Part shown: in pieces, positions 1 through 64,000 of the stretch | How positions within the stretch are numbered: position 1 is the first letter of the stretch | How the letters are laid out: each line of letters opens with the position of its first letter | From: a virus | DNA: 64,000 nucleotides | Virus record (IMG/VR): IMGVR_UViG_3300031541_000012 | Span: 25,494-89,493 of that record | Strand: one strand, 5' to 3' | Notes under the pieces: generated by a model | The model's input: only the letters and a program-made list of their open reading frames with translations | Told to the model about the DNA's origin: nothing | Databases searched by the model: none | Program-made: the position numbers and the translations under genes

Positions 1-189
1 CATCACCGTTATATCAAGGGACTTGCATCCTTGACAGAAGAAGAATACGATGTCATTATCAACCAGCCGCGATTTGATGTCATTGAGATCGACAATGACT
101 TGTGGTTCAATGTCATGTTCGGGAAAGATTCTGAGCCGCGGAAGCAGTGGTTGAAGGATCAAACGCCGGAGATGATCAATGAGCCCTGA
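1..189 (+). CDS. DNA topoisomerase II large (gp39/gp60-like) subunit, C-terminal end
   Basis: Frame 1 reads HHRYIKGLASLTEEEY...MFGKDSEPRKQWL..*, a T4 gp60-like YIKGLxSL / RKxW terminus; truncated by window edge. Confidence 0.85.
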   Translation, partial: HHRYIKGLASLTEEEYDVIINQPRFDVIEIDNDLWFNVMFGKDSEPRKQWLKDQTPEMINEP

Positions 190-324
190 GGCAAAAGCTA
201 TCAAACAAAATACGCTTGAGCGTTACCGTTACTGTGTCGAAGACCGCGTCACAGGATTCGATGAGAGGCTGCGAGAAGCAGAGAAAAAACCAGACATTTA
301 TTGGGAAGAACAAGCACAAAGGAC

Positions 325-367
325 TTGACAAACCAAGGCACTTTGCTTATATTAATATGGTAAGCAA
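325..367 (+). promoter_or_regulatory. Early sigma70-type promoter with TTGCTTA/TAAGCAA inverted repeat
   Basis: TTGACA(325)-17nt-TATATT(348); same motif repeated elsewhere in the window. Confidence 0.8.
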
Positions 368-379
368 CGGAGATACCTT

Positions 380-649
380 ATGTCGATTCGTTTGGAAGAC
401 TATGTTGTAGACCAGCACGGTGACATCAAGTTGCTGGATGGTTATCGTCTTGTGTACCTCGACGAAGCCGGTATTTACGGTGATGTTGACCCCTACAGTG
501 ATGAGGGTATTGAACTGTTCCGTGCATGGTTGGTAGAGGCTGGCGTTTCGTCATATTCCCGCACACGTGAAGATTTCTTTATGTTTGAGGCCTGGGCCCA
601 AGCTGAAGAGGAAGGCAACAACTACCTTGTTGTGGAGGATTTGTCATGA
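380..649 (+). CDS. hypothetical early protein
   Basis: ORF with GGAG RBS after promoter. Confidence 0.7.
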   Translation: MSIRLEDYVVDQHGDIKLLDGYRLVYLDEAGIYGDVDPYSDEGIELFRAWLVEAGVSSYSRTREDFFMFEAWAQAEEEGNNYLVVEDLS

Positions 650-939
650 AACTCCCCAGTCTCACCTGGCTGCAACGGCGTCGTTTTAAAACTGCACTAC
701 GCACAATCAACGAGCAAGGAGAATTAACGTTTTCTCAAATAAGTTGTATTGTTGGCAATCCAGTCAAAAATGCACTTGCATTTGAGCTTGCTCATTCAAT
801 TGGTGAAGGCAAGATCACGGTTCGTTATGATGCGGTACAAGAAGGCATTTTTGTCGAATCACAAACATCAATTTTGGACTTCAGCAACAGCATCGATGTG
901 TTTAATGATGTTGAAGCTGTTTATATGAAGAAGGTGTAA
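646..939 (+). CDS. hypothetical protein
   Basis: ATGA overlap with upstream ORF. Confidence 0.65.
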   Translation: MKLPSLTWLQRRRFKTALRTINEQGELTFSQISCIVGNPVKNALAFELAHSIGEGKITVRYDAVQEGIFVESQTSILDFSNSIDVFNDVEAVYMKKV

Positions 940-941
940 TT

Positions 942-1166
942 ATGACTGACCTTATTAACATGCCCGCAGACCAGGTGCGTGAACTGGCAAAAACGGATCC
1001 TGATGCATTCGTTGAAAGCTTTGCACAAATGCTTTACGATCATGCAGAACGCGCAGGCGATGCTGAAGACAACGCAATTACCGAAGCAATCAAGGATCGT
1101 TATAACACCAAGATGCAGACCTACTTTGGTGCTGCTGAATATGTTCGCGGAATTTTGAGGGACTGA
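942..1166 (+). CDS. hypothetical protein
   Basis: Tightly packed ORF. Confidence 0.65.
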   Translation: MTDLINMPADQVRELAKTDPDAFVESFAQMLYDHAERAGDAEDNAITEAIKDRYNTKMQTYFGAAEYVRGILRD

Positions 1167-1167
1167 A

Positions 1168-1428
1168 ATGGCTTATATTACGACACTCAGCCCTAATGAC
1201 TTGCGCAACCATTTGATGATGGAAATGCGTATTGAACGAAGTGGTCGACTTGATGAATTCAAAACGCCATATGGCAAACGAGTTTTTTTGTTCGCACTCA
1301 AAGAATATCTTGAGGAGCGTGGCTGCAATACTGTTCCTGACGATCCACGTACCCGTTACCAATATGTTGTAACTGACACTGATATTGACACTGTATTGTC
1401 GCGTGTCTCAGAGGAGTTCAACCAATGA
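1168..1428 (+). CDS. hypothetical protein
   Basis: Tightly packed ORF with GAGG RBS. Confidence 0.65.
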   Translation: MAYITTLSPNDLRNHLMMEMRIERSGRLDEFKTPYGKRVFLFALKEYLEERGCNTVPDDPRTRYQYVVTDTDIDTVLSRVSEEFNQ

Positions 1429-1616
1429 AATCTTATGAAGAAGCCGTTTATACTGTTGCAGAACAGTATGCACACGAGGCACACGACAGCATGTTCGCTC
1501 GCGTCAATGCCGACAAGGTAGCGATGATTGCATTTATCTTTGACAAAGATTCTGGTGATGTATCCAAAGACGTTATGGGTACGTTTGTCGACAATCGTGA
1601 GGTATTTTGGAGGTGA
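1425..1616 (+). CDS. hypothetical protein
   Basis: ATGA overlap, GAGGAG RBS. Confidence 0.6.
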   Translation: MKSYEEAVYTVAEQYAHEAHDSMFARVNADKVAMIAFIFDKDSGDVSKDVMGTFVDNREVFWR

Positions 1617-1960
1617 AACTTTACGGATATATTTTGCCGGTAAGCGTCAACCTCCGAATAGTTCAAGAACGTGTTCGCAAGATGGTTGCGGACTCCAATA
1701 ACGATATTGGTGAATGTATTTGGCAAGCGTCTGACGGTCGTAACCTGAAACTTCACGAAATGTCTGATTTGCATGTAAATAACTGCATCACATTTCATCT
1801 TGACAATATCTCCCTTGGTAACTATCATCATAATGAAGTATTGACGGCACTTACAAGTGCCTTTTTGATGCTGGTATACCGCCAACATCGCATAAGAAAC
1901 AAAAGCTGGACATTGGGCACTAAGCTCAAAGCCTACCATAATGAGCCAATAGAAGAATGA
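1607..1960 (+). CDS. hypothetical protein (start uncertain)
   Basis: Fills gap and overlaps the gp52 start. Confidence 0.55.
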   Translation: MEVKLYGYILPVSVNLRIVQERVRKMVADSNNDIGECIWQASDGRNLKLHEMSDLHVNNCITFHLDNISLGNYHHNEVLTALTSAFLMLVYRQHRIRNKSWTLGTKLKAYHNEPIEE

Positions 1961-3279
1961 CAACAAAACAATATCAATTGAGCGACGTCGCAGAAAACGA
2001 AATGCTTAACTTCGCCAAGTATACAGTTGCTAGCCGTGCAATCCCTAGCATGATTGACGGGCTCAAGCCCGTGCAGAGATTTTATCTTTACTCAAGCCTG
2101 CAAAACAGCCGCCGTGACTTCAAGAAGGTCAGCGCAGTGAGCGGCGTGTTGAGTGACTATGGTTACAACCACGGCGAGGTTAGTGCAGCAGGCGCTGGCC
2201 AACTCATGGCTGCGACCTGGAAGAACAACGTGTGCCTTGTGGAAGGACGTGGTAGCTTTGGTACTCGCCAAGTGCAAGAGGCTGGCGCGGCGCGTTATGT
2301 CTACACCAAGGTAAGCGACAACTTCGACAAATATATCAAGGACCTTGAGCTCAGCCCTGAGCATGAGGACCCAGAGCATCAGCCTCCGGCATTTTATATT
2401 CCTGTTCTGCCCCTTGTACTACTCAATGGGGCGTCAGGCATTGCGACAGGCTTTGCGACAAACATTCTGCCGCGCAGTGAAGCTGACGTTACTGCATACA
2501 TACGCACACTGGTACAGGGCAAGCAACCCCGCCGTGATATTGCTGTTGAGTTTCCCGACTTCCGTGGTACCACAACATACGATGCCACAAATGATCGCTA
2601 TGTCTGCAAGGGCCTGTTCCGCAAGGTTGGCAAAACAAAACTGATCATCGAAGAGATCCCTTACGGATTTGATCGTGAAAGCTACATCAAGGTGTTGGAC
2701 GATCTGGAAGACGGCAGCCTCATCTACAGCTACGAAGACCAGACTGATAGTCGTGGATTCCGCTTTGAGGTAACACTCAAGCAACAGACATCTGCTAAGT
2801 GGAAGGACGCAGAGATTGAGCGGAAGTTCAAACTCAGCAAAAACCACAGCGAAAACCTTAACGTGATTGGTTGGAACGGGGAGTTGCGTGAGTACACTGA
2901 TGTTCGTGACATTATCTGTGACTTCGTGGACTTCCGCCTAGGCACACTCAAACAGCGCATAGCTCGTGAGATTGCTGAACACACTGAACTGTTGCGTTGG
3001 CTTAAAGTCAAGATTGAGTTTATTGAGGGTGTGTTGGACGACAAGATCACATTCAAAGGCAAGACACGCAAGCAAGTCAGCGAGCAAGTGATCAAGGTGA
3101 CAAGTGCCCTGGACAGCGACGTTAGCCGTCTGCTTGCACTCAACATTCTCAGCCTTACTAAGGAGCAAGTGGTCGCACTCCGGAAAGAGATTGCAGAAGC
3201 CAAGAAGTCTCTTACTTACTGGAAAAAGACTACAGCCACTGACCAATACATAGAAGACCTGGACGAACTCGATGCCTGA
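1957..3279 (+). CDS. DNA topoisomerase II medium subunit (gp52/GyrA-like)
   Basis: RAIPSMIDGLKPVQR, YNHGE, AARY catalytic Tyr, NGASGIATGF. Confidence 0.95.
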   Translation: MTTKQYQLSDVAENEMLNFAKYTVASRAIPSMIDGLKPVQRFYLYSSLQNSRRDFKKVSAVSGVLSDYGYNHGEVSAAGAGQLMAATWKNNVCLVEGRGSFGTRQVQEAGAARYVYTKVSDNFDKYIKDLELSPEHEDPEHQPPAFYIPVLPLVLLNGASGIATGFATNILPRSEADVTAYIRTLVQGKQPRRDIAVEFPDFRGTTTYDATNDRYVCKGLFRKVGKTKLIIEEIPYGFDRESYIKVLDDLEDGSLIYSYEDQTDSRGFRFEVTLKQQTSAKWKDAEIERKFKLSKNHSENLNVIGWNGELREYTDVRDIICDFVDFRLGTLKQRIAREIAEHTELLRWLKVKIEFIEGVLDDKITFKGKTRKQVSEQVIKVTSALDSDVSRLLALNILSLTKEQVVALRKEIAEAKKSLTYWKKTTATDQYIEDLDELDA

Positions 3280-3589
3280 TGATCTTTCACTTGCAATGAC
3301 TGATGTGATGTATGACATCATGCGTGAGGATGCCGACGCGCTCAAAAGCATAACTTTTAATGGCGACAGGTATATCCTGTTTGATTTTGATGACCGTTAT
3401 GATACTGATACCTCATATATGTGGATCATGGATTGGGTCTATCGACATGGAAACTTTGCCTGCGCACTGCCCCAAGAGCCATACTGGCTTGGTGCGGTAT
3501 TGCGCTCACCAGGCAACCCAGACCATATGGTACGTATGGAGGTACTTGACGACGAAGTGTTTGTCATGTTAAAGTTACAATATGGCTAA
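3272..3589 (+). CDS. small protein, C-terminal KL-motif family
   Basis: Ends EVLDDEVFVMLKLQYG. Confidence 0.7.
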   Translation: MPDDLSLAMTDVMYDIMREDADALKSITFNGDRYILFDFDDRYDTDTSYMWIMDWVYRHGNFACALPQEPYWLGAVLRSPGNPDHMVRMEVLDDEVFVMLKLQYG

Positions 3590-3893
3590 ACAAACATATC
3601 AATATACCAAACGCCGACACCGCAGAAAGTATGCGTTGCATCCGGCACAATTCAATCCTAATATTTGGATTGATGGTCCTGGCATGTATGCTGATTGTCC
3701 TCATCTTAAGGGTCTGGAATTCAGTGAGAAACAAGAGTCGGACTGGAGCATCAGACTGGCAAAAATACTGCGCGATGAGTGGAACATTAATGCCAGCAAC
3801 CTAACACTTGAATGGCAGGAAGAACATCGTCGTTACAAATTGAACTTCAATGACGACGAAGAATTTATCATGGTAAAATTGATACATGGCTAG
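3582..3893 (+). CDS. small protein, C-terminal KL-motif family
   Basis: Ends LNFNDDEEFIMVKLIHG. Confidence 0.7.
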   Translation: MAKQTYQYTKRRHRRKYALHPAQFNPNIWIDGPGMYADCPHLKGLEFSEKQESDWSIRLAKILRDEWNINASNLTLEWQEEHRRYKLNFNDDEEFIMVKLIHG

Positions 3894-4251
3894 ATTAAAA
3901 GTGGAGGGAGGGCGAAAATTGCCCCGACAACCTGGAAACATTGACATGGTCAAGACCCGGCTCTTAGACACATGGCCCAATGGTCGTCCATTCAAGCATG
4001 GTGCTATGGAAATACATTTCATCTTCCGGCCAGCCAGTCGTATCAGTGCTGAGGCTGATGTTGAAGCGGCAATGGAAGATTTACTTGGCTACACGCGCGG
4101 CAAGGAATACCATATCCCAGGTTGGAATTATCCGTCCGCATGTGATCGCGGTGAGTTTTGGAAGCAGCACCTCACGCTAACCTTCAATGACGACGAAACA
4201 TTTGTAATGACCAAACTGATGTGGGGAATCAATGATACGTCCGGAGATTAG
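3886..4251 (+). CDS. small protein, C-terminal KL-motif family
   Basis: LTFNDDETFVMTKLMWG near C-terminus. Confidence 0.7.
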   Translation: MARLKVEGGRKLPRQPGNIDMVKTRLLDTWPNGRPFKHGAMEIHFIFRPASRISAEADVEAAMEDLLGYTRGKEYHIPGWNYPSACDRGEFWKQHLTLTFNDDETFVMTKLMWGINDTSGD

Positions 4252-4534
4252 AGTACTGACTGATCACAGTCCTGAACAACCAAATAGAGTTTTCTTTGAG
4301 TATCATTGTCAAACCAATAACGATGCTTGGTTGTGTGTTAAGTGTATCATGGAATTTTTAGACTTGCATGATATTGATTACACAGTACATGCATTCCAGG
4401 CCAATCAAACACTCATGGAAATACCGTCACCTGAAGATCGTACAATATTACGACTGGCGTTTCCTCTTGCAATTGATGAACGTCGTGATGATAGCATGGA
4501 TGGCTACAGCGGCACAAGTATATTGATAATTTAA
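4232..4534 (+). CDS. small protein, divergent KL-motif family
   Basis: MEIPSPEDRTILRLAFP. Confidence 0.6.
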   Translation: MIRPEIRVLTDHSPEQPNRVFFEYHCQTNNDAWLCVKCIMEFLDLHDIDYTVHAFQANQTLMEIPSPEDRTILRLAFPLAIDERRDDSMDGYSGTSILII

Positions 4535-4587
4535 GGCGCACTTGACACGTTGGACTGAATAGTGTATTGTGATACAAAGGAGAAATC

Positions 4588-4728
4588 ATGAGGTTTCTTT
4601 TATTTGCAGCGTTGTTGGCATTGCCGGCATGTGATGCAAGCTTTAACTGTTGGTGGCCTGAGAGCGACGGGACAGTTTTAAACGAGGTAATATGTAAAAA
4701 TGACAACTTGGGCAATGGTAGACCTTGA
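4588..4728 (+). CDS. small putative lipoprotein (46 aa, not in ORF track)
   Basis: AAGGAG RBS, MRFLLFAALLALPAC lipobox; upstream TTGACA(4542)-17-TATTGT. Confidence 0.5.
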   Translation: MRFLLFAALLALPACDASFNCWWPESDGTVLNEVICKNDNLGNGRP

Positions 4729-5239
4729 GACTACCGCAACCATGTATGACGCTCGTGTTCTGACAATCGGCGCAGTAAAGTTTGACCCGTTCAGCTGGCG
4801 TGATACCCACAGCGATTTCTATATGCGTCTTGAGATTGAAGACCAGGAAGCCTGTGGACGTCGGGATGACCCCAACACACTTGATTGGTGGGGCCGTCAG
4901 GATCCAGCAGCAATTGAAGAAGCATTTGGCGACAATGGCGACCGTGTTGCGGTTATTGATATGCTCCGTGCACTCAAAAAGTGGTACGTGGGCTGCGATG
5001 GCATGTGGAGCCAGGGCAACATGGATATCGTTATACTAGAGCACATGTGCGATACGTATGGTGAGCCAATCCCATGGGCGCACTGGCAAGTGGGCGATAG
5101 CCGCAGTATCTTGCGCCGTATGGCTACAGATCCGCGCGGAGAAGCGCCCAAGTTTTTGGCGCACCATGCACTGGAAGACGCAAAGGCGCAAGTATGGGCT
5201 TGCCGTAAAGCGTTCCAGCATTTTAATATGACACGATGA
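4700..5239 (+). CDS. 3'-5' exonuclease, DEDDh (Rv2179c/DexA-like)
   Basis: MVDLET, IGAVKFDP, TLDWW, HHALEDA. Confidence 0.85.
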   Translation: MTTWAMVDLETTATMYDARVLTIGAVKFDPFSWRDTHSDFYMRLEIEDQEACGRRDDPNTLDWWGRQDPAAIEEAFGDNGDRVAVIDMLRALKKWYVGCDGMWSQGNMDIVILEHMCDTYGEPIPWAHWQVGDSRSILRRMATDPRGEAPKFLAHHALEDAKAQVWACRKAFQHFNMTR

Positions 5240-5595
5240 GTATTGACTGTCCAGGATCAGGTGGCATGCCACCTTATGTAGATAACGGATCAGTTGGATT
5301 GCGAATTCGACTACGATGGCACGACGATGGCGATGAAGGCGGCACGATGCAAGTATGGCACACCAATCCAACGCGCCATTATGAAATGCCAGTTCAACTT
5401 GGTCACCGTACCAACTTCAGTAAAAACTTACAACTAATGATCGGTGAACAAGTCACAACAGAATATTTTATAACTGAGTCCAATCGAAACCACACAGTGT
5501 TTGACTTTCCTAACAATGAGGATTTTACGCTGGCAAAGCTTTTGTATGACGGACCTAATCTACGTGACCTCGTAAACAATTATATTGAAAATTAG
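5236..5595 (+). CDS. small protein, KL-motif family
   Basis: FDFPNNEDFTLAKLLYDG. Confidence 0.65.
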   Translation: MSIDCPGSGGMPPYVDNGSVGLRIRLRWHDDGDEGGTMQVWHTNPTRHYEMPVQLGHRTNFSKNLQLMIGEQVTTEYFITESNRNHTVFDFPNNEDFTLAKLLYDGPNLRDLVNNYIEN

Positions 5596-5920
5596 ATCAT
5601 GGAAGATATGTTACGTGAACGTTCTGGGAGTTAATACACATCAGGAGAGCAGTTACGTTAGCATTTATTTTCGTGACCATCTAGCAACATACATGACTGA
5701 CTCCAGGAAGGCGCGTTGCCACTGCTCACAAATTGAAGTCTGGCTTGAAAACACGCATGGTATCAAACACACTGAATACATTATGCGTGACGTGTTTAGC
5801 CAGCCCAAAAGTCGACAAGGACACATACCAAATTTTTCATACACATTGCTCGACATGCATGATGAAGAAAATATCGTAGCACTAAAAACCTTTTATCCAG
5901 AATATCGAAGAGGAATCTAA
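5585..5920 (+). CDS. small protein, divergent KL-motif family
   Basis: [17 protein letters not shown]. Confidence 0.6.
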
Positions 5921-5921
5921 T

Positions 5922-6539
5922 ATGACACTAGTCCCAATGGTAGTTGAGCGCACCAGCGAAGGTGAACGCGCATTTGACATTTACAGCCGCTTGCTCCGTG
6001 ACCGCATCGTAATGCTCAATGGTCCAGTGGAAGACACTATGGCAAACTTGGTTGTTAGCCAGTTGCTCTTCCTGGAGAGTGAGAATCCAGACAAGGACAT
6101 TACGATGTTTGTCAACAGCCCAGGCGGTGTTGTTACCGCAGGACTGAGCATCTACAACACCATGCAGTATATCCGTCCTGACGTCGCCACAGTGGTTACA
6201 GGACAAGCGGCAAGCATGGGTAGCTTCCTAGCGCAAGCTGGTGCTAAAGGCAAGCGCAGTATGTTGCCAGAGAGTCGTCACATGATTCACCGCGTCAGCA
6301 GCGGCGTTCATGGCACCAGTGGCAGCGTTTATGTTCAGGACCTTGAGATGGAAGACATGCAACGCCATCTCGCTGAAAGTCACAACTTGAATGATCGCTT
6401 GACTGAGATTTACGTCAAGCATAACAGCGCAGGCAAGAAGCTCAAAGAGGTCAAAGAGACCATGAAGTTTGACACCTTCCTCAGCGCCAAAGATGCAGTT
6501 GAATGGGGCTTGGCTGACAGCATTATCGAAAGCAGGTAA
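5922..6539 (+). CDS. clpP: ATP-dependent Clp protease proteolytic subunit
   Basis: [30 protein letters not shown] (Ser), MIH (His), Asp in FDTFLSA. Confidence 0.97.
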
Positions 6540-6746
6540 CATGGAAGAGCATACCCGTCAAGTTCAAGATATGGGACTGGGTTGTGGTTTTTATCTGTGC
6601 TGACATTATTTCCAGTGCATTGTTTGCAGTCCTGGCTGGATCATTTGGTATGATTCTTTGGATGGCACTTGCCGCGGCATTTTGGTGGTTACACGAAGAA
6701 ACTGTCAAGGATCAGGTCCGAAAGGGACTGCGATAAGGAGACTTTT

Positions 6747-6953
6747 ATGGATAGAAAAGAACAGCTATTTGACTTGGCAAAAGGATATGCCAATACATAT
6801 GGCACTGACACATTAACACGTATCATTCTTGAAGAGCGTGGTGAGTTGACTGAAGAACGTGCCAAAGAAATTGACGATAGTGGACTTAAACTGGAAGAAC
6901 TTATCCGCAAGACTGTTCGGATGGGTTTGAATACTGAAAGCACAACTAAATAA
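6747..6953 (+). CDS. hypothetical protein
   Basis: TAAGGAG RBS before ATG 6747. Confidence 0.6.
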   Translation: MDRKEQLFDLAKGYANTYGTDTLTRIILEERGELTEERAKEIDDSGLKLEELIRKTVRMGLNTESTTK

Positions 6954-6959
6954 CACAGT

Positions 6960-7514
6960 ATGAAAATAATACTCTATGTCAAACAACACAATGTAACCAA
7001 ACTGAAATACTTTGGCAAAACAACCAAAGACGATCCATACGGCTACAAGGGTTCAGGAAAGTATTGGCGTAAACATTTGAAGAAACATGGTAACGATGTC
7101 ACAACTTTAGAGATTTTTGAATTTGATGATATTGAATCTTGCGAAACATTTGCGCTTGAATTTTCTCACAAACATAACATTGCTGAATCGACTGAATGGG
7201 CTAATTTAATACTAGAGAATGGTCGAAATGGTGTTCCAACAGGAACACCAGGTCTCAAAGGCAAAGATAGTCCAACCTATGGTATGACTGGTGAACTTAA
7301 TGGGTTTTATGGCAAGAAGCACACACCTGAAAATTTAGCATTGTTTCGTTCTTTTACTAGAGGGAAAAATGCAAACGCTAAACGTTGCCGAACACCATTG
7401 GGTGAATTTGAATGTACTAAAGATGCAGCAGATGCACACAAATTACATTTCGCAACCATAAGAAAATGTATTCATAATGGTAAACCTGATTATGAATACA
7501 TACAAGAGGTCTAG
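6960..7514 (+). mobile_element. free-standing GIY-YIG (Seg-like) homing endonuclease
   Basis: ILYVKQH..KYFGKT..YKGSGKYW, NUMOD3-like NGFYGKKHT; AT-rich; TAAATA upstream. Confidence 0.8.
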
Positions 7515-7574
7515 AGCTCGTCCCTCTTAAAAGATTCCGCGCACATGCGTAGATTAATGCCCTTATTCTACGCA
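7504..7574 (+). ncRNA. candidate preQ1-I-like riboswitch / leader RNA of queD
   Basis: AAGAGG-13nt loop-CCTCTT then A-rich tail; second hairpin TGCGTAGA/TCTACGCA before the RBS. Confidence 0.45.
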
Positions 7575-7593
7575 AATCTTACGGAGAATAGGA

Positions 7594-8094
7594 ATGAACC
7601 AACCAATAACTTACAAATACGTTAGCACAAAGGAATACCACGATGAGTTTCCATGTGCATACCGCCAGTGGCGAGCAGACTCGCACTGCAACTTAATCCA
7701 CGGCTATAGCTTCAGCATAAAGTTCTACTTTGGCACAAATGAATTAGATGTGCGCAATTGGGTAGCTGACTATGGTGGATTGAAAGAACTAAAAGGCTTC
7801 CTCAAGGACCAGTTTGATCACACTCTGCTTGTGGCAGAAGATGATCCTGAGTTTGAGATGTTCCAGCGGTTGCAAGAACGCAAGCTTGCAAAACTAACTG
7901 TCCTACCCAAGCTGGGCTGTGAAGGACTCGCTGATCAACTTTATAGGTATGTGAATGGAGTTTATATCCCGGATATGTGGGGTCCTACGGAAGCGAAAAG
8001 ACTTTGGTGTTTCAAAGTTGAAGTTCGCGAAACCCAGAGCAATATGGCTTACCGCGAAGGCCACAGAGAATGGAATGAGGACTTGTTCGCCTAG
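7594..8094 (+). CDS. queD: 6-carboxytetrahydropterin synthase
   Basis: SHCNLIHGY, DYGGLKELK, FDHTLLV, EVRETQSN. Confidence 0.9.
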   Translation: MNQPITYKYVSTKEYHDEFPCAYRQWRADSHCNLIHGYSFSIKFYFGTNELDVRNWVADYGGLKELKGFLKDQFDHTLLVAEDDPEFEMFQRLQERKLAKLTVLPKLGCEGLADQLYRYVNGVYIPDMWGPTEAKRLWCFKVEVRETQSNMAYREGHREWNEDLFA

Positions 8095-8377
8095 ATCTTT
8101 CACAATATACAATCACAATCGTTATGATGTGATTGAACGCGGATCTTATGACGAATACAACATGCTGATCAATATTGCTGACTTCCTGGAGTCAGACTCT
8201 ATGAGACAGAAGCTGATCATACTCGCCCACCTTGCGCATGAAGTATGTGACGATATTGCACAGCACGTTGAACTACATATGAACTTCAAGTTGGGCAGAT
8301 ACACTGACACCCAATCTTGTACTTTGTATGTATATGAGCCCGAGCGCTCAGCAATGGTAAAGTTGACATATAGTTGA
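8075..8377 (+). CDS. small protein, KL-motif family (start uncertain)
   Basis: Ends LYVYEPERSAMVKLTYS. Confidence 0.55.
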   Translation: MRTCSPRSFTIYNHNRYDVIERGSYDEYNMLINIADFLESDSMRQKLIILAHLAHEVCDDIAQHVELHMNFKLGRYTDTQSCTLYVYEPERSAMVKLTYS

Positions 8378-8721
8378 CAGACGATCTACAACTCAATATT
8401 GAGACTACTTGGATTGAAGAAACTGGCACCAATTACAACAGAGTAGTGGTGCTAACCTTCTTTACATCTGACTGTTTTAGTAGTGATGGCGATAAAATGC
8501 TACGCACAGTGGGAGAGCCACTCAGAGAGCGCGTGTCTGAAAAGATAGAACGCGAAGTGGGGCTCAAACATCATGAGGATTATATCTTTCATGCATATGA
8601 CGATACTGTTATGCGTGAAGGACGTTGGGCACCAGCACCGCTTGTAGGCGACATGCGCACTGTTATTCGTATCAGAGAGGAAGAGCATTTTGCAATGTTC
8701 AAACTACATTATTCATGGTAA
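8374..8721 (+). CDS. small protein, KL-motif family
   Basis: Ends IRIREEEHFAMFKLHYSW. Confidence 0.65.
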   Translation: MTDDLQLNIETTWIEETGTNYNRVVVLTFFTSDCFSSDGDKMLRTVGEPLRERVSEKIEREVGLKHHEDYIFHAYDDTVMREGRWAPAPLVGDMRTVIRIREEEHFAMFKLHYSW

Positions 8722-9014
8722 CTAAAGAAGAACTGATAAATAGGTATAAGGAAGTTCACGATCCCGAAGTATCTGTTAACGTATACGACCTTGGGTTGAT
8801 ATATGAGATAGATATTAACAAAGAAGGCAAGGTGGACGTTCTTATGACTTTGACGAGCCCGTTTTGTCCTGCAGGAGACGAAATCATCAATGACATTGTA
8901 GCTGCGTCTTATCACGCAGGAGCAACGGAGGTTGAGGTTAACATAACATTCCAGCCGGAATGGGGCCCAGACAAGATTTCCGAAGAAGGTAAGTTAGAGC
9001 TGGGACTGTTATAA
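8715..9014 (+). CDS. DUF59/SufT-like Fe-S assembly protein
   Basis: DPEVSVNVYDLGLIY, MTLTSPFCP, ITFQPEW. Confidence 0.9.
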   Translation: MVTKEELINRYKEVHDPEVSVNVYDLGLIYEIDINKEGKVDVLMTLTSPFCPAGDEIINDIVAASYHAGATEVEVNITFQPEWGPDKISEEGKLELGLL

Positions 9015-9028
9015 CGGGGGTAGGACCG

Positions 9029-9340
9029 GTGATACTTGACCAACTTGAACGCGCATTTATGGTCATTGGAGACAGGGTAATTACGGTAGGCAGTGGACCG
9101 AAAGCACTAGATGAATATGACATTAAGAATGAAAATGTCACAGCCGAACTAGTTGTTAAGCCGCGCCCAGTGATGCCACAGGAACCAATTGAGACCAGAG
9201 CAAGCCTAAACAACATGACCAAGCAAAAAATTTGCGATCTGAGCACTGAACGTTTTGGGGTCGAATTAAGCTTCCGCATAGAGAAGAAACATCTTATTAC
9301 AGAATTTCTAAATTTGCAGGATGCAGAAACAGGAGTCTAA
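9029..9340 (+). CDS. hypothetical protein
   Basis: ORF between Fe-S genes. Confidence 0.55.
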   Translation: MILDQLERAFMVIGDRVITVGSGPKALDEYDIKNENVTAELVVKPRPVMPQEPIETRASLNNMTKQKICDLSTERFGVELSFRIEKKHLITEFLNLQDAETGV

Positions 9341-9697
9341 ATGACAGACTTTGTATTGCCGAAAGGCGCTACACCACAAGCTGTTGCTATGAGTGACAGT
9401 GCAGTTAAACACTTCGCCTCAATTGCTGAAGGTAAAGTTGTAAAATTCGGAGTTGAGGGCGGAGGATGTGCCGGCTTTCAATACTCCTGGAAGATACTTG
9501 ATGATCGGGATGCACTATACCCAGATGATGAGATCACTGAGTATGACAATTTCACATTCGCAGTCGACGGAGCAAGCATGATGATGCTAATAGGTTCACA
9601 GGTCGACTATCTTACAGATATCACAGGAAGCCATATCGAAGTAATCAACCCGCTAGCAAAGGCAGGTTGCGGATGTGGTGTGAGCGTTAACTTTTAA
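9341..9697 (+). CDS. A-type Fe-S carrier (IscA/SufA/HesB)
   Basis: GGGCAGFQY and C-terminal CGCGVS. Confidence 0.93.
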   Translation: MTDFVLPKGATPQAVAMSDSAVKHFASIAEGKVVKFGVEGGGCAGFQYSWKILDDRDALYPDDEITEYDNFTFAVDGASMMMLIGSQVDYLTDITGSHIEVINPLAKAGCGCGVSVNF

Positions 9698-9706
9698 GAG
9701 AAATTC

Positions 9707-10109
9707 ATGACACAAGAGAAACTAATGCCGCATATTTCTAAGAATTTTGCGGTTAAATTTTCAGATTCCGACTTTGAGTTCTTGACGAATCAAATAACAA
9801 ATATCGAAACCATATATGGAAAAAGTAGGGTCCTATCATTTAAAATGACTGTGCGGGACTCAATTGGTAAAAAAATTTGCATCTCAATTGTTTGGCATAT
9901 TAGACAGTTACCAAGATATTCAGATCGTACAAATGTTGCATGATGAACAAGGCAGATTAAATCCTGTCAGAACCATAACTTTGGAAAATGTGACCTTCGA
10001 AGAAATAACTCATCTTGGTTTAGATTACAGCGGATCTATAGGTAAGGGTTATGTTGAATGGCAACTTGAAGGCCATGCGCTCAAATATACAATAGAGGAA
10101 ATAGAATGA
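9707..10109 (+). pseudogene. frameshifted ORF pair, weakly tail-tube-like when joined
   Basis: 9707..9943 and 9864..10109 join by a +1 shift at the A7 run 9869-9875. Confidence 0.4.
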
Positions 10110-10507
10110 CAGCAGATCTATCACGCTACGATCATTTCGTAGAGAGTGTAACTAGTGACACCAGCACCAACCTTGACCTATTCGTCAAGCGACTACATGA
10201 ACTAGAAAACGAAGGTATCAATCCAACACTACTCTTAACAGCAAGCACAGGACTTGCAGGTGAGAGTGGCGAGTTTGCTGAGATCGTTAAAAAGCTTAAC
10301 TGGCACGGAAAAGAGCTCACAGATGAGCTGCGCGCCCACATGAAGAAAGAGTTAGGCGACATCGTGTTCTATTGGATGATGAGCTGTCAAGCCCTTGGCT
10401 TAGACGCCAACGACGTTATCATCCAGAATGTGGAAAAGCTGCAAGCCAGATATCCCGGCGGGTTTTCTGTAGATCGCAGCGAGAACCGTGCTGAGGGCGA
10501 TGTTTAA
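10106..10507 (+). CDS. MazG-like nucleotide pyrophosphohydrolase
   Basis: GLAGESGEFAEIVKK, ELGDIVFY, NVEKLQARYP. Confidence 0.9.
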   Translation: MTADLSRYDHFVESVTSDTSTNLDLFVKRLHELENEGINPTLLLTASTGLAGESGEFAEIVKKLNWHGKELTDELRAHMKKELGDIVFYWMMSCQALGLDANDVIIQNVEKLQARYPGGFSVDRSENRAEGDV

Positions 10508-10693
10508 TCGTCCCCGTGCAGTTTAAGGTTCAAGGAGAGAAGTTTGTGCTGATGTTTGATCATTTTGTCTTCGTCATGTGCGAGGCAGGCTTTGATCAAT
10601 TTTCTCTGAGTTCGAGCAATCTTCTCTACTAACTTATTAATTTCCTTAGTCATCTTGACTTCTCCTTTTTCTTGTTGTATAAGTATATATCAC

Positions 10694-10915
10694 ATGAACA
10701 AAAAGAATACAAAACAAAATCCAATTGTCGAGCTAGAAAATCGACTGCAAGAACTGAACAAAAAGCGTTTGCAAGCGTATAGCGCACAACTCAATGGTGC
10801 AGTGATCACACAGCTAGACAACATGATTGCAGAAACACAGCTCGAGCTCTACACCGAGGTCGAGTTGGAAAAAAATCGTCGCAAGGACGACGATGGTGAA
10901 CAGTGGATTGTATGA
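10694..10915 (+). CDS. hypothetical coiled-coil protein
   Basis: ORF after TTGACT(10655)-17-TATAAG. Confidence 0.6.
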   Translation: MNKKNTKQNPIVELENRLQELNKKRLQAYSAQLNGAVITQLDNMIAETQLELYTEVELEKNRRKDDDGEQWIV

Positions 10916-11421
10916 GAACCAACCAGTTACATCAAGTTATCATTAATGAAAGCGACATGATCGACGTGTTTTATCGCGACGAGCATGTGGGTCCTATCAT
11001 TGTTGATGATCCACAGTGGGTCAAGCGCCTTAACCGCAGCCTATCGGACTATGGCATTACCGTGTTGCAGTGGGAGGAAGAGAGTGAACTTGATCCAGAC
11101 GAATTTATACTCAAAAATCGTAACGAATGGCACATGCCTGCTGAGTATGCAGAGATCGACATAGAGAATTATCTGCTAAGTAAATGTGACACAGATGATC
11201 AACGTGAACGAGTCAACATGGAATTAGCAGAGTACAACCAAAGAGATATGATTGTCGTATTGCAATGGTTGAAGTATTTTGTAGATACGATGCGTGAAAA
11301 TGGACTAGTTTGGGGCGTTGGGCGTGGCTCAAGCGTCGCAAGCTATGTTTTGTTCCTACTCGATGTGCACAGAGTAGACTCATTGGCATACGAACTAGAT
11401 ATTAAGGAATTCCTCAAATGA
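10903..11421 (+). CDS. DNA polymerase III alpha (DnaE)-like fragment
   Basis: RVNMEL..WGVGRGSSVASYVLFLLDVHRVDSLAYELDIKEFLK resembles the DnaE GxGRGS..ERFL segment. Confidence 0.8.
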   Translation: MDCMRTNQLHQVIINESDMIDVFYRDEHVGPIIVDDPQWVKRLNRSLSDYGITVLQWEEESELDPDEFILKNRNEWHMPAEYAEIDIENYLLSKCDTDDQRERVNMELAEYNQRDMIVVLQWLKYFVDTMRENGLVWGVGRGSSVASYVLFLLDVHRVDSLAYELDIKEFLK

Positions 11422-11786
11422 AACACAGAACAGCCAAGGGCCGCATGATTGATATGGCTGCATTAGCAAAGGCGAATGAAACCGTTCGTGCAGTTGGTAA
11501 CGTGCCAATGAATGCTAAGGGTGACAAGATCGATGCAAGCGGCAATGTTATTGAAACCGTGCAAGCAAAGGCACGTAAGCAACACTCAACAACCAGCGCA
11601 CCAGAGAAGCGCAAGCTGAGTGATGCACCAGGCAACAAAGAAGCTAAAAAGCCCCGACCCAAGGCTAAGCCTAAAGCAGAAGGCCCAAGCATTGTAAACA
11701 GAACTGAAAAAACACGTGATGATGGAACACGCTACGCAGAAGTCGAATACGATGACGGTAGCATGGACGTACAAGAGTTGGATTAA
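11418..11786 (+). CDS. hypothetical protein
   Basis: ATGA overlap; basic low-complexity middle. Confidence 0.7.
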   Translation: MKHRTAKGRMIDMAALAKANETVRAVGNVPMNAKGDKIDASGNVIETVQAKARKQHSTTSAPEKRKLSDAPGNKEAKKPRPKAKPKAEGPSIVNRTEKTRDDGTRYAEVEYDDGSMDVQELD

Positions 11787-12100
11787 TGAGAATACTTACA
11801 CCACTAAACGACAAAGTTATTGGCCGCATGGTAGATGTCATGGGTCAAAACCGCCGAACATCAGGCGGTATTATTATCACAGACAATGCAGGCGATGAGC
11901 AGTTTGTTCGCCCGCGTTGGTTTGAGGTAACTCACGTAGGACCAGAAAATGAAGACCATACAGTTGGCACATATGTTCTTGTTGAACATGGTCGCTGGGG
12001 GCGTGGATTTACACTAGACGGCAGCATGAACGAAGAGAACAAGCTCTTCCATTTGGATACAGACAGCATGTTAGCTGTGAGTGATGACAGACCAGTATAA
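11786..12100 (+). CDS. groES: GroES-like co-chaperonin
   Basis: LTPLNDKVI..RTSGGIII..VTHVGP. Confidence 0.8.
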   Translation: MRILTPLNDKVIGRMVDVMGQNRRTSGGIIITDNAGDEQFVRPRWFEVTHVGPENEDHTVGTYVLVEHGRWGRGFTLDGSMNEENKLFHLDTDSMLAVSDDRPV

Positions 12101-12579
12101 TGACTTTTGGTAAAACAAGAGAAGACATAATCACTAATATGTGTTATACTTGGGATCATGCATATGGCGCTCCCTTCCAGCCTTTTACTGAAATCTTTGG
12201 TTGCGACGAAAAAGATTTGCCCGAAGGTGCAAGTGAAGGCATAGGATACACAGACGAAAAGCGCAAAGCGCTTTGGAACGACATGGCGCAGATATTTGAC
12301 AACGATATTGCGCCGCACATGATTATTGGTCCGTACCGCATTGATCCTCCTAAGGGTGGCTGGCAATTGGAGTTTACGGACGAAGAGAAAGCAAAGCTGC
12401 GCCCAATTGCAGAAACTCTAGCAATGCTAGATGGCAACGCTTTCTTTGGTAACTCGACAGAACGTGATGGCAGAATCATCGAGTGGTATGAACAGTATCT
12501 GCCAGAAGCAGCCGCACTCTACAACGGTAATGGTGGAGACAACGGCTGGGCAGGCGAATCAAGCATTAATAAAGGTTAA
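12100..12579 (+). CDS. hypothetical protein
   Basis: TAATG coupling. Confidence 0.65.
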   Translation: MTFGKTREDIITNMCYTWDHAYGAPFQPFTEIFGCDEKDLPEGASEGIGYTDEKRKALWNDMAQIFDNDIAPHMIIGPYRIDPPKGGWQLEFTDEEKAKLRPIAETLAMLDGNAFFGNSTERDGRIIEWYEQYLPEAAALYNGNGGDNGWAGESSINKG

Positions 12580-12581
12580 AC

Positions 12582-13505
12582 ATGGCAGCGAGCGAACTAT
12601 GGGTTGAGAAGTATCGCCCTAAAACCGTTAAAGAGTACGTATTTAAAGACCCCAAACAGCGCAAGCAAGTTGAGTCCTGGATTGCTGACAAATCAATCCC
12701 GCACTTGATTTTTTATGGTGGCGCAGGCACAGGTAAAACAACACTTGCAAAAGTGCTAGTGCATGAGCTAGACGTACAAGAAGCTGACTTTATGTACATC
12801 AACGCCAGCCGCGACAACGGTGTTGACTATGTGCGTGAGCGCATCAACCGCTTCTGTAGCAGTATGCCCTGGGGAGAGTTTAAGATTGTGTTGTTGGATG
12901 AGGCGGACTACCTATCCCATAACGCACAGGCTATCCTGCGTGGCATGATGGAACAATTTGCAGGTGAGGTTCGTTTTATTCTAACTTGTAACTATCCGCA
13001 AAAGATCATGCCTGCGATTAAGAGCCGTAGCCAAGAGTTTCACATCAGCCAACATGACCAGACTGACTTTACTGCACGGGTTGCAGAGATTTTGGTTACT
13101 GAAGATGTTGACATTGACCTTGAAACCATTGACACTTATGTCCGCGCAACGTATCCTGACTTGCGCAAAACTATCCAAGCAGTGCAACAGAACGTTGTAG
13201 ACGGGCGTCTTCAGCCGCCAGAGGCAACAGACGAGCTTGCTAGTGACTGGCGCCTGTCCATGGTTAGCTTGTTCCGCGAAAAGAAGCTACGCCAAGCACG
13301 TGAGCTCATCTGTAAGAGTGCAACGCCTGAAGAGTTTGAAGACATGTTCAAGTGGCTATACCGCAACTTGGAGTTCTTTGGTAGCAGCGATGAAGAGCGT
13401 GATGCTGCGGTTGTGATTATCCGTAACGGCATGGTCAAGCATACACAAGTTGCTGATCCTGAGATCAATTTCAGTGCAACAATGATTGAATTGGAAAACA
13501 TCTAA
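12582..13505 (+). CDS. clamp loader AAA+ subunit (gp44/RFC small subunit-like)
   Basis: LWVEKYRP, GGAGTGKTT, INAS, LDEAD, SR motif. Confidence 0.95.
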   Translation: MAASELWVEKYRPKTVKEYVFKDPKQRKQVESWIADKSIPHLIFYGGAGTGKTTLAKVLVHELDVQEADFMYINASRDNGVDYVRERINRFCSSMPWGEFKIVLLDEADYLSHNAQAILRGMMEQFAGEVRFILTCNYPQKIMPAIKSRSQEFHISQHDQTDFTARVAEILVTEDVDIDLETIDTYVRATYPDLRKTIQAVQQNVVDGRLQPPEATDELASDWRLSMVSLFREKKLRQARELICKSATPEEFEDMFKWLYRNLEFFGSSDEERDAAVVIIRNGMVKHTQVADPEINFSATMIELENI

Positions 13506-13990
13506 TGGAACGCCAGAATCGTAATGGCGAGTATTTTGAAATCGACCGTGCGGCGTCTCAACGTGGGCATGACGAATTGATGCATCGTGTCACTGAAGTG
13601 CGTAACCAGTTGCACAAAGATGGATTTACAATACATGATGTGCGTGTATCTCGTAAGGAAGAACCTTATTTCATGCATAAGGGTTACAGATCTCATAGTT
13701 ACGATGCATACATCTCAAATACAATTCGTTATACAGCCGAGTTTGATATGGCTGTTAGCTTGGGCCAAGCAGAAGATTTCCTGTCAATAGCAAAAAAATA
13801 TGAATATTTGTCTGATCGTGTCCAACAAGTTGAACGAAACAATGACATCCTATCAAAAGAAGTTGCCGTCAACAGAACCACGCGACATGATCTTAAAAAA
13901 GTTCTCACTGAAAATCCTGGAATAGCTGACCAGTGGGATGAAATGCTCACATTACTTAAACTAGCAGGGTTTGACGGTGTTTTAACGTAA
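13505..13990 (+). CDS. hypothetical protein
   Basis: TAATG coupling; ends MLTLLKLAG. Confidence 0.65.
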   Translation: MERQNRNGEYFEIDRAASQRGHDELMHRVTEVRNQLHKDGFTIHDVRVSRKEEPYFMHKGYRSHSYDAYISNTIRYTAEFDMAVSLGQAEDFLSIAKKYEYLSDRVQQVERNNDILSKEVAVNRTTRHDLKKVLTENPGIADQWDEMLTLLKLAGFDGVLT

Positions 13991-14000
13991 ATACATCACT

Positions 14001-14183
14001 ATGGAAAGTGAATGTAGAATACGCTACTCTGTACGAGTGCCGTTTCCAGACGCAGATTTATACTGTTTTGTGCTTGACAATTCAGGTAAAGTGTCTTACT
14101 ATGGAAACATGGAGGATGCCCAAGCTGTGGCATCGCAATACAAAGACGCACTTGTGATGGAGAACAAATATTATGGATTCTAG
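14001..14183 (+). CDS. hypothetical protein
   Basis: ORF after TAAATA. Confidence 0.5.
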   Translation: MESECRIRYSVRVPFPDADLYCFVLDNSGKVSYYGNMEDAQAVASQYKDALVMENKYYGF

Positions 14184-14457
14184 TGTTGTATACGCCCTGG
14201 TTATGATCACTTACAATGCTGTGAGTGGCGGCATGGGCGCCGAACCGCAAAGCTTCCACATTTCGCCTAGCGACTGTGCACAGGAAATTACTTTCCAGAA
14301 CAGCCGTGGCCGCAAAGAAACCTACAACCGCAAATACACCTGCGTCCGTCTTAACGACGCGGTCCGTGCTGCTCAGGTTCGTGCTGCACACGGATATGGC
14401 GGTAACGGCCAAGCGCGTCGCGCAAGCGGTGGACGGATCGTTATCGAATTCAACTAA
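14173..14457 (+). CDS. hypothetical protein with hydrophobic N-terminus
   Basis: GGAG RBS, two Cys. Confidence 0.55.
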   Translation: MDSSVVYALVMITYNAVSGGMGAEPQSFHISPSDCAQEITFQNSRGRKETYNRKYTCVRLNDAVRAAQVRAAHGYGGNGQARRASGGRIVIEFN

Positions 14458-14465
14458 GTAGCTTT

Positions 14466-14993
14466 ATGGCTAAAACAGCGACTTACGAGAGGCTCTGGAG
14501 AGACTTATACGTTACCCTACTTAATGGTCAGCGTGTATACTACCCAGAGCCTCAATATTTTATGCAAGAACAACTTGGGCGCAGGTGTTGCACCATCTTT
14601 AAGATGAAGCAGCTAGTGCCCAATGAACTTCTAATGGATCTTCTCGTAGAAGAATATCCCGAAGAGAAGATGCGCAGAAATATCCAGACAGATCTCTACG
14701 CAAATCGTCTCAAACAAGAGATTGCAGAAAAAACATTTAACGACGCCAAACGTCCACTCAGCCAACGTATTACCAACCAATGGCTCAGCAATCCATTTGA
14801 AGAGTGGCTGGAAGAAAAATGCCAATGGCATTGGATGACGGCTGAGTGGTATCAAGATCGAGAAGATGGTCATGATCCGTTCGGCGACTATGCCTTTATG
14901 GTGAGTGTACACACGCCAGTTCTGCAGAGCGTTGAATCGTTTGACGAAGAGTATGGCGAAGCTTTTGTAATGACCAAATTGATGTACGGATGA
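14466..14993 (+). CDS. KL-motif family protein
   Basis: Ends FDEEYGEAFVMTKLMYG. Confidence 0.7.
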   Translation: MAKTATYERLWRDLYVTLLNGQRVYYPEPQYFMQEQLGRRCCTIFKMKQLVPNELLMDLLVEEYPEEKMRRNIQTDLYANRLKQEIAEKTFNDAKRPLSQRITNQWLSNPFEEWLEEKCQWHWMTAEWYQDREDGHDPFGDYAFMVSVHTPVLQSVESFDEEYGEAFVMTKLMYG

Positions 14994-15439
14994 AGTTTTC
15001 AGGAGAAAGACAATACCCAACAGACATGCTACCAGTATCGTTTCGCAAGAAGCACATGCTAGGGCTGCTATTCCGTTGTGAGATATTATTTACTGATGAC
15101 ATCCATTATGAGCCGGACGAAATCAGCATGGACACCAGGGTACCACCTGGCAGGCGTGATTTTGATAGCTTTATGCGCGGTCTTAACGAACGTTATGGTA
15201 ATGTTGACCAAAACATAATGCGAGAAATATTCCCAGGGTTTCCAACAGGACCTATAGAAGAATGGGCAATTGACTACAACGATCTGTTCTACTTAGAGTT
15301 TACAGGCTACTATGATGCATCAAGTGTTAAGCCTGTGATGATTGCAAAAGCACTGGGCGAAACCAATGTGCATTGGACTGAGTATGCAGACACATACTGC
15401 CAGGCCCTTACGATGGAAAAATTGAGGAGTGGACTATGA
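14990..15439 (+). CDS. probable paralog of upstream ORF, divergent KL motif
   Basis: GERQYPT vs GQRVYYP, PIEEWA vs PFEEWL, ends ALTMEKLRSGL. Confidence 0.6.
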   Translation: MKFSGERQYPTDMLPVSFRKKHMLGLLFRCEILFTDDIHYEPDEISMDTRVPPGRRDFDSFMRGLNERYGNVDQNIMREIFPGFPTGPIEEWAIDYNDLFYLEFTGYYDASSVKPVMIAKALGETNVHWTEYADTYCQALTMEKLRSGL

Positions 15440-15672
15440 ATCAAGAAATTCTTGACAAATTGCACGAAGGTGTTACAACTGTGGTGTTCACCAAAGTTAA
15501 CGGTGAACGTCGCGAGATGCGATGCACACTGAACGAAGACTTACTGCCGCCACGGGAGGAAAATAACTCCCGGCAAGCGCGTAAGGAAAACCCAGCAGTG
15601 CAAAGTGTCTGGGACGTGGATAAACAAGCATGGCGGAGTTTCCGCTGGGAGAACGTGATCGATGGAGAATGA
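15436..15672 (+). CDS. WYL_2/SH3-like phage protein
   Basis: VVFTKVNGERREMRCTL..VWDVDKQAWRSFR. Confidence 0.8.
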   Translation: MNQEILDKLHEGVTTVVFTKVNGERREMRCTLNEDLLPPREENNSRQARKENPAVQSVWDVDKQAWRSFRWENVIDGE

Positions 15673-15850
15673 TTGGGCTTTGTCCGCTAGGGTTGGTATA
15701 ATTGCACTTGGCATTGTCTCAGTAGCATGGGCTGCCACTGTTTCTGATTCAAACTTGGCAGCGTCGAGAGCGGAAGGACTTTCTGCCTGCGTCCAAGTAG
15801 AAGGAATGGAATATGTCAGAGGCAATTGTCGTCCAATACAATCTGATTGA
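15662..15850 (+). CDS. small membrane protein
   Basis: One TM segment. Confidence 0.5.
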   Translation: MENDWALSARVGIIALGIVSVAWAATVSDSNLAASRAEGLSACVQVEGMEYVRGNCRPIQSD

Positions 15851-15976
15851 GGACGTTACGCCTGAACACCGCGACATCGTGGAGTTTGCTAGCGGCCAAA
15901 AATTGGAAGAGCTAGACATTGACGATGTGAATAGCTTCCTCAATGGACTGCAATTATATATGGGGGAAGGATTACC

Positions 15977-16564
15977 ATGGAAAAACTGATTGTAACAGAT
16001 GTTGATGGTGTTCTCCTGGATTGGGAGAACCATTTTCATGACTACATGCATAGTCAAGGACATGAGCGCGCCTACGGCCAACCTAGCTATTGGCAAGAGC
16101 TGCATTATCCAGAGTTGAGCAAGGTTGAAGCTCGTAAAATGGTGTATCATTTCAATACCAGTGCGTGGATTATGGGCATCCCTGCATTCCGTGACGCTCG
16201 CAGCGGTGTTGCACGGCTTGTAGAAGGCGGCTATAAGTTTGTTGCCATTACTGCTATGGGCAACGATTCTTATAGCCATATGGCACGTAAGTTTAACTTG
16301 GAACAGATGTTTGGTAGTGATGTTTTTGTTGACGTTATCTGCACTGACATGTATGACCCCAACGGCAAGCGAGCTGCACTAGCTAAGTATGTCAGGAACG
16401 GACGTCTGTGGATTGAAGATAAGCCTAGCAACGCCGAATTGGGCGCTGAGTGTGGATATCGTAGTGTTCTTATGTTGCATCCTCATAATGAGGAGCATGT
16501 ATCGGATAACGTAGAGCAGGTGAACAGTTGGGCGGACATTTGTGAAATCGCTTTAAACGATTAG
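15977..16564 (+). CDS. HAD-family phosphatase (T4 gp30.2 / 5'-nucleotidase-like)
   Basis: TDVDGVLLDW, WIEDKPSN. Confidence 0.85.
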   Translation: MEKLIVTDVDGVLLDWENHFHDYMHSQGHERAYGQPSYWQELHYPELSKVEARKMVYHFNTSAWIMGIPAFRDARSGVARLVEGGYKFVAITAMGNDSYSHMARKFNLEQMFGSDVFVDVICTDMYDPNGKRAALAKYVRNGRLWIEDKPSNAELGAECGYRSVLMLHPHNEEHVSDNVEQVNSWADICEIALND

Positions 16565-17298
16565 TCTTCGTCTCCGTAGAGTTTCAATACCTCCTTTACA
16601 GCGGGATGGCGCTCTACGTCATTTTTATCAAACTCGACAGCGCCAATACGTGTTGAACGTTCTTCAAGACGTGCAATAATGTCTCTCAGTCCGTTGGCTT
16701 CGAATCCTCTATCATGCTGCGTGATGTCGCCTGTTACAACCACTCGACTGTTTTCTCCAATGCGTGTTAGTAGCATCTTCATTTGGTTCGGTGTTGCGTT
16801 TTGCATTTCGTCAGCTAGGATCCATGCATTTTTGAATGTGCGCCCACGCATATAAGCAAGTGGTGCAATTTCAATAATGTTCTCGGCTATTAGTAACTCG
16901 ATTTCTTTTGGTGAGTAATATTCCTCGAACACGTCAAAGATTGGCCTTGTCCAAGGGGCCATCTTTTCAACTAGTGTACCAGGCAAAAACCCGTGTTGCT
17001 CGTCCACGCTCACTGCGGGACGGGTAACGACGATTTTTTCGCATTCACCAGCTTTCAGCGCCCTAATGGCTGCAAGCACGGCAATCATTGTTTTGCCAGT
17101 TCCTGCTGGTCCTGTGGCAAATACGATGTCTTTACCTGGATTATCAAGAAGTGCGAGATAATCTTCTTGTGCTAGGTTTTTGGGTAGAATCTTTACCCTG
17201 TTCTCGCGTTGTTTGAAACGGCTAAAATCAATCACCTGGTGCTGATTTTGCTGTTCCTGATATTGAGCCTTACGTGCTCTTCTTTTTGCTTTTGACAC
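16561..17298 (-). CDS. phoH: PhoH-family ATPase
   Basis: GPAGTGKT, TRPAV, GFLPG, LAYMRGRTF, DEMQN, GDITQHD; minus-strand TAAATA at 17349-17354. Confidence 0.96.
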   Translation of the reverse strand: MSKAKRRARKAQYQEQQNQHQVIDFSRFKQRENRVKILPKNLAQEDYLALLDNPGKDIVFATGPAGTGKTMIAVLAAIRALKAGECEKIVVTRPAVSVDEQHGFLPGTLVEKMAPWTRPIFDVFEEYYSPKEIELLIAENIIEIAPLAYMRGRTFKNAWILADEMQNATPNQMKMLLTRIGENSRVVVTGDITQHDRGFEANGLRDIIARLEERSTRIGAVEFDKNDVERHPAVKEVLKLYGDED

Positions 17299-17431
17299 TT
17301 GTTATGTCTCCCTGTTGGTTAGCACAACGCCTCCCAACTGTCCAAAAATATTTAGCGGGTTTCAAGTTAGAATGCGCAGATATGCAATCTTTTGGAAACG
17401 GCATAAATAGTGTAAAGCACAGGATATCTGT

Positions 17432-17989
17432 ATGATTGACATTAACGAAATTGCAGCTACAATAAGTGGAGTTAAGAAAAACCGTAATACTCTTGACTTA
17501 CTTCTTGAATTTGAGGGCGTCCTAGATGACCTCAACATTTATGCATATGAAAACTGGATTAAAGGTGAAGTAATTAAAGGCCCAATCATTTCCAAGTATT
17601 GGGTTGAAGTTTACCTTATGTATCCCAAGAAGCACATGCCAAACCCAGTGGCAGCGGAGCGTCTTATTAAACATGGCTGCTATGTATTTTTCCAGGAAGA
17701 TACACTAACCAGCAACGTAAAAATTAAACAGCCGGAGGATTTAGTTCCGGATCCTGATGATCCAGGTAAGCGTAAGCCTGATACAAAAGAAACAGAAGTT
17801 TTTGTCGTTAAAATTGTTATGCCACGCCACCTGCTAACAGATTACAATGTGAAAAAGATCAGCGCGATGACTGGTGAGATTGACCTAGACGATGTTGTTG
17901 ATGCATACGACCAAGGTCTTGATGTAGATAGAAATGCAAGAACTGAAGATGAAGACCAAGAGCAAGAGAACCCAGAAGAAAATTTTTGA
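17432..17989 (+). CDS. hypothetical late protein
   Basis: Long ORF after ATAAATA (17403). Confidence 0.7.
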   Translation: MIDINEIAATISGVKKNRNTLDLLLEFEGVLDDLNIYAYENWIKGEVIKGPIISKYWVEVYLMYPKKHMPNPVAAERLIKHGCYVFFQEDTLTSNVKIKQPEDLVPDPDDPGKRKPDTKETEVFVVKIVMPRHLLTDYNVKKISAMTGEIDLDDVVDAYDQGLDVDRNARTEDEDQEQENPEENF

Positions 17990-18500
17990 GGGTCTCGAGT
18001 TCGAGGACCTCAAAGGACTAATTGACGATAATGTCTTGATCGACATGCATAAGCCAAAAATTGGCAATGATGAAGATACTGTAGTTGTCGCATTTGACGT
18101 CACTTATGAAGATCCAGCCAAGGATCTTAGCCAGTTTATTGAAACTGGCGCACTAGAACACCTAGATGTGGAGACTAGCACATCTCCAGACCAAGACGGC
18201 ACTTGGAAAGTGTTTGTTGAGTTTATGCGTGATCATGAACTTTACGAAAAAATCGAGGCGTTGCTTGACAGCGTTAGCCAAATAACTAGCCGAGAAGATG
18301 GTGCGTGGACTTATCGCGCTTACAACGTAAAAGAGCCAAAAGAGTTCAACGAAGAAAACTTTAAAAACGATATTATCGACAGTCGTTACGAGTATCGTAA
18401 AACGTATATGAGTGATGACAAAACATACGACGAGCCAGTAGATGAGTTGGAAGAAAGCTGGTTGAGTCGAGTAAGAAATTACCAGAAGCTTAATGCCTAA
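17934..18500 (+). CDS. hypothetical late protein (start uncertain)
   Basis: Long acidic ORF. Confidence 0.7.
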
Positions 18501-18714
18501 GGAAGAAACGCTAACAATGAGCGGCACAGTAATTGAGTGCCTGCCCAATGCAACATTCAAGATTCGCCTCGAAAACGATCATGAAATCTTAGGCATCATT
18601 AGCGGACGGATACGTAAGTTCAATATCAACATCTTGCTGGGTGACCATGTTGACGTTGAAATCGCACCATATGACCTCAGCAAGGGTCGTATTACCTATA
18701 GGCACAAAAAATGA
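18493..18714 (+). CDS. infA: translation initiation factor IF-1
   Basis: [38 protein letters not shown]. Confidence 0.96.
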
Positions 18715-19244
18715 TTCAATTAGCAAGGCTATTTACACCAAAGTTCTTTAGAGGTCTCCTGTTCGCAGTTGTTCTGCTAGCAGTTCTGCTAGCAGTGGGC
18801 GGTACAATTTTTGCAGGCTATCAATATGCGACTGGGTTGCAAGACGAAAACACACGCCTCACAACAGAGAACGCAACACTGGAAGGCAACAATGTGCAAC
18901 TTGAACAAGCCATTGTTGAACAACAGAACACTATTGCGTCACTAGAGCGTGATATCCAACTGCAAGCTGAAATTTTTAATGAGACCAACGAGCAATTTGA
19001 ACGCGCTCGTAACCAAGTTGACAGTCTACGTGAGCGACTTGGTGAACACGAACTGAGTTCACTAGCACTGGCTCGACCAGGACTGGTAGAAAGAGTAATT
19101 AACAATGCAACAGATTCAGTTGGACGCTGTTTTGAGATTGCAGCAGGGGCACCACTGACGGACGCAGAGCTTAATGCTACACTGCCAAGTCAAATCAATA
19201 GGGAATGCCCAGACTTAGCAAACCCTAATTATGGAGGTGATTAA
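18711..19244 (+). CDS. putative i-spanin (Rz-like)
   Basis: N-terminal TM plus long coiled coil, followed by a lipoprotein. Confidence 0.7.
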
Positions 19245-19636
19245 TGAAATACATCGTATTTGTTGCGCTCTTAGGTCTAGCAGCATGTGCTAGACCAGAA
19301 CCTGAGTCAACTAATCCAGTGGTTATACAAAGTGAACCGATTGCCCGACCATCGCTCAATCTGCCTAATGTGGACCGATATACATCGCGTCCTGTAGAGT
19401 GGATTGTGGTAACTCCAGATAACGTGGATGAAGTTTTTAATGAGATGGAGTCGCGTGGTGAAGATCCTGTCCTGTTTGGCGTCAATGATGAGGGCTATGA
19501 AAACATTGCAATCAATACACAAGAAAGTCTGCGTGTTATCTTACAGCAACAGGCAGTGATTGACGGCTATCGTGAATACTACATTGCAGCAGATGGAAGT
19601 ATCCGCGAGCATAACGCAAACATACCACGAGAATGA
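19244..19636 (+). CDS. putative o-spanin (Rz1-like lipoprotein)
   Basis: LGLAAC lipobox, Pro-rich linker. Confidence 0.7.
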   Translation: MKYIVFVALLGLAACARPEPESTNPVVIQSEPIARPSLNLPNVDRYTSRPVEWIVVTPDNVDEVFNEMESRGEDPVLFGVNDEGYENIAINTQESLRVILQQQAVIDGYREYYIAADGSIREHNANIPRE

Positions 19637-20265
19637 ACCCTTTCAAGGTTTTAAACATAAACCCCACGGATGACAAAATGACCATCCGTCGCGCGTATGT
19701 ACGTGAAGCAAAGTTGCACCATCCTGACCAGGGTGGTGACGAAGGGCATTTCCGCCTTATACAAAAAGCGTATGAGGGATTGATCAACAATGATTTTGAT
19801 GTAGAGATCCTAGAAACAGATGTTGCATTGGACCTCAAGGACTTTTTACTTGGATGTACAGCGGTTGCAGTAATCAAGAACGGCGTGTTCAAAGGCACTG
19901 CAATTGAGTTCAAAGTGCCAGCGTACACATACCCTGGTACAGTGCTAGAGTTTCACGACTCTGGATTGACAGACAAGCTCGTTCGTGTTAAATTATTTGA
20001 AGCTAAACAAGATCACTACACGAGGCTTGGATCAAGCATAGTCTCCAAGCATAAAATAAATATGCTTGAGGCAGAACTCGGCAAAGAAATCGAAGTAACG
20101 AACTTCGACGATAAATCATATAAAATAAGAGTATCGCCAGAGACCACCGCAGATCGTTTGATCTATAATTTTGAAGGTGCAGGTTTTTACGACAAGCTAA
20201 CGAAAGTCCGTGGTAATTTCACGGTCGTAGTAGAAGTAGACAAGAGAAGGTTATTTGATGTCTGA
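19633..20265 (+). CDS. DnaJ-like co-chaperone
   Basis: J domain NPFKVL..HHPDQGGD plus DnaJ C-domain-like region. Confidence 0.85.
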   Translation: MNPFKVLNINPTDDKMTIRRAYVREAKLHHPDQGGDEGHFRLIQKAYEGLINNDFDVEILETDVALDLKDFLLGCTAVAVIKNGVFKGTAIEFKVPAYTYPGTVLEFHDSGLTDKLVRVKLFEAKQDHYTRLGSSIVSKHKINMLEAELGKEIEVTNFDDKSYKIRVSPETTADRLIYNFEGAGFYDKLTKVRGNFTVVVEVDKRRLFDV

Positions 20266-22492
20266 AGAGAGATTACAGCGCATTGTGCAGATGGCATTTC
20301 AAGAAGCAATTAGCCGTCAACATGAATATGTGACGATTGAACATTTGCTTATTGCAATCCTAGGCGATGCAGATATTCTCCAAGTCCTAGAGGACATGGG
20401 TATAAGCAGCCAAAGCATTCTTGATGATGCTAAAGATTATTTAGATACAGATATCGAAAAAATGGCTGACCAAAGCAATGGTGCGAAAAAGACTGTTGCA
20501 CTAGAGCGCGTGTTCCAACGTGCGGTTGCGCAAGGCTACTTTGTTGGCCGCTCAATTGCAGATCCGCTAGACGTGTTGGGCAGTATCCTCTCAGAGGAAA
20601 ACAGCCACGCCGCTTTCTTTTGTAACACCCACGGCCTCACAAAAGACTCACTGACTGAAAATATTGCAGACATCATTCAAGATGATGGCATGGCAACTAC
20701 CAACGGTGAAGAAGCGCCAACAGGACGCCGTAAGCGCCAAACTGCACTTGAGCAGTATTGTGTCAACCTCAATGAGCTGGCAGAAGAAGGCAAGGTGGAC
20801 GATCTCATTGGACGTGATTGGGAAGTGGAAAGCCTTGTGCAGACACTTGCCCGCCGTAAAAAGAACAACGCTATGATGGTTGGTGATCCTGGTGTTGGTA
20901 AAACTGCAATTGCAGAGGGACTTGCCAAGCGCATCATTGAAGAAGATGTCCCTGAGACAATGCTTGGTAAAACTATCTACAGCCTGGATATTGGCTTGCT
21001 ACTAGCAGGCAGCAAATATCGCGGAGACATGGAGGAACGCCTCAAGGACGTTCTCAAAGAGCTCGAGACTAAAGAGAACAGCATCCTCTTTATCGATGAG
21101 ATCCATATGATCCTTGGAGCAGGGGCGGGCGGCAACAGTGCAATGGATGTTGCAAACTTGCTCAAGCCAGCTCTACAGCGCGGAACGCTGCGTTGTATTG
21201 GTTCCACAACCGTGGAAGAGTTCCAAGAAAAGATCGAAAAGGATGCAGCACTCAAGCGACGTTTTGAGCGTGTTAACGTAACTGAGCCAAGTGTTGAGGA
21301 TGCAAAGGCGATCCTCATCAACAGTATGCCAGCTTACGAACTATTCCACAACATGGGTATTGACAAAGAGGCAGTTGAAGCCGCTGTTGAACTCAGTGTC
21401 AAGTATATCCATAACAAACGACTACCAGACAAAGCCTTCGACTTGGTTGACAGTGCTTTTGCCCGCCAGCGTACATACCCAGACGAACAACAGGTAGACG
21501 TTATCACTAAGAATTTGATTGAGCGCGAAGCATCACGCCTAAGCCGTATCCCGCTCAGCATCATCACAACAAACGACGAAACATCAGAAGAGGTACACGA
21601 CATTGAAGCCGGTCTACAGCTAACAGTATTTGGCCAAAACCCAGCAGTGGAAACACTTGCTAGTGCTGTTTACGTCGCACAGTCAGGATTGAACGATCCT
21701 GAAAAGCCGCTAGGCTGTTACCTGTTTACTGGACCAACTGGTGTTGGTAAAACAGAAACTGCAATTGGCCTCGCTAACCTACTGGGTGTCAAGCTTGTGC
21801 GTTTTGACATGGGTGAGTTCATGGAGAAGCACACAGTGAGCCGCCTTATTGGTAGTCCTCCAGGCTATGTAGGATATGGTGATGGTAAAGCCGGTGCTGG
21901 TGAGCTTATCACTGAGATTGAGAATAATCCTAATTGTGTCCTGCTATTGGACGAGGTCGAGAAAGCACACGAAGACGTGCTCAACGTACTCTTGTCACTG
22001 ATGAGCACAGGCATGATATCCAATAGCAGCGGTAAAGAGGTCAATGCTAAAAACATTATCCTTATCATGACCAGCAACCTTGGTGCAGCAGATGCAGAAA
22101 GAAACAAGATTGGTTTCGGTGCTACTGACAACACTGATGCAAGTACAGAAGCCGTCAAGCGTTTCTTTACACCTGAATTCCGTAACCGCCTAGACGCCGT
22201 GGTGCCATTTAGCAAGCTTGACAAAGAAATTGTTATGCAGGTTGCAGACAAGTTCCTCAAGGTTGTTAAGGAGAGCGCAGCAGAGCGCGGCTACAAACTA
22301 AAGTGGAACAAGAGTGTCCTCAAATGGCTCAGCCAGGACGGGCGTGGATTCGATCCTGCGATGGGAGCAAGACCAATGAAGCGGGCAATCTTCGATCACA
22401 TCAAGAAGCCCCTTGCAAGGCAGATGTTGTTTGGTAGCGTTGACAAGACGATTACCCTAAAGATTGAGGATGACGAAATTAAATTCCAGTGA
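20255..22492 (+). CDS. clpA: Clp protease ATP-binding subunit
   Basis: ClpN domain, two AAA modules (GDPGVGKT; GPTGVGKTE), IGF ClpP-docking loop, no ClpB middle domain. Confidence 0.95.
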   Translation: MMSEERLQRIVQMAFQEAISRQHEYVTIEHLLIAILGDADILQVLEDMGISSQSILDDAKDYLDTDIEKMADQSNGAKKTVALERVFQRAVAQGYFVGRSIADPLDVLGSILSEENSHAAFFCNTHGLTKDSLTENIADIIQDDGMATTNGEEAPTGRRKRQTALEQYCVNLNELAEEGKVDDLIGRDWEVESLVQTLARRKKNNAMMVGDPGVGKTAIAEGLAKRIIEEDVPETMLGKTIYSLDIGLLLAGSKYRGDMEERLKDVLKELETKENSILFIDEIHMILGAGAGGNSAMDVANLLKPALQRGTLRCIGSTTVEEFQEKIEKDAALKRRFERVNVTEPSVEDAKAILINSMPAYELFHNMGIDKEAVEAAVELSVKYIHNKRLPDKAFDLVDSAFARQRTYPDEQQVDVITKNLIEREASRLSRIPLSIITTNDETSEEVHDIEAGLQLTVFGQNPAVETLASAVYVAQSGLNDPEKPLGCYLFTGPTGVGKTETAIGLANLLGVKLVRFDMGEFMEKHTVSRLIGSPPGYVGYGDGKAGAGELITEIENNPNCVLLLDEVEKAHEDVLNVLLSLMSTGMISNSSGKEVNAKNIILIMTSNLGAADAERNKIGFGATDNTDASTEAVKRFFTPEFRNRLDAVVPFSKLDKEIVMQVADKFLKVVKESAAERGYKLKWNKSVLKWLSQDGRGFDPAMGARPMKRAIFDHIKKPLARQMLFGSVDKTITLKIEDDEIKFQ

Positions 22493-23318
22493 ACTAAGGG
22501 CACTAATTGAGGGTGCAGGCATCAAGTACAAGCCTGCACCTAAAATCTTCTACCCCAAAGAGGGTGGCCTCCCCTACAAAGTAGAGTTACGCCCCAAGCA
22601 TCGTGGCAAAGGACTGGGCGGTGTTAGTGGTAAGCGCAGTTGTCAAATTGACATCACCAACCCTATAAAGGCGCGAGAAGAGCTTGCAGCGTTCAATGAT
22701 CGCATGGACAAAATCATATCCAATGTCGAATACAGACGTGAGATATGTAATTTTGTTAAACGACTCCCACAAGTAGAATACAAAACACGTATGGGCGGAG
22801 ATAACAACCTGTTTTATTTCCGTGATCCTGAATTGGTTATGGTATTGGTCAATCGTTATCATGATGTCATTAACAGTGTAACTGGACCAATTAATGATAC
22901 ACATGAAGAACGTATTGGTGAACGTAATGTGCAGATGCGCAAGACGCTTTACTTCAACAAATACCGCTATTACCTAGAGTTTGAACGTAGTGACGAGTTT
23001 GTTACTCGTACAGCACCACGTCTACTTGAAGCACTTAATCATATCGAGTCTGGTAATTGGCGTGAACACAAGCTGACTAGTATCATTAAATTCTACGAAG
23101 CGCACGGCAGCATAAGAGGCAACAGATCTGCAACTGCTACTATTATAGGCGGTCAGCCAAATGTAGCACCAGCAGCATTCAATATGCCTTACTCATTCCC
23201 ACCTCGTGCAGTAGCACTTTATCTGGTTGATCCAGAGGACTATGTCTACCTCAAGCTATTAGCAGCAGAGCATATCAAATCTAACCATGAACTTGTGCTT
23301 TTTGACGAGTTAACCTAG
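22464..23318 (+). CDS. hypothetical protein with two KL-family-like segments
   Basis: FYFRDPELVMVL and LYLVDPEDYVYLKLLA. Confidence 0.65.
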   Translation: MRMTKLNSSELRALIEGAGIKYKPAPKIFYPKEGGLPYKVELRPKHRGKGLGGVSGKRSCQIDITNPIKAREELAAFNDRMDKIISNVEYRREICNFVKRLPQVEYKTRMGGDNNLFYFRDPELVMVLVNRYHDVINSVTGPINDTHEERIGERNVQMRKTLYFNKYRYYLEFERSDEFVTRTAPRLLEALNHIESGNWREHKLTSIIKFYEAHGSIRGNRSATATIIGGQPNVAPAAFNMPYSFPPRAVALYLVDPEDYVYLKLLAAEHIKSNHELVLFDELT

Positions 23319-23356
23319 TGTTTAACCATAAATAGATATAGCACAGGAGATATCAC

Positions 23357-23530
23357 ATGGCACAATTAAATGAAAGTGTTGTCGTTGTCAAGGTCAGTAA
23401 ATTAGTCAAAGACGGCGAACAAATCGATGAGTTGCTTGATGCAGAAACACTAACCAATGTTGAAGCTGTTTTGGAAGAGCTAGTTAATGATCCAAAGGCG
23501 ATGATTGAGATTATCGTAGCAGACGAATAA
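23357..23530 (+). CDS. small late protein (57 aa, not in ORF track)
   Basis: ATAAATA plus AGGAG RBS; MAQLNESVVVVKVSKLVKD. Confidence 0.65.
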   Translation: MAQLNESVVVVKVSKLVKDGEQIDELLDAETLTNVEAVLEELVNDPKAMIEIIVADE

Positions 23531-23600
23531 GCACTTTTTGACACAAAAACGATAAATAAATGTAAGCGCACATGAGCGCACACATTTTAGGAGATACCAA

Positions 23601-23981
23601 ATGGTAGATAAAATTAACCCAGTATACAAGCCAACCGTTGCTCGTTCATTCAACGGTAAGAGCGTACAGCACCTAACAGTTACTATGGCTGTTGACATCA
23701 CAGGTTCAACTGCACCAGAGGGCGCAATTGACGCAATTGTTAAGACTCTAGGTCTTCGTGCAACTCCAGTTCTTCTTTCTGCAATCGCAGCAGGCGGATT
23801 TGACGTTTACTTCGAAGGCGAGTTCCCAACAGACGACTACAACAGCGACGACAGCGCGACAACATTCGCTGCACAGGTACAAGCAGACATTGTTGCACTA
23901 GGTACAGTAGACACACTAGACCTAAGAGGCACAACTGTTGCTGAGACAGCATTCTTCCAAGCTGATCAGATCAACGAGTAA
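23601..23981 (+). CDS. putative virion structural protein
   Basis: Late promoter, strong RBS, Ala/Thr-rich, followed by terminator. Confidence 0.6.
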   Translation: MVDKINPVYKPTVARSFNGKSVQHLTVTMAVDITGSTAPEGAIDAIVKTLGLRATPVLLSAIAAGGFDVYFEGEFPTDDYNSDDSATTFAAQVQADIVALGTVDTLDLRGTTVAETAFFQADQINE

Positions 23982-24008
23982 TAGCTTAAAAATACACACT
24001 TCGGAATT

Positions 24009-24033
24009 GGGCGGGCTTTGTGCTCGCCTTTTT
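24009..24033 (+). terminator. rho-independent terminator
   Basis: GGCGGGC/GCTCGCC hairpin plus T run. Confidence 0.7.
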
Positions 24034-24080
24034 CTATGAACAAGCAATAAATACTGTTGCAATGATTAGGGAGAGGGTCA

Positions 24081-24434
24081 GTGCAGGAGGATAACGTGAA
24101 TAGAAACGGATGGTTCTGGTTAGCACCAGAATATTTCAACAGGTGGAGAGTATTTCCACGCGCCTTTATTGTATTTTATTTTTGGCTATGTATGGAAACA
24201 GCAATGTGGTTTATGGGCTTACCTAATCCAGGAGCCGCCCAAGCTGCATTTGCTAGTGCAATTATCTCTGCAGGTGCTGCCTGGTTTGGCTTATATGTAA
24301 ACAGTGGTTCATTTAACTCTCGTGCATCAACACCACCGACAGCAGTACAGCAACCGCAGCCAGTTGTTATGCCGCCACCAGTACAAACAGAAACTGACCC
24401 TCGCGGCGTCAAGGAATATCAGGTAAAGGGCTAA
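24081..24434 (+). CDS. two-TM membrane protein, possible holin
   Basis: WRVFPR, two hydrophobic helices, late promoter upstream. Confidence 0.5.
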   Translation: MQEDNVNRNGWFWLAPEYFNRWRVFPRAFIVFYFWLCMETAMWFMGLPNPGAAQAAFASAIISAGAAWFGLYVNSGSFNSRASTPPTAVQQPQPVVMPPPVQTETDPRGVKEYQVKG

Positions 24435-25000
24435 TGAGCGAACACTACATGCGTCTGCTTACAGACGTTGAGCTTAATCCAAAGCAAAAGCAAACGTGGT
24501 ATCGTGTGGTCGAGAAGTTTCTAGGTGCAGAATATGCAACACAGCCTACAAACTTTCTCGACACACTTACCAGCCAACGCGCTGAACTAGAGGGGGACGA
24601 AAACTTCCCTTACGTCTACGTTGTTTACCTAAGTGACGATATTGATGCTACTCTTGCAGAACAGATTGTTGCACTATGGAACAAGATCTATCCACGTGAC
24701 TTTGAGATTGAAAGCAGTGCTGAGTATGATGCTGATTGTTGTGACCATTGCGCCGTTGAGATCGACGATGCGATGCACGAAGAGATCCAACGTCGTGCTA
24801 GCAAGTTCCTACACAACCGCTGGGTAGAAAGCCAAGTTGACGCTGGCTGGCGTTACGGCACAAGCATCAGCGAAAGCGATAAGACCAACCCACGTCTACG
24901 CGACTGGGATAGCTTGCATGAAGATTATCGCCGTGTCCTGGAAATGGACCGTGAGCAAGCTACTAAATTTTTCAAGACATATCCACACCTTTTTGTTTGA
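24434..25000 (+). CDS. RyR-domain protein
   Basis: HNRWVESQVDAGWRYG..KTNPRLRDWDSL. Confidence 0.75.
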   Translation: MSEHYMRLLTDVELNPKQKQTWYRVVEKFLGAEYATQPTNFLDTLTSQRAELEGDENFPYVYVVYLSDDIDATLAEQIVALWNKIYPRDFEIESSAEYDADCCDHCAVEIDDAMHEEIQRRASKFLHNRWVESQVDAGWRYGTSISESDKTNPRLRDWDSLHEDYRRVLEMDREQATKFFKTYPHLFV

Positions 25001-25025
25001 CAACCAAAGCGTTTTACTTTATATT
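24997..25025 (+). promoter_or_regulatory. early promoter
   Basis: TTGACA-17-TATATT with family spacer ACCAAAGCGTTTT. Confidence 0.75.
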
Positions 25026-25050
25026 ATAAAAGTGAGCAAGGAGTTGTGGA

Positions 25051-25650
25051 ATGACATCAGTAGTTGAAAGACCAACATGCGGAGTGCCAGGATGCGGCCG
25101 CCTTGCTGTCAATGTTGTTACCAAAACAGACAAAAGATATCCATATTATAGACGTGCAAACTGGATTTTTGAGCGCCATCCAGAAGCTGAAAGCAACTAT
25201 TGTTGCAGCAGATGTCATAATCATGAAACTGCTCGGAGAAATGGAACAGAAAGTGCTGCACACCTTACAGCACAACGCAGGGGGTTTAAGCGTCCCGCAG
25301 AAATGCGTAACAACACACATAGCTATCGTTATGTGCTCAATCAAGTTTCACATTGTCAAAATGCAGACGGGCGACTAGGGTTTACATGTCCATGTGACCC
25401 GACTATGTTCGAACCAGGCATGTTGCAGGCTGATCATATTGATGGCAACCATAAAAATAATATGCGTATCAACCTTCAAGTAATTTGTGCTTGCTGCCAT
25501 GCTCGCAAAACTACATTGTTCAAAGATATTTTGCATTGGAAAGACAAGCCTCAAGAACTTGTTACTCGCATACACAAGGTGACATGGGATAATGTAAAAG
25601 ATCTTAAATCTATGAATATTCCCATTGACGGCAACCCATTTATTAAGTAA
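25051..25650 (+). CDS. HNH endonuclease with Zn-binding motifs
   Basis: LQADHIDGNHKNN..NLQVICACCHARKT. Confidence 0.85.
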   Translation: MTSVVERPTCGVPGCGRLAVNVVTKTDKRYPYYRRANWIFERHPEAESNYCCSRCHNHETARRNGTESAAHLTAQRRGFKRPAEMRNNTHSYRYVLNQVSHCQNADGRLGFTCPCDPTMFEPGMLQADHIDGNHKNNMRINLQVICACCHARKTTLFKDILHWKDKPQELVTRIHKVTWDNVKDLKSMNIPIDGNPFIK

Positions 25651-25659
25651 TATCTGCAC

Positions 25660-26691
25660 ATGTTTGACCAATCCGTACAACGTGTAGGCTTTGCCTGCAA
25701 ATATATGCATCCTGACCAGACACTTCCGCCCAAGAAGCTGAAGTCCATACAGGGTCGCATGACTGAGAGTGTTACTACCAATGCGTGGATGCAGCGCCAG
25801 ACACACCGCGATGCCTACGACAAGCTGTGGACACTTATCCAGCACAACACACAAGCTGTTTACAATCTTATACAGTATGTTGGCGGCTTGCCTGCAGGAC
25901 AGCGCATGGTACGACTTGGCAGCGATCAGTTACCCTTCTACACACTTGACCCCTGGCGTGACTTCTACAAACGCAATGACGTTCGTAACTTTCTCGAGCG
26001 CCAGTATATACGTGCAGGCGATCTTGCGCGTGAGCATGACGTACGCCTATCCATGCACCCTGGTCAGTTTACAGTGCTAGCTAGCGACAATGACGATGTC
26101 GTTGAGCGCAGCCTAGAGGAGATGGAATACCACACTGACATTGCACGTTGGATGGGCTATGGCAACATGTTTGGTGAGTTCAAGATCAACGTACACCTTG
26201 CTGGCCGCCGTGGTGTTGACGGCTTCCGTGCTATACACAATCGCTTGTCGCCCGAGCTGCGCAACATGATGACTGTGGAGAATGACGAGTATGCTAGCGG
26301 GCTTGACGACATTATCCAGCTTGCTGACGACTTTGCACTTGTATTTGACACACATCATCACTGGATACACAGCAACGAGTTTATCGCACCTGACGACGAC
26401 CGCTTCCAGCGTGTTATCGAGTCCTGGCGTGGTGTGCGTCCTGCAATGCACTATTCTGTATCGCGAGTCGAGTACCTGGCTGACGTTGACGACGCCACAC
26501 TGCCCGACCGTGACTTGCTCAAGGAGGCTGGCTATGCTAGCAACAAACTACGTGCACATTCGGACCTCTATACACATACAGCCAGCAACGACATGATTGC
26601 TGCATTTTGGCCACATGCTGACATTATGGCCGAAGCCAAGCACAAGAACCTAGCGAGTACTGCGCTATACAACTATCTTATGGAGAACTGA
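25660..26691 (+). CDS. uvsE: UV-damage endonuclease
   Basis: GFACK, RLSMHPGQF, VENDE, DTHHH, RAHSD, EAKHK. Confidence 0.92.
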   Translation: MFDQSVQRVGFACKYMHPDQTLPPKKLKSIQGRMTESVTTNAWMQRQTHRDAYDKLWTLIQHNTQAVYNLIQYVGGLPAGQRMVRLGSDQLPFYTLDPWRDFYKRNDVRNFLERQYIRAGDLAREHDVRLSMHPGQFTVLASDNDDVVERSLEEMEYHTDIARWMGYGNMFGEFKINVHLAGRRGVDGFRAIHNRLSPELRNMMTVENDEYASGLDDIIQLADDFALVFDTHHHWIHSNEFIAPDDDRFQRVIESWRGVRPAMHYSVSRVEYLADVDDATLPDRDLLKEAGYASNKLRAHSDLYTHTASNDMIAAFWPHADIMAEAKHKNLASTALYNYLMEN

Positions 26692-26938
26692 TATGCGATT
26701 TTTACTTGGACTCTATGTGGTCTACATGCTGTTGGCTTTCGTATTTGACATTCTTGGAACCATGGCCTGGATGTTGGGAATGACCACAGTCAGCTTGGGG
26801 TACATTTGGGTCTGGTAGGGCGTTTCCAGATTCATTGAATTCCTGTTCACCGCTGGGCAATGCGCAGATCGTTATCTGGACAGCAAGACATACTACCACG
26901 ACGACTTCAGAAAGTGGTAAAATAATTCATCTTTTTGG

Positions 26939-26986
26939 TTGACAAACCAAGGCACTTTGCTTATATTTTTTTAATATAAGCAAAGG
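26939..26986 (+). promoter_or_regulatory. early promoter with perfect 13-bp inverted repeat
   Basis: TTGACA-17-TATATT; CTTTGCTTATATT/AATATAAGCAAAG. Confidence 0.8.
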
Positions 26987-26993
26987 AAAAGCT

Positions 26994-27371
26994 ATGCGTA
27001 ACGACGAAGACAAAACAATCAACAGCCATCCTGCAGGCGCTTTTGCAGCCGCAGCCGCGATGGACATTGAACGTCGTAACGCAAAGGCCTACAAAGACAA
27101 CCAGGAGTTCTACGATGACCCTGACCATTCTGCTCGTGTCGACGCTGTTCGTGCTATTCTCAAGTCTTTCTTTGGTCGCAACTTCGACCTCTATGAGAAC
27201 CAGCGTCCTAACTGTGGCGATCCCTACACGGCGCTCAAAGTAACCAACCACACTTTCCCTGTCATGAGCTTCAAGCGCAAAGAAGCTGATTACACACAGC
27301 CTCTCAAAAAGCTTGGTGTTGTTACTAAATTCATGAAAGGCACCAACAGCTACGTTTACGAGGTCCGTTAA
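26994..27371 (+). CDS. hypothetical early protein
   Basis: Directly after promoter and RBS. Confidence 0.7.
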   Translation: MRNDEDKTINSHPAGAFAAAAAMDIERRNAKAYKDNQEFYDDPDHSARVDAVRAILKSFFGRNFDLYENQRPNCGDPYTALKVTNHTFPVMSFKRKEADYTQPLKKLGVVTKFMKGTNSYVYEVR

Positions 27372-27642
27372 CATAACCAAAAAAAAATGAGTGAGACCGA
27401 GTTCAAAGGATTCTTTTAAATGGACAACGAACAAAAATGCCCAGATGGCGGCAAATGTCACCATCTTTGTCATCCTGATAATTGTTTCCGAGTTGGCTTT
27501 TGTGGGCCATTTAGCAATGTTTATCCTAATGATGAATAGCCTGAACATTTAATCTTTGATGTCGATTTACATTTATTGTATCTTGAATCTAAAGATGTGC
27601 TAGATAAATTAAAATCTTAACAGCTCTCCGATAAATATCGAT

Positions 27643-27709
27643 AGTTCAGTAGTGCCCGCAAGGGACTTATGGGGACCCACCCCGTAGCGGCTAGAACCTG
27701 CATTGGACT
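27643..27709 (+). ncRNA. candidate multi-stem leader RNA
   Basis: Closing stem plus three hairpins incl. GCAA tetraloop, between TAAATA and RBS. Confidence 0.45.
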
Positions 27710-27727
27710 TCTATTAAGGAGAAAACA

Positions 27728-28324
27728 ATGGGTAGACCTATTAACAAACGCTTTATTGGTGATAATCCAGGAAGCATCAAAGTTTCACATCACTTCCGTG
27801 TTGGTGAAAGTGAAGTAGCAGGTGGCGATGACACATACATCGTTAGCCAGCGCTCAAATACAAAATTCCTAATTTCAGACACATCAGAAGGCTGGAGCGA
27901 AGTTCTCGTGCTAGCTGACAAAGATGCAGGCTCACTTGCAGAAGGCGAGTTCCGCATTGCAGCAACTGATGAACTAGGTGCAGACGTAAACGCAATCCGC
28001 CTTTATAACCGTACAATACGTGTCACAGGTCCTAAGAAGGTTAAGTGGAGCATTGATGCACCTGAGTCACAGGCAATCACAGGCATCACCCAAGCTGATC
28101 CAGCAGTTGTTACAGTTGCAGACACATCAGTTTACAATGACGGCGACACTGTTACAATCAGTGGTGTTGTTGGTATGACTGAGATCAACGGCCTCAGCAG
28201 CACAATTACCATTCTTAATGCAACAACCTTTGAGCTCGACACAATTGACTCAACAGGCTTTACTGCATACACAAGCGGCGGTACAGTAAGTGTTGGCGGA
28301 AGCATTGACGACCAAGACGCATAA
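27728..28324 (+). CDS. virion structural protein with FCCH-like beta domain
   Basis: ITGITQADPAVVT..GDTVTISGVVGMTEING. Confidence 0.7.
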   Translation: MGRPINKRFIGDNPGSIKVSHHFRVGESEVAGGDDTYIVSQRSNTKFLISDTSEGWSEVLVLADKDAGSLAEGEFRIAATDELGADVNAIRLYNRTIRVTGPKKVKWSIDAPESQAITGITQADPAVVTVADTSVYNDGDTVTISGVVGMTEINGLSSTITILNATTFELDTIDSTGFTAYTSGGTVSVGGSIDDQDA

Positions 28325-28392
28325 GTCACCCCTCTACACTCTAGAGATGAAAACCCTGTCGCTGCTAAATATAATAAAGGCAGGGTTTTCAT

Positions 28393-29985
28393 ATGACAAT
28401 CACCAAAGCACAACTCAATAATCTTGAGCAAGCAGCTGACAAAGTATTTGGCAAACTAGGACTCGATATTGAGTTTACACGACATTTCCTTGACAGAGCA
28501 AACGACGAACGCAACAGCAAGCCGATCACAATCAAAGAGCTGGCTGAATTATTCGTAAAAGAGTACAGGCGTTGGGGCAACAAAATCGCAAAGATGGACT
28601 TTGACGCCGAAGCAGTCATGAAAGACCTCACTAGCCAGATTAACATTCCATTTGTTATCAATCCAGATGGCAACGGAAAAGACCTAGTAGCGAAAACAGT
28701 TATGCGTAAAAAGAATTTCACATCACCAGATCCAACACTTCCAGTAGAAAGTGTAACCGAATCACGTGACTTGTGGTACTTACTAGTTGACGGCGATGAA
28801 TACAATGAGTGGGGCACTGGTTCAGTGATTGGCACTAAAAACGAAATGGGTAAATTTGCTAAAAAAATTCGACGAGAATACAGAAAAGAAAATGGACGTG
28901 ATCCAGATATTATGTTTGTACGAGCAGAGCCAAAACGAATTAAAAAACTACGACCGCATAAAAGCGTCAATGAAGAAGGACACGATAAAAACCTTTACTA
29001 TGTTCAACCAGATGGCGAATGGAAAAAGGGTGGCGATGGTCGTTCAAAAGGCCGCAAGCGCAAGAACATTCCCAAGGGAGCAAAAATCGTGGAAAGGAAA
29101 GTAAAAGAAGACAGCGTTTGCTGGGATGGATACGAAAAGGTACCAGGCAAGAAGGACTACGAAAAAGGTAGTTGCCGCAAAAAGAACAAAAACGAAAATA
29201 GTTATCCCAAACCTATTTCAGGGAGAGATATTACAGACTCTGTAACCCAAGCAAATGTAAAAGTTCTTGGGCAAAGCGTCAAAGAAGAAAAGCATGGTGC
29301 GAAAAAAGGCACACAAGCTAAAGGCAAATCACCTACACCAAAGAAAAGCCGTCCAACAGCAGGTAGTGAAACACCACACCCAATGCGTGGTAAGCTAGTT
29401 GGCGAAAATGCAAAGCTAACTGAGCGCTGGAAGCATAATATCTGGGGCGGTGAGACGGCAGACGGTGTTAAATTTAAGGTTGATAAACTTCAAGGTAAAA
29501 ATCCGCGTTATCTTGTTCGCTACAATAATGATGATAAGGCAGAGTTTGACAATCTTATGGTTTATTACGATGATTTTGACACCGTAATGGACATTGTCAA
29601 CCAAAACTTTGATGCTGCCGTTGCTGGTGGTGAAAAGTTCCGTCGCACTGGACGCACAGCACACAAAGGCAGCTATGAATTCATTAAGCCCGTCCGTGAA
29701 TCACTTACTCTTGAAGAACAATGCCTACTGCAAAAAGGTGCATGGGAAGTAGAGCAGATCCGTAACTCAGTAACCGAAGCAATTCGTGATCCACGTGAAC
29801 TTATCCTTCAAAAGGCATTGGAATATTTAGACAAGATGGTCGCAAGCCGTGGCAGCAAGCAAGACGTTGGCGGTTATGCATTTGACATTGCCCGCAGTTT
29901 TGACCTACGTGATATTGCAACTGCAAAAGAGCTAGCCGACATGTACCATGAATGGAAGGGCATCAAGCCCCATGCGCTACGCTGA
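28393..29985 (+). CDS. modular putative internal head protein; N-terminal RegB/RelE-like module
   Basis: IEFTRHFLDR..AKTVMRK; many [LVI]xE sites between Lys-rich modules. Confidence 0.6.
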   Translation: MTITKAQLNNLEQAADKVFGKLGLDIEFTRHFLDRANDERNSKPITIKELAELFVKEYRRWGNKIAKMDFDAEAVMKDLTSQINIPFVINPDGNGKDLVAKTVMRKKNFTSPDPTLPVESVTESRDLWYLLVDGDEYNEWGTGSVIGTKNEMGKFAKKIRREYRKENGRDPDIMFVRAEPKRIKKLRPHKSVNEEGHDKNLYYVQPDGEWKKGGDGRSKGRKRKNIPKGAKIVERKVKEDSVCWDGYEKVPGKKDYEKGSCRKKNKNENSYPKPISGRDITDSVTQANVKVLGQSVKEEKHGAKKGTQAKGKSPTPKKSRPTAGSETPHPMRGKLVGENAKLTERWKHNIWGGETADGVKFKVDKLQGKNPRYLVRYNNDDKAEFDNLMVYYDDFDTVMDIVNQNFDAAVAGGEKFRRTGRTAHKGSYEFIKPVRESLTLEEQCLLQKGAWEVEQIRNSVTEAIRDPRELILQKALEYLDKMVASRGSKQDVGGYAFDIARSFDLRDIATAKELADMYHEWKGIKPHALR

Positions 29986-30172
29986 TCTAATAGAAAATTT
30001 CAAGGACGACAAAGTTAAAGGCAATAGCCGTCCAGGCAGAGCAAAACGCGCTGGTGTTAATTGCTCTAAGAGTGTGAGTGCTCTACGTAAACAAGCAAGC
30101 AACAGTTCAGGCGAAAAGCAGAAGATGGCACATTGGTGTGCAAATATGAAAAGCGGTAAGAAAAAGAAATGA
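29972..30172 (+). CDS. small basic putative head protein
   Basis: MRYADLIE leader, HWCANMKSGK. Confidence 0.6.
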   Translation: MRYADLIENFKDDKVKGNSRPGRAKRAGVNCSKSVSALRKQASNSSGEKQKMAHWCANMKSGKKKK

Positions 30173-31011
30173 AAGTTCGTGATATCGTTAATGAAATGCG
30201 AGCAAATACTTCGCCACTTAGCAAACGCCTAACCCATGATGTAGGCGATTTGTATGGCGTTATCAAGCAAATTGCTAGCGGTGATATCAGCCGTTATCTC
30301 AAGCGCATTGATCCAACACAGGTCAAAGCATCACAAAGTTGGCTAGACGACTTTGGTGGCGGTGATCCAGTATTCCATGATGTACCTGAAGAATTTTGGG
30401 AGTATCCTATCATAGCGGATCTAGGTGATGAAATGGTAATTATTGACGGACATCACCGTATAGACCGCGGTTCTGACCAAGCACTGGTATTCCCTGTCCA
30501 ACTTGCTGAAAATACAGAAATACAAAAGCCTCATCCAGACGACACACTAGGCGTAGAGCGCAAGCACATGCCACAAGTGCATCGTGACCATTACCCAGAA
30601 CTTATCAAATACCTCGAAGACCATGGCAACAAATTTAGCCACGGCGAAATGCATGCCAAAGAACTCCGTGCTACACAAAAGGAGTTCAGTGATAAAGGCG
30701 TGCGTAAGATGATGAAAACAGGCGGGCGTCCAAGTGACAGTGCTGGTAAAGCATCCAAGCCACTCATCGTCAGTAGCGACAACTATATCCTTGATGGTCA
30801 TCATCGTTGGCTAGCAGCCTGGAATCAAGATGATGTTGTGCCAGTTATGAAAGGCACATTGCCTATCAAGAAACTATTTCAGTTGGTGAACGATTTCGAA
30901 CACACAACGTATAAGGACATACATGAGGAGGTAAGTTCAAATGAAAAAGAAGTTGGAAGAAGAAGACATCCTAGCAACAGAAGGGCCAATGAACGCCGTA
31001 GCAATGGATGA
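30169..31011 (+). CDS. tandem ParB/Srx-like domain protein
   Basis: IIDGHHR and ILDGHHRW; MKVRDIVNE leader. Confidence 0.75.
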   Translation: MKVRDIVNEMRANTSPLSKRLTHDVGDLYGVIKQIASGDISRYLKRIDPTQVKASQSWLDDFGGGDPVFHDVPEEFWEYPIIADLGDEMVIIDGHHRIDRGSDQALVFPVQLAENTEIQKPHPDDTLGVERKHMPQVHRDHYPELIKYLEDHGNKFSHGEMHAKELRATQKEFSDKGVRKMMKTGGRPSDSAGKASKPLIVSSDNYILDGHHRWLAAWNQDDVVPVMKGTLPIKKLFQLVNDFEHTTYKDIHEEVSSNEKEVGRRRHPSNRRANERRSNG

Positions 31012-31168
31012 TGCGCGAGCATACCTAGGGCTTGAAAATCGAACACACCTCACACCAGTAGAAGAAAAGCAGCTAAGAGCTAAAAAGAAAAAGATAGTAA
31101 CAGCGTCGAAAAAGATGGATCGCCGTGTAAACCGCGAATTGACACGCCGCGCAGACCGCTTGGAGTAA
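30941..31168 (+). CDS. hypothetical basic protein
   Basis: GAGGAGG RBS. Confidence 0.55.
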   Translation: MKKKLEEEDILATEGPMNAVAMDDARAYLGLENRTHLTPVEEKQLRAKKKKIVTASKKMDRRVNRELTRRADRLE

Positions 31169-31179
31169 TAAATACCAAT

Positions 31180-31665
31180 ATGAAAATCCAGGATATCATA
31201 ACAGAAACCTCAGCAGGAAGCATTGGCGCAGTTGCAGCACCACTTGGTAGTGGTGATCCTGCCGCAAGCATTTACGGCAAGAAGAAAAAGAAAAAGAAAA
31301 CCGAGATGATCAAACGTTCCGCTACCAATGAAGATGTATTTTTGCCATTTATAGGCGGATCGATTGTATTCTCTCTTATTCTACTATACATTGCTACCTC
31401 AGGGGCCTGGCAGTGGTATAAAAAGAACAAATACAAATCTGAAGTTAAAAGAACAATTAAAAGAGTCATCGAAGAAATTAAAACAGATCCTAAAAAGCGT
31501 GAAATACTCGATGATCTTCAACACAATTACATAAAAAACGGAAGATTCCGTCCTGGTATGAAAAATGCAGGACTCAAGAAAATTCACGACCTATTAGATG
31601 GGCAACCACAAGACATGATTCAGCAAATGGTGTCATCTATCAAAACAACAAGAACGGAGAAATGA
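31180..31665 (+). CDS. putative head protein with TM segment
   Basis: TAAATA upstream; MKIQDIITE leader. Confidence 0.6.
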   Translation: MKIQDIITETSAGSIGAVAAPLGSGDPAASIYGKKKKKKKTEMIKRSATNEDVFLPFIGGSIVFSLILLYIATSGAWQWYKKNKYKSEVKRTIKRVIEEIKTDPKKREILDDLQHNYIKNGRFRPGMKNAGLKKIHDLLDGQPQDMIQQMVSSIKTTRTEK

Positions 31666-32822
31666 CGATGGTCAGAGTAGTAACTAATCGTTATCAAAGA
31701 GTACATGGCAAAAAGCCACGCGGGACTGGACAGTGGATGTTCACATCCAACGAATATGGTGACATTGACTTTAACGATGACACGACATTCTTCCAGGCAC
31801 CGGTCAGCCTACCACTAGCAAAAGCAGCGGCTCACGCTAAGCGTTGGGGCAAAGAAAACGGACACACGGCTATTTACGTTGCTGAAGAAGGATTGAATGA
31901 AATCCACTACGGTACAGAAGATGAATGGAAAGCAAAAGTGAAAAAGACAGCAGACGCAGCACGCAAGGGCATGACTAAGAATCACGAAAAGCGTAAGGCG
32001 GCAATGGGAGAAGATAAGAAACCATTAGGCGGCAAGTTTAAAGTTGGACAGCGTGTTCTACCAAGCAAGAGCAGTCAAAAAGTAATGACTATCACAGGGT
32101 TTGACCGTGTTAAATATATGGGCAAGATGAAAACATTTGCTGATGGTAAGGACGATCAAGGTCGCAACATGCGTCGTCCACTAAGCACACTTGTCGCTAT
32201 TAACGAATCCAAGCAGCTAACAGAAGGCGTGCTAGACGAAATGGATGATGACGGCTTCATGGCAAAGCGTCAACTATACGATCTAGCAAAGTATTCAATC
32301 CAGCTACATAAGATGATTCAAGACTCAGACAACTTAGAACCTTGGGTGCAAGCAAAGATTACAAAAGCAGCAGACTATATTGACACAGTCAAGCACTACC
32401 TAGAATATCAGGATGTACGTAGCGATGAAGCACATGCGGATTTTGGCGACATAGATGACCTAGCGCCAGCAGTTGATGCTATGGCTCCAGACATGCCAGT
32501 TGAACAGGAAATGATGGAATTCCAAGATGAAGGATTTTCAGGCGATGACTTGTTACAACATGCAGTGTTGCGCGGCATTGTTGGTCCTGATGCTGTTCAT
32601 GATCCTGCAATGCAGGGCGTTGCAGATGACACAGCAGAGTGGTATTTTGCTGACGCTGAAGAAATTGGTAGCAGCGATATCTCAATTGCACTCAAGTCAT
32701 TTGCACGTGATTGTGTTGCACAGGGTTGCAATCTAAACGGCGCTAATGCAGAACGTTATGTGACAGAAGTAAAGGCTGCAAACATCTATAGCCAGATGAT
32801 GAAGCCATTGAAAGGCAAGTAA
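31662..32822 (+). CDS. modular putative internal head protein
   Basis: KOW-like FKVGQRV, LEPWVQAKITKAADY helix module, [LVI]xE junctions. Confidence 0.6.
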   Translation: MTMVRVVTNRYQRVHGKKPRGTGQWMFTSNEYGDIDFNDDTTFFQAPVSLPLAKAAAHAKRWGKENGHTAIYVAEEGLNEIHYGTEDEWKAKVKKTADAARKGMTKNHEKRKAAMGEDKKPLGGKFKVGQRVLPSKSSQKVMTITGFDRVKYMGKMKTFADGKDDQGRNMRRPLSTLVAINESKQLTEGVLDEMDDDGFMAKRQLYDLAKYSIQLHKMIQDSDNLEPWVQAKITKAADYIDTVKHYLEYQDVRSDEAHADFGDIDDLAPAVDAMAPDMPVEQEMMEFQDEGFSGDDLLQHAVLRGIVGPDAVHDPAMQGVADDTAEWYFADAEEIGSSDISIALKSFARDCVAQGCNLNGANAERYVTEVKAANIYSQMMKPLKGK

Positions 32823-32823
32823 T

Positions 32824-34953
32824 ATGAAGATCAGGGACGTAAAAGGCAAAGTAAAAGAAGGACGGGAGAGACTTCCAGATATTGATCGTGAGCATCAGAA
32901 AAAGGTCAAAGAAGGCTTTTGGAGTGGTGGCAAGTATCACACAATGGGCACAGCATATTATTTGATTGTTCCGCGTACAGATGGCCGCCTTGATATGTCA
33001 CAATGGTCAGTAATGTCATATGAAGACACACCTGGTAGCAATCCACTGCACCTCAGCAAGATGCTAGACAAACACAGTGAATCACTTGGCTGGGATGGCT
33101 GGGACGTACAGGCATCATGGAATGGTGACATTGACCAAGAGATTGCTCGGTTAGAAAAGCAGCGTGATGATTATGCGGATAAGAAAGATTCTTTCCCAAC
33201 ACAGTATTATGATGGTCTAAACGGTGCTAAAAAGCTACACCAGGCTAAAGAAATCATGCAGACAGCAGACGAAGCCAAGCCTGACAAAGTTGAAGAAGCA
33301 AGTAGCCCAATGGGTGTCATCAATAAGTTCTTGGATAAAAAGAAATCTAAAGAACGTCGCAGTGCAGACCTAGCAAAGAACCCACACAAAGTTGGACAAC
33401 TCAAGAGCGATGAAGTGGAATTCCAACGCGACCTAGAAGCAGTACGCAACGGTGAAGCTGATGCAAGCGAAATGGCAGAGAAGTGGGGACCGCGTGGTGG
33501 CGCATTCCTTAATTTTATCAAGACAGATACGGTTGATGAAAATATCAAAGGCTGGAAGAACGCTGCAAATGACATCGCAAAGCATCGTGCGAAAAAAGGT
33601 AAAAACGTTAAACTAGTCAGGCTCAAGAAGGACGGCAGTGAATGGATATTTGATCCAATCACAAAGAAAACAACAGTTAAAGAAGCTATGCCAAATATGG
33701 GCAAGAAGGTCATCATTGCATACAAAGGCAAAAAAGTTGGCGAATTTGCTGTTCAGCCTAATGCTCGTGTACACCACTTTGATCAAGAGCTTCGCAAACT
33801 AAGCGGACGTATTGACATGAGTGATTTTGAGCGTACTCAGGTAGCACGTGACCTAGCAGCAGGCAAGACAGTTAAACTACCAAGCGGATACGCAATGCAG
33901 CAACAAGATACTCGTCCGCGTGAAATGGAAAGCGTACAAGAAGACGGACGCGAAACAGCTAGTGCCGCAGTAAAGCGCAGTGAAAAGGCACGTCAGCGCA
34001 ACATCAACAAGGCAAAGAGCATGATGAAGCGTGGGTTTGATGCTGAAACCGCAGCCAAGGAGCACGGTGTTCGTGCTAAGGATCTCGAAGAGTCTACAGG
34101 CAGCTTTAAGGTAGGCGATGTTGTTATCCCTAACCGTGGTCCGCACAAGGGACAAAAGCACGAAGTGATCCATTGCTTTGATGATGGTAGCTGCAACGTT
34201 AAGCCAATTGGATTGTCACCCAACCGTATCCGTTACGGAATGGGTGCAGCCAAAGCACAGCCTGAAGATTTACAACTTGCAGAAGCTAGCTGGCCAACAC
34301 AGGCAGACAATACGCCAGACCACACACCAACAAATAGCCCAACGGTTTCAACCAGCTCACATAATGATCGTGTGTTCCGTATTGCTGACCTTAGACTTGA
34401 ATACAAAAAGCTAACAGGTAAATCCGCACCACGTGATCCTAGTCTCGATGTTGAAGACTACGAAAAGATGGTTGCTGATGCTCGCGAAGCACTTGGCGAA
34501 AATGGCAAAGGACTGTACCACAATGTTAACAAGCGCAAGAAGACAGGAACCAGCCGTCCAAAAAGCCATCCAAAAGCACCAACTGATAAGGCGTGGAAGG
34601 ATGCAGCTAAAACAGCAAAAGAGTCAACAGAAATTACTCTAGAAGACACACAAGACTTCCACGAAGAGTTTGGTTACTTAGGCTACAGCCTAGACGAAAA
34701 CGACTTGTTTGAAGCTGATTACCAGGGACGCAAGGTCAAGCTTAACAAGCCAATGGCTGGTGACGTTAAGAAGTTCAAAGTTTACGTTAAAGATCCAAAG
34801 ACAGGCAATGTCAAGAAAGTCAACTTTGGCCAAAAGGGTGTCAAGATCAAGAAGAACAACCCAGAGCGTCGTAAGAGTTTCCGTGCTCGTCACAACTGCG
34901 ACAACCCAGGGCCAAAGACCAAAGCACGTTACTGGTCATGCAGAAAGTGGTAA
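32824..34953 (+). CDS. large modular putative internal head protein
   Basis: More than 10 [LVI]xE-[GASND] junctions; terminal KARYWSCRKW module. Confidence 0.6.
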   Translation: MKIRDVKGKVKEGRERLPDIDREHQKKVKEGFWSGGKYHTMGTAYYLIVPRTDGRLDMSQWSVMSYEDTPGSNPLHLSKMLDKHSESLGWDGWDVQASWNGDIDQEIARLEKQRDDYADKKDSFPTQYYDGLNGAKKLHQAKEIMQTADEAKPDKVEEASSPMGVINKFLDKKKSKERRSADLAKNPHKVGQLKSDEVEFQRDLEAVRNGEADASEMAEKWGPRGGAFLNFIKTDTVDENIKGWKNAANDIAKHRAKKGKNVKLVRLKKDGSEWIFDPITKKTTVKEAMPNMGKKVIIAYKGKKVGEFAVQPNARVHHFDQELRKLSGRIDMSDFERTQVARDLAAGKTVKLPSGYAMQQQDTRPREMESVQEDGRETASAAVKRSEKARQRNINKAKSMMKRGFDAETAAKEHGVRAKDLEESTGSFKVGDVVIPNRGPHKGQKHEVIHCFDDGSCNVKPIGLSPNRIRYGMGAAKAQPEDLQLAEASWPTQADNTPDHTPTNSPTVSTSSHNDRVFRIADLRLEYKKLTGKSAPRDPSLDVEDYEKMVADAREALGENGKGLYHNVNKRKKTGTSRPKSHPKAPTDKAWKDAAKTAKESTEITLEDTQDFHEEFGYLGYSLDENDLFEADYQGRKVKLNKPMAGDVKKFKVYVKDPKTGNVKKVNFGQKGVKIKKNNPERRKSFRARHNCDNPGPKTKARYWSCRKW

Positions 34954-34956
34954 AGA

Positions 34957-35283
34957 ATGCAGTTAACTGAGATCAAGGAAAAGATCCGTAACACTCGTAT
35001 GCCACGCCGCATATATGATGAAGTTATGGCTCAAGAAGTTGACACAGTTGGAAAAGACAGTCAACAAGAAAAGCACCAGCTGGCAGATCAGATGCTACGT
35101 GGCCAGCCAAGCGGAGCCATTGTTAAGGTTCCGCTTACAAAGGAAGTACAGAGCTATTTGCTTTACAAATCACTTCCAAACATGATTGACATTGCTAAAG
35201 ACAATATGAATCGTCGACTAGTAAATAGTTTACAGAAGTTCCAGGCACGTTTACATGCCAAGTTGGTAGGAGTTGAAAAGTAA
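34957..35283 (+). CDS. hypothetical protein
   Basis: MQLTEIKE leader. Confidence 0.6.
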   Translation: MQLTEIKEKIRNTRMPRRIYDEVMAQEVDTVGKDSQQEKHQLADQMLRGQPSGAIVKVPLTKEVQSYLLYKSLPNMIDIAKDNMNRRLVNSLQKFQARLHAKLVGVEK

Positions 35284-35906
35284 TGTTAATTGAAGACATC
35301 ATTAATGAAGGACCAGGTGACGGGCTGCCAAAGGTCGTCCTGTATCCAGGTCGTTTTCAGCCACCACACATTGGACACATGAAAGCATGGAAACATCTTA
35401 AAGGTGAATTTGGCGATGCTAAAATTGTCACCAGTGATAAGGTAGATCCGCCACGCAGCCCATTCAACTTCCAGGAAAAGAAAGCACTGCTAAAACATGC
35501 AGGTGTTCCTGAAAATGCTATTGTGCAAGTTAAAAACCCATACCTTGCAAACGAGATTGTCGATAAAATGGAAAAGGAACAGTTTGTGCTGATTTTTGCA
35601 ATAAGTGAAAAGGACATGGACGAAGATCCACGCTTTACATTTAAACCAAAGAAGGACGGGAGCCCAAACTACTTCCAGCCATACAAGCAGAATAGAGGCA
35701 AACTAGAGCCTGCAAGCAAACACGGATATATCACAACCGTTCCTACGTTCCCGTTCAATGTCGCAGGTGAGCCAATGCGTAGTGCTACTGAGTTCCGTGC
35801 CAATTTTGCTAAGGCTGATGAACAAAAGCAAGCGCAAATGATCAAGGACCTATATGGCAAGTATAGCGATAAGGTACACGCGCTATTGGCAGACAAAATT
35901 GTCTAA
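35283..35906 (+). CDS. HIGH-motif nucleotidyltransferase (cytidylyltransferase/NMNAT-like)
   Basis: YPGRFQPPHIGH, SPFNFQEK, MRSATEFR. Confidence 0.85.
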   Translation: MLIEDIINEGPGDGLPKVVLYPGRFQPPHIGHMKAWKHLKGEFGDAKIVTSDKVDPPRSPFNFQEKKALLKHAGVPENAIVQVKNPYLANEIVDKMEKEQFVLIFAISEKDMDEDPRFTFKPKKDGSPNYFQPYKQNRGKLEPASKHGYITTVPTFPFNVAGEPMRSATEFRANFAKADEQKQAQMIKDLYGKYSDKVHALLADKIV

Positions 35907-36564
35907 CGGAGTCGTATACGACTGCGACGCTTGGAATAGATATCCCCGACATCGTTGGTTATTCAACAAACTGGACCTGAGCCTTAAACTAGGCTATGCA
36001 GCAGGACCAGGAGGTACCAGTGTGCCTAGTGATGGCGACTATATTGTACGCCCTATAATGAACCTCAGCGGCATGGGCGTAGGAGCAACACGCCAACAAT
36101 TGAAGCGCAATGACTATAAAACCGTGCCGCCAGGTTATTTTTGGTCTGAATTCTTCCACGGTCCTAATGTATCAGTTGATTATGAATGGGTTGTTGAGGG
36201 CAGTAAAAACATGCTCAAGCCAGTGTTCGCAGCAGAAGGATATCGTACCAGCAGTGATCTATATCGCTTTAATGGTTGGAAACGCATTGATCCTCCTTAT
36301 TGGGACTTGCCTGAATGGATTAAAGAGCTACATGACGTGCCACGTTTCAACATAGAGTTTGTATACGACAAAATAATTGAGATACACCTACGTCCAGGTA
36401 ATGACTTCCCAGACGGTGCGACACAGATCATTCCAATTTGGAGCGACATGAGCGGACATGACATAGACAGATTTATACGCGCAGGTTACACACAAGTTAC
36501 AAATTTCGATGATGCTGACGGTCACCTTAAAGAAGTTAAACGCCTAGGCTTTCTTTGGAAATAG
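35854..36564 (+). CDS. conserved phage protein, ATP-grasp-like (start uncertain)
   Basis: YIVRPIMNLSGMG, FNIEF, IIEIHLR. Confidence 0.55.
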   Translation: MASIAIRYTRYWQTKLSNGVVYDCDAWNRYPRHRWLFNKLDLSLKLGYAAGPGGTSVPSDGDYIVRPIMNLSGMGVGATRQQLKRNDYKTVPPGYFWSEFFHGPNVSVDYEWVVEGSKNMLKPVFAAEGYRTSSDLYRFNGWKRIDPPYWDLPEWIKELHDVPRFNIEFVYDKIIEIHLRPGNDFPDGATQIIPIWSDMSGHDIDRFIRAGYTQVTNFDDADGHLKEVKRLGFLWK

Positions 36565-36607
36565 CTGATTTTCCAATAAATACGTATGTTATAGAGGAGA
36601 ACCAGCA

Positions 36608-37405
36608 ATGGCAGTCATCAAAAACCATCGCCTAGAAGGCGCACCATATGTTGCATCACCAAACAAAGGTGGCAAGATTACCCCTAAGTTCATCGTGCAG
36701 CATTACACAGCAGGTTACACAGCACAGTCAGCAATCAACACACTCACCCGCAAGGGCAGTGGCGTAAGTGCTCACGTTACTGTGGACCTAGACGGAACAA
36801 TTACACAACACGTACCATTCAACGTAAAGGCTTGGCATGCCGGACCAAGCACATGGATGGGCTACAGCGGACTCAACAGCCACAGTATTGGTATTGAGAT
36901 TGTAAACATTGGCTGGCTTCGTCCAGCAGGCAACGGTATGTACCAGGATGCATATGGTAACACTCGTACAGACTCAGACTTCCCTAACGGCTTCGTTATG
37001 GCACGTAATAGTCGCGTTGGCAGCGGCACATTTGCTTGGCCACGTTACCCACAAGCACAGCTAGAGGCAGTAGACGTGCTGACAGAGGCTCTCTGCAACA
37101 AATATGCAATCATGGACATCGTTAGCCATGAACAGATTGACACACGTGGTTGGAAAGTTGATCCAGGTCCGGCGTTCCCAATGAACTTGGTTAAGCGTCA
37201 CCTTACAAGCGACCGTGGAGACGATGATGAGAAGTGGGAAGTCACAGCTAGCAGCCTACGTGTTCGCGGCGGCCCTGGCACACACTTCGAAACACTGGGC
37301 AGCCTTTCACGCGGCACTATGGTCAATGTTATTGCTCGCAGCGGTGACTGGGGTCAAATTGACGCAGAAGGTTGGGTACACGCTGGCTACCTACGTCGCG
37401 TTTGA
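36608..37405 (+). CDS. N-acetylmuramoyl-L-alanine amidase (Amidase_2) with SH3b, probable endolysin
   Basis: IVQHYTA, SAH, AWHAG, SIGIEI, SHEQI..KVDPGP; LRVRGGPG SH3b. Confidence 0.9.
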   Translation: MAVIKNHRLEGAPYVASPNKGGKITPKFIVQHYTAGYTAQSAINTLTRKGSGVSAHVTVDLDGTITQHVPFNVKAWHAGPSTWMGYSGLNSHSIGIEIVNIGWLRPAGNGMYQDAYGNTRTDSDFPNGFVMARNSRVGSGTFAWPRYPQAQLEAVDVLTEALCNKYAIMDIVSHEQIDTRGWKVDPGPAFPMNLVKRHLTSDRGDDDEKWEVTASSLRVRGGPGTHFETLGSLSRGTMVNVIARSGDWGQIDAEGWVHAGYLRRV

Positions 37406-37435
37406 CAAATTAAGTGGCTTGCGCTATAAAAGCGT

Positions 37436-37900
37436 ATGCCACTGAAACCTACCACTCTGGATGATCTTGAGCTGTTCCAATACGAACGGGGCGGCAAGTA
37501 TTACAAGACTTGGACTTGGAATGATACTCTGCACAGTGTGGAGGATCATCCAAGTCTTATCATTCGTGACGGTCAGGGCGCGATCATTGAGCAACAATGG
37601 CACACACATGGTATGCGCCACCGCGATGGTGACAAGCCAGCCTGGATCAAAGATGACGTGATGCTGTTTTACAAGAATGGCGAGATGCATCGTGATGACG
37701 GTCCTGCATGGGAAGGTATTACAGAGCAAAAATGGTATCGCCACAATCAGCTACATCGTTTAGATGGGCCCGCTGTTGAGGGGCTCAAAATAGCCCCACA
37801 GTGGTATCTTGATGGCTATGCTATAACTATGCAGCAATGGGGCGATGATCCTAGGGTAGATAATGAACTTTTTGTGTATTTTAAGCTAATTTATGATTGA
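37436..37900 (+). CDS. HRxDGPA-repeat protein with C-terminal KL motif
   Basis: Four HR.DG/DKPA-type repeats; ends DNELFVYFKLIYD. Confidence 0.7.
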   Translation: MPLKPTTLDDLELFQYERGGKYYKTWTWNDTLHSVEDHPSLIIRDGQGAIIEQQWHTHGMRHRDGDKPAWIKDDVMLFYKNGEMHRDDGPAWEGITEQKWYRHNQLHRLDGPAVEGLKIAPQWYLDGYAITMQQWGDDPRVDNELFVYFKLIYD

Positions 37901-37944
37901 CAACCAAGGCGTTTTGCTTTATGATATAAGAGTAAGCAAAGGAG
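37897..37944 (+). promoter_or_regulatory. early promoter
   Basis: TTGACA-17-TATGAT then TAAGCAAAGGAG. Confidence 0.78.
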
Positions 37945-37950
37945 ATACAC

Positions 37951-38364
37951 ATGTTTAAGGTTTTCCAAGTCGAACTGCCCGCCGCTAAGGCAGACGAAGT
38001 TAACGCAGCAGGTTGCTGGAGCAAAGTTACCTGGGGCAAGGCATACTTGGACCTCACCAATGGCTTTGGTGAACTGAACCTGGAGATGGTTCTTGCCGCC
38101 GCTGAGCATGATCTCATCAAGCACACGATGACAATTGACGCCGTAGAGCTCGAGGAAGTTTTTGCCCTGGGCAACGGCATGGGCGACATGTCCAAAGTTA
38201 CCGAGCACTGCCGCCACAAGAGCATGAGCGTTGGTGACATTGCTATCCGTGAAGATAGCCGCGGTGGTGGCATTGTTGCTGCATTTGGTTTTGAAGTGCT
38301 CAGTGAGAAGGAAGCCAAAGAGTTCGAAACTGTTGTTCCCCAGAAAATGACGCTGAAGGTGTAA
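37951..38364 (+). CDS. hypothetical early protein (YodL-like SMSVGD motif)
   Basis: LEEVF..GN..HKSMSVGDI. Confidence 0.65.
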   Translation: MFKVFQVELPAAKADEVNAAGCWSKVTWGKAYLDLTNGFGELNLEMVLAAAEHDLIKHTMTIDAVELEEVFALGNGMGDMSKVTEHCRHKSMSVGDIAIREDSRGGGIVAAFGFEVLSEKEAKEFETVVPQKMTLKV

Positions 38365-38532
38365 TATGCAAGTCCGTGTTATAGACGAAAGCTACTGATA
38401 CTTCGGAAAAATTGCCGAAGTAGTCAACACTGTTTGGTTTGGTGACATGGCCGTTCACCAGCTAGAGATCGCCAGCGACATTGGCAACGCTACTATTTCG
38501 TTCGCCAGGCGCGCCGATAAAGTGGAGGAAGT

Positions 38533-38787
38533 TTGATGCAGATTAATCCGCTCGTAAACCGTGCCCACGATCTGGTTGAGCCGTTGCAGGAGTTCGCTAA
38601 CAGCCTCCGCTCAGGCTGTATCAAGGAATGGAAGGCTTGTGGGATTCTTGTGCAGATTGCACAGAGTCGTGAATACTACACAAGCGAGAAAATTGAAGAC
38701 CTTGTGGTTAACAGCCTAGAGATGGAAGGGTTCCGCCGTGATGACTGCGCTACCATCGCTATCTGGATTGAAAGACGGCTGAAATAA
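38533..38787 (+). CDS. hypothetical protein
   Basis: GGAGG RBS; similar to 39232 ORF (EWKA.I..EGF..DC..I..W). Confidence 0.6.
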   Translation: MMQINPLVNRAHDLVEPLQEFANSLRSGCIKEWKACGILVQIAQSREYYTSEKIEDLVVNSLEMEGFRRDDCATIAIWIERRLK

Positions 38788-38790
38788 AGC

Positions 38791-38838
38791 TTGACAAACC
38801 AATGCGCCTTGCTTATATTAGTAGGGTAAGCAAAGGAG
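38791..38838 (+). promoter_or_regulatory. early promoter
   Basis: TTGACA-17-TATATT then TAAGCAAAGGAG. Confidence 0.8.
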
Positions 38839-38845
38839 ATATGAC

Positions 38846-39232
38846 ATGGGCGTTTACTACAGATCCCCCAGCAAGCGGACAATTTGCGCAACCGGTGCAA
38901 ATGTTCTTTACAGCAACTGGTACGGCAAGCCGCCTGGCATTTTTGCCGAACGCACTGGCAAGTGGGATGCATTCTGCACCCGTGCTGAAAATACTGCCCG
39001 TGAGCTGCGCGAAAACACTCGTTACAGCTACGTGATGATGGCCAAGGATGGCGCTGAATTGCGCGAAGACGGTGAGTCCGCTGTGGCTGTTTGGACGGGG
39101 CAGGCGATGCTGCACGACGGTTTTTGGGACAAAAACATCGTGGGCAAGGTCAAGAAGGTGAATGGGCGGTGGACGCTCGTTCTGGATCAAAAGGCAGTTG
39201 CCGCTCGCAAAGCCGAGTTGGAGGCGATTTGA
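38846..39232 (+). CDS. hypothetical early protein
   Basis: After promoter and RBS. Confidence 0.7.
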   Translation: MGVYYRSPSKRTICATGANVLYSNWYGKPPGIFAERTGKWDAFCTRAENTARELRENTRYSYVMMAKDGAELREDGESAVAVWTGQAMLHDGFWDKNIVGKVKKVNGRWTLVLDQKAVAARKAELEAI

Positions 39233-39564
39233 TGTCTTACTATCCTGACAAAGAAAAATACAAGGACTACAGTCGCAGCCTTTTGGCAGAGTTCCGCGAT
39301 TATGTCAATAGTTTCCGGACCGACGCCGTTGGGAGTTGGGAATGGAAGGCTGGCATCATCATGAGCGTAATTGCTGATGAAGAGGCTAATCGTTATCGTT
39401 ATGGAATGATAGCAGACCCCCGTTCACGTGAAAAGATGCAGGCCCAGATGCGCTGGACCTTTAGATTCGAAGGGTTCAAGCTGGAAGACTGCGACAAAAT
39501 TGGCGATTGGCTGTTCGACAAGTGGACAGAATTCGAAACTGAAATGATGAACCAGGAGACCTAA
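39232..39564 (+). CDS. hypothetical protein
   Basis: TGATG coupling, GGAGG RBS. Confidence 0.65.
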   Translation: MSYYPDKEKYKDYSRSLLAEFRDYVNSFRTDAVGSWEWKAGIIMSVIADEEANRYRYGMIADPRSREKMQAQMRWTFRFEGFKLEDCDKIGDWLFDKWTEFETEMMNQET

Positions 39565-39675
39565 AATGGCTGTTCTTACTATTCTGTTGATTCCCGTTAT
39601 CGCTGTTGGCGTCGGCATGGCATATGCCTACAAGCGCGGCGCGGCTTGGAAGCCTGAATACGATCGGATCCCTTA

Positions 39676-39942
39676 ATGTGTGACCGCTGCACACTACGTG
39701 AAGGCTTGTTAAGCCACGTCCTCCGACCTTATCTCAAGGAGGGCGTGGACGTCTGTGTGTCGTTTGATAACATTGGGCAGCCAATTGGGTGTGAAGAAAT
39801 CTACTTGACTGATACCGCAACAGGCAAGGGTATTACTATCATCGCTGACCGCGATGAAGAAGGCGGTAAACTACATTGGGAAACCGACGAGTTCGAAAAA
39901 CATGATTTGGGCAACGTCGTATTTTTGGAGGATCACAGATGA
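39676..39942 (+). CDS. hypothetical protein
   Basis: Packed ORF. Confidence 0.55.
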   Translation: MCDRCTLREGLLSHVLRPYLKEGVDVCVSFDNIGQPIGCEEIYLTDTATGKGITIIADRDEEGGKLHWETDEFEKHDLGNVVFLEDHR

Positions 39943-40223
39943 ATCCATTTACATATAAAGTCATGCGCGAGGAATGGTACGCGGACGTCGGCCATATTGA
40001 CTGTTATGGCAATCCCCAGTCGTTCCGTCCGTATTGGACCAGCCAACCGTTCCCAACGCAAAATGAAGCTTTGGCAGCCATGAAAGCACATGATGACGTT
40101 TTGGGATATGATCAGCATTTGATGCGCCATGTCATGGCCAAAAGCTACACAGATTGTCGTGTTCGGCGTGAAAATAAAACTGTCCGTGTGTTTGAAGACG
40201 GATATACTTTGGAGACAAGCTGA
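39939..40223 (+). CDS. hypothetical protein
   Basis: ATGA overlap, GGAGG RBS. Confidence 0.6.
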   Translation: MNPFTYKVMREEWYADVGHIDCYGNPQSFRPYWTSQPFPTQNEALAAMKAHDDVLGYDQHLMRHVMAKSYTDCRVRRENKTVRVFEDGYTLETS

Positions 40224-40337
40224 AGTCACGCTTATTGAGTTCGGTATCGAAAAATAACCCATTGACAAGCAACGGAAAATTTGTTATCTTGGTAGGGCAG
40301 TGAGACAACTGCCCTTCCCCATATTAAAGGATAACAA

Positions 40338-40595
40338 ATGAGCAGAGCATTTTCTGACGCTGAGATTAAGAAACTCAAAGAAATCGTTACTGAAGGTATC
40401 CAGGTCCACACTGAGCTAGATGCGCTCAAAGAAGGACTCAGCGATACCGTCAAAGCAATCGCTGAAGAGCTTGACATCAAGCCAGCACTACTAAACAAAG
40501 CCATCCGTACCGCATACAAAGCTGACCTCCAAGAAAAGAGGGACGCGATGACGGATCTTGAGGACATTTTGGTCACCGTTGGTCGAGATTTTTGA
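40338..40595 (+). CDS. T4 DsbA/GapR-like dsDNA-binding protein
   Basis: Helical 85 aa, TVKAIAEELDIKPALLNKAIRTAYK. Confidence 0.65.
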   Translation: MSRAFSDAEIKKLKEIVTEGIQVHTELDALKEGLSDTVKAIAEELDIKPALLNKAIRTAYKADLQEKRDAMTDLEDILVTVGRDF

Positions 40596-40836
40596 TAAGT
40601 TCGACACTCGCCTTGAAGTAGGTGATGAGGTCCTATACGTCCCGATACGTTCTGCCGGCGTCAGCGGGTTACGTTGGGGCAAAATTTCCAAGTTTATGGA
40701 CCTCAATTTCCTAAAAAATCTTGATTCAAATTGGATAATTAGAATTGAAGGCAGTGACGATATCGCCCGCACTTTCAATTGCGTTAAGTTTAGTGAAAAA
40801 GATATTGTGCTGCGCAGACTTACAAGTAAGTTATGA
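40558..40836 (+). CDS. hypothetical SH3-like protein
   Basis: DKFDTRLEVGDEV. Confidence 0.5.
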   Translation: MRTFWSPLVEIFDKFDTRLEVGDEVLYVPIRSAGVSGLRWGKISKFMDLNFLKNLDSNWIIRIEGSDDIARTFNCVKFSEKDIVLRRLTSKL

Positions 40837-41078
40837 CAGAAAACCTTGAAATCGTTAATGATAAAATCGGCCAAGAAATTCGTGTTGGCAGCATTGTTGC
40901 AATGCCCAACGCCAAAACAGAGCTCAAAATAGGGCGGGTGAAAAAGATTTCATCCAAGACAATTTTGTGTGAAGATGTTAACAGGACATCTTCACAATCA
41001 CGTAAGAGGCATACCGAAGTGATTTGTCTCGATGAGATGGAAGCGACTGTCATGTATCTTATGACTCGCAATCTTTAA
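40833..41078 (+). CDS. hypothetical SH3-like protein
   Basis: DKIGQEIRVGSIV. Confidence 0.55.
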   Translation: MTENLEIVNDKIGQEIRVGSIVAMPNAKTELKIGRVKKISSKTILCEDVNRTSSQSRKRHTEVICLDEMEATVMYLMTRNL

Positions 41079-41773
41079 TCCCATTTGACAACTATATTGA
41101 ATTTTTTTCTTATTTTATTCTCACGTAATAGAGTGTTTTGGTATAGTTTACCAAATGTCATATTTTTCATACTATTGATTTGATCAGGATCATATTTCTC
41201 AGGATTACCATGCCAAAACGAACCATAAAATTCATAAACGGTATTTGTTTTTGGATCAAAGCCATCAACAATAAAATATTCATTATCAATTTTAATGGTA
41301 TGTTGGCGTATTGGAATATTCAAATCATCAAGCCATTGTTTCTCTGATTTGCTAATATTTCCAGTTTTTAATCCGTTACGGCGAATGTTAGCAGCACATA
41401 CAGGACAACCACCATTGCGTTGGAAATGACCTTCTGCTTTATTGATTTTAAATTCACCATGGTCACGACAAGAAAGAATAACATTATGTTTCATTCCATT
41501 AAATTTAGAAACCAATGAATATTGATTTCCATATTTTTCCTGGCTTCTGCTAACAAACTCTTCAGTAGTTAATGGATAATTATGTGAACATTTTGGACAC
41601 CCTTGTTTTTCTCTTATATGTTCCTGTGCGCGTTTAATAAAAACACCATGTTCTTTACATATAATTTTTACTGGCTTTAACATCCCCAAATAGTCAGTTA
41701 AGTCATAACAAAATGTATTGCCATGAATTTTTTTAGCACGATTAATAAATTCTTCTGTTGTTAGCTTTTTCAT
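41075..41773 (-). mobile_element. free-standing homing endonuclease (Zn-finger repeats + Vsr/PD-(D/E)XK domain)
   Basis: Two TTEEFI..C..HG.F..GCPxC repeats; VDGFD..YEFYGSFWHG; AT-rich, antisense. Confidence 0.8.
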
Positions 41774-41819
41774 AGTATAAATACCTCTAAAGTATTTATG
41801 TAAATAAGGAATTTTAAAT

Positions 41820-44483
41820 TTGTATGTTGATGCAATACATGATCGCGGCCGCGATACTATCTATGTAGTCGAACGTAACGAAGAAGGACAGCGTGTTCAT
41901 ACGCAGTATCCTGCTCGTTACGTTTTCTACTACCCTGACCCCAAAGGCAAGTTCACAAGCATTTTTGGTGAGCCTTTGGGGCGGTACAGCACCACAAGCA
42001 ACAAAGCATTCCAGAAAGAAAAGAAGTCGTTCTACGGCAAGCGTCTGTATGAGAGTGACTGCAATGTGGTGTTCCGTTGCATATCAGACTATTACTTGGA
42101 CGCCCCTGTTCCCAAGCTGAATATAGGGTTTTTCGATATTGAGGTTGACTTCAACAAGGACCTAGGCTTTGCTCCGCCTGAAGATCCGTTCAACGCCGTT
42201 ACTGCCGTGGGCGTCCATCTCAACTGGATTGACAAGACCATCTGTCTTGTTATCAAGCCCAAGGGCATGGAGCAAGCTGAAGCAGAGCGTATTGTTGGTG
42301 AGTTTGACGACGTCATACTCATGGACAGCGAAAAAGAACTGCTTGAAACATTCCTAGAGCTCATTGAAGATGCTGATATCCTAAGCGGCTGGAACAGTGA
42401 AGGCTTCGATATTCCCTACATGGTTAACCGTATTGCACGAGTGCTAGGCAAGGACTACACTCGCAAGTTCTGCCTGTGGGGGCAGTTTCCCAAGAAGCGC
42501 ACATACGAAGCTTACGGCAACCAGCAAGAGACGTTCGACCTCGTAGGGCGCGTACACCTGGACTACCTGCAACTATATCGCAAGTACACCTACCACGAAA
42601 TGCACAGCTATAGCTTGGACGCCATCGCAGAGCACGAGTTGGGTGAGAAGAAGGTTGACTACGAAGGCACATTGGATCAGCTCTACAATAACGACTTCAA
42701 GAAGTTTATCGAATACAACATACAAGACACGAACCTGCTACGCAAGCTAGACGACAAGCTTCAGTTTATTGACTTGAGTAACGTTCTCGCACACGCCAAC
42801 GGTGTTTTGCTACCCAACACAATGGGCGCGGTGGCGCAAACAGACCAAGCTATCGTTAACGAAGCACACAGCCGCGGGTTGATTGTGCCTGACAAAGTTC
42901 GCGGACAAGAGCACACACAAGCCGCTGGTGCCTATGTTGCTAACCCTGTCAAGGGTATGCACGACTGGATTGGCAGCATGGACTTGAACAGTCTGTATCC
43001 GTCCATCCTGCGCGCCTGCAACATGAGCCCTGAATGTATTATTGGACAGGTACGTCAGGACTTTACAAACGGCGATCTGGAAGACAGCCGCAAGCAATAC
43101 AAAGACAACCCAATTGCACGTTACTGGGAAGGCAAGTTCGCTTGCCGTGAGTACGAGCTTGTTATGGAGCGTAACCGTGATATTGGCCTTATATTGGACT
43201 TTGAAGACGGCAAAAGCTACAACGCAAGCGGCGCCGAGATCTACGATCTGATCTTCCACAACGGCAAGCCCTGGTGCATTACCAGCAACGGTACAATCTT
43301 TACGTTTGAGAAACAGGGTGTCGTTCCTGGATTGCTTGAGCGTTGGTATGCAGAGCGTAAGGAGATGCAGGCCAAGGCAAAGGACTACAAAGGATTCAAG
43401 GGCAAAGAAGAAGAGTTTGCCTTCTGGGACAAGCGTCAGCTGGTGAAGAAGATTAACCTTAACTCACTATACGGCGCGTTGCTTAACCCAGGCAGCCGCT
43501 TCTTTGACCAACGTCTAGGGCAGAGCACAACGCTAACAGGGCGTACAATCGCACGTCACATGGCTGCGCAAACCAATATGGAAATTGCTGGCGAGTACGA
43601 CCATACAGGCAAAAGCATTATCTACGGCGACACTGACTCCGTTTACTTCAGCGCGTTCCCAGTTTACGCAGAACAGATTGCTAGCGGAGAGTTTAAGTGG
43701 GACAAAGACACTATCGTTGAGCTCTACGATGCAGTGGGAGAGGCAGTCAACGACACGTTTCCTGACTACATGGCTCGTGCACACAACTGCCCGGACCGTT
43801 ACGGACGTATCATTGCCGCAGCACGTGAGACAGTGGGCGAGCGTGGTATCTTTATCAGCAAAAAGCGTTACGGCATCCTTGTGTATGACGATGAGGGCAC
43901 TCGCGTTGACACAGATGGCAAACGTGGTAAGCTAAAGGTTATGGGCTTAGAAATCAAGCGCAGCGACACGCCTGACTACATGCAAGAGTTCCTCAAAGAG
44001 ATCCTACAGGACACACTTGAGGGTGCAACTGAGGAACAGGTAATTGACCGTATCCGTGAGTTCCGCAAGGAATTCCGTGACATGAAGCCGTGGGAAAAGG
44101 GCACACCTAAACGTGTGAACAACCTTACCAAGTACACTGCGACATGGAAGAAAACAGGCAAGTGTAGAGTAGGACACGTCATGGCAGCGATTAACTACAA
44201 TCGCCTGCGCGACATGCACGAGGACGCCTACAGCCTAGAGATTGTTGACGGTATGAAAACTATCGTCTGCAAACTAAAACCCAATCCTCTCAACATGACG
44301 AGTATTGGTATCCCTACAGACGAAAAGCGCATACCGCAGTGGTATCAGGACTTGCCGTTTGACGAGGATGAGATGGAGGAAGCAATTGTCTCCAAGAAAA
44401 TAAGCAACTTGCTGGGCACCCTAGATTGGGATCTTAGCAGGGCGGAAAGCAAAACAACTTTCAATGACCTATTTGACTTTTAG
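41820..44483 (+). CDS. family B DNA polymerase (gp43-like), TTG start
   Basis: FDIE, GWNSEGFD, DLNSLYPS, KINLNSLYG, YGDTDS, KKRY; C-terminal FNDLFDF. Confidence 0.97.
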   Translation: MYVDAIHDRGRDTIYVVERNEEGQRVHTQYPARYVFYYPDPKGKFTSIFGEPLGRYSTTSNKAFQKEKKSFYGKRLYESDCNVVFRCISDYYLDAPVPKLNIGFFDIEVDFNKDLGFAPPEDPFNAVTAVGVHLNWIDKTICLVIKPKGMEQAEAERIVGEFDDVILMDSEKELLETFLELIEDADILSGWNSEGFDIPYMVNRIARVLGKDYTRKFCLWGQFPKKRTYEAYGNQQETFDLVGRVHLDYLQLYRKYTYHEMHSYSLDAIAEHELGEKKVDYEGTLDQLYNNDFKKFIEYNIQDTNLLRKLDDKLQFIDLSNVLAHANGVLLPNTMGAVAQTDQAIVNEAHSRGLIVPDKVRGQEHTQAAGAYVANPVKGMHDWIGSMDLNSLYPSILRACNMSPECIIGQVRQDFTNGDLEDSRKQYKDNPIARYWEGKFACREYELVMERNRDIGLILDFEDGKSYNASGAEIYDLIFHNGKPWCITSNGTIFTFEKQGVVPGLLERWYAERKEMQAKAKDYKGFKGKEEEFAFWDKRQLVKKINLNSLYGALLNPGSRFFDQRLGQSTTLTGRTIARHMAAQTNMEIAGEYDHTGKSIIYGDTDSVYFSAFPVYAEQIASGEFKWDKDTIVELYDAVGEAVNDTFPDYMARAHNCPDRYGRIIAAARETVGERGIFISKKRYGILVYDDEGTRVDTDGKRGKLKVMGLEIKRSDTPDYMQEFLKEILQDTLEGATEEQVIDRIREFRKEFRDMKPWEKGTPKRVNNLTKYTATWKKTGKCRVGHVMAAINYNRLRDMHEDAYSLEIVDGMKTIVCKLKPNPLNMTSIGIPTDEKRIPQWYQDLPFDEDEMEEAIVSKKISNLLGTLDWDLSRAESKTTFNDLFDF

Positions 44484-44532
44484 GTTGCAAACAGAAAACC
44501 CTTATGTTACAATGGGTTAATCACACAAAGGA

Positions 44533-45282
44533 TTGATTATGGAAATCAAAGACGTATTGCTCGACATCATCAAGCACACAAACGGGCTTGGGATTATCGA
44601 GAACATCAAGGTTGATGGCGGTGACGGCAAAACAGCACTAGGCGCTATGGACCCTGATAAAACAGTTATCATGACAGCTGAACTTCATGATACAGTTCCT
44701 GAATTTGACGGTGAGTTTGGTATGGGCAGCCTGGGTCTACTCAGCAGCCTTATGCGTCTCAGCAACTATCAGGATCCAGGTGCATCTATCTCAATCAAGC
44801 GCGAAGAGCGTAACGGCGAAGAGATGCCAACCACACTTATTTTTGAAGACACTGAAGGCGGCAAAGACCAGTATCGCTTTATGAGCAAGCAGGTAGTTGA
44901 CGAGGCGATGAAAGTCGCTACGTTTAAGGGTGCAAACTGGGACGTTGTTATCCAGCCAGCAGCCAAGCGCGTTGCTCAACTAGGCGAAGTTGCTGGTATC
45001 TACAGCGGCGTTGACCCTGCGTTCAAAGTTACTACAAAAGACGGTCAGCTTGTGCTGGAAGTTGGTAGCACTGAAGGCGGTGTTGTTGGGCGTCGTGTTT
45101 TTGCTGAGAATGTGGAAGGCGATCTTAATGCTGGTTGGCAATTCCCGCTAGCACAGTTCCTTGCTATCCTCAAGCTAGGCGGTACACAAGTTGTCAGCTT
45201 CAGCGACCAAGGTGCAGCTAAGATTGATGTAGACAGTGGTATTGGCGTTTACAGCTATATCATGCCTGCAATGAGTGGCTAA
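44533..45282 (+). CDS. sliding clamp (gp45-like)
   Basis: About 245 aa right after the polymerase, beta-rich two-domain pattern, YSYIMPA end. Confidence 0.7.
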   Translation: MIMEIKDVLLDIIKHTNGLGIIENIKVDGGDGKTALGAMDPDKTVIMTAELHDTVPEFDGEFGMGSLGLLSSLMRLSNYQDPGASISIKREERNGEEMPTTLIFEDTEGGKDQYRFMSKQVVDEAMKVATFKGANWDVVIQPAAKRVAQLGEVAGIYSGVDPAFKVTTKDGQLVLEVGSTEGGVVGRRVFAENVEGDLNAGWQFPLAQFLAILKLGGTQVVSFSDQGAAKIDVDSGIGVYSYIMPAMSG

Positions 45283-45303
45283 TAACAACCTTAGGAGACC
45301 GAT

Positions 45304-45546
45304 ATGGTCAAAAAGATTAAAGCAATTGAGGATGACAATCCTAGCGATCTTGATCGTGATGAATACCAAGCCAAAATGCTAGAGTATCAGCAAGCTATCG
45401 ACTGGAAGCTTTGGGAGATGCTCAAGATTTTACAAGCTTGGGCAGAGCGTGAAGGCTTGAACAAGGAAGAAGCACCAGCACCAAAAGCAAATGATGCAAA
45501 GCGCAAATCCACAGTCAAGCCAGTCATTGTTGACGAGGATGAATAA
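45304..45546 (+). CDS. hypothetical protein
   Basis: AGGAG RBS; AIDWKLWE. Confidence 0.65.
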   Translation: MVKKIKAIEDDNPSDLDRDEYQAKMLEYQQAIDWKLWEMLKILQAWAEREGLNKEEAPAPKANDAKRKSTVKPVIVDEDE

Positions 45547-45977
45547 TGGCACATAAATTAGAACAAGTCCATACCAAGATTTGGGTTACGTTTCAGAAGG
45601 AAGGCATACATTTGTATCCTGCCGCTGCAACTGATCCCAACTTGGCAACTGGTGATGAATGGGACGTAAGCTTCCTTGGTGTTGCACACCGTCACATTTT
45701 TCACTTCCGTGTTGGTATTGAAGTGTTTCATGATGATCGTGACATTGAGTTTATCCAGTTCAAACGTTGGCTGGAAAAGCTTTATAACGACAAGACACTC
45801 GAGCTCAACCACAGAAGTTGTGAGATGATTGCACAAGAACTTGCAGAAGTCATCCACAACCAATATCCAGGCCGTGCTATGGAAATCACTGTCAGTGAAG
45901 ACAATGAAAACGGCGCAACCCTAAACTTTACATCAACCCCACTCGCAGACAATGGTTTGCGTGTAGTCAAAGGATAA
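45546..45977 (+). CDS. QueD-like T-fold protein (DpdL-like, proposed CDG decarboxylase)
   Basis: LGVAHRHIF (LxxxHRHxF), DIEFIQFK, SCEMIA, VSEDNENGA. Confidence 0.7.
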   Translation: MAHKLEQVHTKIWVTFQKEGIHLYPAAATDPNLATGDEWDVSFLGVAHRHIFHFRVGIEVFHDDRDIEFIQFKRWLEKLYNDKTLELNHRSCEMIAQELAEVIHNQYPGRAMEITVSEDNENGATLNFTSTPLADNGLRVVKG

Positions 45978-45983
45978 TAAAAG

Positions 45984-46271
45984 ATGGCTAATGCAATCAG
46001 CCTAAACGATATCAAATATGACCTACTCAAGATCATCGAGCCTTGGGACGGACGCCTAGAGTCAAACAATCCTCGCCCTGTGCGACATTTGTTTATCCAG
46101 TATTTAAATGATTTGCAAAAAGAGAAGATGATTTACGACTTCTCAATTGACACAACCAACCGTGAAAGCGCGTTTACGTTTGACGTAACAGTGCGCATGA
46201 GTCCAACACGGAGCCCGAAAAAACTCAAGATTCACGTCGGTATTTTCACAACTCCGTGGGTTGCGGCCTAA
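45984..46271 (+). CDS. hypothetical protein
   Basis: Packed ORF; weak tail-sheath C-domain-like pattern. Confidence 0.55.
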   Translation: MANAISLNDIKYDLLKIIEPWDGRLESNNPRPVRHLFIQYLNDLQKEKMIYDFSIDTTNRESAFTFDVTVRMSPTRSPKKLKIHVGIFTTPWVAA

Positions 46272-46278
46272 ATAGATG

Positions 46279-46319
46279 TAGCAGGTTACGGTTGACTCTA
46301 TACCGTAACCTGCTATAAT
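46279..46319 (+). promoter_or_regulatory. sigma70-type promoter inside 14-bp perfect inverted repeat
   Basis: TAGCAGGTTACGGT/ACCGTAACCTGCTA; TTGACT-16-TATAAT with TG extension. Confidence 0.65.
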
Positions 46320-46343
46320 CATTATATATTTCAAGGAACCTAC

Positions 46344-47885
46344 ATGACAATTGATCTCAACAAGGCGAACAGAGACTATGCAGTCTTCTTGCCGAGTATC
46401 AGCGGCTTCTACGTTGATACAATGGCAAACCCAGACACTCGTGTTCCGCCAGGCCTGGAAAAAGGCAAGGAAGGGTTGGACTTCCTAAAAGACGATGGCT
46501 ATTTCAGCTATCAGTGGGGGCTATACTCCGCAGGCCACGCGCAACTTGACGTGGCCAAAGCTAACATGGAAGAGGTCATGATCCAACAGCGTGACCGCAA
46601 GAATACGTTCATTCTAGGTGACTCAGGTGGTTTTCAAATCATCACTGGCGTCCTTAAAATGGACTGGACAAAGTTCTACACTGATGACACAGTGCGTCAG
46701 AAGATCCTAAACTATCTGGAAAACACAGCAGATTACAGCATGGTGTTGGATGTGCCAACACTAGCAGCTAGTGAGCCATTTAGCTCACGCAGCGGCATCA
46801 AGGACTTCCAGCAATGCTTGGACTACACTAAGTTCAACAACGACTGGTTTGTCAAGAACCGCAAGCACCAGACAAAACTGCTTAACAGTATGCAAGGCCG
46901 CACACTGGACGAAGCACGTTACTGGTTTGATGAGACCAAGCACTTCCCGTTTGAGGGTTGGGGCTTTGGTGGCTCAACCAGCAAGAACCTCGTTATCATT
47001 CTCAAGCAACTGATTTGGTTGCGTGACGAGGGCTACTTGGAGCAGGGCAAATACGATCATATGCACTACCTTGGTGTTAGCCGTAACGAGTTCTCAGTTT
47101 ACTACACTGCGATCAAGCGTATGCTCAACAAGTATGTCAACCCAGACATGGAAGTAACATACGATGCAGCCAGCGCATTCATCATGGCAACAAAAGGCCA
47201 GATGTATGGTGACGTGGTTGTGAACAACAAGAAAATGATCATGGGCGGCGTACCTGTTGTGGATAACAAGCTGCTACACGGTAGCGACTTGCCGCTACCA
47301 GCACAGAGCCCAATCTTTGAGCGCATGACAGCAGGCGACCTTTGCTATTACGATCACGGTGTGCCTAGTATGGAAGCTCTACAGGAAGCATGGCTGCGCA
47401 AGCAACGTGACGGTGACCATCACCTACTTGATGTTGAGCGTGACTTTGACATGACTGAGGCGCTCAAAGACAAAGAGTTGCTTAACGATGCTGCATTGTG
47501 GGAGAAACAAGGCAAGAAGAACAAGATCGATAAAGTAGGTAAGACCAGCTGGGATACTAGCAGTTACCTATACGTCATGGCACACAATGTCTTTGTCAAC
47601 ATCAAGACATTGCAGCTATGTAACCAGAACGTTGACTTGGGACTAGGACAAGCTGGTGACTTTGATCCACTTGAGTTTACTACAGTACAGGCACGTAAAG
47701 GAAAACTAGAGATCAGTCCTTGGGCGCCTACTGAAGTCTTGGTTACTACCAAAATCATTGAGGATGTTATGCAGAGCGAAACGCCAATGGACATTATTGA
47801 TGCTGCCGCTGGCTTCCTTGATAGCCGTAGCATTGTAAGCGGATACCAAGACAATAAGTCAACATTTGACAGTCTATTTGATTAA
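46344..47885 (+). CDS. TGT-fold guanine transglycosylase (DpdA-like)
   Basis: LGDSGGFQ, VLDVP, GWGFGG, HYLG, YDAAS; context of folE/queD/queE. Confidence 0.8.
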   Translation: MTIDLNKANRDYAVFLPSISGFYVDTMANPDTRVPPGLEKGKEGLDFLKDDGYFSYQWGLYSAGHAQLDVAKANMEEVMIQQRDRKNTFILGDSGGFQIITGVLKMDWTKFYTDDTVRQKILNYLENTADYSMVLDVPTLAASEPFSSRSGIKDFQQCLDYTKFNNDWFVKNRKHQTKLLNSMQGRTLDEARYWFDETKHFPFEGWGFGGSTSKNLVIILKQLIWLRDEGYLEQGKYDHMHYLGVSRNEFSVYYTAIKRMLNKYVNPDMEVTYDAASAFIMATKGQMYGDVVVNNKKMIMGGVPVVDNKLLHGSDLPLPAQSPIFERMTAGDLCYYDHGVPSMEALQEAWLRKQRDGDHHLLDVERDFDMTEALKDKELLNDAALWEKQGKKNKIDKVGKTSWDTSSYLYVMAHNVFVNIKTLQLCNQNVDLGLGQAGDFDPLEFTTVQARKGKLEISPWAPTEVLVTTKIIEDVMQSETPMDIIDAAAGFLDSRSIVSGYQDNKSTFDSLFD

Positions 47886-47893
47886 GGAACATC

Positions 47894-48952
47894 ATGAAGA
47901 AGGTAATTATTTTTCCATTAGAGCCACTGGACGCACGTTACACCAAACAGTGGTACACAGAAGTTCCCAATCAACTAGACACTTATATTGGGGCCACCCC
48001 TAGGGTGGCTCCACACGCTATGAGCATTGTTGGTGAACAAAAAGAGCAATCAACAACTGCGGGTGCGTTCCTTAACTTTGCTGATACAAACTACTGGAAA
48101 AGCACACAGCTAGCAAACTTTGTAGATAGCCTGCATATGGAATTGATCCCTGATGATGCGATCCTGTTCTTCACAGACTTCTGGAACCCAGCTATTATAC
48201 AGGTTGCGTATATGCGAGACCTGTTAGGCAAGCAATGGGAGATCCACAGCATTGCTCATGCGGGCGCGTACGACCCAAGCGATATCCTAGGATACAAAAT
48301 GGATCCAGACTGGGCTTATAACTTTGAGCGCAGCCTATATTATGCACATACAAAACTTTATTTTGCAACTCACTTCCACTGTGAAATGTTTTTGCGTAAC
48401 TTGGATATTGAAGATCAGGATCGCGCTGTTGTGGCAGGGCAGCCATACGAATACTTGCTAGACAAGATGGCTGAGTTTGACCAATCAGACAAGACCAACA
48501 CCGTGATGTGGCCACATCGTTACAACGACGATAAACAGCCAGAGATTGCTGAAGATCTTTCAAACAATTTTGATGTGTTTATTACACAAAAACATCAGTT
48601 GAGTAAAGATGAATATTATGCTAAACTAGCAAAGAGCAAGATAGTTTTCAGTTGCAGCCTGCATGAAAACTTGGGTATGAGCATGATTGAGGGCACACTT
48701 GTTGGCGCCTTGCCTATTGCTCCTGATCGCGCTGCTTATAGTGAGATTTACCTGCCTGAGTTCCTATACCCAAGCAAGTGGACTGAGAGCGTGGAAAACT
48801 ATCATCTCTATAAGGACGAGCTGGTAGCGTTTATCAACAGTCGTATTCAGCAGTACGACAAATATGCTGAGTTGCTGCCAGAACAGCGTCAAAGATTGCT
48901 GGATTATATTACACCACAACACATGTTCAAACACATGCTAGGAGAAAACTAA
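47894..48952 (+). CDS. GT-B glycosyltransferase (GT4-like)
   Basis: HRYNDDK, ENLGMSMIEG (Ex7E), PIAPDRAAYSEI. Confidence 0.8.
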   Translation: MKKVIIFPLEPLDARYTKQWYTEVPNQLDTYIGATPRVAPHAMSIVGEQKEQSTTAGAFLNFADTNYWKSTQLANFVDSLHMELIPDDAILFFTDFWNPAIIQVAYMRDLLGKQWEIHSIAHAGAYDPSDILGYKMDPDWAYNFERSLYYAHTKLYFATHFHCEMFLRNLDIEDQDRAVVAGQPYEYLLDKMAEFDQSDKTNTVMWPHRYNDDKQPEIAEDLSNNFDVFITQKHQLSKDEYYAKLAKSKIVFSCSLHENLGMSMIEGTLVGALPIAPDRAAYSEIYLPEFLYPSKWTESVENYHLYKDELVAFINSRIQQYDKYAELLPEQRQRLLDYITPQHMFKHMLGEN

Positions 48953-49524
48953 TGGATTATGCTGACGTTATCAAAAGCTATATTCGCAAGACACAACAAA
49001 CAATCGGCTTCCTAAATGGTGAAGGTGAGACAATCGAAGAGATTAGCGATATCTGCTACTCATCCCTTGCCAATGGAAACAAGCTTATCTTTTGCGGTAA
49101 TGGCGGCAGTGCAGCAGACAGCCAGCACCTTGCAGCAGAGTTTATGGGCCGGTTCCTAATGGACCGTGACCCAGTACCTGCTCTAGCACTCACAACTGAC
49201 ACCAGCGCACTCACTGCAATTGGCAATGACTATGGTTATGATCAAGTATTTGCCCGCCAGCTACGCGGCATTGGCAGCAAGGGCGATGTATTGGTAGGTA
49301 TCAGCACCAGTGGCAATAGCGGAAACGTAGTGAACGCAATTCATGCAGCGAAAGCTATGGGTATCACAACTGTTGGCTTTACCGGCTCTAGCGGTGGCGC
49401 AATGGGATCGCTTTGCAACGTTACTCTACGCGTACCAAGTGACGAGACAAATCATATTCAAGAATGTCACATCACAACAGGACACCTAATCTGTAAAATC
49501 GTTGAAGAGAGAATGTTTGGATGA
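48952..49524 (+). CDS. gmhA: sedoheptulose-7-phosphate isomerase
   Basis: CGNGGSAADSQH, IGNDYGY, GISTSGNS, IQECH. Confidence 0.96.
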   Translation: MDYADVIKSYIRKTQQTIGFLNGEGETIEEISDICYSSLANGNKLIFCGNGGSAADSQHLAAEFMGRFLMDRDPVPALALTTDTSALTAIGNDYGYDQVFARQLRGIGSKGDVLVGISTSGNSGNVVNAIHAAKAMGITTVGFTGSSGGAMGSLCNVTLRVPSDETNHIQECHITTGHLICKIVEERMFG

Positions 49525-50687
49525 TTAAACAAGCCGTAATACTTTGCGGGGGCAAAGGTACACGACTGGGAGACCTCACTGAATATGTACCCAAGCCAAT
49601 GTTGAATGTTGGTGACTGTCCGTTCTTTGAGCATCTCATGCAAGAAGTATCACGTTACGGCTTTGAAGAGATTGTCCTGCTCACTGGACATCTAGGCGAA
49701 GCATTTCGTCCTTGGCATGGCGGCACATTCAACAATGTGCGTCTAAAGGTTGTTCAAGAGCCTGAGCCACTTGGAACCTGGGGTGGTGTTGCACATGCAC
49801 AAGAACATCTAGACGACTACTTTGTTCTAACGAACGGAGACAGTTGGCTAGATATTCCCATGACTCACCTGCGCAAACTCAAGCCCAAAGGCATACACAT
49901 GGTCGGACGTTATGTTAAAGACGCTGATCGCTACGAAACACTTAACATCAACAAAACACATGTCAAGCAGATTTGGCCACGCGGCACACAGGAATCTGGA
50001 TTTATCAACAGTGGCATCTATGTTGTTAACAAGGACATTATCCAAACGTTTGGGCAGGGCAACATTAGCATGGAAGAAATGGTGCTGCCTACACTTGCTG
50101 ACACCAGTTCCCTTACTGTTGAGACCGTACAAAGCAACACCTTCTTTATTGACATTGGTGTGCCAGAAGACTATGAACGCGCACAGACAGAGCTCATTGA
50201 GCAGCGCACACGCCCCGCACTATTTGTCGACAGGGACAACTGCTTGACATATGACCGTGAAGGATACACACATCATCCAGACGACATGGAATTCAAGCCT
50301 GGCGCTATTGATCTCATACGCAAAGCAAACCGCCTTGGTTGGTATGTCTTTGTAGTAACAAACCAGGGTGGTGTAACAAAAGGCAAGTATGAAGAGCACT
50401 ATATACTTGAATTTCATAGGAAAATGCAGTATACTTTAGCTGAGACTGACAACCATCTTGATGCTCTTGACTACGAGATCGAGTTGGACAGTTTCCGTCG
50501 CAAGCCTAATCCTGGTATGTTGCTTGAGCTGATGTCTGACTGGCCAGTTAATCGTGAAATGAGCTTTATGATTGGCGACAAGGAAAACGACAAACTGGCA
50601 GGAATAGCAGCAGGTATCGCGGGCTATCGTATCGACGATCAGGGCGACCTATTTGAGCAATTTGGAGAATACATTGTTTGTGAGTAA
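49521..50687 (+). CDS. fusion: heptose-1-P guanylyltransferase (HddC-like) + heptose-1,7-bisphosphate phosphatase (GmhB)
   Basis: GGKGTRL..PKPM..FIDIGVPEDY; FVDRD, VVTNQ, RKPNPGML, MIGDK..D. Confidence 0.9.
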   Translation: MIKQAVILCGGKGTRLGDLTEYVPKPMLNVGDCPFFEHLMQEVSRYGFEEIVLLTGHLGEAFRPWHGGTFNNVRLKVVQEPEPLGTWGGVAHAQEHLDDYFVLTNGDSWLDIPMTHLRKLKPKGIHMVGRYVKDADRYETLNINKTHVKQIWPRGTQESGFINSGIYVVNKDIIQTFGQGNISMEEMVLPTLADTSSLTVETVQSNTFFIDIGVPEDYERAQTELIEQRTRPALFVDRDNCLTYDREGYTHHPDDMEFKPGAIDLIRKANRLGWYVFVVTNQGGVTKGKYEEHYILEFHRKMQYTLAETDNHLDALDYEIELDSFRRKPNPGMLLELMSDWPVNREMSFMIGDKENDKLAGIAAGIAGYRIDDQGDLFEQFGEYIVCE

Positions 50688-51681
50688 GACACCGTTGCGT
50701 GTTAGCTTCTTTGGAGGCGGTACTGATTACCCAGAGTATTTTGCTGATAATCCCAGTGCAGTTATGGGCGGCACAATCAACAAATATATCTATACAACAG
50801 GACTTCCGCTTGCACCCTTTGCAGAGCAGAAGTTTCGCATCAGCTACAAGGTAGTTGAAGACTGCAACACAGTGGATGATATCAGTCATCCAGTTATACG
50901 TGAAGTTCTCCGTGAAATGGATTACGACACACCAACAGGCCTTTACACAGTAAGTGACATTCCTGGAAGCACTGGGCTAGGCAGCTCTAGTGCATTTACT
51001 GTTGGCTTCTACAATCTAGTAAATGCAATGCAGGGGAACCCCAACATTGGTGATGTAGAACTGGCCAATCGTGCTATACACTTGGAACGTGAAATACTAG
51101 GTGAAAACGTTGGCGTGCAAGACCAAGTTCATGCAGCCGTTGGCGGACTTGCACATTATGAATTTGGTGTGACAGAGTGGGGCTATAAAATTGACCGCAC
51201 TCCAATTTGGATGTCACCAGACCGTTGGCGTCACCTAAACCAAAGCATGGTTTTGGTATATACTAAGATTCAACGTCACGCAAGCAAGATAGTTTCTGCT
51301 CAAATCAAGCAAACTGTCAAAGGTGACAATGGTGTTTATCTAAATACAATGTATGAGATGGCAACTGAGGGCAAGGATATCCTAGAGGACAGCGGCGATC
51401 ACACTCGTGCTTTCCGTGCACTAGGTGACTTGCTTAACCAAGGTTGGTTACTCAAACAAAAACTTGGCAAAGGCGTAACGAACGCTGATGTCAATGATAT
51501 ATACAATACAGGTATTGACATGGGCGCCTGGGGTGGCAAACTCCTTGGTGCTGGGGGCGGTGGCTTCGTCATGTTTCTTCTCGACCCTGAGTTAATCCCT
51601 GCGTTCCAGAAAGAATTCGGAACGAATAATGTCATCCCCGTCAGTTTTGTTGAGTCACGCTCAACAACGAGAGCGGTATAA
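50653..51681 (+). CDS. hddA: D-glycero-D-manno-heptose-7-phosphate kinase (GHMP family)
   Basis: TPLRVSFFGGGTD, GLGSSS, GVQDQ, GKLLGAGGGG. Confidence 0.9.
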   Translation: MSNLENTLFVSKTPLRVSFFGGGTDYPEYFADNPSAVMGGTINKYIYTTGLPLAPFAEQKFRISYKVVEDCNTVDDISHPVIREVLREMDYDTPTGLYTVSDIPGSTGLGSSSAFTVGFYNLVNAMQGNPNIGDVELANRAIHLEREILGENVGVQDQVHAAVGGLAHYEFGVTEWGYKIDRTPIWMSPDRWRHLNQSMVLVYTKIQRHASKIVSAQIKQTVKGDNGVYLNTMYEMATEGKDILEDSGDHTRAFRALGDLLNQGWLLKQKLGKGVTNADVNDIYNTGIDMGAWGGKLLGAGGGGFVMFLLDPELIPAFQKEFGTNNVIPVSFVESRSTTRAV

Positions 51682-51695
51682 GGTAAAGGACTAAC

Positions 51696-52382
51696 ATGAG
51701 TAAATCACAAGAAATTCGACAGCGTCTAGAAGATGCTGGACTACGTTACTGGGCTGGTGATAACATCAGTGAAGTAATGCGCGATGGCGACAAAGAGGCG
51801 CTAATTGATGAAGCAACACTTGCCTTTGAGAAAGTTTTGGATACCCTGTTGATTGACAGATTCAATGATCCAAACAGCATGGGCACACCACGCCGCCTCG
51901 CTAAAATGTACTACAACGAAATCATGAGCGGGCGCTACGATGCAGGGCCAGAGCCAACAGCATTTCCAAATGACGGCGAAGACGCCTACACTGGTATGCT
52001 AGTGGTACGCAGCGAACTCAAGAGCATGTGCTCACACCATCACCAGCCAGTTAGCGGCATTGCATATATTGGCGTCATCCCTAACGGCAAAGTAATTGGC
52101 TTGAGCAAGTATACACGCATCGCGCAATGGTGTGCACGTCGCGGCACACTACAGGAAGAGCTTGCAAACGACATTGCACGTGAGATTGCCAAAGCAACAA
52201 ATGCTAAACACCTGGGCGTATATATCCAGGCTACACACGGCTGTTGCGAGAACCGTGGCATCATGGCACACTCCAGTCTTACACAGACCACAGTGCTACG
52301 CGGACAGTTTGACACTGACCCAGGCACAAAGAAGGAGTTCTTCGACAACATCAAACTACAACAAGAGTTTGCACCAAGGTAA
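51696..52382 (+). CDS. folE: GTP cyclohydrolase I
   Basis: TPRRLAKM, SMCSHH, IGLSK, LQE, HGCCENRG. Confidence 0.96.
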   Translation: MSKSQEIRQRLEDAGLRYWAGDNISEVMRDGDKEALIDEATLAFEKVLDTLLIDRFNDPNSMGTPRRLAKMYYNEIMSGRYDAGPEPTAFPNDGEDAYTGMLVVRSELKSMCSHHHQPVSGIAYIGVIPNGKVIGLSKYTRIAQWCARRGTLQEELANDIAREIAKATNAKHLGVYIQATHGCCENRGIMAHSSLTQTTVLRGQFDTDPGTKKEFFDNIKLQQEFAPR

Positions 52383-52384
52383 AA

Positions 52385-52810
52385 ATGAAAGAGTCAGACA
52401 CAGATTACATCGTGTTTCATGACGTCGGAAGCGCCGCGACCATGAGTGGTGGTTCTTCTTTTACATTGCCACCAAGCAATAATAGTATATCAATCAACAT
52501 TCCCGATCCACAGATGGCCCGGGGTGATGTTCAGATCCAAGCAAATGATATGTTCATCAATCGCAGCGAGGGAGTAGACGCTCGTCTCAACCGTATTGAA
52601 GCTGTCTTGGGTATCACACAACGTAACCCAAATCTTGAAGACAAATATCCTGATCTGCGCGAAGCAGGCGAGGAAATGGATCAAGCCATTTCAGAAATTC
52701 AAGCAACTTTAGCTAAAACGATAAGTAGTATTAGTGAAGCCTACAATGATTTTGCAGGCGAATGTGAAGTTATGGAAAAGCTCAAGTCTAAATATGGCGA
52801 AACTGACTGA
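52385..52810 (+). CDS. hypothetical protein
   Basis: Packed ORF. Confidence 0.6.
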   Translation: MKESDTDYIVFHDVGSAATMSGGSSFTLPPSNNSISINIPDPQMARGDVQIQANDMFINRSEGVDARLNRIEAVLGITQRNPNLEDKYPDLREAGEEMDQAISEIQATLAKTISSISEAYNDFAGECEVMEKLKSKYGETD

Positions 52811-53000
52811 AGAAGAAGTTTACAACAAGATCCAAGAACTCAATGAACAAATGGACCATTTAGCCCACATACTCAGTATGATGGTAGACAAGATGGACCG
52901 CATTGAGGAAGCCACAGTCCGTATGAAAGATGAAATCGAACAAGACTTGGATGATATAATGGACGAATTAGACATTGACCACGAAAACAGGAAATCTTAA
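52794..53000 (+). CDS. hypothetical coiled-coil protein
   Basis: Packed ORF. Confidence 0.55.
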   Translation: MAKLTEEEVYNKIQELNEQMDHLAHILSMMVDKMDRIEEATVRMKDEIEQDLDDIMDELDIDHENRKS

Positions 53001-53535
53001 AACCATAGCAGGCCCAATGTATGCGGGCAAAACATCAGCAATACTTCAAGAAATACTTTGGATCAACCACTGCAACAATAAAGTACTGGTGCTCAAACCA
53101 AACATCGACAATCGCTATAGCGATGACCATATTTCAACACATGACCAACTGAAATTCCCGTGCTTCTCCATGCGCGACTGGGATCATGTTCTTGACAATT
53201 ACAACCTCATGCCATATAATTTCCATACAGTGTTCCTGGACGAAGTGCAGTTCATGGAGACTGAAAGGACACTGGAACAAGTTAACACCATGATTAACAA
53301 TGGTGTCAATGTTATAGCGGCAGGCCTCAACCAAGATAGTCGTGGTATGCCGTTCGAGACCACTGCGATGCTTCTTGCTATCAGCGATGAAGTCAAATTG
53401 ATACAGGCTATATGCACAGTATGTGGTAAGCCTGCGACAAAGACACAACGTCTAGAAGCTAGCGGTGATAGAGTAAATGTAGGCAGCACTGGCGTTTATG
53501 AGCCGCGCTGTCTGGAACACTGGACCGCGCAGTAA
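52975..53535 (+). CDS. tdk: thymidine kinase
   Basis: GPMYAGKT, LDEVQF, CTVCG, YEPRC. Confidence 0.94.
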   Translation: MTTKTGNLKTIAGPMYAGKTSAILQEILWINHCNNKVLVLKPNIDNRYSDDHISTHDQLKFPCFSMRDWDHVLDNYNLMPYNFHTVFLDEVQFMETERTLEQVNTMINNGVNVIAAGLNQDSRGMPFETTAMLLAISDEVKLIQAICTVCGKPATKTQRLEASGDRVNVGSTGVYEPRCLEHWTAQ

Positions 53536-53654
53536 TGCAAGTCATGCTACCAGGTGGTCCCGATAGGAACAGCCTGGCTGACCCAATGGCAAAACGACCA
53601 GCACCAATTGTCGGCATTTCAAGTCGTGCCAAAGCAAAAACGAGGAATCTCCAT

Positions 53655-54008
53655 ATGGAAGAACAAAACGAACCATTCTTTAACCGTCAATTTTGGCGTA
53701 TGACACTGATTGCTGCATTTAGTCAGATCATTGTGCTCTGAATCGCACTCATGGCAAGCGCAGTGATTGGCAGCAAAATTGATAGTCTCACAAACCTATT
53801 TGCAACAATGAACGGCACACTCGAGCGTCTCGAGTCAACCATTAACACAGTTGCAGGTCTTGACACGGCAGAGTTAGCAGAACAAGCCGCAGGCGTTGCT
53901 GAAAGTGCAAACATTGTTGGCGAAGGCGATGGCGGCGCTGAAGATGTTAACCGTGTAGGCGAGGCATTTAATAACTGGCGGGAAGGGCGCGAGACAGGAA
54001 ATGAATAA
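53655..54008 (+). pseudogene. membrane-anchored coiled-coil protein interrupted by in-frame TGA
   Basis: ..FSQIIVL*IALMASAVIG.. same frame, stop at 53739 within a TM helix. Confidence 0.45.
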
Positions 54009-54558
54009 TAACACAGAAGATCAAAATGACATGAGTGCCTTCCAGCTCATTTACTATCCTCACGAAGCGTTGGATACTCAGGTAGCCGCGTTTCCTGATG
54101 GTGATCCAGAGTATCGAAGGGCTGTTAGTCAACATATGCGTGACCTCTGTGAACAGCATAAAGGGCTTGGGTTAGCTGCTAATCAGATCAACCTCAACGC
54201 CGCTGCATTTGTTACACACGTTCAAAGTGAAATGGTCACTTGTTTCAATCCACAAATTCACGAAGTCAGCGATGACAAAGTGCTGATGAGTGAAGGCTGT
54301 TTGAGTGAGCCAGGCTTGTATCTTAAAGTTAAACGCCCTGACATGATCCGCGCAAGCTGGGAAGATGAAAGCGGTGATCGTCAGCAGGCAACACTGTTCG
54401 GCATGGACTGTCGTGTATTCTTGCATGAGTTTGATCACCTCCAGGGTGTTATGTTCATGGACAGGGTCGGCAAAACAAAATTGAACATGGCCCGCAAGAA
54501 GCAAAAGGATTATATGGAACGCGCAATGCAGCGTATCATGACTCACATGGAAGGTTGA
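54001..54558 (+). CDS. def: peptide deformylase
   Basis: GLGLAANQ, EGCLS, HEFDHLQG. Confidence 0.95.
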   Translation: MNNNTEDQNDMSAFQLIYYPHEALDTQVAAFPDGDPEYRRAVSQHMRDLCEQHKGLGLAANQINLNAAAFVTHVQSEMVTCFNPQIHEVSDDKVLMSEGCLSEPGLYLKVKRPDMIRASWEDESGDRQQATLFGMDCRVFLHEFDHLQGVMFMDRVGKTKLNMARKKQKDYMERAMQRIMTHMEG

Positions 54559-54581
54559 AAGACCAATAAGGATATGCTATA

Positions 54582-54860
54582 ATGTCAGATGCTTACGAAG
54601 CAACAGCCATTGTCTACCGGTCCAAACAGCCCAACACAATCATAGTTGCGCCTGAGGACCTAGAAGAGGCACTAGCACATGATGCTGATTATGGTGAGGT
54701 TCACGAGGCAACGTGTCGATACCTTGTAGACAAGTTGGGGTTCAGTTTGGATAGTATGGAGGTTACTGCCAACAAGGAACAAAGAACTGTTCTACAAACC
54801 CAAGTTGAATTTATCGACGACGGGATCGTCATGGCAAAGTTACAAGGATTAATTGATTAA
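54582..54860 (+). CDS. small protein, KL-motif family
   Basis: Ends EFIDDGIVMAKLQGLID. Confidence 0.55.
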   Translation: MSDAYEATAIVYRSKQPNTIIVAPEDLEEALAHDADYGEVHEATCRYLVDKLGFSLDSMEVTANKEQRTVLQTQVEFIDDGIVMAKLQGLID

Positions 54861-55744
54861 TGGTTAACGAAATCCGTTACACAGAGATATTTTACTCACT
54901 ACAAGGTGAGGGTAAGTTTGTAGGTGTACCAAGCATCTTCTTCCGCACCTTTGGGTGTAATTTCCGTTGCAAGAAGTTTGGACTGCCACGTGATGCAGAG
55001 GTTGGACGTTATAATCCAGAAGTGGAAAAGCTTATCGAAGCTGGTGTACATCAAACTACTAAAAACTTTGAAGACCTGCCCTTGGTGCACACTGGTTGCG
55101 ACACATATGCAAGTATCTATCCAGAGTTTAAGCATCTAAATGCCACTACGCCTATCGACGATCTACCTGAAAAGCTGTTGGAGGAAGTGCCAAATGGTAC
55201 ATGGACACAGCCAAACGGACAAGATGTACATCTAATCTTTACAGGCGGTGAGCCACTACTAGCTTGGCAGACACTATATCCTGAGTTACTTGAGCAGCCA
55301 CGTATGCGTGGACTGCAAAACATCACGTTTGAGACCAATACGACACAGATGCTCAAGGATCCACTTTACAACTATTTCTGGTCATCCAAAGGTGCCAAGC
55401 CACATGTTACATTTAGCTGCTCACCCAAACTAAGCGTTAGCGGCGAGACCTGGGAGAACGCAATCAAGCCTGACGTTGCGCGTCAATATCTGAGCATACC
55501 AAACTCAAACTTGTATCTCAAGTTTGTAGTTGCTGACAGACAGGATGTTGAAGAAGTGCAGCAAGCGGTTGCAGAATATCGCGCTGCTGATGTGCATTGC
55601 CCTGTCTATTTGATGCCACTGGGCGGGCGCAGTGAAGAATACAAGCTTAGTGTGCAAGACGTCGCTAATCTAGCAATGGAACAGGGGTGGCGCTTTACTC
55701 CACGACTACATATCGATCTATTTGGAAATGCCTGGGGAACGTAA
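54860..55744 (+). CDS. queE: 7-carboxy-7-deazaguanine synthase (radical SAM)
   Basis: EIFYSLQGEG, RTFGCNFRC..(insert)..CDT, TGGEP, ETN, SPKL, RLH. Confidence 0.93.
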   Translation: MVNEIRYTEIFYSLQGEGKFVGVPSIFFRTFGCNFRCKKFGLPRDAEVGRYNPEVEKLIEAGVHQTTKNFEDLPLVHTGCDTYASIYPEFKHLNATTPIDDLPEKLLEEVPNGTWTQPNGQDVHLIFTGGEPLLAWQTLYPELLEQPRMRGLQNITFETNTTQMLKDPLYNYFWSSKGAKPHVTFSCSPKLSVSGETWENAIKPDVARQYLSIPNSNLYLKFVVADRQDVEEVQQAVAEYRAADVHCPVYLMPLGGRSEEYKLSVQDVANLAMEQGWRFTPRLHIDLFGNAWGT

Positions 55745-55860
55745 AATAATATACACTGCACTACGTGAAGAGACTTACAAGTAGTCACTGGTGCGATTCT
55801 TTCGAGAAAAGACTCTTGAAAATTATAAAGAGCAGCGAATAGAATACTGAGAGAATAGAA

Positions 55861-56010
55861 ATGCGAATCGAAAACCACCAGCAACATGAGGATGCACTCA
55901 AGCTGCTTGAGAAGCTGATCTGGCAAGACAAGCCCAGTGATCATAATCGCGTTGAAACTCTTGCTCGTGAAATTGAACGGTATGAAGAAATACACTGGCC
56001 CGTCAAATGA
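55861..56010 (+). CDS. stand-alone HigA antitoxin N-terminal-like peptide (49 aa, not in ORF track)
   Basis: MRIENHQQHEDALKLLEKLI..RVETLAREIERYEEIHWPV. Confidence 0.55.
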   Translation: MRIENHQQHEDALKLLEKLIWQDKPSDHNRVETLAREIERYEEIHWPVK

Positions 56011-56195
56011 TACGCTGGACCAGTCTACGTCGTGAAAAGATAAATGAGACACTCAAGCGTCTATTAATAGAGGAGTCGCTCAAGAATCTCCAAAATAAAA
56101 TGGATAGAGATTTAGATTTATCTGACGTAAGAGAAATAGTAGCAGATGGTGTTGAAATATACAGAGCTAAGAATATACCGAACGACAGCACATAA
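56007..56195 (+). CDS. hypothetical protein
   Basis: ATGA overlap. Confidence 0.5.
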   Translation: MIRWTSLRREKINETLKRLLIEESLKNLQNKMDRDLDLSDVREIVADGVEIYRAKNIPNDST

Positions 56196-56233
56196 TGTCG
56201 ACGAAATGTTTGAATTTATTCAATTGTTAGGAA

Positions 56234-56560
56234 ATGAATATGTCAAAAAACACGGCCTCCCAACCAAGCTTGTTCAACCAAGATAATCATCCACCAATAA
56301 GTGATATGGCTGACGTAGTTGAACGTTGGTTGGATGAATCAAGCGAAGCTGAAAGGCTTGCATTTGTAAATGCGGTTGATAAAGACAAACTATTAGTATA
56401 CCATAACACCCTGGGCCGAGAGATACGAAATCATTTTAGCTTATGGAGTTATGAATGGGTTCCAGAAATGCGCAACGGCATTGACTGGAGCAAAAAACAC
56501 CCAGACCAAATATCACAGGCTGTGATAGAGGAAGTTTGGGACAGGAGACAAAATGACTAG
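56234..56560 (+). CDS. hypothetical protein
   Basis: YHNTLGREIRN..HPDQIS motif. Confidence 0.6.
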   Translation: MNMSKNTASQPSLFNQDNHPPISDMADVVERWLDESSEAERLAFVNAVDKDKLLVYHNTLGREIRNHFSLWSYEWVPEMRNGIDWSKKHPDQISQAVIEEVWDRRQND

Positions 56561-57647
56561 AACATACACATTTACATCGGAGAGCGTGAGCCGTGGCCAT
56601 CCAGACAAAGTTGCCGACCAAATTTCTGATTCACTACTCGATGAAGCCCTTAAACGTGGGGATGAAACGACGCGATGCGCAATCGAAACACTTGTTACGA
56701 CAAACATGGTCACTATTGCGGGCGAAGTTAAAAACTTCAATCTTACCAAGAAGGAAGCAGAAGACATCGTACGCGACACCGTACGATCTATCGGTTACCC
56801 GGATGGGGGCGGATTTGATTGGGCTACACTCAATGTATACAACGAAATACACGCGCAAAGTGGTGACATTGGACTCGGTACTGATGATTTCGGAGCCGGA
56901 GACCAGGGAATCATGTTTGGTTACGCAAGCAATGAAAACCCTGACTTTATGCCCACACCAATCCACCTTGCCCACAGATTCCTCGAAACTCTGGATGGAT
57001 ATCGAAACGCCGGATACGATTACCTACTTCCAGACGCAAAATCGCAAATTTCGGTCGAGTATGAAAACGACGCTCCCCGGAGGATCAGCTCTATCGTTTG
57101 CAGCCACCAACACACAGCCGGGTTCGTCCACAGTGTGCATCAAGCCGTCCGCAGCGCCGCTGACGAAGCTTTTGGAGATCTAATCGATAAGGATACACAA
57201 TGGCACATCAACCCGACAGGAAACTTCGTAATAGGCGGACCGGATGGCGACGCAGGAGTGACGGGCAGAAAGATCATTGTAGACACATACGGAGGATGGG
57301 CGCCACACGGCGGCGGCGCGTTCAGCGGCAAAGACCCAACCAAAGTTGACCGCAGTGCAGCATATGCAGCACGTTGGCTCGCAAAGAATGTTGTTGCGTC
57401 AGATATGGCAGATTGGTGCCAGATTCAACTGTCTTATGCTATTGGTGTTAAAGAACCGGTAAGTATATACGTAGACAGCAACGGACACAACCGTACAATT
57501 GAAAACTTTATTCGCGGTAACGTAGACCTAACACCAAAAGGTATAATTGATCGCTTTGGATTGTTCAAATTCTCTGAGTACAGTGATAATTGTGTTTACG
57601 GTCACTTCGGCGACAAAAACGTTCCTTGGGAAAAGGTAGGCTGGTAA
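56553..57647 (+). CDS. metK: S-adenosylmethionine synthetase
   Basis: FTSESVSRGHPDK, GAGDQG, GRKIIVDTYGG, GGGAFSGKDPTKVDRS. Confidence 0.97.
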   Translation: MTRTYTFTSESVSRGHPDKVADQISDSLLDEALKRGDETTRCAIETLVTTNMVTIAGEVKNFNLTKKEAEDIVRDTVRSIGYPDGGGFDWATLNVYNEIHAQSGDIGLGTDDFGAGDQGIMFGYASNENPDFMPTPIHLAHRFLETLDGYRNAGYDYLLPDAKSQISVEYENDAPRRISSIVCSHQHTAGFVHSVHQAVRSAADEAFGDLIDKDTQWHINPTGNFVIGGPDGDAGVTGRKIIVDTYGGWAPHGGGAFSGKDPTKVDRSAAYAARWLAKNVVASDMADWCQIQLSYAIGVKEPVSIYVDSNGHNRTIENFIRGNVDLTPKGIIDRFGLFKFSEYSDNCVYGHFGDKNVPWEKVGW

Positions 57648-57928
57648 TGTTTAAGTGGTGGGAAAAATGGCAGGCAAATCGTATTCAAGACGAAGACCTA
57701 CGTGAGAAAACTTTAGCTAACATTGATGGAGAACCATGGGTAAAGGTAGTAGATGTTCAGTTCGCTGATCCTCGAAACCCAAGCACCGGGTTCTTTGAGC
57801 TTGATTGGAACCAGGCGTTTGTTACGCAGTTGACTGAAGCTGGATACAGTGGTCGCACTGACGTGGACGTTGTAGATATGTGGTTTAATGACGTGTGTCG
57901 GGGTGTGGCTGATGTCGACCCGGAGTAA
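57647..57928 (+). CDS. hypothetical protein
   Basis: TAATG coupling; GFFELDWN. Confidence 0.65.
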   Translation: MFKWWEKWQANRIQDEDLREKTLANIDGEPWVKVVDVQFADPRNPSTGFFELDWNQAFVTQLTEAGYSGRTDVDVVDMWFNDVCRGVADVDPE

Positions 57929-57934
57929 CACATC

Positions 57935-58123
57935 ATGGAAAATCCAGATCGCTTCCTAAGCGACTGCAACCATTATAGTGAAGAACTTGGTAAAGATTAT
58001 CGCCGTCTTTATCAACTGAAGGAGGACGGGGCAACCGAGCCCCAAATCCGTGAAGCAAAGGCGAAAATAAAAGCCGATAAACGTCGTCTCAAGAACGTGA
58101 TACACAATCACAGGACGAAATAA
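57935..58123 (+). CDS. hypothetical protein
   Basis: GGAG RBS. Confidence 0.5.
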   Translation: MENPDRFLSDCNHYSEELGKDYRRLYQLKEDGATEPQIREAKAKIKADKRRLKNVIHNHRTK

Positions 58124-58331
58124 GGCGGATAAAAGAGCTATGCGAATACAACACAATTTTTCTCAAAGATACTCAAACTGGTAAACACCAGACTAAGTTG
58201 ACGGTTTTGAGGCGTGTGTTATTACATTTGATATACTCGAGGCATTGGATCTCCTGGAAGCGGAAGTTTACAGAGACCGAGACTTTTCAATTGTAAATGA
58301 AATGTTGGAAGCCTATCATAGGGGCATTATC

Positions 58332-58688
58332 ATGAAGAAACTTATTTTTACATTACCATTGCTAGCGTTAGCGGCATGTGGCGGCGACAAGGTATACTCT
58401 GGCTTTGGTGTTGCAGACAATGGCAGCACAGTATCAGGACAAGTTGTCGATTATGGTCGCGAAATTTCCTATGAATTTACATTACCACAGCAATACCATT
58501 GCAGCTCTGGTCGTATACGTGAGCCGCGCAACAAACGACTCATGGACGATGTATTAGTGTCATGTGTTGGTGTAGGTTACGGGGTCTTAGTCCTGTCGTA
58601 TGTTGAATTTGATCGTCAGCTGGTAGGTCAGTGGTCTTTAAACGATGGACGTAAAGGCTACGTCATATTCGAAAACTACAAGCTATGA
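58332..58688 (+). CDS. putative lipoprotein
   Basis: MKKLIFTLPLLALAAC lipobox. Confidence 0.65.
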   Translation: MKKLIFTLPLLALAACGGDKVYSGFGVADNGSTVSGQVVDYGREISYEFTLPQQYHCSSGRIREPRNKRLMDDVLVSCVGVGYGVLVLSYVEFDRQLVGQWSLNDGRKGYVIFENYKL

Positions 58689-58981
58689 GCAATTATGAAC
58701 CCGTTCCACCTGGGCCAATACCATCTGGTCAAGACTGGGGTGAAGAAACACTTATTAGAGATATGCGTGAGCGCGGCTATCATTATTATGTGCAGTTCGC
58801 TGAACGATCTAATATGGATTCAGGTCGAATCCACAAGACTGATGAATGTATGGCTTGGCTCGTAGCACAAGGATGGCAGCGGTTCGAAGATTGGAATTGG
58901 ATAGGCGGCCGTTTCTACTATGAGTTTGCCTTCAAAGATGAAGAAGTCGCAATGATGTTCAAACTGGCACATGGCAGATGA
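58685..58981 (+). CDS. small protein, KL-motif family
   Basis: Ends FAFKDEEVAMMFKLAHGR. Confidence 0.7.
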   Translation: MSNYEPVPPGPIPSGQDWGEETLIRDMRERGYHYYVQFAERSNMDSGRIHKTDECMAWLVAQGWQRFEDWNWIGGRFYYEFAFKDEEVAMMFKLAHGR

Positions 58982-59144
58982 CTCCACAACAGCATGATTT
59001 ACTAGTTCGAATGAATGCATTAACCATCATGAAGCGGAATGGGTTGTGGAATGATAAGATGCAAGTTGAATGGGATGAGCTTGAAGTAATGAAAAAATTG
59101 TCGATTCAGTTGACAAACAAGGATAAGTAAAGCATAATAAACAC

Positions 59145-60143
59145 ATGACATATATTATCGTAGACGCAGCCAACATGTTCCATCGCGCCAAGCACGTCGT
59201 GCGCGGCGACATTGACATGAAAGTTGGTATGGCAATGCACATTATTTTTTCCAGCATTAACAAATGCTGGCGCGACCTCGGCGGCACACATGTTGTGGTT
59301 TGTTTTGATGGTCGCAGTTGGCGTAAGGACTTCTATGCACCGTACAAAGCACAACGTCGTGCTAAACGCGCTGAAATGAGTCCTGGTGAGGTTGAAGACG
59401 ACCGCGCATTTTTCGATGCGTTCGACGCCTTTCGAGACTTCCTACATGACAAAACTAATGTTACTGTTTTGCAAGCACCGGGCTGTGAAGCGGATGATTT
59501 CATTGCTCGGTGGATACAGTCGCATCCACAAGATGAACATATCATCGTGTCCAGTGACAGTGACTTCTACCAACTTATTAGTGACAACGTTAAGCAATAT
59601 AACGGTATCACGAATCAACTCATATCAATTGACTCTATTGTCGATGACAAGGGGCGGCCTGTCATTGACAAGAAGACGGGCGAGCCGAAAACTATAGGTG
59701 ATCCAGCCTGGCTGCTGTTTGAAAAGTGTATCCGTGGTGATACAAGCGACAACATCTTTAGCGCATACCCTGGTGCGCCCAAGAAAGGTACCAAGAACAG
59801 AATCGGCATGTTGCAGGCATTTGAAGACCGTGAGGGCATGGGCTTTAACTGGAACAACTTTATGTTGCAGACCTGGGTTGATCACGAGGGTGTTGAGCAT
59901 CGTGTACGTGACGACTATCAGCGCAACGTCAAGCTTATCGACCTCACTGCACAGCCTGACGACATTAAAGAACTACTTGACGCGGCCATTGTTGAAGCCG
60001 TACAAACAGAACCCAAGAAGCAAGTTGGCATTAGCCTTATGCGGTTCTGTGGCGCGAATAATCTAGTTCGCGTTAGCGATCATGCAGACGATCATGCTCG
60101 CTACCTAGGAGCAAGTTATGCCCAAAAAGTTGAGAGCCGTTGA
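59145..60143 (+). CDS. rnh: T4 RNase H-like 5'-3' exonuclease
   Basis: IVDAAN, FDGRSWRK, EADD, SSDSDFYQL, GDTSDNI. Confidence 0.92.
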   Translation: MTYIIVDAANMFHRAKHVVRGDIDMKVGMAMHIIFSSINKCWRDLGGTHVVVCFDGRSWRKDFYAPYKAQRRAKRAEMSPGEVEDDRAFFDAFDAFRDFLHDKTNVTVLQAPGCEADDFIARWIQSHPQDEHIIVSSDSDFYQLISDNVKQYNGITNQLISIDSIVDDKGRPVIDKKTGEPKTIGDPAWLLFEKCIRGDTSDNIFSAYPGAPKKGTKNRIGMLQAFEDREGMGFNWNNFMLQTWVDHEGVEHRVRDDYQRNVKLIDLTAQPDDIKELLDAAIVEAVQTEPKKQVGISLMRFCGANNLVRVSDHADDHARYLGASYAQKVESR

Positions 60144-60594
60144 AACGATTCCTGGCAAACTGTGGATCACTTACGATACCACTGGTGGAAAAAGCGGAAC
60201 ACTAACTAAACAAAGCGATAACGATTGGTTATGGCTACGCACTGGTAAGCAACCCCTATCCTTAAATGAGTCAGATGCCAATGACATGTTTGATCTTGAA
60301 GAAAAGGCTGAACTGAGCAGTTGGCACCAAGAGCATGTCCTTGGTTATCCTGTTATCAAAATCGAGACGTTTAAGACACAAGAGAAAGAAAATCTTCCTT
60401 GCTTCACCAAGACGCCACAGAGTAAGGTATTCTTTGCCGCTGGCTACTATGGTATCAACTTTGATAACGGCGGCTGGATGGAAAGCTTTTGTCCCAAGCT
60501 AGCGACCCTACGCAAATATGAATACATGGGGCCATTCAAGACAGAAACTGACATGCAGATAGCAATACAAAGGAAGAAGCGCAGTTATGAGTAA
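60118..60594 (+). CDS. hypothetical protein
   Basis: AGYY..FCPKL..GPFKT. Confidence 0.65.
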   Translation: MPKKLRAVETIPGKLWITYDTTGGKSGTLTKQSDNDWLWLRTGKQPLSLNESDANDMFDLEEKAELSSWHQEHVLGYPVIKIETFKTQEKENLPCFTKTPQSKVFFAAGYYGINFDNGGWMESFCPKLATLRKYEYMGPFKTETDMQIAIQRKKRSYE

Positions 60595-60820
60595 ACCCAA
60601 GGTAACTGGTTTCCTCAGTGTTTTCGAAGCAAAGCTAGACAAGCTACTTGGAAAAATCAAAGCCGAATATGAAAAGCCTAAAGCAGAACGCAATAAATCC
60701 TCACTCAAGGACATGGCAAAAGAAGCCAAGAAGATGCGAAAGCTTGTTAATGAGCTCAAGGCGGAAGTCAGGGTAGAGTGTAATTGCCCTGCATGTGGAC
60801 ACAAGTTCAAGTTAAAATAA
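60587..60820 (+). CDS. small protein with C-terminal CPACG
   Basis: Coiled coil plus Cys motif. Confidence 0.6.
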   Translation: MSKPKVTGFLSVFEAKLDKLLGKIKAEYEKPKAERNKSSLKDMAKEAKKMRKLVNELKAEVRVECNCPACGHKFKLK

Positions 60821-60927
60821 TGTGGAAGTATCACGCAATAGGTATTGCTTTAGGTTTGTGCATTTTTGCGCTGGCTTTTATACTACTTTAATTCTCCTGT
60901 CTAGCTAAATAGTTAAAGCTAGACTTA

Positions 60928-61266
60928 ATGGAGAATGATATGGCGCGGCCAAAACCAACAGTGTTACTGGAACACACTGATCAAAGCTTTCGCAGCGAAC
61001 AGATACTTGACGCAGACGCAATTTATGCAGTGTTTTACCAGGGAACACCTATCAACCTAAAAAGCTTCAACAGTCTAGTTGACAGCCCAGGAGCCAAATA
61101 CAAAAAGACCAGCTTCAGCAATCCTGGTCATGCATTCAACTTATGCGAAAGATTGAACACAAAGTTCAACACAAACGAATTTACGGTGGAGAAACTTGTC
61201 AGCGGTGAACGAATCGAAGAAGATTTTGACCGAGGAGATTACAGCTTGGCTCAAAAACGAGCTTAA
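60928..61266 (+). CDS. hypothetical late protein
   Basis: TAAATA upstream; MARPKPTVLLE..FSNPGHA. Confidence 0.7.
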   Translation: MENDMARPKPTVLLEHTDQSFRSEQILDADAIYAVFYQGTPINLKSFNSLVDSPGAKYKKTSFSNPGHAFNLCERLNTKFNTNEFTVEKLVSGERIEEDFDRGDYSLAQKRA

Positions 61267-61570
61267 TAACTGTACTGACCCTACACTACAACTCTTCAAA
61301 CAACGTGATTACAAAGTAAACGACTATTTCCACCAACCTGATAGTCTGCGTCTCCGTGCAGCGGGTTACCAACTACTCAAACAATTTTTTGACCACGAAG
61401 AATTCAAGCACGATAGGGAATTCTACACAGGCGAAATCCTGACACTCAGTCAGCATATGAACGCGCCTTTCTACATCAACCGTGAAAAAATCATACTCTT
61501 CCATCAAGAACACATAGTGATGTGTAAAATTGCAGGAAGCGTGGCACTTTGGCTGAATAATTTTCCTTGA
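61196..61570 (+). CDS. hypothetical protein, divergent KL motif (start uncertain)
   Basis: ILFHQEHIVMCKIAGS. Confidence 0.55.
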   Translation: MSAVNESKKILTEEITAWLKNELNNCTDPTLQLFKQRDYKVNDYFHQPDSLRLRAAGYQLLKQFFDHEEFKHDREFYTGEILTLSQHMNAPFYINREKIILFHQEHIVMCKIAGSVALWLNNFP

Positions 61571-61843
61571 CCATCCGCGCGGAACCGTGTATCTTGCAAT
61601 AAATATCAGCACACGCAAATGGGTGTATAACACGGAGAAGCAAGATGAGCGCAGAAACAACCTTCACTAACTTTGCCAAAGGGTTGGTTCCATCCAAGGA
61701 AAGCGTCGATCCTGAAACTCTACGAAAGGCACGAGACTGGTATCGAAAGTTTGCCGGACCTCATGCAGTTACGATGGATGATCGTGATCTAGTGGACATT
61801 TACCGAGACCTCCACTAACCCGCTGGAAACACTAAAAAGAAAG

Positions 61844-61866
61844 CTGCCCTTTTTGGGCAGTTTTTT
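61844..61866 (+). terminator. rho-independent terminator
   Basis: CTGCCC/GGGCAG hairpin plus T run. Confidence 0.75.
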
Positions 61867-61867
61867 C

Positions 61868-61918
61868 TTGACCATCCAAAGCGTTTTGCTTATATTGGTA
61901 ATTGTGTAAGCAAAGGAG
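61868..61918 (+). promoter_or_regulatory. early promoter
   Basis: TTGACC-17-TATATT then TAAGCAAAGGAG. Confidence 0.78.
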
Positions 61919-61924
61919 ATAAAC

Positions 61925-62101
61925 ATGCAAGTTAAAGTTTTCATCCGCAAAGACAATTGGACCCCCAGCAAGCCTTGGACTGCTGACCTCGAAATGGACG
62001 GCAACCTGTTCCGCAGCTGGATCTCCAACTTCCGGACCAAGCGGGCACTGCTTGCAGAGGTCAATGCAGTTGCACCCAACGCTGAGATCGAATATGCGTA
62101 A
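61925..62101 (+). CDS. small early protein (58 aa, not in ORF track)
   Basis: Directly after promoter and RBS. Confidence 0.6.
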   Translation: MQVKVFIRKDNWTPSKPWTADLEMDGNLFRSWISNFRTKRALLAEVNAVAPNAEIEYA

Positions 62102-62290
62102 GTTTAACGTCGTTACTGATTACCGCTGCGGCTACTTTGGTGGAAGTCATTACGTGATTGAAGCCGAGTCAGCCTTGGCTGCGAAACGTGAAGCTATGCG
62201 GCGCGCGCCAGGAAATTATTGATAATCCTAAAATTTCAAATCATGTTGCTGATACGACAACAATGACAGCGGTAGCGCAGGAAATCAAAG

Positions 62291-62527
62291 ATGTCTGATC
62301 GCGAAAAGCTCATCGAAGATATGGCAATGGAGATCGAACGTGTAAGCGTCGGCACCGCCCAGTTTTGGACCGAAGAGCAAATGCAAATCTGGTGCTACCA
62401 CGACCGCTACGGGGTCAAGAGCTTTGCTGCCGCCAAGCGCCAAGCTGAAGCTGCCCTTGCTGTCGTTGAAATGCGCCAGAAAAAAAACTTTCTAAAATGT
62501 GTTGACAAAGCTTGCTCGTTATCGTAA
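62291..62527 (+). CDS. hypothetical protein
   Basis: AGGA RBS. Confidence 0.55.
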   Translation: MSDREKLIEDMAMEIERVSVGTAQFWTEEQMQIWCYHDRYGVKSFAAAKRQAEAALAVVEMRQKKNFLKCVDKACSLS

Positions 62528-62571
62528 GCTGAACACATTAGAACACTAGCCACACAGACCAGGAGTTAGAC

Positions 62572-63684
62572 ATGGCGACTACAGTTGAACAGCACCAGGT
62601 ACGCCTACCTGAAGCGAAAAAGTACATCAAGCACGCCGCAGTGAAGCGCAAGCGTCCGGTGTTTATTTGGGGGCCGCCGGGCGTTGGTAAATCCGACGTT
62701 GTCGAATCCATTGTGAGCGACGCCCTTGCAGTCGGCAAAGACGCCGTGCTCTACGACATGCGCCTTAGCATGTGTGAGCCTACCGACATTATGGGCATCC
62801 CCTACTTTGACAGCACTGAAGGCACAATGAAGTGGGCGCCGCCGGCTCTGCTTCCCAAGCCTGAAGATGGCGAACGCGATCTTGTCGTCCTGTTCCTAGA
62901 CGAAATGAACGGTGCCGCTCCGGCGGTGCAGGCGGCTGCATACCAGCTGATCCTCAACCGCCGTGTTGGCGAATACAAGCTGCCTGACAACGTTGCTGTT
63001 GTCGCTGCTGGTAACCGTGAAACTGACAAGGGCGTTACTTACCGTATGCCCAAGCCGCTCAGCAACCGCTTCATCCACTTTGAAGTCAAAGTTCACTTTG
63101 ATGACTGGGTTGAGTGGGCGACTGACAACGGTGTTGTCGCTGACGTGGTTGGTTACCTGACCGCTAAGAAGGACCACCTTTGGAAGTTTGACGCCAAGAG
63201 CCCGGATCACGCTTTCCCGACTCCGCGTTCCTGGGTGTTTGTTTCCGACATCCTCAAGGACAGTGATGACTTCACTGAAGGCGAGATCACTGACATGGTG
63301 ATCGGTACCATCGGCCAAGGTCACGCGATTAGCTTTGCTGCACACCGCAAGACCAGTGCCTTGCTGCCGGATCCCACACTGATCCTTAAGGGTCAGGTCA
63401 AGGAGCTCAAAACCAATGAGATCTCCGCAATGTATTCCCTGGCAACCAGCCTGGCATACGAGCTCAAGGCACAGAGCGAAGAGATTGGCCGCAGCATCGA
63501 CGACGCTAAGATGCAGGAGTACATCAATAACACGATTGGCTTCTGGATGGCGCACTTCGAGCCTGAGATGGTTGTGATGAGCTTCCGTATGGTGATCAAG
63601 TACAAAATCACAATCGACATGAAGCGCCTGAGCAACTGGAAAGAGTTCTACAAGCGTTATGGCACCCTGGTCCGTGCTGCGTAA
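62572..63684 (+). CDS. MoxR-like AAA+ ATPase
   Basis: WGPPGVGKS, LFLDEMN, AAGNR, NRFIH, TPRSW. Confidence 0.9.
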   Translation: MATTVEQHQVRLPEAKKYIKHAAVKRKRPVFIWGPPGVGKSDVVESIVSDALAVGKDAVLYDMRLSMCEPTDIMGIPYFDSTEGTMKWAPPALLPKPEDGERDLVVLFLDEMNGAAPAVQAAAYQLILNRRVGEYKLPDNVAVVAAGNRETDKGVTYRMPKPLSNRFIHFEVKVHFDDWVEWATDNGVVADVVGYLTAKKDHLWKFDAKSPDHAFPTPRSWVFVSDILKDSDDFTEGEITDMVIGTIGQGHAISFAAHRKTSALLPDPTLILKGQVKELKTNEISAMYSLATSLAYELKAQSEEIGRSIDDAKMQEYINNTIGFWMAHFEPEMVVMSFRMVIKYKITIDMKRLSNWKEFYKRYGTLVRAA

Positions 63685-63707
63685 GGGCACCTAGTCCTTA
63701 CTTACTT

Positions 63708-63734
63708 GGCGGGGTCATTTGGTCCCGCCCTTTT
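63708..63734 (+). terminator. rho-independent terminator
   Basis: GGCGGG/CCCGCC hairpin plus T run. Confidence 0.6.
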
Positions 63735-64000
63735 GATATGAACCAAACTGAACCACTCCGCACAGTTAGATCGCGACTATGGGAAGCTAAATTTCCCGGC
63801 TGCACTGATGACTTTCTGGAAGTGTTTGGCTCGCGAGAGCCCACAGTCAAACAAGTCAGTCTGTGGAAACAATCTTGGTTTGAAGATACTCCCAACACGT
63901 TTTTAATAGGAAATCTGCGGGCAGCGGATATTTTCAATGCCAACGCAAACGTCAAAGAACGTATTCATACGCTCGCAGATCAATGTGGCATCCATCCATA

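Follow-up and report, generated by a model that had tools for sequence, protein, structure and literature searches.

A jumbo phage gene cluster predicted to place heptose on 7-deazaguanine in DNA

An uncultured jumbo phage with a gene order like that of PA5oct and Paride encodes 7-deazaguanine enzymes, a GT-B glycosyltransferase (GT) and a heptose pathway within the 64,000-nucleotide stretch of viral DNA analyzed here, which we refer to as the window. Based on these genes and their relatives, we propose, with a probability of roughly 55%, that the DpdA-family enzyme inserts a deazaguanine and that the GT adds heptose from GDP-heptose, resulting in a predicted D-glycero-D-manno-heptose cap. The phage likely replaces some guanines of its own DNA by 7-deazaguanine. 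A preliminary description of the locus had suggested that the GT heptosylates a deazaguanine: the links of the GT to the deazaguanine genes and to the heptose genes are supported by co-occurrence and trees, while the sugar on the DNA base stays a prediction.

The features of the locus are listed in Table 1. The genes named in the preliminary description, from the T-fold gene through folE as well as queE and queD, lie where it placed them, all on the plus strand. Its account of a run directly after polymerase and clamp holds for the gene order, but further ORFs interrupt it: one of 80 aa separates clamp and T-fold gene, the 95-aa ORF separates T-fold gene and dpdA, and folE is followed by five, including those for a thymidine kinase and a peptide deformylase, before queE is reached. 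The clamp itself is named after the annotation of its Phosso orthologue. The reported overlaps from the GT gene through hddA could be confirmed: GT/gmhA –1, gmhA/hddC –4 and hddC/hddA 35 nt with the TTG that gives the longest frame or 8 nt if the GTG at 50680 is used; dpdA and the GT gene are 8 nt apart, hddA and folE 14 nt. The order of the locus is non-random, because it is repeated gene for gene in five further distinct contigs. The same slot also gathers unrelated genes, encoding thymidine kinase, deformylase, MetK, PEPCK and Vut_1.

Table 1. Genes of the module and its context (positions in the window)
Feature	Coordinates	Strand	Evidence
QueD, CPH4 synthase, remote from the cluster	7594..8094	+	PTPS Pfam 3e-15; phrog_2389 4e-36; TIGR03367 1e-8; CxxxHG motif
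Family B DNA polymerase, context	41820..44483	+	profile matches
Probable sliding clamp, context, left border of module	44533..45282	+	phrog_12062 (function unassigned); Phosso orthologue 36%
DpdL, T-fold QueD paralogue, proposed CDG decarboxylase	45546..45977	+	LGVAHRHIF fits LxxxHRHxF
95-aa conserved ORF	45984..46271	+	weak Phage_sheath_1C match below cut-off
DpdA-family DNA transglycosylase, long jumbo-phage type	46344..47885	+	TGT fold, invariant residues, PA5oct orthologue
GT-B glycosyltransferase (GT), GT4-like, heptose-linked subtype GQPY / LGMSMIEG	47894..48952	+	fold model
GmhA, sedoheptulose-7-phosphate isomerase	48952..49524	+	NF010546 6e-61; TIGR00441 2e-58
HddC-like nucleotidyltransferase fused to GmhB phosphatase	49521..50687	+	NF049965 1e-37 (residues 3-220); NF006506/TIGR00213 1e-28 (residues 231-369)
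HddA, heptose-7-phosphate kinase (GHMP)	50653..51681	+	NF049969 2e-34; GHMP N and C domains
FolE, GTP cyclohydrolase I	51696..52382	+	Pfam 5e-40
QueE, CDG synthase	54860..55744	+	phrog_2076 1e-50; QueE TIGR models 4e-13 to 2e-8, below cut-off

Profile searches recovered FolE, QueD and QueE in the contig. The T-fold protein carries LxxxHRHxF in place of the CxxxHGH of QueD and is 56%, 59% and 33% identical to the DpdL proteins of ACP17, PA5oct and phiST, respectively. DpdL is the proposed CDG decarboxylase, with dDG as predicted product, and the PA5oct orthologues appear as DpdA3 and DpdL in Supplementary Data S1 of the study that made this proposal (Cui 2023, PMC10516641). Identification of the T-fold protein as DpdL therefore makes the decarboxylated 7-deazaguanine the likely base, rather than CDG as first described. 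QueC (PF06508) gave no match in the phage's own contig, which is 44% complete (control 13/14), and PA5oct is likewise listed without QueC (PMC10516641). Apart from the GT, this deazaguanine core is already known from Cui 2023 (PMC10516641).

The TGT-like ORF has no sequence match in Pfam, PHROG, NCBIfam or PDB. Its structural model (pLDDT 92.5) retrieves TGT in all 50 Foldseek matches listed, and the protein (pI 5.13) is 33% identical over its full length to PA5oct QCG76197.1, listed as DpdA3. Invariant residues are D93-SGGFQ, D136, Q184-G185, H241-x-L-G244 and D274; D93, D136 and D274, present in all 104 sequences, presumably correspond to TGT D102, D156 and D280. Palindromes containing G are still strongly avoided (ACGCGT 0.05, GCATGC 0.15 and CTGCAG 0.22 of expected), an indirect hint that only part of the G in the phage DNA is replaced.

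The GT model (pLDDT 93.6) matches GT4-type GT-B enzymes and resembles BshA, MshA and glycogen synthase (E 3e-10 to 8e-9); it superimposes on the GT of ACP17 with a TM score of 0.87. The solved structures closest to it in fold belong to enzymes whose substrates are small molecules or wall polymers, and no T4 DNA glucosyltransferase is among the fold matches listed. Together with the GT-B fold, the invariant residues H122, R209, K214 and E258-x7-E266 provide a conserved histidine and an E-x7-E, which we take to be the donor-binding motif of GT4-like retaining GT-B enzymes. Several basic residues (R15, K69, K238, R279) are invariant in this otherwise acidic protein (pI 4.99), and DpdA is just as acidic. 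Retaining GT4 enzymes usually use a hydroxyl acceptor, and 7-deazaguanine has none, a point against this base as acceptor.

The preliminary description had suggested a test for co-occurrence of dpdA, GT and sugar genes across related phages, and we found such a pattern. Among 48 distinct DpdA loci complete from clamp to folE (out of 80 fetched), 45 carry both DpdL and GT, three carry neither and none carries one alone. These three loci are close kin on contigs that are 5-16% complete. The 95-aa ORF is retained where DpdL and GT are missing and therefore probably takes no part in the sugar step. Starting from the GT, all 55 distinct loci with sufficient flank (out of 160 fetched) contain DpdL, and 54 contain the jumbo-type DpdA, with DpdA2 in the remaining one. 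Conversely, the GT accompanies 69 of 76 distinct DpdL loci, or 39 of 41 where both flanks reach 5 kb. The trio DpdL-GT-DpdA2 recurs in the unrelated phages ACP17, Xanthomonas X1 and BCSR5. An exception is locus L285, where DpdL and the jumbo-type DpdA occur but no GT out to a distance of 8 kb; in addition, among 22 phage records matched weakly by the GT, 5 gave no DpdL match.

The main alternative, unlikely in our estimate, is that the DNA contains plain 7-deazaguanine, as in phiST, and that GT and heptose serve to decorate the host surface or proteins of the virion. Co-location of the genes would then reflect a metabolic-gene hotspot, in agreement with the unrelated genes in this slot. The small molecules and wall polymers used by the nearest solved folds of the GT also fit this reading. 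Sugar clusters of jumbo phages have been interpreted as surface modification (PMC7824862), and two possible consumers of the heptose are encoded near the virion genes, namely a GT7-like enzyme and an extensive radical-SAM/carbamoyltransferase cluster. However, this leaves unexplained why DpdL and DpdA neighbor the GT at 54-55 of 55 loci, why GT and DpdL are lost jointly and why they recur with DpdA2 in unrelated lineages. Moreover, record G008 has four copies of one virion-region ORF but no HddA.

As first described, all four heptose enzymes (GmhA, HddA, GmhB, HddC) are encoded, with intact reading frames, in agreement with the known pathway (PMC10680097). Together with FolE they give best NCBIfam matches of E 1e-28 to 1e-61, below the equivalog cut-offs. 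From these assignments, the predicted product of GmhA, HddC-GmhB and HddA is a seven-carbon sugar in activated form. HddC reaches 130 of 300 bits (108 for the next-best family) and HddA 120 of 600 bits, so that the identity of the donor is inferred.

We sorted 102 distinct GT loci by GT subtype. Heptose genes, with gmhA and hddA among them, directly follow the GT gene with an overlap in 6 of 6 loci of the GQPY type and are found at none of the 96 others. At GQPH-type loci gmhA and hddA are absent (0/62), and NTase-cupin (33), PMM (12) or aldolase (8) genes occur; GalE accompanies 17 of 20 GTs of the long type, and 7-8 of 13 GWPM-type loci carry sugar dehydrogenase genes. The GT subtype thus tracks a swappable sugar cassette, and the GT module is far more widespread than its heptose version, which is rare. 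Three positions beside the E-x7-E (262, 265 and 285) separate 6/6 heptose-type GTs from 103/103 others; GQPY without LGMSMIEG occurs in 12 of 120 GT homologues, and GQPY is not fully diagnostic. HddA was absent from all nine records, three of them complete, in which the GT lacks neighboring heptose genes, and was found in the one GQPY record searched.

The low HddC and HddA scores would also fit a GT that modifies the deazaguanine in DNA with another sugar, such as one from a host NDP-hexose, with the heptose genes serving elsewhere. Sugar genes are lacking at 20 of 97 GT loci, and locus L172 contains an NTase-cupin gene besides the heptose genes, and thereby two candidate donor routes. We consider this improbable, given that the heptose genes overlap the GT directly throughout the clade and that positions 262, 265 and 285 split with them.

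On the GT tree the heptose loci form one clade (99/99; 99/98 with a mixture model), indicating a single origin of the heptose link. Because GT and heptose genes are adjacent, linkage alone could preserve their association. The two trees also disagree within the six heptose loci: L004 and L172 are joined by the heptose genes, L006 and L172 by the GT (both groupings starred). Monophyly of the heptose loci fails on the DpdA tree (AU p 7e-83) and on the clamp tree (p 0.0003), and DpdA is 75% identical across heptose and non-heptose phages. DpdA therefore does not track the sugar, which favors transfer after insertion. The GT could instead act on a free base or nucleotide, making a huimycin-like glycoside, a stored precursor or a pre-glycosylated base for DpdA, with tRNA as a sub-case. 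In favor of this, HuiG adds a sugar to N2 of a free 7-deazaguanine derivative, the GT is an acidic, BshA/MshA-like protein, and Phosso has DpdL-GT-FolE-QueE as one group, whereas its DpdA is ~170 kb distant. Binding of a glycoside by DpdA would, however, predict that DpdA tracks the sugar type, and DpdA is present at nearly all GT loci; we rate this reading as rather unlikely, slightly below decoration of virion or host surface.

For the preferred reading, glycosylation of the inserted base, we envisage the following steps. FolE, QueD and QueE, identified by homology, would convert GTP to CDG by established chemistry; DpdL would strip the carboxyl group from CDG to give 7-deazaguanine, as proposed by Cui 2023, where expression of dpdL plus dpdA yielded no dDG; DpdA would insert it at a subset of G, judging from the PA5oct orthologue; and the GT, judging from co-occurrence and trees, would add heptose to the inserted base. 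As attachment site we favor the pyrrole carbon that loses its carboxyl group, since the GT is almost always found with DpdL; N2 is the alternative with a precedent in huimycin. No route to a T4- or TET-type hydroxymethyl-pyrimidine acceptor was found: four complete GT-bearing genomes contain no second thymidylate-synthase paralogue, which argues against T4-type hmC. The phage's own contig and three complete genomes have one thymidylate synthase each and ACP17 has none; a Tet_JBP search, run without positive control, was empty. The likely purpose would be a bulkier nuclease shield, and exchanging GT and sugar cassette would alter the sugar.

More generally, we see even odds that a purine analogue in DNA is glycosylated throughout a widespread family of phages, which comprises hundreds to thousands of loci and to which the cultured PA5oct, Paride, Phosso and ACP17 belong: DpdL would free the pyrrole carbon, DpdA insert 7-deazaguanine and a dedicated GT4-like enzyme add the sugar chosen by the cassette, here heptose, possibly as a major-groove C-glycoside. 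In the literature searched, the bases that bear sugars in DNA are pyrimidines, and the variants of 7-deazaguanine have small groups; we found no description of a heptose-bearing purine in DNA or of the GT as part of this deazaguanine module. If true, DNA would be shown for the first time to contain a glycosylated purine, a purine counterpart of T4 glucosyl-hmC and a new class of hypermodified base with a DNA-acting enzyme for 7-deaza-dG useful in labelling. Because the four heptose enzymes name the donor and predict a +192 Da adduct, the locus permits a sharp reconstitution test.

Among known systems, Cellulophaga phage phiST shares FolE, QueD, QueE, a DpdL with LxxxHRHxF and a DpdA, and QueC was not found on the 44%-complete contig of our phage either, but phiST has no such GT and replaces G fully (Cui et al. 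2023, PMC10516641). Its DpdA (259 aa compared with 513 aa) is only remotely related: hhalign of our DpdA profile against phiST DpdA3 gave a probability of 4% (E 0.01). The word "glycosyltransferase" is absent from the supplement of that study. The Wroclawviruses PA5oct and Paride share polB-clamp-DpdA-GT-DpdL...QueE, with a 38% identical GT, but this GT is of another subtype and HddA is lacking genome-wide. Five G-site enzymes fail on PA5oct DNA and a modified G is inferred (PMC12191111); our model, if true, would offer a concrete candidate structure for this G in a phage of therapeutic interest. In huimycin and dapiramicin synthesis, genes of the folE/queD/queE type also lie beside a GT, and in the case of huimycin a GT4-type enzyme glycosylates a 7-deazaguanine; the products, however, are free, preQ0-based antibiotics with GlcNAc on N2, made without DpdA or DpdL (PMC7439116). 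The GDP-D,D-heptose pathway (PMC10680097) uses the same four enzymes, whereas here they are phage-borne, with HddC fused to GmhB, and their cassette includes neither an epimerase nor a reductase downstream; capsule or S-layer genes are absent as well. Finally, a phage cluster expressed in E. coli produced mono- and di-heptosyl-5hmC (Pyle et al., bioRxiv 10.1101/2023.12.21.572611), which corrects the earlier statement that no heptosylated DNA base had been described. That system shares a BshA/MshA-like GT-B enzyme, sugar-activating genes and, as proposed here, heptose transfer to a DNA base after replication. Its text does not contain the word "deazaguanine". There MT and TET produce 5hmC, the hydroxyl of which accepts the sugar, and a HAD/APH enzyme and a cytidylyltransferase are also present, whereas the partners of the GT described here are deazaguanine genes and the GmhA/HddA/GmhB/HddC route.

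The reported gene cluster is real and intact. All ORFs of the preliminary description are present and co-oriented, and the overlap it claimed from the glycosyltransferase (GT) gene through hddA is found for GT, gmhA, hddC-gmhB and hddA. The best NCBIfam matches are GmhA, HddC, GmhB, HddA and FolE, with scores below the equivalog cut-offs, and the identities of QueE and QueD are backed by PHROGs and Pfam. The window comes from a virus contig 159 kb long and 44% complete. Its homologues and a comparison of gene order (polB, clamp, TGT-like gene, GT, T-fold gene, queE, RNase H, ATPase) put it close to PA5oct, Paride and MIJ3, all jumbo phages. The FolE found at the same position in close relatives is either ∼75–84% or only 32–44% identical, meaning that two FolE types are being exchanged.

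Coordinates of features in the window, its contig (G000:C1) and related loci
Feature	Location	Remarks
T-fold ORF (DpdL)	window 45546..45977	
TGT-like ORF (DpdA)	window 46344..47885	513 aa
GT	window 47894..48952	352 aa
Heptose cassette	window 48952..51681	gmhA, hddC-gmhB, hddA
FolE	window 51696-52382	
Homing-endonuclease-like ORF	window 6960-7514 (+)	free-standing, just upstream of queD
Homing-endonuclease-like ORF	window 41075-41773 (-)	free-standing, just upstream of polB
Rfam freshwater-2 RNA motif	window 27651-27730 (+)	59.5 bits (gathering 49.9), upstream of ORF 27728
Several long A-rich-skewed ORFs	window 28393-35283	530, 386, 709 aa; no family matches
Cytidylyltransferase-like ORF	window 35283	after the preceding ORF group
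Fatty-acid desaturase-like gene, O-methyltransferase, GT7-like galactosyltransferase	L335:5825-8083 (G000:C1 95318-97579)	after thymidylate synthase
Radical-SAM/SPASM run	G000:C1 ~99000-133300 (-) (L335-L337)	at least 13 such genes, two Asp/Arg-hydroxylase-like genes, carbamoyltransferase, several unassigned 230-330 aa ORFs; directly adjoins baseplate and tail genes
170-aa family	L045:9473-9994 and homologues	no Pfam match
170-aa family fused to DpdL	L110:8564-9544	
Vibrio phage 2.275.O locus	L003:11911-18937	same DpdA family beside amidoligase-like gene, QueF, YhhQ, QueC, glutamine amidotransferase; no GT
Phosso DpdA	323 kb (L002, L085)	beside primase and helicase; ~170 kb from clamp-DpdL-GT-folE-queE block

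The deazaguanine genes form a core of a known kind. Family searches with the TGT-like ORF gave no match; its AlphaFold model (pLDDT 92.5) resembles tRNA-guanine transglycosylases in all 50 matches listed. An alignment of 104 homologues, out of 120 listed, shows no change at D93-SGGFQ, D136, Q184, G244 or D274. The T-fold ORF contains LxxxHRHxF, which Cui et al. 2023 (PMC10516641) give as the motif of DpdL, and is homologous to DpdL of phiST, ACP17 and PA5oct. Supplementary Data S1 of that paper lists PA5oct QCG76197.1 as DpdA3 and QCG76199.1 as DpdL, and holds no match to “glycosyltransferase”; QCG76197.1 is a full-length orthologue of the TGT-like ORF (33%), and the gene between the two is a GT orthologue. 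The deazaguanine system of PA5oct is also remarked on in the available portion of Iyer 2021 (PMC7824862). For the Vibrio phage 2.275.O locus, the gene set without a GT makes another end product likely.

Three samples, each built around a different anchor gene, concur that GT belongs to this deazaguanine module; all three were similarity-ranked and lean to one large clade. Anchoring on DpdA gave 80 loci, of which 61 were bounded by clamp and folE and 48 were distinct: DpdL and GT are both present in 45, neither in three and one alone in none. The three exceptions are close kin on contigs 5–16% complete, and so probably reflect one event. Of the 160 GT-anchored loci, 55 distinct ones have flanks of 7 kb on the upstream and 3 kb on the downstream side, and all 55 contain DpdL. 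The preliminary description had suggested examining co-occurrence of dpdA, GT and sugar genes across related phages; DpdA indeed accompanies GT in 55/55 loci (54 of the window's type, one DpdA2). DpdL-anchored sampling (80 loci, 76 distinct) found GT in 69/76, and in 39 of the 41 with long flanks, the other two being L262 (short phiST-type DpdA3) and L285 (jumbo-type DpdA; no GT within 8 kb). Since DpdA2 adjoins GT and DpdL in ACP17, Xanthomonas X1 and BCSR5, the tie is confined neither to one phage lineage nor to one DpdA subfamily. The phages phiST, RHph_I1_18, Bakedbeans and Ahp1 have DpdL but no GT, and five phage records show a weak GT match but no DpdL match. In many loci the 170-aa family occurs alongside DpdL and GT (18/20 with long-type and 10/13 with GWPM-type GT, also ACP17 and Phosso); it is absent from the window's contig.

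A role of GT and heptose in virion or surface glycosylation would be in line with a GT7-like enzyme in the genome, with over a dozen radical-SAM genes and a carbamoyltransferase near virion genes, and with the interpretation of phage sugar clusters as surface modification in the accessible part of Iyer 2021 (PMC7824862). We regard it as unlikely, as it leaves the tie of GT to DpdL and DpdA unexplained. The radical-SAM/SPASM run itself is a candidate virion-modification cluster; similar genes sit upstream of polB in a related locus (L027).

In the 102 distinct loci that retain 3 kb to each side, GT subtype tracks the sugar cassette. The heptose genes gmhA and hddA, the sugar part of the suggested comparison, accompany the GQPY/LGMSMIEG type in 6/6 loci of read context, the window among them (12 GQPY proteins stand outside such context), against 0/62 for the GQPH type. 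The latter has a HIGH-nucleotidyltransferase-cupin fusion (33), phosphomannomutase (12) or aldolase (8), suggesting a mannose route. GalE accompanies the long type in 17/20 loci, and sugar dehydrogenases the GWPM type in 7–8 of 13. HddA was not found in 9/9 other records searched, three of them complete. On the GT tree the six heptose loci group as a single clade (99/99; mixture model 99/98). With 16 loci picked by hand (12 close, 4 outgroup), they do not do so on the DpdA tree (AU p 7e-83, possibly inflated by the constrained search) or the clamp tree (p 0.0003). Over 97 loci, fitting the cassette labels takes 12 changes on the GT tree against 16 on that of DpdA. At GT positions 262, 265 and 285 all six differ from 103/103 others, as they do at position 185, by which the comparison set was chosen. 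This link is limited by its single origin, by the physical linkage of its genes and by conflict between the GT and heptose-gene trees within the six loci. Given this tracking, another sugar donor for GT appears improbable.

In the proposed pathway, FolE, QueD and QueE would turn GTP into CDG by established chemistry, and DpdL, whose activity is a proposal in the accessible part of PMC10516641, may yield 7-deazaguanine. DpdA would insert this base and, judging from the still strong avoidance of palindromes with G, would probably do so at only some G positions. GmhA, HddA, GmhB and HddC would supply GDP-D,D-heptose (pathway in the available part of PMC10680097), which GT would then add. We give heptosyl-deazaguanine in the virus DNA slightly better than even odds (about 0.55). 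Across the whole contig, CCGA/TCGG (0.5), GGCC, CCGG, GTAC and the hexamers ACGCGT, GCATGC and CTGCAG are strongly avoided, and GAGCTC is 2.1-fold enriched.

The model of GT (pLDDT 93.6) has a GT4-like GT-B fold, nearest to BshA, glycogen synthase and MshA; H122, R209, K214 and E258-x7-E266 are invariant. The mechanism is weakest at the acceptor atom, since 7-deazaguanine has no hydroxyl. That GT almost always comes with DpdL points to the freed pyrrole carbon; glycosylation at N2 has precedent in huimycin and dapiramicin (PMC7439116 and bioRxiv 10.64898/2026.04.15.718813). A free-base glycoside, or transfer before insertion, would suit the acidic GT and the distant DpdA of Phosso; the sugar changes without matching changes in DpdA, and GT also pairs with DpdA2 or long DpdA, which favors transfer after insertion and leaves both of these alternatives rather doubtful.

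As to known systems, GT with a swappable sugar cassette is not described in the searchable literature, and glycosylated deazaguanine in DNA was not found there either (subscription journals lay outside its scope); the accessible portions of PMC13326640, PMC13282480 and PMC10761892 hold nothing further on a heptosyl-deazaguanine base. The preliminary statement that no heptosylated DNA base was described does not stand, as the available part of bioRxiv 10.1101/2023.12.21.572611 describes heptose on 5hmC in DNA; a search for an hmC route found none. In phiST, dDG, the base of the proposed DpdL route, replaces all G (PMC10516641), and a search of that phage found no GT (positive control 5/5), whereas the window has one.
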